DNA from: Candidatus Arsenophonus nilaparvatae str. Hanzhou
GTDB taxonomy: Bacteria > Pseudomonadota > Gammaproteobacteria > Enterobacterales > Enterobacteriaceae
Assembly (NCBI RefSeq): GCF_000757905.1
Contig: NZ_JRLH01000018.1
Length of the DNA: 32,000 bases
Strand: one strand, 5' to 3'
In this document: positions 1 to 32,000 of the stretch, piece after piece
Layout: every line of letters begins with the position of its first letter
How positions within the stretch are numbered: position 1 is the stretch's first letter
Notes under the pieces: model-generated
Database searches by the model: none
What the model was told of the DNA's origin: nothing
The model's input: only the letters and a program-made list of their open reading frames with translations
Position numbers and translations under genes: made by a program

Positions 1-162
1 AAAAAATTACACAAATTAAGTTTAAAAAAATAATTTTTTAATAAAATAAACATTTTACAAATATTTATGACATTTAAATATACCTGGTAATTTTGGTGTG
101 TTAAATACTCTATCATACCATCAACTTGTAATAGAGATTGTTCCTAACAATAGGGGTTTTAT

Positions 163-843
163 ATGAAAAAAAATAAAATAATTATTAAATTTAACCAAGA
201 TGTTATTCAATCTAGAAAAAATAATAAATTATTATTAAAACCATTAGCTTTACAAAATCAATTATTTAACCAATTTATTTATATTCCTGTCGTACCTGAT
301 GATATATTACAAACTCAAGGTCAAATAAATAACATTAATTTTGCTAGCCTCAGTGGCATGTTTTATATTAAAGGATCGGAATCGCTACTTCCCAACGAAA
401 AACAACAATTATTAAAAGCGATTAACGGCTATGACTTTATCGAATATGCTGAACTAGAATGCACACAACTAGCCTCATCAACTTTGTCAGGTTCTGAACA
501 ACTAAACGATACCGAAACACCCGATTTTACTAAATTACAAGAATACAAATTAGGCATAGGAGAACTATGGACAGGCATTGATATGGAATATGCTTGGTCT
601 CTTGGCGTAGCAGGTAAAGGTATCCGTATTGCTGATATCGAGGCAGCTTTTAATTACCAACATATTAATTTGAAAAGAGACAATTTTATTCCACTGGTTG
701 TCAGCGATGATAACGATGAGTATGAAATTAATCATGGTACGGCCGTAGCGGGTGTTATGTATGCAAAAGATCTGGCCTTTGGTGTAAAAGGAATGGTACA
801 TGATGCTGATGCACTTTATGTACAATGCCGTTATGTTGAATAG
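163..843 (+). pseudogene. S8 (subtilisin-like) serine protease, N-terminal fragment severed by prophage insertion
   Basis: 226-aa ORF with a catalytic Asp box (GKGIRIADIEAAF) and His box (HGTAVAGV) but no Asn or Ser box. The last codons (CRYVE-stop) run into phage-derived dif-like DNA. The missing Asn and Ser boxes are at 9312-9989. Confidence 0.8.
815..841 (+). other. attL: hybrid dif-like site (host XerC-side arm TTTATGTACAA, then phage central TGCCG and XerD-type arm TTATGTTGAAT)
   Basis: TTATGTTGAAT matches the E. coli dif XerD arm TTATGTTAAAT (recalled) at 10/11. The host-side arm is a poor XerC arm (6/11 against the phage arm GGTTCGCACAA). Confidence 0.6.
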
Positions 844-873
844 CCGTCTGCGAAAATATCTCCTCGCAGACGG
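844..873. repeat. Perfect hairpin (10-bp stem CCGTCTGCGA / TCGCAGACGG, 10-nt loop) lying between the two inverted dif-like sites
   Basis: The inverted repeat was read directly. It sits at the apex of the proposed attP forked hairpin. Confidence 0.85.
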
Positions 874-878
874 CGGCC

Positions 879-906
879 ATTTATACATAACGCTATTGTG
901 CGAACC
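879..906 (-). other. Inverted dif-like site (second attP half): the reverse complement reads GGTTCGCACAA-TAGCG-TTATGTATAAAT
   Basis: 896-906 (TTGTGCGAACC) is the exact reverse complement of the XerC-type arm at 9312-9322 and in every 52-bp repeat. The XerD-type arm resembles TTATGTTAAAT with one extra base. Confidence 0.65.
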
Positions 907-944
907 TGCGGTTATGTCGATCTAGGTAGCCTGACTTGACGCTA

Positions 945-985
945 AGTCCAAATAGGGGGTTTTTGATTAGTGGAACAACCGCAAT
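945..985 (+). other. Putative (+)-strand replication origin / gpII nicking region
   Basis: AGTCCAAATAGGGGGTTTTTGATTAGTGGAACAACC resembles the f1 origin core as I recall it (GAGTCCACGTTCTTTAATAGTGGACTCTTGTTCC). Shared elements are AGTCCA, a T-run, and A(T)TAGTGGA. It lies in the non-coding region upstream of the replication module. Confidence 0.4.
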
Positions 986-1188
986 ATCGAATTTATCAGG
1001 TTCTGGTAACAATTCTCTACTTATCAATCACGAGTTTCGCACCAATAAAAAAACGCTCTATTTTTACGTCTAATTCAGCATAATATATAAATAGAAAAAA
1101 TCTCATAAATTAAAAACAACTTATTGTAATTTAAGTAAATTTATACCTCTTAGTAAGTTACAGGTTAATCATTGTTTTGACGCCATTT

Positions 1189-1422
1189 CTAGAATTTTAT
1201 ATGTCCGTGCGAAACTCGTGTCAATGCGGGAAGTTTTGTATCTTCAAAATAGGCTACTTCAAGATTATCCGTATAAATAAGCATTCCAAACTCATTTTCT
1301 CTCATTGTCACAAAGCGGCGATTAACTGTATTAAACAGGGTATAACCGATAACGTCAGGGTTATTTTTTCTAAATTCAATTTCTAGTTCTTTTAGTTGTT
1401 TTATTATTTTTTTCTTTTCCAT
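1189..1422 (-). CDS. Hypothetical 77-aa phage protein, downstream of the repressor on the same strand
   Basis: The ORF has protein-like composition (MEKKKIIKQLKELEIEFRKNNPDVIGYTLF...), whereas the overlapping + strand ORF 1177-1386 looks like junk. The RBS is weak and no family was recognised. Confidence 0.45.
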   Translation of the reverse strand: MEKKKIIKQLKELEIEFRKNNPDVIGYTLFNTVNRRFVTMRENEFGMLIYTDNLEVAYFEDTKLPALTRVSHGHIKF

Positions 1423-1459
1423 TTACATTAGCCATTTGTTAATTAAATGTTACATAATC

Positions 1460-1491
1460 AAGAGTACATGACTCTTTAATTATGTACTCTT
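1460..1491. repeat. 10-bp perfect inverted repeat AAGAGTACAT ... ATGTACTCTT (12-nt spacer) between the repressor gene and the 77-aa ORF
   Basis: Read directly. A GCGGA/TCCGC mini-hairpin follows at 1494-1504. This could be a terminator, an attenuator or an operator. Confidence 0.5.
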
Positions 1492-1528
1492 GTGCGGAAT
1501 CCGCATTATTTTACATATTTTATTATGT

Positions 1529-1861
1529 TTATTGATTTTTATTTAACATTTCTTCAGCTTGATTTATCAGACTCATACCTTTACTTATTTTTTTGATTAC
1601 TTCTTGATCTTCTAATGGCAAGTTATTTATTACTTTTATTAAATAATTAGTGTCAGTTGATTTTTTATTATAGATAAGCTCATCAACTGAACAATTTAAA
1701 GCGGTGCTGATTGCGATAATTGATTGAATAGTTGGATTTTTTTGTTCATTTCTTTCTATCTTTGATAATTGAGAGAATGATATTTGTGTTTTTTCGGCTA
1801 ACTCTTCTCTAGTCATTCCTAAAGCTTCTCTCCTTGTTCGTATATTATCACCTATAGCCAT
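1529..1861 (-). CDS. XRE/Cro-CI family HTH repressor (RstR-like position, divergent from gene II)
   Basis: 110 aa. Canonical XRE HTH: IRTRREALGMTREELAEKTQISFSQLSKIERNEQKNPTIQSIIAISTALNCSVDELI. Confidence 0.85.
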   Translation of the reverse strand: MAIGDNIRTRREALGMTREELAEKTQISFSQLSKIERNEQKNPTIQSIIAISTALNCSVDELIYNKKSTDTNYLIKVINNLPLEDQEVIKKISKGMSLINQAEEMLNKNQ

Positions 1862-1916
1862 AAAAATTCTCTCTTGTGAGTCATTTATAGAAATAATAAC
1901 TTATTTATGAATAGTA

Positions 1917-1951
1917 AGTTGACTATTTAAAGATAGTTGACTATATATAAT
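1917..1951 (+). promoter_or_regulatory. Candidate gene II promoter with two direct AGTTGACTAT repeats (possible repressor operators)
   Basis: AGTTGACTAT occurs at 1917-1926 and 1935-1944. TTGACT (1919-1924), a 17-nt spacer and TATATA (1942-1947) form a sigma70-like promoter in the divergent region. Confidence 0.4.
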
Positions 1952-1979
1952 CACTATTAGTATTCATAGAGTGGTTATT

Positions 1980-3263
1980 ATGATTGATCTTCTTGAGCTT
2001 CAGATTCCATTTAAAGATGAGTATGTGATGAGAACATCTCGTGATAGGGAGCATGGAGGAGGCTCTATCGATTTTATGCAGATTGCTAAATTAAGTGGGG
2101 TTCGGTTGTCTGCTCGTGATGTGGAATTTGAAATAAAAGGGGATTTATCTGTTCAGGGATTAGCGCATCCTTTTGAATCGTTACCAACGCATTTTGCCAG
2201 TTTGGGCATGAAAATTTATCAGGGAACTCATTTGATTTTCCCGCGTGTCAATCTTAAGGCTTCACCCGCCAAGCTCTTACAGGGGCATAATGTATTTGGT
2301 TCAACCAATATTGCATTATGTGGCTTGGAGTTAATGACTAATTTAGCGGTTTCCATGCCACATCTTTTTAATTTGTTAGATGTCGAGAATAGCGAAGTTT
2401 CTGAGCTTCATACAACGTTATCAGTAAGATTACCAACGGAAAGTATTTGTAAGCAGGTGATTGCTTATTTTAAGAATATCAGTCATGGACAAACCAAAGC
2501 CACGAAATCAAACGATCATGAATCCACCGTTTATTTTAATCGTGGTTCTAAACACAGGGAATTGTGTATTTATTACAAAGCGCTTGAACTGGCAAAACGT
2601 TTTGGTGAAATACAAAGAAAATTACGGGTTAATCCCAATGATGAGGTGTTGCTTAATCAGTTTGCGATTTTAAATAATAAACGTTTGACGGATTTTGCCA
2701 ATAACCTGTTGAGATTAGAAGGGCGATTAAAAAAACGTTTTTTAAAAGATAATCAGATTCCGATTAATTTTTCTGCGCTTTGCCTTTATCAACAACAATA
2801 TGAACGTAGTGGGGCTAATTTAATTTACGATCTGTGGATGAAAAGTTTTGATGATTTGTTGACGGCACTGAGGGGAATGGAAATGAATATTTATGATGAC
2901 GAACATATTTTTGAACGATTAAAATCTCATTATTATTCTACCACGCCAAAAGGCAACATTTCCTATGCTAAAGCTCAACGGATATTTGGTTTTTATCGTC
3001 GTTTAGTTAATGAAGGTTATTTAAATGTTTTTAATTCTCTGGCAAGAAGAACATTTTATGATAATTTAACTTTATTAACGAATATTGGCCTCAGCAAATC
3101 ACAATTACAAAATCTCACCGGCGATAAATCTAACGTCATTCCCTTTTATAAAGTTATCCATATCGATTTTTCTCAACAACGGCCTGACTGGTATGTCGAG
3201 CCAGTGAGTGTTTTTGAACGTCAGAATACTATTTATCCATTTAAACAAGTTGCAAACGCTTAA
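1980..3263 (+). CDS. Ff-type replication initiator/nickase gpII
   Basis: From ATG 1980 the product starts MIDLLELQIPF. It shares long colinear blocks with M13/f1 gpII as I recall it: SARDVEFEIKGDLSVQGLAHPFESLPTH, KASPAKLLQGHNVFG, ISHGQTKATKS, MNIYDD, FGFYRRLVNEGY, QRPDWYVEPV. The track start GTG 1971 is less likely. Confidence 0.9.
   Translation: MIDLLELQIPFKDEYVMRTSRDREHGGGSIDFMQIAKLSGVRLSARDVEFEIKGDLSVQGLAHPFESLPTHFASLGMKIYQGTHLIFPRVNLKASPAKLLQGHNVFGSTNIALCGLELMTNLAVSMPHLFNLLDVENSEVSELHTTLSVRLPTESICKQVIAYFKNISHGQTKATKSNDHESTVYFNRGSKHRELCIYYKALELAKRFGEIQRKLRVNPNDEVLLNQFAILNNKRLTDFANNLLRLEGRLKKRFLKDNQIPINFSALCLYQQQYERSGANLIYDLWMKSFDDLLTALRGMEMNIYDDEHIFERLKSHYYSTTPKGNISYAKAQRIFGFYRRLVNEGYLNVFNSLARRTFYDNLTLLTNIGLSKSQLQNLTGDKSNVIPFYKVIHIDFSQQRPDWYVEPVSVFERQNTIYPFKQVANA
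2883..3263 (+). CDS. Nested in-frame gene X analogue (C-terminal 126 aa of gpII)
   Basis: An internal in-frame ATG (MNIYDD...) sits at the position homologous to the M13 gene X start. It is preceded by GAGGGG (2870-2875) at a 7-nt spacing. ATG 2877 is an alternative start. Confidence 0.45.
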   Translation: MNIYDDEHIFERLKSHYYSTTPKGNISYAKAQRIFGFYRRLVNEGYLNVFNSLARRTFYDNLTLLTNIGLSKSQLQNLTGDKSNVIPFYKVIHIDFSQQRPDWYVEPVSVFERQNTIYPFKQVANA

Positions 3264-3283
3264 ATCAAGAAAGGTGAACCATT

Positions 3284-3577
3284 ATGGCTGCATTGCCCTT
3301 ATATCAAACAGTGATTAGTGGAAAAGTGACCCGTATCAGTACGTCTAATGATGGACATGTTTATACCACCGTTATTTTACCCGCACCTGATCCTTATTCT
3401 AAACCGCCGGTTGTAAAAATTCGTTCTAAACGGCGTGTGGGGGCGATTGATTCAGAAGTGAATGAATTGGTTTGCCGAATTTCCGGTTTTGAACGTTCGT
3501 TTAGATATCACGATAAACAGACAGGGCAACCCTTAACGGGGCATAACGTTGAAATGTTTCTCGATTTAGTGGAATAG
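3284..3577 (+). CDS. Putative ssDNA-binding protein (gene V position)
   Basis: 97 aa, with RBS AAAGGTGA, immediately after gII as in Ff phages. Size and basic composition fit. I see no direct similarity to M13 gpV. Confidence 0.45.
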   Translation: MAALPLYQTVISGKVTRISTSNDGHVYTTVILPAPDPYSKPPVVKIRSKRRVGAIDSEVNELVCRISGFERSFRYHDKQTGQPLTGHNVEMFLDLVE

Positions 3578-3586
3578 GTGATCGCT

Positions 3587-3811
3587 ATGGCTACTCCGGA
3601 AAATAATATTGTCGGTGAGATTTGTTCGAAAGTCACGAATGACTGCCAAACTATTGAATTGACGATAAAAGAGTTGCCATATCAGGAACTCCTTAATATT
3701 GATTATTCAGTCGCGGCACAATTTTGGGGGATTCCTTTTACCTCGGTAATCGGACTTTGGTTATTTTCCAAAGGTCTTGGTGCAGTAATTAATATGTTTA
3801 AAGGTGTTTAA
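3587..3811 (+). CDS. Small membrane protein, candidate minor coat protein (gVII/gIX position)
   Basis: ~74 aa from ATG 3587 (RBS AGGTGA 5 nt upstream). C-terminal hydrophobic helix IPFTSVIGLWLFSKGLGAVI. It lies between the gV-like and gVIII genes. Confidence 0.4.
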   Translation: MATPENNIVGEICSKVTNDCQTIELTIKELPYQELLNIDYSVAAQFWGIPFTSVIGLWLFSKGLGAVINMFKGV

Positions 3812-3813
3812 TT

Positions 3814-4095
3814 ATGTTGACTAAATTAGGTTTAAATAAGTTTTTTAACAAACTTAATCTACGCACTTTATATTTAAGTGTAGGTATTGGTTTATTCGGT
3901 GCTTTTAGTTCTGCAATGTCATTTGCAGAAGCCGCAACAGGGACAGGTACGGCTATTGATTACACGCAATTAACGAACTCCCTTAATTTTAATTCTGTCA
4001 TGACGGGTATTTTAGCCGTTGCAGGCGGTCTGATTGCCGTTTATGCAGGCATGGCAGGCGTTAAGTGGGTTTTACGTATGGTACGTGGTGCGTAA
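3814..4095 (+). CDS. Major coat protein (gVIII-type)
   Basis: A signal peptide ending SFA/EAATG is followed by an acidic N-terminus, a hydrophobic core (VMTGILAVAGGLIAVYAGMAGV) and a basic C-terminus (KWVLRMVRGA). This is the classic inovirus major-coat architecture. Confidence 0.75.
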   Translation: MLTKLGLNKFFNKLNLRTLYLSVGIGLFGAFSSAMSFAEAATGTGTAIDYTQLTNSLNFNSVMTGILAVAGGLIAVYAGMAGVKWVLRMVRGA

Positions 4096-4114
4096 CAAGG
4101 AGAGGGGCAAATTA

Positions 4115-5665
4115 ATGCCCCTTTATATCGATGCTGACAATCGGATTTTATTTTCTGTGTTTTTTGTGGGGGCTGTTATGTGCCTGGGCAGTCATACAAG
4201 GGTTGGATTGATATATTTTTTCTATTTTGCCGTTTTATCTGTTTTTTATCCTGTTTTAGTAAGCGCAAGTTCTATTGCTGTTAATCATTCACTGTCTAAT
4301 AAATATCCATTTTATGCTTACGAAAATAGTCAATATTATGAGGGTCATGATAGACGTTCGATAGCATTACGCGCGTTTGAGGATGAGAAAGTAAAAAAAG
4401 CCGGCGTGGTTTATTGTATGCCTTCGCGTTCTTGCAAATTTAAAAAAATCACTTCGATTTCTGATGTGGGTATTTTTAATAATGTTCGGGTGGATTATGT
4501 GGGTACAATTATTGGTGGTTTAGGTGATACATTAGAAGGCGCAGGATTTTATACCGTTTCAGTTCGCGAGAATGATAATTTTGATAAATCTAAATCGGAT
4601 GATGCAATTGAAAAATCCACTCCGGAAGAAATTTGTAAGAAGAAACCGCCTTTATCCGGCTCTCAAAGTGGCGTTAGGAGTATTTCAGGTGAACGTTATA
4701 TTTATGTTGACGGTTGTGAGTATATAGCCACGGGTGATGTGCTTATTTGTTTTGATAAAAGCGATATTTGTAATGCAACATCTTGGAAACCGACAGGGGA
4801 AGTAGCAGAAGGTAAAGGTTATGGTAAAACGAATAATAACGATGAGACGACGTTAGCCCATTCCTTTTGTGCGTCTCAGTATGGTACTTATGGCTCGATT
4901 GGCTCTTCAGATGAGTTTGTTGTGACGGACAGATGTAAACCCGTTTTTAAAGAGGATAAATTTTTAGGTTGGGTGGGTAGTGGTGCTTATTCTGATATGA
5001 ATAATCCGCCTGATTTTCCTGATACGGGAATATTTAGTGTTGTACCTAATCCCGATTATGCCATTTCAGATTCGGCTTCTGCTAAAGATAAGGTGGAATA
5101 TAATCTTAATTATTTAGCGCTTCATCCTGATTTGGATTTAGCTAGATATCCGTTACCTGTTTATTCTGATTTACCGCTTTCTTCACCGTCAGGGAGTGGT
5201 TCAATAAATTTAGGGAGTACAGCCCATTCCGTTGATGCAGGTTCGAGTATTGCAGGAAGTTTAGTGAATACCGAGAGTGCCACGCATTCATTGTCTTCAT
5301 CCGGAACCAGTCAATCGGGTGTCAGTTCATCTTCGGGTGCTTCTTCAAATTTTGGGCAATCTTCTGGTTCAAAAGGTAATGGTCAGGGAACCGATTTATC
5401 GCATCCCGATAATAATGAACCGGATTTAGATTCACCCACCGCAGAATCGGTATTATCGCCATTACAGAATCTCTTTCCTTTTTTGAAAAATTTTAATTTA
5501 CCAGAACGAGCAGCGTCATGCCCAGTAGCGACTTTTGAGGTGTTTGAGCAGCATTTTGTCATTGATGCTCATTGTACCTTGTTTGAAAGCATTCGTGGTT
5601 TGTTAACCCTGTTTTCAATGATTATCTGGTCATTTCTGGGATTACGGATTGTATTGTCTTCTTAA
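4115..5665 (+). CDS. Adsorption / minor coat protein (gIII-type)
   Basis: ~516 aa from ATG 4115 (RBS AGGAGA). Cys-containing N-terminal domains are followed by a long Ser/Gly-rich linker (SSPSGSGSINLGS...SSSGASSNFGQSSGSKGNGQG) and a C-terminal membrane anchor (LLTLFSMIIWSFLGLRIVLSS). Confidence 0.7.
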   Translation: MPLYIDADNRILFSVFFVGAVMCLGSHTRVGLIYFFYFAVLSVFYPVLVSASSIAVNHSLSNKYPFYAYENSQYYEGHDRRSIALRAFEDEKVKKAGVVYCMPSRSCKFKKITSISDVGIFNNVRVDYVGTIIGGLGDTLEGAGFYTVSVRENDNFDKSKSDDAIEKSTPEEICKKKPPLSGSQSGVRSISGERYIYVDGCEYIATGDVLICFDKSDICNATSWKPTGEVAEGKGYGKTNNNDETTLAHSFCASQYGTYGSIGSSDEFVVTDRCKPVFKEDKFLGWVGSGAYSDMNNPPDFPDTGIFSVVPNPDYAISDSASAKDKVEYNLNYLALHPDLDLARYPLPVYSDLPLSSPSGSGSINLGSTAHSVDAGSSIAGSLVNTESATHSLSSSGTSQSGVSSSSGASSNFGQSSGSKGNGQGTDLSHPDNNEPDLDSPTAESVLSPLQNLFPFLKNFNLPERAASCPVATFEVFEQHFVIDAHCTLFESIRGLLTLFSMIIWSFLGLRIVLSS

Positions 5666-5677
5666 GGGGATTAAGTG

Positions 5678-5965
5678 ATGTATGCCTTGATTGTATCCGC
5701 ATTTAATTTTTTATTAGGGTTCGTTTTTAGAACGCTGGCCATTAAATTTATTGTGTTTTCGGCGCTGTTTTTAGTGGTTACTGAATTTGTCCCCGTTTTA
5801 TTAGCTTTACTACCCACGTCAACGAATTTGCCGGAGTTGATTGGTCAACTGCCTGATAGTGTCTGGTATTTTATGAATCTGTTTGCCGTGATAACGGGGA
5901 TGAAGATTGTGATTTCGGCTTATCTGACCCGTTTTATTGTGCGCCGTATTCCGGTGATAGGGTGA
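5678..5965 (+). CDS. Hydrophobic minor coat protein (gVI-type)
   Basis: ~95 aa, multi-helix hydrophobic protein located between the gIII and gI analogues. RBS AAGGGGA. Confidence 0.6.
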   Translation: MYALIVSAFNFLLGFVFRTLAIKFIVFSALFLVVTEFVPVLLALLPTSTNLPELIGQLPDSVWYFMNLFAVITGMKIVISAYLTRFIVRRIPVIG

Positions 5966-5968
5966 TGT

Positions 5969-6826
5969 ATGGCGATTTCAGCTTATGTCGGTATTCCAAG
6001 AAGCGGTAAATCTTACGAAGTAGTTTGTAACGTTATTATTCCGGCTTTTATGAAAGGTCGCCGGATTGTGACGAATATCTACGGCATTTCAGCAGAAAAA
6101 ATCAGGGTTTATTGTCTTGATAAAAAGAAAGCCGATGAATATCAATTAGGTGAGATTATCTGCGTTGATAATGAACAGGTTAAAAAGGCTGATTTTTTTC
6201 CATTTAAAACAGAAACGGGTATCGCAGAAGACACCTTTTGTCAGGCAGGTGATTTAATTTGCATTGATGAAGCGTGGCGAATTTGGGAAAACGACAAGAT
6301 ACCGCAACAACATCGCTCATTTATTGCCGAACATGGTCATTTTGTTAATATAGAAGGTGTTACCTGTGATTTAGTGGTATTAAATCAGTCGGTGGCTAAT
6401 TTACCGCGTTTTATCAAAGACCGGATTGAGACGACGTATAAAATGACCAAATTGGTGGCGTTAGGGTTACGTCATCGCTATCGGGTCGATGTTTATTCAG
6501 GGATTAAACTGTTTAAAAATAATCGCACTTCATCTTATCAGTGCAGTTATGACAAGGTGATTTTTCCACTTTATCATTCTTATGAAGGGGGGCAAGGACA
6601 AGAGCAGGTGGTGGATAAGCGCCAGAGTATTTTTAATCAATCTAAATTCTGGTTATTAACATTAGGACTGTTGTTGCTGGTCATAGCCTCCGTTTATTTT
6701 CTTTATCAATTTTTTGGTGGTAACGGGATAACGCCCAAAAATCGGCCTGTCTCTGAATCAGTTGATAAATCAGTGACTACCCAAAAATCACATCAAAATC
6801 CGTCGCCACAAAATTTATCCACTTAA
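5969..6826 (+). CDS. Zot/gpI-like assembly ATPase (gene I analogue), ending at an in-frame TAA (6824-6826)
   Basis: N-terminal Walker A (GIPRSGKSYEV), an ITN motif (RRIVTNIYGI) as in Zot, a Walker B-like CIDEAW, and a single TM (FWLLTLGLLLLVIASVYFLYQFF). At 285 aa it is shorter than gpI/Zot. Confidence 0.8.
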   Translation: MAISAYVGIPRSGKSYEVVCNVIIPAFMKGRRIVTNIYGISAEKIRVYCLDKKKADEYQLGEIICVDNEQVKKADFFPFKTETGIAEDTFCQAGDLICIDEAWRIWENDKIPQQHRSFIAEHGHFVNIEGVTCDLVVLNQSVANLPRFIKDRIETTYKMTKLVALGLRHRYRVDVYSGIKLFKNNRTSSYQCSYDKVIFPLYHSYEGGQGQEQVVDKRQSIFNQSKFWLLTLGLLLLVIASVYFLYQFFGGNGITPKNRPVSESVDKSVTTQKSHQNPSPQNLST

Positions 6827-6997
6827 TGGCGTATTGCGGGCAAAATTAGTCAGCGTGGTCAGGCGTGGGTGGTGTTACTTAATCAGCAGGGGCAGATTCG
6901 ACTTGAGCCATTATCGCAGTTTCGTTTTTATGGTTTGCGGATGACGGGCAACATTGACGGTGAGGTTGTCACAACCTATTCGGGAGGCATGAAATGA
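6827..6997 (+). other. Same-frame continuation of gene I after the TAA (56 sense codons), ending at a TGA that overlaps the gene IV ATG
   Basis: Hand translation gives WRIAGKISQRGQAWVVLLNQQGQIRLEPLSQFRFYGLRMTGNIDGEVVTTYSGGMK-stop, with stop 6995-6997 overlapping ATG 6994. The combined length (342 codons) approaches M13 gpI (~348 aa). Confidence 0.7.
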
Positions 6998-8211
6998 AAA
7001 GGGCATGGATAGGGGTGTTGTTAACGGTAAGTCCCTTGTTAATGGCTAAAGGCGTGATGATGGAACTGGATAACGTGCCTTTACCGCAAGCGTTGAATGT
7101 GCTTTATCGACAGGTTTTTGAACGTCCGTTTATGTTATCGCCAGAATTAATCAATGACCCTCGTAAAGTGACTTTTCGTATTACGCCAGAAATTGATGAA
7201 CGGGCTTTTATTAAGCGTTATTTGAATAATTTACAGATTGCCATTCATGAACGTAATGGGATTGATTATTTAGTTTTTTTTACGCCAAAAACACCCACAG
7301 TAATCAGGGAAACCTATGTTTATCAGCCCCGTTATCGCTCAGTATCGTATTTATCGGATTTATTACGCAGCCAGTTTGATGGTAATTTTAATTCGTCTCG
7401 TAGTGGTATTTCAGTGGGGCAAATCGCACCAGAAAAAGCCGTGGCGGGGACGGCTTCGGATTTTCTGAACCGGACAGGGGATGTACTGGTTTATTATGGT
7501 ACTAAAGCCGATATTGCCCGATTAAAAATATTGTTACCTAAAATCGATACTGTAACGGATGAAGTGGTGGTTTCTGCCTATGTCTTTGAGGTACAAACCG
7601 CTGAGCGTAATGGGTCAGGCTTGGCATTGGCTGCCAAATTGGTTTCCGGTAAATTTAATGTTGGTATCGGTAAAGAGGCAGGATTTGATAATTTTGTTCG
7701 CTTTAATTTAGGTTCATTAGATGCGTTATATGAATTGTTCCGTACTGATAGCCGTTTTCATGTGGTGAGTTCACCTAGATTAAGAGTGAAGAATGGGGCG
7801 CAGGCATCATTTTCTGTCGGCTCAGATGTGCCTGTATTAGGTAAGGTAAGTTATGCTGATAATAAGCCTGTCCAGTCGATAGAATATCGCTCTAGTGGGG
7901 TAATTTTAAATGTACGTCCGCAAATCCGGCAACAGGGTGTTGATTTAACCATTGACCAGCAATTATCAAATTTTGCTAAAACTGAAACGGGTGTCAATAA
8001 CAGTCCAACGTTGATTAAACGCCAGGTCAATACGCAAGTGAGCGTTGCCGATGGTGATATTATTTTGTTAGGCGGTTTGGCTGAAAATAAAGTAACCGAA
8101 GCGGATACCGGATTTTCGTTTTTGCCGAAGGGCTGGTTTACCAGTGCTTCGACAGAAAATAATAAAACCGATATTTTAGTGATTTTACAGGTGAAGAAGG
8201 TTCAACGATGA
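6994..8211 (+). CDS. Secretin (gIV-type phage export channel)
   Basis: 405 aa with a signal peptide. The C-terminal secretin domain contains VVSSPRLRVKNGAQASFSVGSDVPVLG, GVILNVRPQI and VSVADGDIILLGGL. Confidence 0.9.
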   Translation: MKRAWIGVLLTVSPLLMAKGVMMELDNVPLPQALNVLYRQVFERPFMLSPELINDPRKVTFRITPEIDERAFIKRYLNNLQIAIHERNGIDYLVFFTPKTPTVIRETYVYQPRYRSVSYLSDLLRSQFDGNFNSSRSGISVGQIAPEKAVAGTASDFLNRTGDVLVYYGTKADIARLKILLPKIDTVTDEVVVSAYVFEVQTAERNGSGLALAAKLVSGKFNVGIGKEAGFDNFVRFNLGSLDALYELFRTDSRFHVVSSPRLRVKNGAQASFSVGSDVPVLGKVSYADNKPVQSIEYRSSGVILNVRPQIRQQGVDLTIDQQLSNFAKTETGVNNSPTLIKRQVNTQVSVADGDIILLGGLAENKVTEADTGFSFLPKGWFTSASTENNKTDILVILQVKKVQR

Positions 8212-8215
8212 AGGC

Positions 8216-8252
8216 AGGCAGCGTACCACAGCGTTAGCGAGGAACGCTGCCT
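8216..8252. terminator. Hairpin after gene IV (9-bp stem AGGCAGCGT/ACGCTGCCT, 19-nt loop containing GCGTTAGCG)
   Basis: Read directly. No T-tract follows, so it may be structural (packaging or minus-strand origin) rather than a terminator. Confidence 0.35.
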
Positions 8253-8414
8253 TGCATGAAGAGGCAAACCGACGTAGCCGGTAAGAAAATAGAACGCCGG
8301 TTTTGTTGTATTACATGTTGTTTGTTAAGCGTTAAGTTATTTTTTTTGGCGCTGTATAGCCAGACTCCATATCTGACTACACAGCTATCACATAAACCTT
8401 ATAAGGAGGTCTAT

Positions 8415-8693
8415 ATGACTGTGTTCGATCCTACTCAATATCCAGAGTTACGCAATCTTTTTCCTGAATTAACGCCAGTGCAGTTTGAAACGGCACTGTT
8501 ATTTGCTTTTGGTATTCCACAAAAAGAAATCTCAGTGTTGCGTTCAGTGGCGTATAAAGTGGTGAGACAGACGATAACAGAAGCCAGAATGAAATTTGAG
8601 CCAGCGTCATTGACGGGATTATTAACGGTATTTCATGTTCGTTTAGTGTTATTTGCTTTGTATGATAGCCAACAACGCATTCGTAAGACATAA
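8415..8693 (+). CDS. Small LuxR/GerE-type HTH protein (92 aa)
   Basis: Strong RBS TAAGGAGG 6 nt upstream of ATG 8415. LTPVQFETALLFAFGIPQKEISVLRSVAYKVVRQTITEARMKF resembles the LuxR C-terminal HTH pattern (LTxRExExLxLxAxGxxxKEIAxxLxxSxxTVKxH). The upstream extension from 8256 is unlikely. Confidence 0.55.
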   Translation: MTVFDPTQYPELRNLFPELTPVQFETALLFAFGIPQKEISVLRSVAYKVVRQTITEARMKFEPASLTGLLTVFHVRLVLFALYDSQQRIRKT

Positions 8694-8707
8694 AAAAGCG
8701 GATTAGT

Positions 8708-8739
8708 CTAGGTGCGTTAAATGCACCTAGGGTATTTTA
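8708..8739 (+). terminator. Rho-independent terminator after the LuxR-like gene
   Basis: 8-bp stem CTAGGTGC / GCACCTAG, 7-nt loop, followed by GGTATTTTATT. Confidence 0.6.
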
Positions 8740-9120
8740 TTCGATGAGATAATATCGATTTGGTATTAGGTCATAACTTCTAAAATTAATCGTAAATACC
8801 GCCACTTCTGATTTTGAGTCGCATCACACCATATCAGGGAAACCCGCTACTTTTATGGCGGGCTTTTTTTATGTTTTAAAATGTCCGTCAGGACATGTAA
8901 GGCGGCAGATTGAAATCGCAAAGATAACCGACTGCAAAACCGCCGAAGCCAGGGGGGGACTTATCGGGTAGCAAGGAACCCCCGCGTTAGCGTTCCTGCC
9001 AAGCCATCTTTTTACGATAAATAAAGCGACTCAGCAGTTTGAGGGTCGAAGACAAGCGAATCGTTTAGCGACAGATTGATTTTTTTATTTGCTTTTGTTT
9101 ATTGTTTAATTTCATGCTAA

Positions 9121-9322
9121 CTCAATAAAATTAATATTCCGTAAAATGCCATTAAGGTTCGCACAATATTTACTCAATAAAATTAATATTCCGTAAAATG
9201 CCATTAAGGTTCGCACAATATTTACTCAATAAAATTAATATTCCGTAAAATGCCATTAAGGTTCGCACAATATTTACTCAATAAAATTAATATTCCGTAA
9301 AATGCCATTAAGGTTCGCACAA
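9121..9322 (+). repeat. Tandem array: 3.9 perfect copies of a 52-bp unit, each ending in the XerC-type arm GGTTCGCACAA
   Basis: The unit is CTCAATAAAATTAATATTCCGTAAAATGCCATTAAGGTTCGCACAATATTTA, at 9121-9172, 9173-9224 and 9225-9276. The fourth copy starts at 9277 and diverges after ACAAT into host DNA. Confidence 0.95.
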
Positions 9323-9339
9323 TGGTATTTCTGTTAAAC
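9312..9339 (+). other. attR: complete dif-like site GGTTCGCACAA-TGGTAT-TTCTGTTAAAC
   Basis: 11-6-11 architecture. It matches E. coli dif (GGTGCGCATAA-TGTATA-TTATGTTAAAT, recalled) at 9/11 in each arm. The XerC arm is phage/repeat-derived; the central region and XerD arm lie in subtilase coding sequence. Confidence 0.7.
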
Positions 9340-9989
9340 CTTATGATGCCGCAGGCGGGATCATAAGAGGATTACAACATTTAAGAGCGGGTGATATTTT
9401 TATTTACGAATTATCTATCCAATCCAAACCAGATGATGATACAACTCAAGTACCTGCTGATTATTGCCAATCGGTCTGGGATATCACTAAAGCGGCCACC
9501 GATGCCGGTATTATTATTATTGCTGCGGCAGGTAATGGCAGTGAAAATCTGGATGATGATTATTATGCACAATATCGCGATCGCGGTGATAACGGCGCTA
9601 TTCGGGTTGGTGCTGGCTCTAAAAATCAAATATGTCGTTCATTTTCAACTTATGGCAAAACGATGATCCATGTCCAGGCCTGGGGTGATAGTGTCGTAAC
9701 AACCGGCTTTGGTACTTTATACGATGGTGGTCCTAATAATAATTATGCTAGTAACTTTGATGGCACCTCAGCCGCTACCCCAATTGTAGCTTCAGCAGCA
9801 ATTGGCATTCAATCATGGTATAAACAACAGACTGGCCAGGTTCTCACACCACGTGAAATGCGAAGTCTGTTGATAGAGACCGGCACACCACAACGACCTG
9901 GTTTTATCAATAACCATATTGGACCGCTGCCAAATGTTCGTAATGCAATTAATACATTACAACGACGTTTACAACAACAAAAAGCATAA
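9312..9989 (+). pseudogene. S8 serine protease, C-terminal fragment (Asn and Ser catalytic boxes)
   Basis: The frame of ORF 9663-9989 is open upstream to 9312 (stop TAA at 9309-9311). Hand translation: GSHNGISVKPYDAAGGIIRGLQHLRAGDIFIYELSIQ...GIIIIAAAGNGSENL (oxyanion Asn box)...FDGTSAATPIVASAA (Ser box). The first 4 codons are phage-arm-derived. Confidence 0.8.
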
Positions 9990-10070
9990 CCTAATGGATA
10001 ACTTGCTAAGATATAATATGACTTACCTTTCAGGCTAACTTATGGGGCTAGAGTATTTTTTAGCATGCGC

Positions 10071-10093
10071 ATATCCTCCCTTAAGGAGGATAT
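10071..10093. terminator. Hairpin downstream of the subtilase stop (9-bp stem ATATCCTCC/GGAGGATAT, loop CTTAA)
   Basis: Read directly. There is no clear T-tract. Confidence 0.4.
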
Positions 10094-10794
10094 CCATGTT
10101 TAAATGTGAAAAAATTAAAAGTTATTGATTAATATTTAAGTTAAGCTGTCAATTTAGCGCAACGAAAATAATTAGAATGATGGCTGATTAACTTTGAAAA
10201 CAATAAATAAAATATCAGCATAAATATTTGTTCAAGTAAAAATCACTGTAGTTAAAAATATTGTTTTCAGCATCTTTTTATTTCTTAGAGTGAATATAAA
10301 AATGCCGTCATTAAAAATATATTAAATAATCTTAATAAAGTGCCTAAAATTACTATAAAAATAAATTATAGTGATGTGATTTATCACACCTTAATATATT
10401 TATCAACAAGACTAAGAGGATACCTTTCTTCAACTAGATAAATTTAAAGCATTTTGAAGAATAACTTCAACACTATTTTCTACCGAATAACACAGCTTAT
10501 TAGTTTTCCCTTTTCTATGAGCTATCTTTCCAGATCACAAACCCAGTTTTTTCATTCTATAATACATTTCCCCTTCAAGCCTTTTTTTAATTAAACTGAA
10601 TCAACATATTCATGGCATTAAATTACATTATTTATACATTTATTTTGTAATAATTAAAAATAAATGTATGAATTATTATATTTTTACATATGAAAATTTA
10701 ATACAATTAAATTACATACTAATTTATAGTTAAAAATAAAATATTAAAAAATACATATATTATTTTCAGATATTATACCAAGGGGAAATTGGTT

Positions 10795-11574
10795 ATGCCT
10801 AAAATTGTTTCTGTATCCCATTATCCAGCTACTATCTTAAAAGATGATGCAGCTAAAAAAACTAGCACTGATGATATGTTAGCGAAACTATATCCCGACT
10901 TAACCATGCAATTTGCCAACCCATCATCAATGAGAGTTAAACATGATAAACTAGCAACAAATAGTGACCGATTACATGCATCTGCAAAAATAAAGTCTTT
11001 GTTCATATCTGGTGCCGGTAGACATGATCCTGATAGAGCCATAAATCAGCAGCAACAAATAAGATGCGAACATGCTCTATCACATATCATGGAATCTGCC
11101 TACAACAAGAGCCCGACATTTAGACGGTTATTTAATTATGGTTATGACAATATTCTGCATGATGGTGGTTGGGTATTAGCCGCAGATGAAGATTTTGGCA
11201 CGACTATCACATCCGAACAGATAGCAGCGACTAATGGTAGAAAAATTATTTCATTAAATATGGATCCTATTGATGAGCCAGATTCTTATAATACTTACCA
11301 AACAGAAAACGGCAGTCATACCCCTTTTAGTTTAGCTCGTTCATTTATGCATGAAGTCGTGCACGCTTTAACAATGCTTCCCGATAAAGATGGTGAACAT
11401 GAAAGAGGACCTGTTGTCGAATATACAAATATCATACTTAAAGAAATGGGTGATAACCAACCAGCAAGATTTAAATATGAATTAGACGATAATTATCATG
11501 ATATAAACCAAGGAAATACACCTTTCACAATAGAAACATTTGAATTACCAATTTTAACATACACACCAAAATAA
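10795..11574 (+). CDS. HExxH zinc metalloprotease, effector-like (possibly NleD/M91-like)
   Basis: ~259 aa from ATG 10795 (RBS AAGGGGA). It has the motif FMHEVVHAL and a downstream Glu-rich segment (DGEHERGPVVEYTNIILKEMG). No signal peptide. The gene is isolated between ~800 bp and ~250 bp of AT-rich non-coding DNA. Confidence 0.6.
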   Translation: MPKIVSVSHYPATILKDDAAKKTSTDDMLAKLYPDLTMQFANPSSMRVKHDKLATNSDRLHASAKIKSLFISGAGRHDPDRAINQQQQIRCEHALSHIMESAYNKSPTFRRLFNYGYDNILHDGGWVLAADEDFGTTITSEQIAATNGRKIISLNMDPIDEPDSYNTYQTENGSHTPFSLARSFMHEVVHALTMLPDKDGEHERGPVVEYTNIILKEMGDNQPARFKYELDDNYHDINQGNTPFTIETFELPILTYTPK

Positions 11575-11821
11575 GTAGAATAAAAAAACATTAATACAAG
11601 CTAAATACCTCACTTGTCCAAGCCTGAAGCTTTGCAATATCTATACCCTACATTGATATCAACTGTTCTAAACCGGACAAAATATACTGTTATCATTCAG
11701 CTTTTCAATAACAGCAACCCAGCATTTTTGCCTATCACTTGATCATAAATTTTATTCAAGAGAGGAACTGATCTGCTGGGTATTGATGTTTACTATTACA
11801 AATCAAACCACAATCTAGCTA

Positions 11822-12841
11822 TTATTTTTTACCATAACCTTGTGGATTCTGACATTGCCAACGCCATCCATCAGCAGCCATCTGTTGAATTGAGCGAGTG
11901 GCTTTCCATCCCAAATCACGTTCAGCTTTAGCAGAACTTGACCAACATTCAGCAATATCACCTGGTCGGCGAGGACTAATTTCATAGGCGATTTTTTTAC
12001 CACAAGCTTCTTCAAATGCTTTCAGCATCTCTAATACACTTGTCCCATTACCTGTGCCTAAATTATAAATGTGTAAACCAGGCTTAAAACCAACTGATTT
12101 AAGTGCCGCAATATGCCCATCAGCGAGATCCATGACATGAATATAATCACGCACTCCTGTGCCATCTGGGGTAGGATAATCATCACCAAAAATCATCAAT
12201 TTCTGCTGCCGACCAATGGCTACCTGAGTGATATAAGGCGTCAAATTATTAGGTATACCTTGCGGATCTTCCCCCATCGTGCCGGATGGATGTGCCCCAA
12301 CCGGATTAAAATAACGAAGCAGGGTAACCGACCAACTATTATCAGCATACTGGAGATCCGATAAACAGCGCTCTACCATAAATTTACTGCTACCGTATGG
12401 ATTAGTGGTATTGCCAATCGGAAACTCTTCGGTGATAGGCACCGTTGCCGGATCACCATAAACGGTGGCAGAAGAGCTAAAAATAACATTTTTTATACCA
12501 GCCCGATGCATACTACGCGCTAATACCAGCGCGCCATTGACATTATTATCATAATATTCAAGAGGCTTAGTAACTGATTCACCAACCGCTTTTAAGCCAG
12601 CAAAATGAATAACGGCTTTAATAGTATGGTTGGAAAAAATAGTGTCTAATAATTTTTCATCACGTACATCTCCATGATAAAAAACCGGACGACAACCCGT
12701 TAATGTTTCTATTCGCGCCAATACTTCACTACTGGCATTACACAAATTATCTAAAATAACAGGCTGCATACCCGCTGCCAACATCTGAACGCATGTGTGA
12801 CTACCAATATAGCCCATACCACCTGTTACTAATATTTCCAC
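11822..12841 (-). CDS. galE: UDP-glucose 4-epimerase
   Basis: From GTG 12841 (RBS AGAGG) the product is MEILVTGGMGYIGSHTCVQ..., 339 aa. It has the Rossmann GxxGxxG, YGSSK (the YxxxK catalytic motif) and a GalE-like C-terminus. The 36-codon upstream extension in the track is unlikely. Confidence 0.9.
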   Translation of the reverse strand: MEILVTGGMGYIGSHTCVQMLAAGMQPVILDNLCNASSEVLARIETLTGCRPVFYHGDVRDEKLLDTIFSNHTIKAVIHFAGLKAVGESVTKPLEYYDNNVNGALVLARSMHRAGIKNVIFSSSATVYGDPATVPITEEFPIGNTTNPYGSSKFMVERCLSDLQYADNSWSVTLLRYFNPVGAHPSGTMGEDPQGIPNNLTPYITQVAIGRQQKLMIFGDDYPTPDGTGVRDYIHVMDLADGHIAALKSVGFKPGLHIYNLGTGNGTSVLEMLKAFEEACGKKIAYEISPRRPGDIAECWSSSAKAERDLGWKATRSIQQMAADGWRWQCQNPQGYGKK

Positions 12842-13097
12842 ATTAACCTCTTTTCCAACCTTAATTAAATTAGGATATTGCCTGGATGAGCAAATAAGCC
12901 ATGAACATAATATTATGCTATGTAACAATGATATATCGATAAACATCATATTTTAGCTAACTAATATATCACGCCATTCAATAATATAATCTTTGATAAA
13001 GAAAATTAGCGATAATATTTATTATTATGAAACTAATAAGCTTAGTTGCGGAAATAATATTTATCGGATTGTTATTTATTATCAATCAGGAAATGAG

Positions 13098-14030
13098 CTA
13101 TTGCATTTCAACCGGATCGACATGGATCATGACATTTAAGATAGTGGGATTTTCAAGTAATTTTTTTCGTGCTGAAACAGCAATTAGATGGCCTTGTTCT
13201 ACCGTTAAAAGGCCATTAACCTCAAGATGAACATCAACTAGTAAATAATCACCAGATTTACGGGTCTTAAGATCATGAATATCAATCACGCCGTCCATTG
13301 CCAACAGCTGTTTACGAATAGTCGCTAGGGTCTGTTCATCAGCTCCCTTATCCATCAAATCGTTAAACGCTTGGTAAGTAAACTTATACCCCATTTTAAT
13401 AACTAGAACACCAACAATTAAGGCCGCAATAGGATCAAAGATCTTAAAACCACATAAACTAGCAATGATACCAATGGCAACTACTAAAGATGAAGCTGCG
13501 TCTGAACGTGCATGCCATGCATTAGCAACTAACATACTTGAATTAACCTTATTTGCCACAAAAAGCATATAACGAAACAGACCTTCTTTAATAATAAGTG
13601 ATAATAGCGCAGCAACCAGAGCAATAATATGCACATCGGGAATTTCAGCTGGATTTAGCATTTTTTCAATCGCTTTCCATATCATGCCCCCGCCAACCAC
13701 TAACAAAATTGTTCCCAGTACTAAAGATGCTCCATTTTCATAGCGAAAATGGCCATAAGGGTGATCGGCATCCGGTTGTTTATGACTATGTTTATTCGCA
13801 ATCAACACCACAAAATCTGCCAATAAATCTGATAATGAGTGAAGACCATCAGCAATCAAACCTTGGGAATGTGCCAAAAAGCCGATAATAATTTGCCATA
13901 AAGAGAGAAAAAAGTTGACAATGATACTAATGATCGTGCTCTTTTTGGCAGCTTTAAATTTTATTTGCTGCTCATCGGAAACAAAAAGTGTGTGTTTTTC
14001 TTCGCGGTGTTTAGTCTGTGTCATAATCAA
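13098..14030 (-). CDS. Cation diffusion facilitator (CDF) family metal efflux transporter (FieF/YiiP-like)
   Basis: 310 aa, six predicted TM helices. CDF signatures HSLSDLLADFVVL and HARSDAASSLVV are present, plus a C-terminal cytoplasmic domain. Confidence 0.85.
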   Translation of the reverse strand: MIMTQTKHREEKHTLFVSDEQQIKFKAAKKSTIISIIVNFFLSLWQIIIGFLAHSQGLIADGLHSLSDLLADFVVLIANKHSHKQPDADHPYGHFRYENGASLVLGTILLVVGGGMIWKAIEKMLNPAEIPDVHIIALVAALLSLIIKEGLFRYMLFVANKVNSSMLVANAWHARSDAASSLVVAIGIIASLCGFKIFDPIAALIVGVLVIKMGYKFTYQAFNDLMDKGADEQTLATIRKQLLAMDGVIDIHDLKTRKSGDYLLVDVHLEVNGLLTVEQGHLIAVSARKKLLENPTILNVMIHVDPVEMQ

Positions 14031-14435
14031 ATTCTGAAGTTAATTATTTTTAGTAAAATAAGGAAAAGATGATAGTAAACCTTAAAAACAATATTGTTAT
14101 TATTAATGCTAATTTTATTCAAAAACAAATATTAATTTACCTTCCTATAATATGACATAAAAAATTATATTTGTCTTGATTTTTCATTTTCATAATCATT
14201 TACTTTAATAAAATACAATTGATAATTATTTACTTATTTATTTCTACCACTATCTATAATGAAATAGAAATAATATTTATTTTCAATTAGGATAATTGAT
14301 TAAAATAACACGCTTATTTTAAATATTTTTTATATTAAGTTAATTATTCCAAATAACGAGCAAATAAAAATATCACGACATCATTTTTTACTATTGCTAC
14401 AATATAATTAGATAATAATATGATGCGAGGGTATC

Positions 14436-14882
14436 ATGTATAATAAGATCTTAGTTCCTATTGATATTGTTGAAGATGAATTGAATCAAAAAGTGATTAA
14501 GCATGTTGAAACACTGGTCTCATTTAACCAACCTAGCAAACCAGAAATCCACTTCCTATCTGTGCTGCCCAATTTAGAAATATTTTTTGGTATTGAAATT
14601 GCGGCGCTACCAGAGAGCCAACAAGATTCTGAAGAGCGCAGCCGAGTTGCACTCGAACTACTTAAGGAAATCATTAAGAAAGTAAACATTCCTAAAGGGC
14701 AAATTACTTGTAAAATAGGCATTGGCCCGACAAAAGAGGAAATTTTAAGCTATGCATCAGATATTGACGCCGATTTAATTCTTATTGGTTCTCATAGCCC
14801 CAATTCTACCAGTTACCTGCTAGGATCAACCGCAGCTAGCATTGTTCGTCATGCAAAAATGACTGTTTTAGTCGCTCGCTAA
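14436..14882 (+). CDS. Universal stress protein (UspA family)
   Basis: 148 aa: ILVPIDI..., DLILIGSH..., LLGSTAASIVRHAKMTVLV. Confidence 0.85.
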   Translation: MYNKILVPIDIVEDELNQKVIKHVETLVSFNQPSKPEIHFLSVLPNLEIFFGIEIAALPESQQDSEERSRVALELLKEIIKKVNIPKGQITCKIGIGPTKEEILSYASDIDADLILIGSHSPNSTSYLLGSTAASIVRHAKMTVLVAR

Positions 14883-14943
14883 AATAAACCAAGCACACAA
14901 CTAGCCATCTCACAGGAGATGGCTTATTGGTTAAATTAAACCG

Positions 14944-15432
14944 TTATTTAATCTTCGCACTGTTAAGTTCTTCTGGTGCTGACCACACGTGATATTTAAC
15001 TACCATATCGTTTGGAACATATACCACTATCGGTAATTTACTATTATAGCGAACGATATTATTGCCTTCCCCGAGATGAGTGGTAACAAACTTCTTGGAT
15101 TGCTTTTTATCTGGGCAAGCCATTAAGGTTGCTGCAGGACCGGATACTTTTTTTAATTCATAAAAGTCATAGCCCCAACCTTTAAGTTCTTTTTTCTCAA
15201 AATCCCCGCCAAACCAATGCTGGTTACAATCAACCAGCATTGATTTACCAATAACCAGTTCTACCATAAAATTATTTTCATTCGGTTTTTTGTCTAGCTG
15301 AATAACATAGCGGAGCATCCCTTTTGCTGCAGCCGGGTATGGTGCGATTTTGGACAGATTATCATTTGCCATCGCATAAGATGTCGTTAGGAGCATCGCC
15401 AGTAATGGAAAGGTATATTTATTCATTGCCAC
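14944..15432 (-). CDS. eco: Ecotin (periplasmic serine protease inhibitor)
   Basis: 162 aa with a signal peptide. It is colinear with E. coli ecotin as recalled: KIAPYP, VELVIG, VDCN, GWGYDFY, MACPD, KKFVT, RYNSKLPIVVY, VKY.VW. Confidence 0.9.
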   Translation of the reverse strand: MAMNKYTFPLLAMLLTTSYAMANDNLSKIAPYPAAAKGMLRYVIQLDKKPNENNFMVELVIGKSMLVDCNQHWFGGDFEKKELKGWGYDFYELKKVSGPAATLMACPDKKQSKKFVTTHLGEGNNIVRYNSKLPIVVYVPNDMVVKYHVWSAPEELNSAKIK

Positions 15433-15705
15433 ATCCTACTTTATAAATAGTGATAAAAGTGATATTAACTATAACTGATAACAATAATTTTTATGCTTAG
15501 CTAATTCAAACATCTTTTTAGTATAACTGTCGTGTCAAAAAGTAAAAAATCGTAAAGAGTAAAACAACCAATTAATTTGTAAATATTATTAAAAATCAAA
15601 TGATTATATATAACATTTAACAATGTAAATTATTGTGTTCGCTGTTATTAAATTTTAATTATTGTTATACTTAAATTGACCCTCAATAATTTTGCCGGAG
15701 GTTAT

Positions 15706-15927
15706 ATGTTATTGTCCGATCATGAGTTATTTTCTCACCTAAAACGTTTTCATCCACGCTTCCAATCACTATTTGAAAAACACCACCAACTGGATAAACA
15801 GATCACTGAATTAGAAGGCCCAAATGGCGCAGGCTATAATGATAACGTCATCAAATTAAAAAAAGAAAAGCTTCATATAAAAGATGAAATGCAGCGTATT
15901 ATTCACCAACAAATTAGGCTTAAATAA
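15706..15927 (+). CDS. DUF465/YdcH-family small protein
   Basis: 73 aa from ATG 15706 (RBS GGAGG). HPRFQSLFEKHHQLDKQITELE...VIKLKKEKLHIKDEM is typical of YdcH-like proteins. Confidence 0.65.
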   Translation: MLLSDHELFSHLKRFHPRFQSLFEKHHQLDKQITELEGPNGAGYNDNVIKLKKEKLHIKDEMQRIIHQQIRLK

Positions 15928-15934
15928 CGCCACC

Positions 15935-15957
15935 TCGCCTGCTGCAATAGCAGGCGA
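15935..15957. terminator. Hairpin between convergent genes (9-bp stem TCGCCTGCT/AGCAGGCGA)
   Basis: Read directly. It lies between the stop codons at 15927 (+) and 15985 (-). Confidence 0.6.
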
Positions 15958-15984
15958 ATTAACTCTAACGAAATAGTTTAGCTG

Positions 15985-16548
15985 TCAATTAGTGCTATTT
16001 TTTAACCACTGCTGCTGATTGAGCCGATAAAGAATATGTTCCTGTAAGGGATGAGCCGATGGTAACGCCGGATGTAAAAAATTATGCGCATCTTTTTCCA
16101 TGGTTAATTTTTTCATCAAATTTTCAGAGGGACGATTAATTTTAGCGGTAAAAGAGACAATTTCCGGCATTTCTTGCTGCAAAAAAGCAAAATCTAATAC
16201 GCTACGAGCAGCTTCATAAGCCAATCCTTGCCGCCAAAATGGCTTAGCTAATCGCCAGCCAATTTCAGTACAAGGCATAAAAGGTAGATCATATGCGGGA
16301 ATATTGAGTCCGACAAATCCAATAAATTGCTTCTGTGCACGCAACTCTACCGCCCACAATCCCCAACCTTGCTGTTGGATAAATTTCTGTCTAATACTTT
16401 CAATGAAAGTATCACTTTGTTTTTTTGAAAGTAAGTGTGGGAAATAACGCATAACATCAGGATCACTATTAAGACGATAAAAAGGAAGCCGATCAGCTTC
16501 TCGCCATTCCCTTAAAATTAAACGAGGAGTCTTTAGGATAATAACCAT
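15985..16548 (-). CDS. GNAT family N-acetyltransferase (RimJ/RimL-like)
   Basis: 187 aa. It has the N-terminal TPRLILREW..D...F..L..DP.VMRYF pattern and a GNAT core (WRLAKPFWRQGLAYEAARSVLDFAF). Confidence 0.8.
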   Translation of the reverse strand: MVIILKTPRLILREWREADRLPFYRLNSDPDVMRYFPHLLSKKQSDTFIESIRQKFIQQQGWGLWAVELRAQKQFIGFVGLNIPAYDLPFMPCTEIGWRLAKPFWRQGLAYEAARSVLDFAFLQQEMPEIVSFTAKINRPSENLMKKLTMEKDAHNFLHPALPSAHPLQEHILYRLNQQQWLKNSTN

Positions 16549-16615
16549 GCATTACCAATTGAAAAAGATTTCACTATCAATATAACACCGCATTCTATCA
16601 CGTTAGCAAAAATGC

Positions 16616-16810
16616 TCATTTACTTTTGGGTATCTCTTCAATAGCTTCTAATTTTATTACTTTTTCCGATTGATGCTCAATTTTCTCAGATTGGCCTATG
16701 AATATACCACCACGCTTAATTGACATATGGCTGACTCGACTGATCCCTCGCAATTCACCATGTTCCAGGATATCCAGGTTATTTCCCAAGCATGCTCCAT
16801 CAACCAAACC
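16616..16810 (-). pseudogene. 5'-truncated gene remnant abutting the IS, possibly the antitoxin of the disrupted TA module
   Basis: The reading frame is open right up to the IS end. The first 5 codons of the track ORF (MLTIT) are IS inverted-repeat sequence. GISRVSHMSIKRGG...SEKVIKLEAI loosely resembles the HTH part of addiction-module antidote proteins. Confidence 0.3.
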
Positions 16811-16839
16811 TGTAATGGTCAACAAATTCTGTAGAAGAT

Positions 16840-17688
16840 CTAAGCGGCATTCTTTAGTTCATGATATTTTTGATGTGGCGTTAAATAACCAATCGTTGAA
16901 TGGCGTCGATAATAATTATAAAACTGAATGTAATTTTCAACTTCATAGACAACAGATTGATGATTCATAAACGATAAATGGTTAAGCTTTTCTGTCTTTA
17001 AACTCCTAAAAAATCTTTCCATCACGGCATTATCGAGGCAATTACCTCGCCGACTCATGCTTTGAGTTATTTTCCGTTCAAAGAGGTGCGCCCTAAACTC
17101 CTCCGATGAATATTGGCAACCTTGATCTGAATGGAACATCAAACTTGTCGTATCCGGTAATTGCCGTTCAATGGCGTTATCTAAGGCTTCTTTCACTAAT
17201 TTCGTATCCGGTTTTGTTGATAAGGCATAACCAATAACTTCTTTGGTGGCTAAATCTAACACGCAAGCTAAATAGCTCCACCCATAGTGATATCTAATAT
17301 ACGTGATATCACCGACATAATAGTGATTATGCTGTTGAGGGGAAAATTGTCGTTTAAGCAAATTAGGGGCATATCGATGTTCGTTACCCGATGAGGGATA
17401 GTAATGCTTTTTCGTTGGTCTAATTGCAACTAATTGATTTAATTTCATGATGTTTGATATTTTATAAGTGCCAATCTGGCACCCTAAACCCTTTAACTCA
17501 GCTTGGATACGTCTTTTGCCATAAGTTTGGCCCGATGTATAAAAAATACGTTTGATTTCGCCACACAGCCTTTCATTTTCAACTGTCGGTATTTTCGTTT
17601 CATAATAAAAACTACTACTGCTTACTTCAAAAAGATGGCATAACTCAGTGACCGTAAAATTGGGGTACATAATTTTCATTTGCTTCAC
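16840..17688 (-). CDS. IS3-family transposase OrfB (DDE/integrase core), expressed as an OrfAB fusion by -1 frameshift
   Basis: Motifs HSDQGCQYSS and GNCLDNAVMERFFRSLKTE are present. The -1 frame is open from the slippery site (17736) through this ORF; hand translation gives KKSRGLLHPRQSKLKIVKQMKIMYP. Confidence 0.85.
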   Translation of the reverse strand: MKQMKIMYPNFTVTELCHLFEVSSSSFYYETKIPTVENERLCGEIKRIFYTSGQTYGKRRIQAELKGLGCQIGTYKISNIMKLNQLVAIRPTKKHYYPSSGNEHRYAPNLLKRQFSPQQHNHYYVGDITYIRYHYGWSYLACVLDLATKEVIGYALSTKPDTKLVKEALDNAIERQLPDTTSLMFHSDQGCQYSSEEFRAHLFERKITQSMSRRGNCLDNAVMERFFRSLKTEKLNHLSFMNHQSVVYEVENYIQFYNYYRRHSTIGYLTPHQKYHELKNAA

Positions 17689-17999
17689 GATTTTGAGTTT
17701 TGATTGTCGAGGATGAAGTAAGCCGCGGCTTTTTTTAATATGTCATTATCCCTCTGAGCACGCTTAAGTTTTGCTTCTAATTCTTGTATGCGCTGTTGCT
17801 CGGGCGTTAACGCTTTTGATTTTACAGGCGTATTCCCATTCAACTCGGCAAGATATTGTTGCTTCCAGCGCGATACGGCAGATTTACCCGCACCGGATAT
17901 TTTTTCAACTTGGATATTGCTATATCCACCTTCAACCATGAGTTTTGCATATTCCAGTTTTTGCTTTGCGCTAAAGGTCACTTTTACTTTTCGTGGCAT
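17685..17999 (-). CDS. IS3-family transposase OrfA (HTH)
   Basis: 104 aa. It has an HTH plus a leucine-zipper-like segment (QRIQELEAKLKRAQRDNDILKKAAAYF), typical of IS3/IS911-type OrfA. Confidence 0.85.
   Translation of the reverse strand: MPRKVKVTFSAKQKLEYAKLMVEGGYSNIQVEKISGAGKSAVSRWKQQYLAELNGNTPVKSKALTPEQQRIQELEAKLKRAQRDNDILKKAAAYFILDNQNSKS
17729..17736 (-). other. Programmed -1 ribosomal frameshift motif A AAA AAA G
   Basis: The minus strand reads TTAAAAAAAGCC within the OrfA codons L-K-K-A. This is the same class of heptamer as IS911/IS150. Confidence 0.7.
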
Positions 18000-18066
18000 G
18001 TTTATACCTATAAGATTTTGCTTAATTATAAGCTATAAATCTCTACAGTTTTATTAGACCACTACA

Positions 18067-18254
18067 AAATACACCCTGTAACCTTTGCCTTGATGGATTT
18101 TTAATTCTGAATATCCATCACCTATCGGTTCAACATCCCCATAGTTACCTTCTTTCATCCGTTCAATCCGTGTTAAAATTTTTGCTTTGGCTATTTTATC
18201 TTTTAATCCTTTTAGCCATCTTTTAACTTCTTCGGTTTGCCTGATTTCAATCAT
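18067..18254 (-). pseudogene. RelE/ParE-superfamily (HigB-like addiction module killer) toxin, 3'-truncated by the IS
   Basis: MIEIRQTEEVKRWLKGLKDKIAKAKILTRIERMKEGNYGDVEPIGDGYSELKIHQGKGYRVYF matches the N-terminal two thirds of this toxin family. The IS end begins directly after ...GYRVYF, and the VVV-stop tail is IS-encoded. Confidence 0.7.
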
Positions 18255-18275
18255 TGCACTATCTCCCTTAGATGC

Positions 18276-18293
18276 TGTTAACTATAGTTAACA
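18276..18293. promoter_or_regulatory. Perfect 18-bp palindrome TGTTAACTATAGTTAACA upstream of the toxin gene (likely TA autoregulatory operator)
   Basis: Read directly. It lies 22 bp upstream of the toxin start codon. Confidence 0.5.
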
Positions 18294-18392
18294 ACACTTA
18301 GTTTGTCAACTTTGGTTATCATATTATTGATAATAAAAAGGGGCGGTATTTTGCCACTTTGAGGGATCTAAAGCTCAACTGTAGGAAACCGT

Positions 18393-18623
18393 ATGCAAAT
18401 TATAATTTTTGAACAGAAGGATATCTTCTATAGCCAAGATGGAATAACTAGAAATAGCTACAATGAAAGTTTTACCGTTACTGATAATGGCCAAATTCTT
18501 GGTTTCCAGGCGTCAATGTCTGGATTTAGTGACATTCGAAGAGAATCTTTACTCACGAACCAGGGAATGGCTGACTATCTATGGGATATGTTTTTTACCC
18601 CGATTAAACAGCGTGCTAGGTAA
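18393..18623 (+). CDS. Hypothetical protein (76 aa)
   Basis: ORF with a weak RBS (AGGAAA), followed by a hairpin at 18666-18688. No family was recognised, and it could be a gene fragment. Confidence 0.3.
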   Translation: MQIIIFEQKDIFYSQDGITRNSYNESFTVTDNGQILGFQASMSGFSDIRRESLLTNQGMADYLWDMFFTPIKQRAR

Positions 18624-18665
18624 ATACTATTCGAATAGTGAAATTTAATTTTCAGATGTCGATTT

Positions 18666-18688
18666 GAGTAGCCACCAAGTGGCTACTC
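18666..18688. terminator. Hairpin (10-bp stem GAGTAGCCAC/GTGGCTACTC, loop CAA)
   Basis: Read directly. A T-rich stretch follows a few nt downstream. Confidence 0.45.
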
Positions 18689-19397
18689 TAACACCTATTT
18701 TTCAGTCACGTCCATTTCAACTATTCTATATTATTTTTTTAAATTATTTTTATCTGTCTAAAAATTTATAGTTTAGAACACCTTTTGGCCAAAAAAATCA
18801 CTTTAGATATTATAAAATTATTAGTGTGGCTAATTTTCAATATACTAAAAACAACCTTGCTTGTAAAAAAACAAGGTTTACTTTTGCTTATAAATAGATA
18901 TAAAAGCACCACTTGGGTGCTTTAACCCATAATGCAGTTTTTGTTTAGTTCTTTAACGATATATCTAAAATATTCCTTGATTTTGGCAATACTTTTTAGT
19001 TTCTGACGGATAGTATTTTTTCATTGTGCTAAGTCCAATCAAAGTAGCGCTGACATAATGGTTACTGTCTAGTGTTCACTATAGTCTTTTATTTCGCATA
19101 TTTATTTAAACGCGACAGTCAATACTGATTATATCTGCAAATTAGCATAAACATTCGGCTGAATTCCTTATCTCAACCAGAGCAGTACTATGTAATTGGT
19201 TGTTTTTTATCATTTAAAATAAAATTATTTATTATTCACTTTTGGATTACTACATATTACATTTTGATTAACATCAAAGTAATTAATGAAATGGTCATTA
19301 TTTAAACATTAAAGCTTATATTCATTATTTTTAATAATTTTGTGTTGTATTATAATTACATAAATTATTGTCGAATTTGTTGTTTTCCCTGGTGTTG

Positions 19398-19422
19398 GCC
19401 AGCTTAAATGCTGGCTTTTTTT
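19398..19422 (+). terminator. Orphan rho-independent terminator (GCCAGC-TTAAAT-GCTGGC followed by T7)
   Basis: Read directly. There is no annotated ORF upstream on the + strand within ~700 bp. Confidence 0.5.
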
Positions 19423-19810
19423 AGTTTTAAGAAAAAGTGATGTCTAAATTAATTGCAGTATTGTCATCGGGTTATGGGCATAATATTTCAGTGCTAAGGT
19501 GAAAGAATAATTAGCTTATAGATTTATATCGAGTGAACTGTGTCAACGGATTTAGTTAATTAATAAAAGAAATAGACAATCAAATAGCATTAATCTATTG
19601 ATAAATATTATCAATAATAGCTTCAAGGCAAGAGTGGTAGTATTTAAACGATATTAATAAGATGGATGTTGTTGACACTTAGTTGCTAAATAAATTTTTC
19701 ACTATCGGTCATTTTTTTGACAAAACATTAATTTGATAGAGCTAAATACCACCTTAAAGGTGGCAATAAGAACAAACCATATGCTTAATCATATTTTCGC
19801 TGTTTGTTTT

Positions 19811-20506
19811 TTAATCTATTTGTTTTATTTTACTGAGACTTTCGGCTAGCATGCCGGGATCAGCAATCTTTGAGATTAGCGCAAGATAATCAATCCCCCA
19901 TTTTTCAGCATATACTGCACCATTAAAATCTTGTTCATAGATTAGTTGTTCGTTAGTAATACTATTCCATAAATATCCGGCAAACCAGGTACAGTTGTTA
20001 ATTGGGGTATAGACGCCATTAGCAGGATTTTTTACCGCCATCCTCATTAATTTGGCCATTAGATAACTTTTTCTATTTAAACTGGCAATAATAGTTTACT
20101 CTAATTTATCAGGACAATGGTCTGGATTTGTTAAGCGTATGCAACGCTGAATATAAAATTTACGTTCAGGGCTATCATTAATATCTTCTGAGTCTGCGTT
20201 CTTAACAAATCCAAGATCTCCATGATACGCGTAGCTGGTATAATCTCCTTTTTTATCACTATTAAAAAATAATTATCCATGCGTGGCCTAAATCTCCACT
20301 ACTAAAAATTGTCACTAATGCTTCTATGACCACTTTGGCGCGTTTTTCTTTTTCATCAATAGGGTATTGTTTGCCGCTGCGTCTAATATTTTTATGACTT
20401 CATCTAAATTTGTTCGTTCTGCTGTGCGATTTGTGCGTATGCATAATTGCGGGTAGCCAATGGTCGGATCGCCAATTGGTGCATATTTGTCTGGTGTTAA
20501 ATTCAT
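19811..20506 (-). pseudogene. Decayed gene (~230 codons) with 2 frameshifts and 1 nonsense codon; possible permuted papain-like (LRAT/NlpC-P60-type) enzyme
   Basis: Hand translation of the minus strand gives four segments:
1. ORF 20506-20324.
2. After a frameshift in an A-run: KVVIEALVTIFSSGDLGHAWIIIF.
3. After a frameshift in a T6 run: NSDKKGDYTSYAYHGDLGFVKNADSEDINDSPERKFYIQRCIRLTNPDHCPDKLE.
4. After an in-frame TAA (~20096-20098): ORF 20059-19811, containing NNCTWFAGYLW.
The His...His...Cys order recalls the LRAT-like HWAIY / NCEHF motifs. Confidence 0.4.
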
Positions 20507-21139
20507 AATAGAAATAACTAAAAAGGATTTATTTAATAAATCCTCTTATTAAGATAAATATATCTATTGCTGTTTAATTTTTTATATATGCAAATATTTA
20601 ATATAAATAATGATGTGAAATCTATTTGCTAGATATATTTAACAGAGAGAATGATACATGTATAATAAAAATAATTTAAAAACTTATATTCTATTTTTTA
20701 TTTACTGGTTTACTAAATTAAATTTATCAGGTTTTTTGCATAAGTTCATCAATTGTAACTAATAGAGAACAACATAATTTTTTCTTTCAATATATATTGT
20801 TTCAAGGTTAAATAATTAAATTTATTGTTACTTAGGTTATTTTAACTATAGATTTTGATGAAACAAAACTTTTCATTCAATTTTGTTTGCTGTTTTTATT
20901 AACATGATTATGATAAATCTAAATTTTATAATTATGATACAAATTGTAATTAATGAAAATATTAAAAATAACTACGTGTTTTGTAACTATTTTTTAGCTA
21001 GCTAAATTGTAAATCAGAAAGATTTTAATCAGTCTATTAATTAAAAAATATTTGCCGGCCTCTGAGTGATTGGATTTTTGCAACATATTGATTAGAAAGT
21101 TAAAATTTTAATCTGGTTGCTTATTATAGTGTTAATAAA

Positions 21140-21823
21140 TTATTCTAAATCTTTTTTAAGCAAGTCAGCAGGTAGTTTTTTAATATCACCATTTTTTAAT
21201 ATAAAGAGTAAATTACCTTGCCAAAATTCAGCAATAAATACATTTTTTTCTTGGATTTTTATTTTTTTCATTTTTTTTAATAACCAATCTTTATCTTTTT
21301 CAATTTCAATAAGGCCCGCTTTTCTTATTTCACCATCTTTCATTAAGATCACTGATGGCATTTTTGCTCCCTCGCAAACAGCGGTCATCTGTCCATCTGG
21401 TTCAATTTGCGCATAAACAACTTCTTGAAAAGAATGTATTCCTTTTGATCTCAGCTGTGAGGAGATTTTTAAAATATCTATTTTATTTTTGTTTTGCAGA
21501 ATATTTTCCATTAAAAATTTGCCGTGTTTAATAATTGGAATTGGGTCACCAATGGTGACAGAACGAATACAGTGGATATGCTTGCTAATAAAATTCAATA
21601 AGGAAACCAATGAAACACCGATAAGTAAAACAATAATATATTGATATAGTGGAATAGAATCTGTGTAAATGACCCCACCAATTATGCCTCCTAGAACAAA
21701 ATTGCCTATAAAATCAATCGGCGTCATTTGCGATAGTTGTGTTTTTCCTGAAAGGTTTAAATGGGTAATAACAATGACAAATCCAATGATAAATTTGATA
21801 AGAACCCATCCATAATAAGCCAT
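21140..21823 (-). CDS. DUF421 (YetF/YcaP-like) membrane protein
   Basis: 227 aa. The N-terminal TM helices carry the LSQMTPIDFIGNFVLGGIIGG motif typical of DUF421, and the C-terminus is soluble. Confidence 0.7.
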   Translation of the reverse strand: MAYYGWVLIKFIIGFVIVITHLNLSGKTQLSQMTPIDFIGNFVLGGIIGGVIYTDSIPLYQYIIVLLIGVSLVSLLNFISKHIHCIRSVTIGDPIPIIKHGKFLMENILQNKNKIDILKISSQLRSKGIHSFQEVVYAQIEPDGQMTAVCEGAKMPSVILMKDGEIRKAGLIEIEKDKDWLLKKMKKIKIQEKNVFIAEFWQGNLLFILKNGDIKKLPADLLKKDLE

Positions 21824-22023
21824 CTTCCCCCCTTAAAGGTTAACTGAATGTAAAATATTATTATTTAAAAATATGCTAATTTTTGTCAAAGTCTATTATT
21901 AAATAAATTAGCTTGTTGTTTATCAGTAAGGGGAATAAATAATAAAAGTTGGCAAATAAAAAAATGTTCTTCAACAAATCATCGCTGATTTGCCAAACTT
22001 TATCTGGACAGGATGTGATTAAA

Positions 22024-22815
22024 TTAGAAAAATAGTTCTGCGCTGCAATTGTCATTACGTACAGGAAATGCTGGCAAAACAGTATTCTGTAGTGCCTGAC
22101 CGGTCTTAGAATGTAAGAACAATGGTGATTTTACTAACGAAGTTTCAACAATTTGACCATTTTCCATTATCATAATCTGTTGACAGAGACGTTCAACTAA
22201 CCGTAAGTCATGTGTAATGAATAAACAGGCAGTGTGAAATTGTTGTTGAAGGTTTTTAAGTAATTGGATGATTTCAGCTTGGAGTATCAGATCGAGATTA
22301 GAAACTGCCTCATCAAGGATCAGCAATTTAGGCTCCACAACCATAGCGCGTGCCAGGCATACACGTTGTAACTGACCACCGCTTAGTTGAGGTGGACGTT
22401 GATTGAGTAGAAAACTATCCAATTCAACAGCATTTAGCATTTTAGTTATGCGTGCATGCTGTTCCTTTTTAGTTAGCGATAAAAGGTGACGAATGGGTTC
22501 ACGAATAATTTCGTCTATGGTTTTACGTGGGTTAACGGCAGTTATCGGATCTTGAAATACGATCTGAACATCTTTACGAAATTGGCTAATTGCTTTTCCT
22601 TTCAGCTTGGTTAGAGAAGTTCCGCACCAGCGGATCTCGCCACAACTAGGTGAGATAAGACCCACCAATAAACGTGCGAGCGTACTTTTTCCACAACCAC
22701 TGCGACCCAATAAAGCAACGGTTTCTCCAGCCTTTAGTGTTAGCGTTATTTGGTTTAAAAGCAGGGGTAGATCGGGATAGCCAAAAGTGACTCTATCAAT
22801 ATCAAGCAATGTCAT
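22024..22815 (-). CDS. nikE: Nickel ABC transporter ATP-binding protein NikE
   Basis: Walker [10 protein letters not shown], signature LSGGQLQRV, Walker B LLILDE. It is the last gene of a five-gene operon colinear with E. coli nikABCDE. Confidence 0.85.
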
Positions 22816-23576
22816 ACAGAGAACCTCAGATCATATAATGCCAGATGCGCGGCTACTAAATTATGCGTAATTTGGTGTTTAGGTGTGTTAAAGATGGTGT
22901 TAACGTTGCTATATTCGACAATTTTACCATCGTGCATGACAGCGACGTCATCAGCCAAACGCGCTACTACTCCCATATCATGGGTGACTAATAACATACC
23001 AACCGCTCGAGTTTGGATAGTGTTTTCTAGTAGATCAAGAATATGTGTTTGGGCAACCGTATCAAGATCAGTCGTTGGTTCATCAGCAATGATAAATGGT
23101 GCATCACTGAGTATCGCTATTGCTATCATCAGGCGCTGTAACATCCCTCCACTCATTTCAAAAGGATAAAGTGAAAGTATATGGCTAGCATTTTCTAATC
23201 CAACTGACTGTAATGTTATGTTAATCCTGTCGATATCGACAGGTTTGCCAAGTGCCCGGCAGGTTTCTTGAATATGGCTAGCCATTGTATTAAGCGGATT
23301 AAAAGCACTGCGTGGATTTTGCATGATGGTTGCGATGTGGTTACCACGTAATTGTTGAGCGGAGGTAATATCTCCATCTAGTAGTAAGCTTCCGGCGGTC
23401 TGATTTACGCCCGCAGGTAATATTCCGAGCATGGCGGCGCATGTTAATGACTTGCCACAACCGCTGCTACCGACTAATGCTAACACTTTGCCTTTATTAA
23501 TGGTGAGTGATACATCTTGAACCAGCAGTCGTTGTGCTTTTAGTGTTATATTTTGTAGCTCAATTTTCTGTGACAT
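22812..23576 (-). CDS. nikD: Nickel ABC transporter ATP-binding protein NikD
   Basis: 254 aa (the same length as E. coli NikD as recalled). Walker A GSSGCGKS, signature MSGGMLQR, Walker B IIADEPT. A 4-nt overlap with nikE. Confidence 0.85.
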
Positions 23577-24409
23577 TAGCCGTTACGCTCCGCTAGCAGA
23601 TAAGGATCGAGGTGATCGCGTAGGGCATCGCCAAGTAGATTAAAAGCCATCACCGTTAGAAATAGGGTTAAACCCGGCCACAACATTTGTAGAGGTTGAG
23701 TCCAGATATATTGGCGAGCATCATTGATCATAACTCCCCATTCAGCCGTTGGCGCACTAACACCCAGTCCAAGAAAAGACATGCCTGCCACATGTAACAT
23801 CATATGACCAAGATCTAAGCTTGCCAAAACCAATAACGATGGAATAATTGCACCGGCTAGGTGATCAATGAATAAACGGCTGTTGCTGGAGCCATACATC
23901 TTTGCTATTAGAATAAATTCACGTTGACGCAGAGAAATAACAATGTTTCGCACCATACGTGCATACCAAGCCCAATGTGATAAAGCGATAGCAATGATTA
24001 CGTTTGTTAGCCCTGTTCCTAAAACGCCGACCATAAAAAATGATAAAATTGAAGTAGGGAACGTCATAAAAAGCTCAGTGGTACGCATCAGGATTTGATC
24101 TATTTTGCCACCCAATAACCCAGCGCTGCCACCAATGATTAATCCTAATGACAGTATCAAAATAAGACAGAGTATGACGGAGCCTAGTGAAACACGCGTA
24201 GCTGCTAATAAACGAGAGAAAATATCGCGGCCTAAATGGTCGGTGCCAAGCCAATGTTGCTGATTTGGTGGTAGTAGTCGCTGTGTTAACTCGATCGCTT
24301 GTGGATCGTAAGGTAGCCACCAGTGGCTGGTAAGGGCTGTTATAACCAGTAGTACAATAATGATGATCGCTAAGCGGACAGACCAACGAGTTGAAAGATA
24401 AAAATTCAT
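23576..24409 (-). CDS. nikC: Nickel ABC transporter permease NikC
   Basis: 277 aa, Opp/Dpp-type permease fold with an N-terminal [15 protein letters not shown] motif. Operon context supports the call. Confidence 0.85.
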
Positions 24410-25350
24410 GCATTTCCTCTTTCATGACGTTGGATCCTTGGGTCAAGAATGGCGTTAAGGAGATCAACCAGCAGATTGCATAACACATAAACTACAACCA
24501 TCATTAAGGTGAAACATTGGATCACCGGATAATCTCGATTAAAAATTGCCGATACGGCATAGCGACCTATACCGGGCCAGGCAAATATGCTTTCAATAAT
24601 CAGGGTACCACCGATGAGCTCACCAATGTGCATTCCAAGTGCGGTTACTATCGGCAATGATGCATTACGTAAAATATGTCGTCTTTCAGTTTGTTGCTTG
24701 TTTAGTCCCCGTAACCTTGCCCAGCTAACATGTCGTTGTCCTGCAACTTCTAACATACTGGCACGTAGCAATCTGGCGTTAATGGCTAGTGACATAAAAG
24801 CAATAGAAAATGCCGGCAAGATAATATGTTGCCATCTACCATAACCAAAAGCAGGTAGCCATTTTAGCCATACTGAAAATAACATGATTAATAGAAAGGC
24901 TAGCCAGAAATTTGGCATTGAAACGCCTAAAAATGCGATAATACGTACGACAAAATCGGGTAAACGATTACGATGACGGGCCGCCCATATCCCCAAGGGT
25001 ATCGAGGTAAATAAAATAATCAGTAATGCTGATCCAGCGAGTTGCAGTGTTGCTGGCATAAATTGTAAAAGATCATTTAGTACAGGACGTTGCGTTGCAT
25101 ATGAAGTGCCAAAGTCTAGATGCAGAGCTTGCCATAACCATGTTCCATACTGCACAGTGAGCGGTTGATCAAGACCAAGCATTATTCGTGTTGATGCCAA
25201 CATTTCTGGCGTAGGCGGCAGATTTGACAGCCGCAAATAGTCCATGGCTGGGTCACCGGTGCCATAACGCAGTAGGACAAAAACAATAACTGAAGCAGCT
25301 AATAGCAACGGTATTAGTAGTAAAATACGCCGTAAAATATAACGTAACAT
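24406..25350 (-). CDS. nikB: Nickel ABC transporter permease NikB
   Basis: 314 aa. [16 protein letters not shown] start typical of DppB/NikB-type permeases. Operon context supports the call. Confidence 0.85.
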
Positions 25351-26921
25351 TATGATTTCTCGGGCTTGATTTGCTCAAATGCAATTTCTGTCGATATAGG
25401 TGAAAACGGAATATAACCCAATTGTGGACGAGAAATGGACATCAGTGATATATAACTAATTGGTAGATAAACAGCTGAATGATGTAATCGAGTCAGTACA
25501 TCGGCATATAGCATTTTACGCTGTTGTTCATCTGTTGTTGTCAGGATCTGGGTGATTTCACTATCAATTATCTTTTTGTCGGGCAAACCTAATTGAGCTT
25601 GATAGTCAGCATGTGAAGGAACCCGCATCGAGCTCATAAAAGCGTGTGGATCGTAAGGCGCACCCCAGGTGCGATTAAAAATCATGCTAAAACGGCCATC
25701 GCGTTGACGGGCATAAAAGCTGCTTTCTTCTTCGCCAATTAGTCTTGTATCTACCCCAATTTGCCATAAGTTAGCCTGAATAACTTCAGCCATTGTTTTA
25801 TTGAGGGCGTCGGTTGCAATAAAAGCAAGTTCAACTGTTAGCGGTTTGCCTTCCTTTTCGCGGATTGTTTTACCTACCGGTAATATCCAGCCAGCACTAT
25901 CTAATATTGCTTTAGCTTTCTGCGGATCATACTCTCTGGCCGTGAGCTTGATATTCGCATAAGGTACCGATGGGGCAAACAGGGTATTGGCTACTTTTTG
26001 GGTAGAATAAAATGTATTGGCGATCAGCTTTTTTTTATCAATAGCATGATTAAGTGCTTCCCGTACCGCTAACTCTTTAGTTGGTGTTCGAGCGGAGTTT
26101 AGAGCTAGCATCACCGTTTCAATCGGCGCAGAAAGCTGGGTATGGTACTTTGGATTATGGCTAAATCGTGCAAAAGTTTCGGGTGGTAATAGCCCTTCAT
26201 TACCATATAGTAATTCGATATCGCCAGCTTCAAATGCGACGGCGCGGCTAGTTGGATCGGGGATCACTTTAATAGTTATTTTTTCTAGCGCCGGTTTTTT
26301 GCCCCAGTATCGATCATTACGTAGCAGAATATCATATTGATTAAGTTTTGATGTCTGTAACTTCCATGGTCCAGTACCAATTGGCGCTATGATACCATCC
26401 ATAGTTTCATGTTTTTTAAACTGCGAAGGTGCGATAAAACGAAAAGGGCGAGGTAAAGATAGCTCCTGTAGGAAAGGGTAATAAGCGCTTTTCAGCGTAA
26501 TTTGTAACTCAGTGTTATTTAACGCTTTAACATTGGTTATCTGGTTAGTTAATTCTAGCCAAGCATGACGTTGGCGGTTATTGAGAATAGCCCGAAAGTT
26601 TTTTTCGACTGCCTGCGCGTTAAAAGGTTCACCGTTAGAAAACTTGACGTCATCGCGTAAGGTAAAAATCCACACTCTGCCATCTGAGGAATGCTGCCAA
26701 CTTTTTGCAAGCCAAGGTTTTACTTGCCCATTAGCTTGGTATTTAACCAAGGGCTCATAAATCATACTTTGGGCAAACATCTGGTTTGGGGTGTAGAGGT
26801 GTGGATTAAGTGGTCCTACATTAACTGGCCAGGCAATATTTAATTCTTTATTGGAAGCCGCATAGATGTATAGCGAAGTACAACTAAGCAAGATAATTAA
26901 CGTGCGGCGTACGATAGACAA
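25350..26921 (-). CDS. nikA: Nickel-binding periplasmic protein NikA
   Basis: 523 aa. Long near-identical blocks to E. coli NikA as recalled: [91 protein letters not shown]. The start codon is TTG with RBS GAGGA. Confidence 0.92.
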
Positions 26922-26955
26922 AATTTTTTCCTCAGTGGGTAAATCGTTAATGGAG

Positions 26956-26983
26956 GTATGTAGATTTTAATAATTCATCATAC
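26956..26983. promoter_or_regulatory. NikR-type operator GTATGT-N16-TCATAC upstream of nikA
   Basis: Read directly. It differs at one position from the E. coli nik operator consensus GTATGA-N16-TCATAC (recalled), with exactly 16 nt spacing. It lies 35-62 nt upstream of the nikA start. Confidence 0.6.
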
Positions 26984-27216
26984 TTCTGGATTGAGCTGGA
27001 TCAAAGTGGGCGACTAATCGGCGTGGTTAAAACTTGGAATTGGTAGTGATGTTAGTACTTTTAATATGATATATGGTATGTATAATAATTAGTTATATAA
27101 AATTCTATAAATATTGAATAACAAATTAATATCGCCATTAGCTTAGTTGAAACCTTCCTAAAATAGTTATCAATAATTTCATTTGTTATAAAAGGACTAT
27201 TTTTTCACCAAAACTA

Positions 27217-27241
27217 ATATTACATTATAACATAACATTTT
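27217..27241. promoter_or_regulatory. Zur-box-like AT-rich element upstream of the TonB-dependent receptor
   Basis: ATATTACATTATAACATAACATTTT. The right half CATAACATTTT matches the gammaproteobacterial Zur consensus half TATAACATTTC (recalled) at 9/11, and the left half at 6/11. It lies 43-67 nt upstream of ATG 27284. Confidence 0.35.
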
Positions 27242-27283
27242 GGTGGAATTAAATAGCACTCGTTTATAGGAAATGTAAACAAA

Positions 27284-29371
27284 ATGAAGAAAATTTTATT
27301 GTCCAGTTTGGCAACAGCAATTGGGATGGCTATTTCATCTGATGTTATGGCAGATGAAAAACTAAGTACGGAAAAAATGAACAAGGATGTTATTGTTGTA
27401 AAAACAAATCCATTAAATCGTTCTTCTTTATTGATGACAACGCCAACTAAGGTTTTGTCAGGGGAGGAATTAACGCAGCAAAGTAAAGCTTCTATTGCCG
27501 AAACATTAGAGGAAATACCCGGTATTAGTGGTAGCCATTTTGGTGCTGGTGCAATAAAACCGATTATTCGTGGCATGTCGGGCGCACGCGTTAAAGTACT
27601 GAATGATGGCATTGATGTACTCGATGCTTCGATTGCTGGACCTGATCATGCGATCACCAGCGAACCTCTATTAGCTAATCGAATTGAAGTTTTAAAAGGA
27701 CCGGCAACATTACTTTATGGCGGTGGGGCGATTGGTGGTGTTATCAATGTGCTAGATGCTCGGATCCCGACTTCAGTACCAGATAAAGGTTATGCAGGGC
27801 AAATCAATCTACGGGCGAATAGTATCGCTAATGAAAATACTGGAGCTGTCGGGTTAACATTAGGTAAAGAGAATTTTGCGTTACGATTGGAAGGATTAAA
27901 ACGTCATACTCAAGATTATCGTATGCCAAAGCGAGCCGGTGAACTAGATTCTTATCGTTTGCAGGGTTCCTATAATCGAACTAATAATTTTAATATCGGT
28001 GCCAGTTGGATTGGGGACAAAGGCTATATTGGCTTGGCCTACGGTATTCAACATAATGAATATGGTTTACCGGGACATAGCCATGCTCATTGCCATGAAC
28101 ATAGCTCTTCAGGCAATTGGCATTGTGAGAAAGATGATCATACGCATCATCATGGACATTCTCATGGGCACTCTCATGCACACGATCATCAGCATCATCA
28201 TAGTCATGGTGTCCCTTTTGTGAATATGAAACAGCAACGTTGGGAAATTCGTGGCGAATATGAGGATCCATTTAGCGGTTTTGAACGTATCCGACTACGT
28301 GCAGCACATACGGATTATACTCATGATGAGATTGAAGGTCGAACAGTTGAAACGACATTTGATAATAAAGCAACAGAGGGGCGGTTAGAATTAACCCATG
28401 CACCCATTTGGGGTTGGCGTGGGGTAATGGGTGGACAGTTTACTCAGCGCAATTTTTCAGCTGAAGGCTTAGAAGCTTATGTTCCTGCTACTTTAACGCG
28501 AAATCAGGCACTTTTTTTAATTGAGGAATTTGAAGCCGGCCCGTTGCGTTATGAATTAGGCGTTCGTCATGAGTGGCAAAAAATTGATGTAACAAAAGGT
28601 AGTCGTTCTCGCCAACATGGTGGCACTTCCGGATCGGCAGGTGTAACATGGACATTAGCACCTGAGTATGCATTGACAGCTTCATTATCCCATTCTAAAC
28701 GTTTACCTATTGCTGAAGAACTTTATGCCAATGGGATCCATGCCGCAACAAGAACGATTGAAACCGGTAATGAGCATCTTAAGGCTGAATCAGCAACTAA
28801 TATTGACATTGGTTTTACCAAATTTGCTGGTGATTTCCAATTTGGCCTAAATACTTACTATAACTATATTGATGGATATATTTATGGCAAAGATGCAGGT
28901 TATTCACCGGGCGGCGGTTATCGCCATCTACACTATGTTCAGCAAGATGCCGTTTTTAATGGGCTAGAAGCTGAAGCATCTTATCAACTTACTGATAATA
29001 CCAAGTTCGCGGTCCAAGGGGATATTGTGAACGCCAAGCTTCGTAGTGGAGGCTATTTGCCGCGTATTCCGGCTTATCGTGTTTCGGCTACCATTGAACA
29101 TCAATGGTTTGAATCTTTAACTGGAAGATTACGATTTACTCATGTTGGTAGCCAACATAAAACAGCGCAATATGAAACACCAACAGCCGGTTATAATCGA
29201 GTTGATGTTGGTTTGACCTGGCAAAATCGTTTAAATGACTTGGATTATATGTTGTATGGGCGCATTGAGAATCTATTTAATAGCGCAGCCCGGGATCATA
29301 CCTCGTATATTAAAAATGAAATGTATTTGCCTGGTCGTAATTTTGTCATCGGGGCAAGTTTATCTTTCTAA
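27284..29371 (+). CDS. TonB-dependent outer-membrane receptor with a His-rich extracellular loop (ZnuD-like metal receptor)
   Basis: 695 aa with a signal peptide. Plug-domain motifs are present (IPGISGSHFGAGAIKPIIRGMSGARVKVLNDGI). A 46-residue segment GHSHAHCHEHSSSGNWHCEKDDHTHHHGHSHGHSHAHDHQHHHSHG has 20 His and 2 Cys (nt ~28072-28210). The C-terminus is beta-barrel-like and ends in ...GASLSF. Confidence 0.9.
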   Translation: MKKILLSSLATAIGMAISSDVMADEKLSTEKMNKDVIVVKTNPLNRSSLLMTTPTKVLSGEELTQQSKASIAETLEEIPGISGSHFGAGAIKPIIRGMSGARVKVLNDGIDVLDASIAGPDHAITSEPLLANRIEVLKGPATLLYGGGAIGGVINVLDARIPTSVPDKGYAGQINLRANSIANENTGAVGLTLGKENFALRLEGLKRHTQDYRMPKRAGELDSYRLQGSYNRTNNFNIGASWIGDKGYIGLAYGIQHNEYGLPGHSHAHCHEHSSSGNWHCEKDDHTHHHGHSHGHSHAHDHQHHHSHGVPFVNMKQQRWEIRGEYEDPFSGFERIRLRAAHTDYTHDEIEGRTVETTFDNKATEGRLELTHAPIWGWRGVMGGQFTQRNFSAEGLEAYVPATLTRNQALFLIEEFEAGPLRYELGVRHEWQKIDVTKGSRSRQHGGTSGSAGVTWTLAPEYALTASLSHSKRLPIAEELYANGIHAATRTIETGNEHLKAESATNIDIGFTKFAGDFQFGLNTYYNYIDGYIYGKDAGYSPGGGYRHLHYVQQDAVFNGLEAEASYQLTDNTKFAVQGDIVNAKLRSGGYLPRIPAYRVSATIEHQWFESLTGRLRFTHVGSQHKTAQYETPTAGYNRVDVGLTWQNRLNDLDYMLYGRIENLFNSAARDHTSYIKNEMYLPGRNFVIGASLSF

Positions 29372-29389
29372 ATTTCAGGGGGAATTGGT

Positions 29390-30148
29390 TTGGTATCAAC
29401 ACTATTTAGTCATATTGAAATGATCCAAGGCAATAATCCTTGGGGCAAAGTATTAGATGCGGGTTCAGGCATTAATTCACTAAGCTGGATAAGCCAGCTT
29501 AAGAGTGAAAGTTGGACCGCAGTGACTTGTGCAATTAATATGAAAGCTGATATTCAGCAAATTATTTCAACTAAGCAAAGACCTCAGGATCGTCTTTTAT
29601 TAGGTAATTGGGCTGATAGTGATTTTATGGTTAATGAGCGATTTGATACCGTTATTGCTGACTATTTATTAGGTGCGGTAGACGGTTTTGTGCCTTACTG
29701 GCAAATACCTTTATTGTACCGTTTAAAATCATTAACCCTTAATCGGTTATATTTTACTGGCTTAGAGCCTTACGTGCCTTACAATGCAAGTTGTCGAGCG
29801 GGGCATCTTGTGGTAAGTATTGGCCGTTTACGTGACGCGTGTTTATTACTTGCTGGTGAACGTCCGTATCGAGAATATCCAGCCGATTGGGTGATCTATC
29901 ATTTACAACAAATGGGATTTGAAATAGTAGATTTAAAACATTATCCAATTAATTACGGTCACAATTGGTTGATAGGTCAAATGGAAATGTGTCGCCAGCG
30001 GATCGGTAGGCTCGTTGATCGACAATTATCGATGACTATGCTTGAGCATATTAATCAATTAGAACAACAGGCACTGGTATGTATTGCTCAACAAGGAAGC
30101 TTAAAACATGGGGCAGATTATGTGATTTCCGCTAAATTAGCAAAATAA
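29390..30148 (+). CDS. Class I SAM-dependent methyltransferase-like protein
   Basis: 252 aa. TTG start 6 nt after AGGGGGA, 18 nt after the receptor stop. Motif I-like KVLDAGSGINS and motif II-like FDTVIADYLL are present. ATG 29420 is an alternative start. Confidence 0.55.
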   Translation: MVSTLFSHIEMIQGNNPWGKVLDAGSGINSLSWISQLKSESWTAVTCAINMKADIQQIISTKQRPQDRLLLGNWADSDFMVNERFDTVIADYLLGAVDGFVPYWQIPLLYRLKSLTLNRLYFTGLEPYVPYNASCRAGHLVVSIGRLRDACLLLAGERPYREYPADWVIYHLQQMGFEIVDLKHYPINYGHNWLIGQMEMCRQRIGRLVDRQLSMTMLEHINQLEQQALVCIAQQGSLKHGADYVISAKLAK

Positions 30149-30374
30149 AATTTTATTGGCATAATATACTAATAAATGAAAACTGGAGACTGTTTATATT
30201 AACAAAATGGCGATAATTTAATATTGAATTTTATTGTAAAAATACTTATGACCTATTCTCCCTGTCATATTGAGCAAATAAAATAGATAACATTAACCAG
30301 GGTTAAAATATTGCCATTTACTAGCTGTTGCCATAAATATCAATTTTATTTATTTTGTCTGTTAATCGCGTCCT

Positions 30375-30406
30375 ATAAAGTACCGTAATCTATTACGGTA
30401 CTTTAT
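30375..30406. terminator. Strong hairpin: 15-nt perfect inverted repeat ATAAAGTACCGTAAT / ATTACGGTACTTTAT
   Basis: Read directly. It lies between convergent genes (stops at 30148 on + and 30444 on -). Confidence 0.6.
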
Positions 30407-30443
30407 GCGATTTATCTTATTTTGGCTTAAATGTAACTGTAAA

Positions 30444-30821
30444 TTAGCCACATGTTTCGGGTGAAAAATCTTTATGTCCTCTACCTTCATAGCATTTAAT
30501 TAATACATCTTGAGGTTTTTCTAAGATCCATTTGTCATCTTTAAGGATAAAAGTAAAAATGGTTTTGATTGCTTCGACAGAATCATCTAAAAGGCCAGAC
30601 TCTACAATGCTCACTTCCACTGAATCAGGAGATTCAACACGATTAGTACGTTGAGTAATAACAACATTACTAACATCAGGCTGGAAACTATTTCCCATCA
30701 TTTTAATTGCTAATGGGATTGGTTTATTTTCATTATCTGACATAGTTGTTTCTGTTTGCTTATCACAAGCAGCTAATAATAAACAGGAAGAAAGAGCGAT
30801 CGTTAATTTTAATCTATTCAT
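30444..30821 (-). CDS. Lipoprotein of unknown function
   Basis: 125 aa. Signal peptide with lipobox (CLLLAAC-DKQ). Confidence 0.7.
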   Translation of the reverse strand: MNRLKLTIALSSCLLLAACDKQTETTMSDNENKPIPLAIKMMGNSFQPDVSNVVITQRTNRVESPDSVEVSIVESGLLDDSVEAIKTIFTFILKDDKWILEKPQDVLIKCYEGRGHKDFSPETCG

Positions 30822-31437
30822 TTTTAACCTTTATTTTTGTGAAATTCACTATCGATTATAAATTAAATAGCAATATTTATCATAGTATATTAATCTGAAA
30901 TTTTGTTACTTATATAGTGTTTTCTAAATTATTTGGTTATTGATAGTTAGGACTAAGGAATATTTGTTATTTATGATAATATCAATCCTATTTTTTAATT
31001 AATAAGAATTGATGCAATCTCATTAGAAAGAGGATATTGAGATATCTATAATACAGTTGTTACTAACAATCTATAGAATTTTCAAGTTACTTGGTTATTA
31101 GTGGCGTTTTTATCATTTACAGATATAAAAACTGATTATTAATGATTAAGGGGTAATAATTGAAAATCAATAAAACATTATAGAATAACTTTATTCCATG
31201 TTGGAATAACATCTAGCGGTTAGAGTAATATTTACATAATATAAAAATTAATATAAATTTTTTATTTAAAACTATGAGTGAATAAATTTTTTAATAAAAT
31301 TATTTGTATTAATAAATTATGTTATTATCAAATTTTATTAATGTTATTTGAAATATAATTTTGCGATGATTAGCAAATAATCGTAATTATTAAAACAGAG
31401 ATAATATACTTTTTCTTATTCAAGAGTCATCTCTAAT

Positions 31438-31644
31438 TTAGTTAGATAAATGTGGAACATTATTTGTGATTTCGAGGGTGGTATCAAGGATATCTGTCAT
31501 TATATTTTCAACAGCAGAGTTTAAACCTGTATTAGTAGTTATATCCGTGTCTTTTGTATTGTCATTTGATATATCAGTTGTGGCATGGCCAAAATTAATA
31601 CTAAAAATAGAGATAATTGCTAAAGTTTTCAATAACCCTATCAT
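31438..31644 (-). CDS. Small secreted protein (hypothetical)
   Basis: ATG 31644 is preceded by GGAGGA at a 7-nt spacing. Signal-peptide-like MIGLLKTLAIISIFSINFGHA is followed by a Thr/Asp/Asn-rich mature part. The longer track start at 31704 lacks an RBS. Confidence 0.45.
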   Translation of the reverse strand: MIGLLKTLAIISIFSINFGHATTDISNDNTKDTDITTNTGLNSAVENIMTDILDTTLEITNNVPHLSN

Positions 31645-31857
31645 AAAATTATCCTCCAATGATAAATGAAAATGATGATTAATTATGCGCCATTTTTTTA
31701 ACATTGCAATAACATTTATGAAGTGTTATAAATCTGATTTATATAAATGAATTTATTGTATTTTATATCTATTTTGCTGTTTTATCTTATTAACAAATAG
31801 CGTATTTGCTGGTTTAAATATTACAGTAAAGTTTATTTGAAGGGATTGACTATAAAG

Positions 31858-32000
31858 ATGAAAAATTATCATATGAAAATATTTTTACCATTAAATTTTT
31901 TATTTTTACTTATTTCTGGCTGTAATATTATTCAACATGAACCAGTACCTGATACGTCTATTGAAAAAATTACGCCGGCGGTAAGAAAAAATTGTGGAAT
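31858..32000 (+). CDS. Lipoprotein, 5' part only (runs off the window)
   Basis: Hand translation: MKNYHMKIFLPLNFLFLLISGCNIIQHEPVPDTSIEKITPAVRKNCG. It has a lipobox (LISGC). It is absent from the ORF track because no stop lies in the window. Confidence 0.5.
   Translation, partial: MKNYHMKIFLPLNFLFLLISGCNIIQHEPVPDTSIEKITPAVRKNCG

Follow-up and report, generated by a model that had tools for sequence, protein, structure and literature searches.

Insertion of an inovirus prophage into a peptidase gene

Positions 819-9322 of the 32,000-nt stretch of DNA analysed here (the window) are a complete inovirus prophage of Candidatus Arsenophonus nilaparvatae, a planthopper symbiont. The prophage, a filamentous, M13-like phage of 8.5 kb, is very likely of the CTXphi-type IMEX class ('integrative mobile elements exploiting Xer') and occupies a degenerate dif-like target within the open reading frame of an S8 (subtilase) peptidase. 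It separates the 5′ part of this gene (163..818, + strand; Peptidase_S8 profile positions 1-86) from the 3′ part (9323..9989, + strand; profile positions 227-281, with the AAAGNG and GTSAATP motifs), and thereby inactivates it. Joining 163-818 to 9323-9989 yields a 440-aa protein with 88-93% identity to intact orthologues from Arsenophonus. A. apicola likewise has an intact gene, and the predicted empty site, GATGCACTTTATGGTATTTCTGTTAAAC, is present, uninterrupted and in frame, in the sister species Ca. A. phytopathogenicus. The claim of a preliminary description that an inovirus is chromosomally integrated here is thus borne out by the interrupted gene and by relatives that carry the empty site, and the region is not conserved core genome lacking att sites. 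The left boundary given there, 826, lies 7 nt too far in; the cleavage model places the insert at 819-9322.

The target, attB, is GATGCACTTTA-TGGTAT-TTCTGTTAAAC, a dif-like sequence with a 6-nt centre that matches E. coli dif at 6-7/11 positions of the XerC arm and 9/11 of the XerD arm; sites as dif-like as this occur about 1 to 9 times per 75,844 background positions. Its centre has only TG in common with the phage centre and matches host dif at 2/6 positions. Because of the weak XerC arm and the poorly matching centre, recognition of this target by XerCD is only putative. The integration site is a pseudo-dif within the peptidase gene and not the chromosomal dif.

Architecture of the junctions and of attP

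Both dif-like flanks described previously are real. The attL hybrid site (808..841, + strand), located by a dif scan and empty-site comparison, consists of the host XerC-like arm GATGCACTTTA (808-818), the phage 12-nt centre TGTACAATGCCG (819-830) and the XerD-like arm TTATGTTGAAT (831-841). The attR hybrid site (9312..9339, + strand), which is the best dif-like 11-6-11 site of the entire window, combines the phage XerC arm GGTTCGCACAA with the host centre TGGTAT and the host XerD-like arm TTCTGTTAAAC. The crossover lies at the border of the XerC arm and the central region (marked by a slash below), and the junction between adjacent prophages is GGTTCGCACAA/TGTACAATGCCG.

Just inside the left end, folding predicts a G+C-rich terminal hairpin (GCCGTCTGCGA...TCGCAGACGGC; 843..874, + strand), followed by an inverted second dif-like, attP2-like site, GGTTCGCACAA-TAGCG-TTATGTATAAA (880..906, − strand), which was found by the dif scan and which pairs with the right-end XerC arm in a circular genome or tandem array. 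The phage attP therefore consists of two dif-like sites in inverted arrangement, one with a 12-nt and one with a 5-nt centre, predicted to form a forked hairpin; the junction fold has an energy of -32 to -33 kcal/mol (z = -7 to -9). Seven related phages share the XerC-arm stem, 5′-side bulge, XerD-arm stem and terminal hairpin, with differing sequences and with terminal hairpins unrelated in sequence to this one; their sources are E. coli, Salmonella, Xenorhabdus, Morganella, A. apicola and two saliva metagenomes. The attP1 and attP2 sites of CTXphi have the same two centre lengths and are likewise inverted (PMC4246890), although they are 90 nt apart in CTXphi and the inverted sites are ~40 nt apart here. 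Profile searches revealed no recombinase domain in the scanned ORFs (at least 77 aa). Inverted dif-like sites, a hairpin fold and the lack of a recombinase gene bear out the proposal of a CTXphi-style integration apparatus.

We propose that the phage, encoding no recombinase, would use host XerC and XerD, the enzymes that resolve the chromosome, in the manner of the cholera-toxin phage. In the circular plus strand, the right-end GGTTCGCACAA and the left-end 12-nt centre and TTATGTTGAAT would pair with the inverted copy ~40 nt downstream, creating a forked hairpin in imitation of a dif site. With XerD bound, host XerC would exchange one pair of strands between this structure and a dif-like site in the chromosome, cutting at the border of the XerC arm and central region, and replication would then fix the insertion. 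The junction sequences themselves fit both this single-stranded route and a double-stranded, XerC-first reaction at the same arm. The replicative form might instead be integrated by the same host enzymes, as in VGJphi- and TLCphi-type phages, which are common (PMC4246890), and insertion would then be reversible. Either GGTTCGCACAA-TGTACA-ATGCCGTTATG or a repeat-borne site, GGTTCGCACAA-TATTTA-CTCAATAAAAT, whose centre is identical to that of host dif, would recombine with the dif-like targets. We consider this route unlikely: the former site, with its 6-nt centre, has a XerD arm matching at only 3/11 positions, while the presence of TGTACAATGCCG at all observed attL joints indicates that the repeat-borne site is not the one used. 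Furthermore, no XafT/DUF3653-like factor was detected in profile searches, and a double-stranded reaction does not account for the fold and the second, inverted site, both conserved across eight phages.

Copies at other loci and the 52-nt repeats

While the window shows a single prophage copy, a complete genome of the same symbiont, CP158507.1, carries identical tandem dimers at three loci, one at the true dif, one at a further dif-like site and one in the S8 peptidase gene. The copy at the true dif, which adjoins hipBA, has the attL AATTCGCATAA/TGTACA... and the attR GGTTCGCACAA/TATTTA-TTATGTTAAAT; the second dif-like target is ATTTCTTATAA-TATTTA-TTATTTTAAAT. The crossover border is the same at every locus of this genome.

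These additional insertions bear on whether Xer recombination was involved at all. Had the phage entered by illegitimate or microhomology recombination, or through gpII, its HUH endonuclease, the dif-likeness of the S8 site would be a coincidence, a reading in keeping with a shared core of only 3 nt (ATG), the weakness of the XerC arm and the location of the A. nasoniae copy, which is also at a poorly dif-like site (AGGTCGCTATA/). Nevertheless, four independent insertions, genuine dif included, all have their crossover at one and the same position of the phage XerC arm, and the right-hand host XerD arm matches at 9-11/11 positions, with exact spacing, at all three loci where it is known. Given also the rarity of sites this dif-like in the background and the distance of ~140 nt between the candidate gpII nick motif and the joint, we regard such an entry as highly improbable.

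At its right end the prophage carries 3.9 copies of a 52-nt tandem repeat (9120..9323, + strand), every unit of which has the phage XerC arm GGTTCGCACAA at its end. Where one unit joins the next, TATTT(A), the central region of host dif, is added. Two repeats are present in every CP158507.1 copy and none in the A. apicola relative. Judged from these sequences, the TATTT(A) is consistent with regeneration of phage genomes from a dif-integrated tandem array.

Replication and lysogeny genes

Gene content was assigned by Pfam, PHROGs and NCBIfam profile searches. A candidate plus-strand origin, or gpII nick-site motif, TTTTTGATTAGTGGAAC (960..976, + strand), resembles the IKe viral-strand origin TGTTTAATAGTGGACTC. 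The − strand encodes a 77-aa ORF (1189..1422) that is present in all copies and had no Pfam, PHROG or NCBIfam match, and 5′ of it an XRE-family repressor (1529..1861; HTH_3, 3.5e-17). The best NCBIfam match of the latter is phage_RstR (9.5e-16, residues 1-104 on a 108-position model), at 58 bits below the cut-off of 80. Together with HTH_3, this full-length match upholds the earlier assignment of a divergent repressor in the RstR position. The divergent control region (1862..1979) contains two direct GTTGACTAT repeats (1918-1926 and 1936-1944), candidate operators.

The rolling-circle replication initiator gene, gII (1980..3263, + strand), belongs to the II/X family (Phage_CRI, 3e-55; G2P_X_C, 2.6e-21; NCBIfam TIGR01629 rep_II_X, 3e-116), and across 96-97% of its length its product shares 45-46% identity with the gpII proteins of IKe, PEar and Ff (E about 1e-120), so that the strong similarity to Ff gpII postulated before is confirmed. 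Nested gene X (2883..3263, + strand) starts behind a GAGGGG ribosome-binding site with MNIYDD, exactly as in Ff pX, again as had been described, and its product can be aligned with Ff and IKe pX at the N-terminus. Downstream is gV (3284..3577, + strand; phrog_8473, 2.6e-29), whose ssDNA-binding product is 47% identical to G5P of the E. coli A37 phage.

In the CTXphi-type model, the RstR-like repressor, transcribed divergently from gII, would hold lysogeny, and derepression would permit gpII/gpX rolling-circle replication from an origin a short way in from the left end. Regeneration of a complete phage genome would require a tandem array, as it does in CTXphi. The single copy in the window could not yield phage under this model; in CP158507.1 a tandem array is present at the S8 locus.

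Coat and assembly genes and the gI nonsense codon

The remaining genes are all on the + strand. A small conserved inovirus ORF (3587..3811; phrog_3679), 57% identical to an ORF of the E. coli A37 phage, probably encodes a minor coat or assembly protein. It is followed by gVIII, for the major coat (3814..4095; Phage_Coat_B, 1.1e-6; phrog_2186, 2e-21), gIII, for the adsorption protein (about 4112..5665, start between 4034 and 4115; phrog_3942 and phrog_4150), whose orthologue in A. apicola has PF21443 G3P_pilus-bind, and a gVI-like minor coat gene (5675..5965; DUF2523, by Pfam and PHROG). Next are gI, for a Zot-family assembly ATPase (5969..6997; Zot, 5e-24), and gIV, for a phage-encoded secretin (6994..8211; Secretin, 7.8e-26; phrog_1012, 'protein IV of M13', 7.6e-130). 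The last gene before attP is an accessory one for a stand-alone 92-aa regulator with a LuxR/GerE-fold HTH (8415..8693), homologues of which were found in insect endosymbionts only. The LuxR-type assignment made earlier lacks support from a Pfam search with the protein alone (E 0.046) but is supported by the family profile, which matches the VraR DNA-binding domain in the PDB (E 2e-5), and by the predicted fold (AlphaFold pLDDT 86; Foldseek top matches NarL, RcsB, GerE and TraR). The large intergenic region beyond (8707..8862) holds two terminator-like hairpins (8707-8731 and 8843-8862).

All genes of the window copy are intact except gI, in which an in-frame TAA (6824-6826) reduces the product from 342 to 285 aa; relatives have CAA at this position and a 342-aa protein overlapping the gIV start. 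The stop is common to all six or seven copies, among which there are no substitutions, and it probably impairs virion assembly in this lineage. Alternatively, this might be a fully competent temperate phage that tolerates the TAA through read-through, through a C-terminus that pI does not need or with the aid of a helper phage, and that filled the three loci by ordinary extracellular reinfection. The other genes are indeed intact, the 56 codons 3′ of the TAA are still open, with only 1/56 residues differing from the A. apicola orthologue, and superinfection and multi-copy arrays are normal in YpfPhi and CTXphi. However, among stop codons TAA is the one least readily read through, and the segment lost is where conservation of the periplasmic domain is highest; in Ff pI this domain probably contacts pIV. 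With the same stop in every copy and not one substitution among them, we view full competence as possible but doubtful.

Relation to known phages

The preliminary description of M13-type genes holds for replication (gII/gX) and for possession of a secretin of the phage's own, while morphogenesis is Ff-like at the family level only. Identity between the secretin and Ff/IKe pIV is 28-30%, and gI gave no tblastn match to Ff/IKe; by sequence, only gII is close to Ff. The nearest morphogenesis module is that of a rare dif-integrated E. coli inovirus, A37 (secretin 73%, gI 64% and gVI 59% aa identity).

Nor is the hybrid lifestyle, suggested earlier to be poorly described or undescribed, unusual or new in kind. 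Published temperate analogues include UPphi901, representing temperate dif-integrating IKe relatives (PMC7307601), and YpfPhi/CUS-1, enterobacterial phages of the CTX type that form tandem arrays and have an RstR-like repressor (PMC4266046). In addition, prophages at genuine dif in Xenorhabdus, Morganella and A. apicola combine a II/X-family Rep, their own secretin and a CTX-type attP pair; E. coli dif prophages have the secretin and attP pair but a more divergent G2P-type Rep, and a Salmonella dif prophage with an Ff-type gII is cut down to repressor, gII and gV. Our literature search found no paper on a dif/Xer-integrating phage with this Ff-type gII, or on Arsenophonus inoviruses. Insertion of an inovirus away from its usual chromosomal target is uncommon, and what sets this prophage apart is its off-dif insertion into a gene, the nonsense codon in gI of all copies and the host-dif "scar" within its 52-nt repeats.

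Gene content of the prophage

Profile searches find a complete inovirus gene set in the window. From about 1.9 to 8.7 kb every long ORF is on the plus strand, and GC skew is positive. The genes for the rolling-circle initiator, the ssDNA-binding protein, the small major coat protein and the Zot/pI ATPase share one strand; the unit length in tandem arrays is 8.40 kb, the range taken for inoviruses being 6-9 kb. The minus strand carries an XRE repressor gene (1529-1861) whose best NCBIfam model is RstR. It scores 58 bits against this model (NF041951), for which the cut-off is 80, in an alignment spanning positions 1-104 of 108; RstR is its best family match, and the gene occupies the RstR position. 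The plus-strand genes are gII (1980-3263; Phage_CRI 3e-55, G2P_X_C, TIGR01629 3e-116), with a nested gene X whose ATG at 2883 opens an MNIYDD start as in Ff pX and has a GAGGGG ribosome-binding site upstream, followed by gV (3284-3577; phrog_8473), a small conserved ORF (3587-3811; phrog_3679), gVIII (3814-4095; Coat_B), gIII (about 4112-5665; PHROGs), gVI (5675-5965; DUF2523), gI (5969-6826; Zot), the secretin gene (6994-8211; phrog_1012, 'protein IV of M13', 8e-130) and a 92-aa accessory ORF with a LuxR/GerE fold (8415-8693). The gpII protein is 45-46% identical to gpII of IKe, the Erwinia PEar phages and Ff, at 96-97% coverage (E about 1e-120). Gene set, gene X and gpII similarity therefore bear out the preliminary description of the sequence, which had reported an M13-type gene order with a gpII homologue and its internal gene X. 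Integrase, resolvase and transposase domains were absent from the scanned ORFs (77 aa or more) within 819-9322, and an Rfam scan of window positions 1-12000 returned no RNA-family matches.

Insertion in a peptidase gene

The two flanks of the element are halves of a single gene by profile searches: the ORF at 163-843 aligns with the N-terminal third of Peptidase_S8, and the AAAGNG and GTSAATP motifs of that peptidase family occur in the frame 9324-9989. When 163-819 is joined to 9324-9989, the reconstructed protein has 440 aa, with 88% identity to the intact protein of Arsenophonus apicola and 93% to that of Ca. A. phytopathogenicus. The DNA of the latter is uninterrupted (...GATGCTGATGCACTTTATGGTATTTCTGTTAAACC...), matches exactly the empty site predicted from the joints, and lies in the same gene neighbourhood as the window locus. 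Because the site is uninterrupted in a relative, the element is an insertion and not core genome, and the possibility that the region is conserved core genome without att sites falls away. The target in this host, the brown planthopper symbiont Ca. Arsenophonus nilaparvatae, is a coding sequence and not the chromosomal dif site.

Two further features of the neighbourhood are recorded here. Between the S8 peptidase gene and galE, where a stretch of 26% G+C extends from about 10000 to 10800, lies a PipA-family gene (10789-11574; PF07108, 1.3e-59) akin to the PipA/GogA/GtgA type III effector proteases; neither A. apicola nor Ca. A. phytopathogenicus has any of this 1.8-kb segment at its syntenic locus, and the segment looks like an effector island acquired separately. 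The gene table of the matching locus also places an IS3-type transposase pair (HTH_Tnp_1 / rve) at about 16840-17999 on the minus strand of the window.

Joints and resemblance to dif

With a slash marking the crossover, the phage site (attP) reads GGTTCGCACAA/TGTACAATGCCG-TTATGTTGAAT, the empty target (attB) GATGCACTTTA/TGGTAT-TTCTGTTAAAC, the left joint (attL) GATGCACTTTA/TGTACAATGCCG... and the right joint (attR) GGTTCGCACAA/TGGTAT-TTCTGTTAAAC. In CP158507.1, the complete chromosome of the same symbiont, two head-to-tail phage copies occupy the S8 locus, and the junction between them is AAGGTTCGCACAA TGTACAATGCCG TTATGTTGAAT. Read as an 11-6-11 site, attB matches the arms of E. coli dif at 7/11 and 9/11 positions; sites of attB quality number about 1 to 9 per 75,844 background positions, varying with the reference dif, a count that takes in the attB copy of the sister species. 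In a dif scan, attR is the top dif-like site of the entire 32-kb window. At three loci attL, attR, attB and the inter-prophage junction place the crossover where the XerC arm meets the central region, and the right-hand joint is again a dif-like site; this position is exactly that at which XerC cuts a dif site. A crossover placed within the shared ACAATG was rejected, as it gave an out-of-frame protease gene and the tandem junction of CP158507.1 shows an ATG core.

A CTX-type attachment apparatus

The phage carries a site of the form GGTTCGCACAA-12-TTATGTTGAAT (site 1) and, about 40 nt downstream on the minus strand (880-906), an inverted second site, GGTTCGCACAA-TAGCG-TTATGTATAAA, of the form GGTTCGCACAA-5-TTATGTATAAA, which together make a CTX-type pair of long and short centres. 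In CTXphi, attP1 and attP2 are a 12-bp-centre site and an inverted site with a 5-7-bp centre; neither is functional as duplex DNA, and the two fold jointly in the plus strand to create the real substrate, attP(+), on which XerC alone exchanges strands in an irreversible integration, so that phage production requires tandem prophages (PMC4246890). At the junction studied here the plus strand is predicted to form a forked hairpin (-32 to -33 kcal/mol, z between -7 and -9) consisting of an XerC-arm stem, a 5-7-nt bulge on the 5' side, an XerD-arm stem and a G+C-rich terminal hairpin. With different loop and stem sequences and unrelated terminal hairpins, the same architecture is predicted for this phage and seven others, namely an E. 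coli prophage together with its episome, a Salmonella element, a Xenorhabdus triple tandem array, a Morganella prophage, one in A. apicola and two saliva-metagenome inoviruses; in each of the seven, the arms follow the dif of the presumed host. Given the inverted sites with 12- and 5-nt centres, the recurrent fold and ORFs that lack a recombinase, a CTX-type mechanism dependent on host Xer is the best explanation, and we infer from these sequence features that integration depends on XerC/XerD and uses a single-stranded DNA substrate.

Several target sites in one genome

CP158507.1 carries phage tandem dimers at three loci. At true dif, beside hipBA, the joints are AATTCGCATAA/TGTACA... on the left and GGTTCGCACAA/TATTTA-TTATGTTAAAT on the right, and the host dif is therefore AATTCGCATAA-TATTTA-TTATGTTAAAT. 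The second target, in a tailed-prophage region, is a near-dif site (ATTTCTTATAA-TATTTA-TTATTTTAAAT), and the S8 gene is the most degenerate of the three. In A. nasoniae a 98%-identical left end is intergenic and abuts AGGTCGCTATA directly at the crossover, while the related phage of A. apicola sits at genuine dif, with the attR GGTTCGCATAA-TGTATA-TTATGTTAAAT. An incompatible phage centre that keeps the phage away from dif might have accounted for the S8 insertion; the same phage at true dif in the same genome refutes this. Targets other than dif lie outside the usual published picture of such elements, and one YpfPhi copy is apparently off dif in a draft E. coli genome (PMC7307601).

The family leaves relics too. 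In the metagenome-assembled genome of Arsenophonus sp. aDvar (locus L015, 8300-15400), a related prophage beside the dif-like AATTCGCATAA-TATATA-TTATGTTAAAT is heavily decayed, with gII, gV, gIII and gIV in fragments and a segment of the secretin gene inverted.

A 52-nt repeat with the centre of host dif

Near the right end of the prophage a 52-nt tandem repeat (9120-9323) is present in 3.9 copies in the window and in 2 copies in every phage copy of CP158507.1. Its internal junctions read GGTTCGCACAA/TATTT/ACTCAAT..., in which the phage XerC arm leads into the initial five or six bases of the host dif centre. A chance 5-nt match in AT-rich DNA has a likelihood of roughly 1 in 250 to 1 in 1,000, and the A. 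apicola relative, in whose host the dif centre is TGTATA, lacks such a repeat. The simplest reading is a history in three steps: a 52-nt duplication would have arisen across the right joint of a dif-located prophage, a further copy would have integrated beside the duplicated joint, and rolling-circle replication through the resulting tandem array would then have moved the scar into the phage genome, as CTXphi hybrid genomes form. The repeat could be a scar left when the phage passed through dif, or it could be a second, double-strand-type attP.

State of the phage

There is not a single base substitution among the six copies of CP158507.1 and the window copy. They differ by repeat number and by single-base deletions, the latter confined to CP158507.1 and probably homopolymer errors of long reads. 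Real decay of the secretin gene and gIII, which appear split in CP158507.1 (loci L001 and L028-L032), was considered; since the differences are 1-nt deletions with none in the window copy, the splits are more likely artefacts. A different lesion, an in-frame TAA in gI (6824-6826), is common to all seven copies, where A. apicola and A. nasoniae have CAA. The stop costs the protein its C-terminal 56 residues, where the periplasmic tail is best conserved. Beyond it, the 56 codons are still open and conserved, ending in the usual overlap with gIV, so the mutation is recent yet older than the spread to three loci, a spread that may have occurred without virions or with help or read-through.

At the S8 locus the window has one copy with four 52-nt repeats and CP158507.1 two copies with two each; the single copy may be a real difference or a collapsed short-read assembly. 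The sole hint of filamentous virions with circular plus-strand ssDNA is a Logan contig of 8,332 nt that begins exactly at the junction. It is conceivable, if rather doubtful, that the phage is now independent or incapable of virions and multiplies within the symbiont genome like a replicative transposon, gpII freeing ssDNA circles from tandem prophages by rolling-circle replication and host XerCD reinserting them into dif-like sequences, coding genes included. Such a life would fit the lack of substitutions among copies, the shared gI nonsense codon and the apparent dif-centre scar in the repeats and, if true, would mean that the phage adds to symbiont gene loss.

The 92-aa accessory ORF

The preliminary description had assigned the element a LuxR-type regulator, an assignment that stands at the level of fold and not by Pfam on the single protein, where matches to the 92-aa ORF stay below significance (Sigma70_r4_2, E 0.046). 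A profile of its family matches the DNA-binding domain of VraR (E 2e-5) as well as TraR, NarL and LasR. Across 26 family members Pfam finds GerE in 5/26 and Sigma70_r4_2 in 15/26. The confidently predicted model (pLDDT 86) has NarL (rmsd 1.8 A over 61 residues), RcsB and GerE as top structural matches, with weak E-values of 0.1-0.5. Profile and model support a tetrahelical LuxR-type DNA-binding domain at fold level. As the last gene before attP, the ORF adjoins the attachment site as XafT does, and a XafT-like activator of Xer was considered on that ground; neither DUF3653 nor any comparable signal was detected, and a LuxR/GerE fold is found instead. Homologues (P0284-P0332) occur solely in insect endosymbionts (Arsenophonus, Fukatsuia, Hamiltonella, Regiella, Sodalis, Phlomobacter and Symbiopectobacterium). 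Single genomes often carry many of them, plasmids included, a pattern suggestive of a regulator that mobile elements of symbionts have in common.

Relation to characterised phages

Like the present phage, CTXphi of Vibrio cholerae has no integrase and has inverted sites, with 12-bp and 5-7-bp centres, that fold in the plus strand. In both, the crossover falls on the side of XerC and the right-hand joint is again a dif-like site; both form tandem arrays and carry an RstR-type repressor in divergent orientation as well as accessory genes beside attP (PMC4246890). CTXphi differs in its replication protein, which here is of Ff type II/X, a type found in none of the Vibrio phages among the tblastn matches. 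The inter-site spacer is about 40 nt here and 90 nt in CTXphi, and the cargo is a LuxR-fold regulator rather than a toxin. The present phage also has its own secretin, whereas CTXphi relies on EpsD of its host. In contrast to CTXphi, moreover, it uses both dif and other sites, the window copy lying off dif in the S8 peptidase ORF and a CP158507.1 copy at true dif.

Closer to home, YpfPhi of Yersinia pestis and CUS-1 of E. coli K1 are enterobacterial phages of about 8.7 kb with an RstR homologue in the same position, modules for replication, morphogenesis and secretion, and inverted XerC/XerD sites proposed to act as in CTXphi; they form tandem arrays of 2-4 copies, and accessory ORFs adjoin attR (PMC4266046). 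By published descriptions they are unlike the present phage in that their gII and gV are <15% similar to those of IKe/M13 (PMC7307601), gII here being 46% identical to Ff/IKe, and in having dif as their integration site. UPphi901 and UPphi, likewise temperate, belong to the Ff/IKe radiation and integrate at dif through XerCD; they have tandem repeats, and new accessory genes occupy what was the intergenic region (PMC7307601). Their mosaic is reversed: in UPphi the morphogenesis genes resemble those of IKe (about 70% aa) and gII/gV those of YpfPhi (PMC7307601), while here gII is Ff/IKe-like and morphogenesis is not. UPphi901 has IKe and I2-2 as relatives, and its authors argue that both descend from an integrating ancestor (PMC7307601). 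With YpfPhi/CUS-1 and UPphi901 as published analogues, the earlier suggestion of an undescribed hybrid lifestyle was overstated.

Ff (M13/f1/fd), IKe and PEar share with the present element gII and nested gX (45-46% identical, pX beginning MNIYDD), the gene order gII-gV-coat-gIII-gVI-gI-gIV, their own secretin and an origin-like TAGTGGA motif. Those phages, however, are episomal and without repressor, attP or accessory regulator, whereas this element is integrated, with an RstR-like repressor, an attP pair and an empty site in a relative. Similarity to Ff/IKe is not genome-wide: by tblastn gII (46%) alone is close, the secretin is 28-30% identical, gIII has a weak match to IKe only (28%), and the remaining proteins, gI, gV, gVI and gVIII among them, went undetected at 1e-3. 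The nearest morphogenesis module (secretin 73%, gI 64%, gVI 59% aa) belongs to a rare E. coli inovirus, the A37 phage, which is in tandem at dif beside hipBA, occurs in A37 also as a 7,439-bp circle (NZ_CP195780.1) and has a divergent member of the G2P family as its Rep. This phage is probably not CUS-1, as it occurs in 10 of 5,426 E. coli genomes and none among the matches listed is recognisable as K1/ST95. In Xenorhabdus and Morganella, genuine dif is occupied by secretin-bearing prophages with an Ff-type gII (gpII 80% and 77% identical, respectively), and II/X Rep homologues are also found on large chromosomal contigs of other genera.

The uncharacterised inoviruses of E. coli A37, Xenorhabdus SF857, Morganella, A. 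apicola and saliva (OR148978.1 and PP511687.1) share a CTX-type inverted attP pair, a secretin of their own and a G2P-family Rep with the present phage. They differ in lying at genuine dif wherever the flanks are known and in their regulators and cargo. Our searches found no papers describing these dif-integrated inoviruses and no published work on Arsenophonus inoviruses. A megablast of the whole element against GenBank phages gave no match, and to judge from sequence comparison it has no close sequenced phage relative. DNA-pattern scans with the left end found nothing in viral and metagenome collections, and a protein scan of the viral collection found one genome-derived contig only. Used as a single query against genome contigs, gpII returned Arsenophonus loci only, its wider relatives being reached by protein search.

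Three of the related elements merit separate description. In Xenorhabdus sp. SF857 (loci L019/L020, CP119194.1), three tandem copies of an 8.5-kb prophage at genuine dif combine the Ff-type gII with Ff/IKe-type coat genes (Phage_coatGP8, Phage_Coat_A, G7P); this is a temperate phage that is Ff-like throughout. Many Salmonella enterica genomes carry at dif a mini-element (about 8650-12205 in loci L017 and L018) comprising an XRE repressor, an Ff-type gII (gpII 53-54% identical), gV and one or two small ORFs, with a CTX-type inverted attP pair and perfect dif at its ends; in make-up it resembles an RS1-style satellite of an Ff-type inovirus. Finally, the two saliva inoviruses, 'complete' in GenBank, have unannotated CTX-type attP pairs (OR148978.1, 2655-2757; PP511687.1, 2860-2964) and are probably temperate. 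Their arms (ATTTCGCATAA) are unlike the enterobacterial dif XerC arm and presumably resemble a Pasteurellaceae-type dif.

Significance

The element is real, an uncharacterised CTX-type, Xer-exploiting inovirus assembled from exchangeable modules. What sets it apart is that it inserts at degenerate dif-like sites, one in a coding gene; that a single symbiont genome holds identical tandem dimers at three loci; that the copies share a nonsense codon in an assembly gene; and that the phage contains an apparent scar of host dif. For Xer elements it offers a natural case of CTX-type targets beyond dif, one of them within a protein-coding gene. Together with the empty site, the three independent sets of junctions form a series of substrates (dif, near-dif and poor dif) that lets one ask how much of dif is required by XerCD and a folded attP. 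For taxonomy our results are further evidence that the non-integrating Ff/IKe phages are the exception in a largely temperate, module-swapping radiation. For symbiont biology they indicate that Arsenophonus inoviruses are active and recently multiplied, occur in several species on chromosomes and plasmids, can inactivate genes and carry a LuxR-fold regulator restricted to symbionts.

Follow-up and report, generated by a model that had tools for sequence, protein, structure and literature searches.

The closest described parallel to the locus reported here is the attachment region of CTXphi, the cholera-toxin phage of Vibrio cholerae, in which the spacer of attP1 is 12 nt and that of attP2 is 5-7 nt. 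Its two sites are about 90 nt apart, and the folded region forms a fork. According to the published mechanism, XerC cuts at the boundary between its arm and the central region. Phages of the VGJphi type have one duplex attP site with a centre of 6-7 bp; their integration is reversible and leaves two usable flanking sites. Integron attC sites offer a further parallel, by analogy only: they are folded single-strand sites at which one strand is exchanged and replication resolves the product, but the recombinase is IntI and the sequences are unrelated.

We analysed a window of 32,000 nt from Candidatus Arsenophonus nilaparvatae str. Hanzhou (contig NZ_JRLH01000018.1). Judged from its sequence, this symbiont carries a filamentous prophage that splits an S8 protease gene at a dif look-alike. 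In our estimation this inovirus, which encodes no recombinase, likely integrates in the manner of CTXphi by means of the host's XerC and XerD proteins.

The prophage occupies 819-9322 of the window (plus strand, 8,504 nt), as defined by its Pfam and PHROGs gene content, the empty site and the tandem junction. The split S8 serine-peptidase gene has its 5′ part at 163-818 (plus strand; ORF translation and homologues), where the ORF continues into the phage to a stop at 841-843. The 3′ part, at 9323-9989 (plus strand), is in frame and intact from 9324, as seen from its translation and the homologue alignment, and the reading frame is regained once 819-9322 is taken out. The initial annotation had begun the phage at 826. 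Aligning the protease homologues, we find that the uninterrupted ones read ...DADALY|GISVKPYD... across the insertion point, and that seven full-length homologues have ALY|GIS and lack the VQ implied by a start at 826. The empty site of A. apicola L007, GCACTGTATGGCATTTCGG, and the tandem junction described below also place the start at 819; the TGTACAA at 819-825 is phage DNA, not host DNA. The exchange point thus falls between 818 and 819, with a 2-nt AT ambiguity. Comparison with the same empty site gives the host XerC-arm-like half of the target, GATGCACTTTA, at 808-818 (plus strand). The whole target is the pseudo-dif GATGCACTTTA-TGGTAT-TTCTGTTAAAC inside the protease gene, not dif. Its XerC-like arm is weak, matching GGTTCGCATAA at 6/11 positions, and only 5.5e-5 of the positions in an 82-kb sample of Arsenophonus DNA show the combined dif similarity of the site. 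The window holds one prophage copy only and may be a collapsed assembly.

The gene set of an inovirus is complete. An HTH_3 repressor-like gene lies at 1529-1861 on the minus strand (Pfam PF01381, E 3.5e-17), and a pII replication initiator (Phage_CRI and G2P_X_C), with about 45% identity to its counterparts in IKe, Ff and PEar phages, lies at 1971-3263 on the plus strand. The structural and assembly genes follow at 3284-8211 (plus strand; Pfam and PHROGs): a ssDNA-binding protein, coat protein B, pIII-like and pVI-like (DUF2523) proteins, Zot/pI and the secretin pIV. A candidate plus-strand origin and pII nick region, GACTCTTTAATTATGTACTCTTGTGC, may lie at 1461-1500 (plus strand), weakly indicated by 19/26 matches to the f1 origin core and by conservation in L001 and L002. 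Scanning all phage ORFs, we found no integrase, transposase or XafT-like domain, and DUF3653 (XafT) gave no match even at E<=1. The element is therefore a single-stranded DNA element without its own integrase, as in the CTX-type class of integrative mobile elements exploiting Xer (IMEX), and the expectation of the initial annotation that the phage encodes no integrase or transposase held for the scanned ORFs.

At the left end, the first 12 nt of the phage, TGTACAATGCCG (819-830, plus strand), form the spacer, an extended central region, of a split attP site. The same 12 nt follow three different host arms as well as the phage XerC arm at every tandem junction, an arrangement also seen in L005. 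The XerD-arm-like sequence of the split site, TTATGTTGAAT, comes next at 831-841 (plus strand); it matches TTATGTTAAAT at 10/11 positions and is unchanged in L005, L006 and L008. An inner hairpin, AAATATCTCC, occupies 843-874, as seen from the sequence and the predicted fold. Its perfect 10-bp stem (CCGTCTGCGA / TCGCAGACGG, 844-873) with a 10-nt loop becomes an 11-bp stem with the pair G843-C874. Among the Arsenophonus copies the stem is invariant and the loop varies, while in the Enterobacteriaceae versions the stem is one base shorter per strand and the loop is nearly identical. The inverted dif-like partner lies at 879-906 on the minus strand, where it reads GGTTCGCACAA (896-906), TAGCG (891-895) and TTATGTATAAAT (879-890), and folding predicts that it base-pairs with the split site. 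The partner is unusual in having a 5-nt spacer and a 12-nt XerD arm.

All four sequence elements on which the initial annotation had built its model were found at the positions it gave, namely TGCCGTTATGTTGAAT at 826-841, the hairpin at 844-873, the reverse complement of 879-906 (GGTTCGCACAATAGCGTTATGTATAAAT) and GGTTCGCACAA at 9312-9322, and they are non-random. Allowing up to one mismatch, GGTTCGCACAA occurs five times in the window against 0.39 expected, a count reached in 0/100 shuffles, and every one of the five copies lies at the prophage ends. The XerD-arm motif by itself is not enriched (6 found against 4.6 expected in this AT-rich window), so the evidence lies in the arrangement of the sites and not in that motif.

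How the two ends meet can be seen in CP158507.1, a closed Ca. A. nilaparvatae genome with 99.97% identity to window positions 1-9219. Its tandem-copy junction reads GGTTCGCACAA TGTACAATGCCG TTATGTTGAAT AG-hairpin-CGGCC ATTTATACATAA CGCTA TTGTGCGAACC. The circular-type junction is thus GGTTCGCACAA-TGTACAATGCCG-TTATGTTGAAT with a 12-nt spacer, and the inverted partner has a 5-nt spacer. This junction and the empty site contradict the junction GGTTCGCACAA-TGCCG-TTATGTTGAAT that had been proposed at the outset. The rejected junction folds well (-34 kcal/mol), and it looked plausible because the spacer sequence GTACAAT resembles the arm end GCACAAT, so that the integrated left end pairs in a shifted register. 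With spacers of 12 and 5 nt, the site is therefore nearer to CTXphi attP1/attP2 than to the earlier model with two 5-nt spacers.

The phage is present in CP158507.1 as two-copy tandem arrays at three sites, one canonical dif and two pseudo-dif. The first target is the canonical dif, AATTCGCATAA|TATTTA|TTATGTTAAAT. The second is the pseudo-dif ATTTCTTATAA|TATTTA|TTATTTTAAAT, and the third is the S8 protease pseudo-dif of the window, GATGCACTTTA|TGGTAT|TTCTGTTAAAC. At all three loci and all tandem junctions of this genome, and in the window, the crossover falls at the boundary between the XerC arm and the central region. The layout is constant: the host XerC-like arm and both attP halves stand on the left, and on the right the phage XerC arm directly adjoins the host centre and XerD arm. 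In the window the right-hand product, attR, is a 28-bp hybrid Xer-type site at 9312-9339 (plus strand), made of the phage arm GGTTCGCACAA (9312-9322), the host central TGGTAT (9323-9328) and the host XerD-like arm TTCTGTTAAAC (9329-9339). This pattern, with two inverted sites at the left end and only a XerC arm at the right, is what a CTXphi-type XerC-only exchange is expected to leave, as the initial annotation had recognised.

An account in which a transposase or integrase encoded elsewhere, or illegitimate recombination, inserted the phage and the dif-like sequences are incidental could draw on the IS-rich content of the window and its relatives and on the weak XerC-like arm of the protease target. 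We consider this account highly improbable, since the prophage ends show neither target-site duplication nor terminal inverted repeats, the phage has no recombinase gene, and three independent dif-like targets, one of them the canonical dif, were used in the same register and at the same crossover point.

Performing in silico folding of the junction, we obtained -29.9 kcal/mol (z -7.9), a value equalled by 0/200 shuffles. The XerC arms pair at 11/11 positions, and the XerD arms form 6 bp plus imperfect pairing. The proposal of a forked-hairpin attP stands as to a stable fold with two inverted dif-like sites around a perfect hairpin; the predicted shape, though, is one continuous bulged hairpin with no fork, in which the 37-nt insert stacks as a coaxial 11-bp hairpin. 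A relative in L008, whose junction is unsplit, gave -26.6 kcal/mol (z -7.7). In L006, a MAG contig that is internally rearranged and was used for its dif-like site only, the XerD arms pair poorly and a different fold is predicted. Folding the minus strand gave an equally good value (-30 kcal/mol). On the cut strand of the split site, the order from XerC arm to XerD arm runs along the gene-sense strand, which in inoviruses is the packaged plus strand. We saw no compensatory base changes for the arm pairings, the arms being either conserved or changed on one side only. When seven attP versions were aligned with MAFFT, the indels were misplaced, and RNAalifold consequently yielded neither a usable consensus nor compensatory pairs.

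In the mechanism that we propose, the circular plus strand would carry GGTTCGCACAA-TGTACAATGCCG-TTATGTTGAAT 37 nt upstream of the inverted partner, which would read GGTTCGCACAA-TAGCG-TTATGTATAAAT on the opposite strand. This plus strand would fold into one long hairpin, in which pairing would be perfect between the XerC arms and imperfect between the XerD arms; the two spacers (12 and 5 nt) would form a bulged central region, and the 11-bp hairpin would cap the structure. XerC would cut after GGTTCGCACAA, and that single strand would be swapped with a dif or dif-like duplex; replication would then turn the intermediate into a prophage. Rolling-circle replication across tandem copies would probably supply new phage genomes, and CP158507.1 does contain tandem copies. 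Xer-mediated excision would not be expected, because neither left-hand site has a usable 6-bp spacer. We infer Xer dependence, XerC-only catalysis, single-strand entry and irreversibility.

From the prophage structure by itself, single-strand entry and double-strand entry through the site with the 12-nt spacer are indistinguishable, for a XerC-first exchange there would leave exactly the observed attL and attR. XerCD might thus integrate the double-stranded replicative form via GGTTCGCACAA-TGTACAATGCCG-TTATGTTGAAT, as in VGJphi, the partner and the hairpin serving another purpose or none, and the want of covariation proof for the hairpin fits such a duplex route. However, a 12-bp spacer has been reported, from CTXphi experiments, to be unsuitable for Xer recombination as a duplex. 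A further point against this route is conservation: Arsenophonus and Enterobacteriaceae relatives differ in the loop and flanks but agree in the partner site, its spacing and the inner hairpin. The VGJphi likeness would extend to a filamentous phage that relies on host XerCD with XerC making the first exchange. Unlike the VGJ type, with its one 6-7-bp-centred site and two usable flanking sites, the Arsenophonus phage has two sites in inverted orientation, whose spacers are 12 and 5 nt long, and the spacer of its attL is 12 nt. Double-strand entry is therefore quite unlikely in our view, and probably neither attP site would work as a duplex.

The Arsenophonus phage shares several features with CTXphi. 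Both phages have no integrase and carry two inverted dif-like sites close together, with spacers of 12 and 5 nt in the Arsenophonus phage. Both are split at the XerC-arm boundary of the 12-nt site, with both attP halves on the left and a 28-bp Xer-type site remade on the right, and both form tandem prophage arrays and show a short identity (TG or T) beside the XerC cut. The differences lie elsewhere. The sites of the Arsenophonus phage are 37 nt apart and enclose one coaxial 11-bp hairpin, where CTXphi has its longer interval and fork. Its replication protein is of the Ff/IKe pII type, from which CTXphi RstA would differ. Unlike CTXphi, it inserts at pseudo-dif sites, including one within a gene, besides dif, and it multiplies the XerC arm in a 52-bp repeat. 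From the sequence, it is largely right to place the attachment site in the CTXphi-type class, a known class, and the mechanism would then not be new.

The 52-bp repeat had escaped the initial annotation. It is a perfect tandem repeat of 3.9 copies (100% identity) at 9120-9323 on the plus strand, with a XerC arm in each unit, and the GGTTCGCACAA at 9312-9322 is its fourth and last arm. Its internal junctions read GGTTCGCACAA-TATTTA-CTCAATAAAAT, in which TATTTA is the central region of the host dif in CP158507.1. All six prophage copies in that genome have two units each, against 3.9 in the window, and are 8,400 nt long, two units shorter than the window copy. An assembly artefact could account for the window's additional units.

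This internal site resembles TLCphi in a limited way, having a good XerC arm, a centre identical to that of dif and a degenerate XerD arm. A second route, present or past, may have used it, and the hairpin site would then not be the sole functional attP. The dif-like 6 nt after each internal XerC arm and the unit number that varies between assemblies (2 versus 3.9) lend themselves to this idea, although the latter could stem from the assembly artefact just mentioned. Such a route should leave a left junction of host arm, TATTTA and CTCAAT, which is absent at all three CP158507.1 loci (0/3), and no DUF3653/XafT-like protein was found. Every junction lies on the XerC side of the hairpin site and none at the internal site, unlike the TLC type, in which XerD starts the exchange and the element encodes an activator (XafT, DUF3653). 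We regard this additional route as unlikely.

The hairpin attP module has relatives outside Arsenophonus. E. coli inovirus prophages integrated at dif carry a homologous module (about 75-77% identity over 78 nt) with an identical partner XerC arm GGTTCGCACAA and similar XerD arms. The E. coli versions differ in their 11-nt spacer (TGTRCGACTCG), in carrying the host-type XerC arm GGTGCGCATAA and in a shorter inner stem; the pII gene of the Arsenophonus phage is divergent. Both groups form tandem arrays and have a variable cargo region beside the partner site. The homologous module marks the limits of tandem inovirus prophages at E. coli dif and at about 40 gut-metagenome loci, at least nine of which end in a regenerated GGTGCGCATAA TGTATA TTATGTTAAAT; among the E. 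coli-type copies examined, every complete one terminates in a regenerated canonical dif. Structural genes are related in the metagenome relatives, with identities of up to 71% for pIV and up to 62% for Zot. Searches of phage collection DNA gave no match, nor did exact-pattern scans for the right end and the hairpin in viral contigs and in a first metagenome scan. In the one copy examined in a complete genome, the E. coli tandem prophage adjoins hipBA at the dif locus. The published organisation of CUS-1phi (E. coli K1) and YpfPhi (Yersinia pestis) matches these hipBA-adjacent inoviruses, a link made through location, organisation and reviews.

These comparisons would extend the CTXphi-type design of single-strand Xer integration to a heritable insect symbiont, that of a planthopper, and by sequence homology the design would be common to E. 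coli inoviruses that integrate at dif. The same phage sits at dif and at two look-alikes, one of which lies within a protease gene. Phages of this kind can therefore be insertional mutagens, and their natural junctions allow the target rules to be read off. Because the host is culturable and transformable (PMC11491930), the mechanism lends itself to direct testing.

The module also occurs apart from complete phages. In gut metagenomes, elements of 1.9-2.7 kb are bounded by the attP module and a regenerated dif, and at least 29 Enterobacteriaceae plasmids carry the module beside variable cargo, for example a TIR-domain protein or an STM4504-family protein. We tentatively raise a linked pair of readings, which we hold to be possible though doubtful: that Xer acts on the 52-bp-unit site in the duplex prophage, giving a variable repeat or a second, reversible route, and that the attP module is a portable end that moves non-phage cargo. 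If true, the two together would mean that Enterobacterales have a single-strand, Xer-dependent cassette system, whose relaxed target choice would let it insert within genes. When the hypothetical circular junctions of two plasmid modules were folded, no convincing XerC-arm stem was seen. The module is closed by a 28-bp dif-like site in two of the four plasmids examined.

The S8 serine-peptidase gene is split by the phage. Seven full-length protease homologues (≤92% identical) read ...DADALY/GISVKPYD... and are without two codons (gta caa) that the initial annotation had credited to the host. In A. apicola, the syntenic orthologous locus has no insert, its sequence being GCTGATGCACTGTATGGCATTTCGG. 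Removing 819-9322 restored the reading frame, while removing 826-9322 did not. The homologues, the empty site and the frame thus define the insert as 819..9322, moving the left boundary from 826, where it was initially placed. The exchange point is ambiguous by 2 nt (AT), and the target was not duplicated. Before insertion the site read GATGCACTTTA-TGGTAT-TTCTGTTAAAC, which matches a dif consensus at 6/11 and 9/11 arm positions; across 82 kb of Arsenophonus DNA, this level of similarity has a frequency of 5.5e-5 per position.

By gene content, the interval between the ends is a complete inovirus. It encodes an HTH repressor (1529-1861, minus strand), pII (Phage_CRI plus G2P_X_C; 1971-3263), an ssDNA-binding protein (3284-3577), coat protein B (3814-4095), a pIII-like protein (4034-5665), a pVI-like DUF2523 protein (5675-5965), Zot/pI (5969-6826) and the secretin pIV (6994-8211). 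Even at permissive thresholds, the phage ORFs scanned gave no match to an integrase, a transposase or a XafT-like domain. The nearest deposited proteins to pII come from the IKe, Ff and Erwinia PEar phages (~45% identity). A tentative candidate for the plus-strand origin and pII nick region, GACTCTTTAATTATGTACTCTTGTGC (~1461-1500), lies between a small ORF (1189-1422) and the repressor gene and is kept in related loci; it matches the f1 nick region at 19/26 positions. The host, Candidatus Arsenophonus nilaparvatae, is a brown-planthopper symbiont. The closed-genome paper (PMC11491930) reports, in the text searched, four prophages of 40-50 kb each and holds there no description of this inovirus.

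Re-reading the window, we find all four sequence statements of the initial annotation correct: TGCCGTTATGTTGAAT at 826-841, a perfect 10-bp stem with a 10-nt loop at 844-873 (11 bp counting G843-C874), an inverted dif-like partner site at 879-906 whose reverse complement is GGTTCGCACAATAGCGTTATGTATAAAT, and GGTTCGCACAA at 9312-9322. Chance would give 0.39 copies of GGTTCGCACAA (≤1 mismatch) in the window; there are five, all at the prophage ends; the XerD-arm motif by itself showed no enrichment in the window. The 12-nt spacer (819-830) of the split attP site includes GTACAAT, which nearly repeats the XerC-arm end GCACAAT (9316-9323). Through it the integrated left end can pair in a shifted register (-21.9 kcal/mol), and this near-copy probably misled the initial placement of the left boundary.

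Following the truncated protease ORF, we reached the closed 3.10-Mb Ca. A. nilaparvatae chromosome CP158507.1, which is 99.97% identical to window 1-9219. There the phage (8,400 nt) occurs at three loci, each time as a tandem pair. Where one copy meets the next, the sequence is ...CCATTAA GGTTCGCACAA TGTACAATGCCG TTATGTTGAAT AG CCGTCTGCGA AAATATCTCC TCGCAGACGG CGGCC ATTTATACATAA CGCTA TTGTGCGAACC, the circular-type junction expected from the corrected boundaries; it contradicts the junction GGTTCGCACAA-TGCCG-TTATGTTGAAT predicted earlier. The split-site spacer is therefore 12 nt and the inverted-partner spacer 5 nt. We reconstructed the three targets. Locus A (0.83 Mb) is the S8 protease gene of the window, GATGCACTTTA-TGGTAT-TTCTGTTAAAC; locus B (1.27-1.29 Mb), with host genes on either side, is AATTCGCATAA-TATTTA-TTATGTTAAAT; and locus C (1.55-1.57 Mb), within tailed-prophage DNA, is ATTTCTTATAA-TATTTA-TTATTTTAAAT. 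Judged by its sequence, locus B is a canonical dif: it is close to AATTCGCATAA TATATA TTATGTTAAAT of another Arsenophonus genome and fits Enterobacterales dif sites generally. At all loci the host arm leads directly into TGTACAATGCCG TTATGTTGAAT at the left junction, and at the right one GGTTCGCACAA leads into the central region and XerD arm of the host. In every case the crossover falls at the arm/central boundary, the published XerC cleavage position. A T or TG beside the cut is common to the phage and target central regions, which fits the published rule that pairing beside the XerC cut decides compatibility.

The right-hand XerC arm (9312-9322) is the last of four copies within a perfect 52-bp tandem repeat (9120-9323), each unit carrying one. 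Its internal junctions read GGTTCGCACAA-TATTTA-CTCAATAAAAT, where TATTTA is identical to the host dif centre and CTCAATAAAAT is a weak XerD-like arm (6/11). The window has 3.9 units, compared with two in all six CP158507.1 copies (L070 18991-19053; L079-L083); either Xer generates a variable repeat or the extra units in the window are an assembly artefact.

Folding the corrected 99-nt junction as ssDNA gave -29.9 kcal/mol (z -7.9; 0/200 shuffles as good). In the predicted fold, the XerC arms pair at 11/11 positions, the 12-nt spacer is mostly bulged against the 5-nt spacer, the inner six XerD-arm bases pair with the outer part imperfect, and the 11-bp hairpin forms the cap. The predicted structure is one continuous hairpin instead of the fork proposed initially. 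The A. nasoniae plasmid pArsFIN2 carries a related phage whose junction is unsplit: GGTTCGCATAA TATATAACACCG TTATGTTGAAT and then the hairpin, directly following phage right-end DNA. The partner site there reads GGTTCGCACAA TGGCG TTATGTGTAAAT on the opposite strand, and the fold is similar (-26.6 kcal/mol, z -7.7). No compensatory base changes were found in the attP relatives compared. The complementary strand folds equally well, so the fold cannot identify the strand. Inoviruses package the gene-sense strand, and on it the cut site runs from the XerC to the XerD arm; this orientation points to the plus strand as the substrate.

Homology to the attP hairpin region extends over 78 nt on at least 29 Enterobacteriaceae plasmids, including E. 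coli, Enterobacter and Klebsiella plasmids (L010 9001-9078; L011, L012 and L013 3001-3078). These copies share the partner XerC arm exactly and the loop almost exactly, with a stem one base shorter per strand, and the retrieved flanks have no annotated inovirus genes. These modules are followed by variable cargo (a TIR-domain protein, an STM4504-family protein or hypothetical proteins), and L011 and L012 contain, 1.6-2.9 kb downstream, a complete 28-bp dif-like site (...TCTATC TTATGTTAAAT). Scanning metagenomes for the partner site, we obtained 55 loci, mainly from human gut. About 40 show GGTGCGCATAA, an 11-nt spacer, TTATGTTGAAA, the hairpin and the partner site, with a partner XerC arm identical to the Arsenophonus one. 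Roughly two dozen loci carry related inovirus genes (pIV ≤71%, Zot ≤62% identity), and a regenerated GGTGCGCATAA TGTATA TTATGTTAAAT closes at least nine, 7.9-11.9 kb downstream.

We infer that XerC/XerD perform the integration. The folded plus strand would be the substrate, with strand exchange by XerC only. Integration of the duplex through the 12-nt-spacer site, the main rival, would give the same product; the conservation of the partner site and, by analogy, the outcome of CTXphi experiments are all that disfavours this route. Xer would be unable to excise the prophage, because the attL spacer is 12 nt and the partner spacer 5 nt, and new phage genomes would arise by rolling-circle replication across the tandem copies.

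The phage is homologous to inoviruses that integrate at dif. In E. coli SCU-101, a prophage of this type lies in tandem adjoining hipBA, which marks the dif locus in E. coli K-12. The phage right end there, before the XerC arm (AGATTCTGCCATCCTTACCATT; L069 10960-10993, 19393-19426), resembles the host pre-dif sequence GGATTCTCCCTTGGTTTATGTT, suggesting past capture or mimicry of dif-flanking DNA. The spacers of 12 and 5 nt compare with 12 nt in CTXphi attP1 and 5-7 nt in attP2. Published descriptions of CUS-1phi and YpfPhi give an inverted XerC/D site pair, tandem copies and variable genes beside attL; by that description, rather than by sequence, the E. coli and metagenome relatives match their organisation. 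The Arsenophonus phage belongs to the CTX-type class of Xer-exploiting integrative elements, in the Enterobacterales branch. It differs in having a compact unforked hairpin, in using pseudo-dif sites (one inside a gene) and in carrying a repeat multiplying the XerC arm, differences that leave the kind of system unchanged. The host is culturable and transformable (PMC11491930), which adds to the value of the system.

Several smaller observations accompany these. Metagenome elements of 1.9-2.7 kb (L018, L064, L038, L060) combine an attP-type left end with a regenerated dif-type site, GGTGCGCATAA (GGTGCGTATAA in L018) followed by TGTATA TTATGTTAAAT; too small for phages, they may be satellites or cargo cassettes with the same entry route. 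Two Arsenophonus inovirus copies on plasmids (L008 10205-11428, pArsFIN2; L009 3627-4232) are decayed and interrupted by IS elements. In the variable slot between attP partner site and repressor, which is also where YpfPhi and CUS-1 have cargo ORFs, their annotated genes are EspA secretion protein and pathogenicity island effector protein. In a contig of the Arsenophonus sp. aDvar MAG, the left part of the phage is joined to an inverted right part and a dif-like site; this unreliable structure probably results from misassembly across repeated phage copies. In the window, the protease and epimerase genes flank a PipA-family gene (10789-11574; Pfam E 1.3e-59). The syntenic A. apicola locus (L007) has no gene called in this short gap, so the PipA-family gene looks like a separate insertion adjoining the phage target. 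An IS3-family transposase gene (rve domains; 16840-17688) has ~96% identical counterparts on many A. nasoniae plasmids and no connection with the phage insertion.
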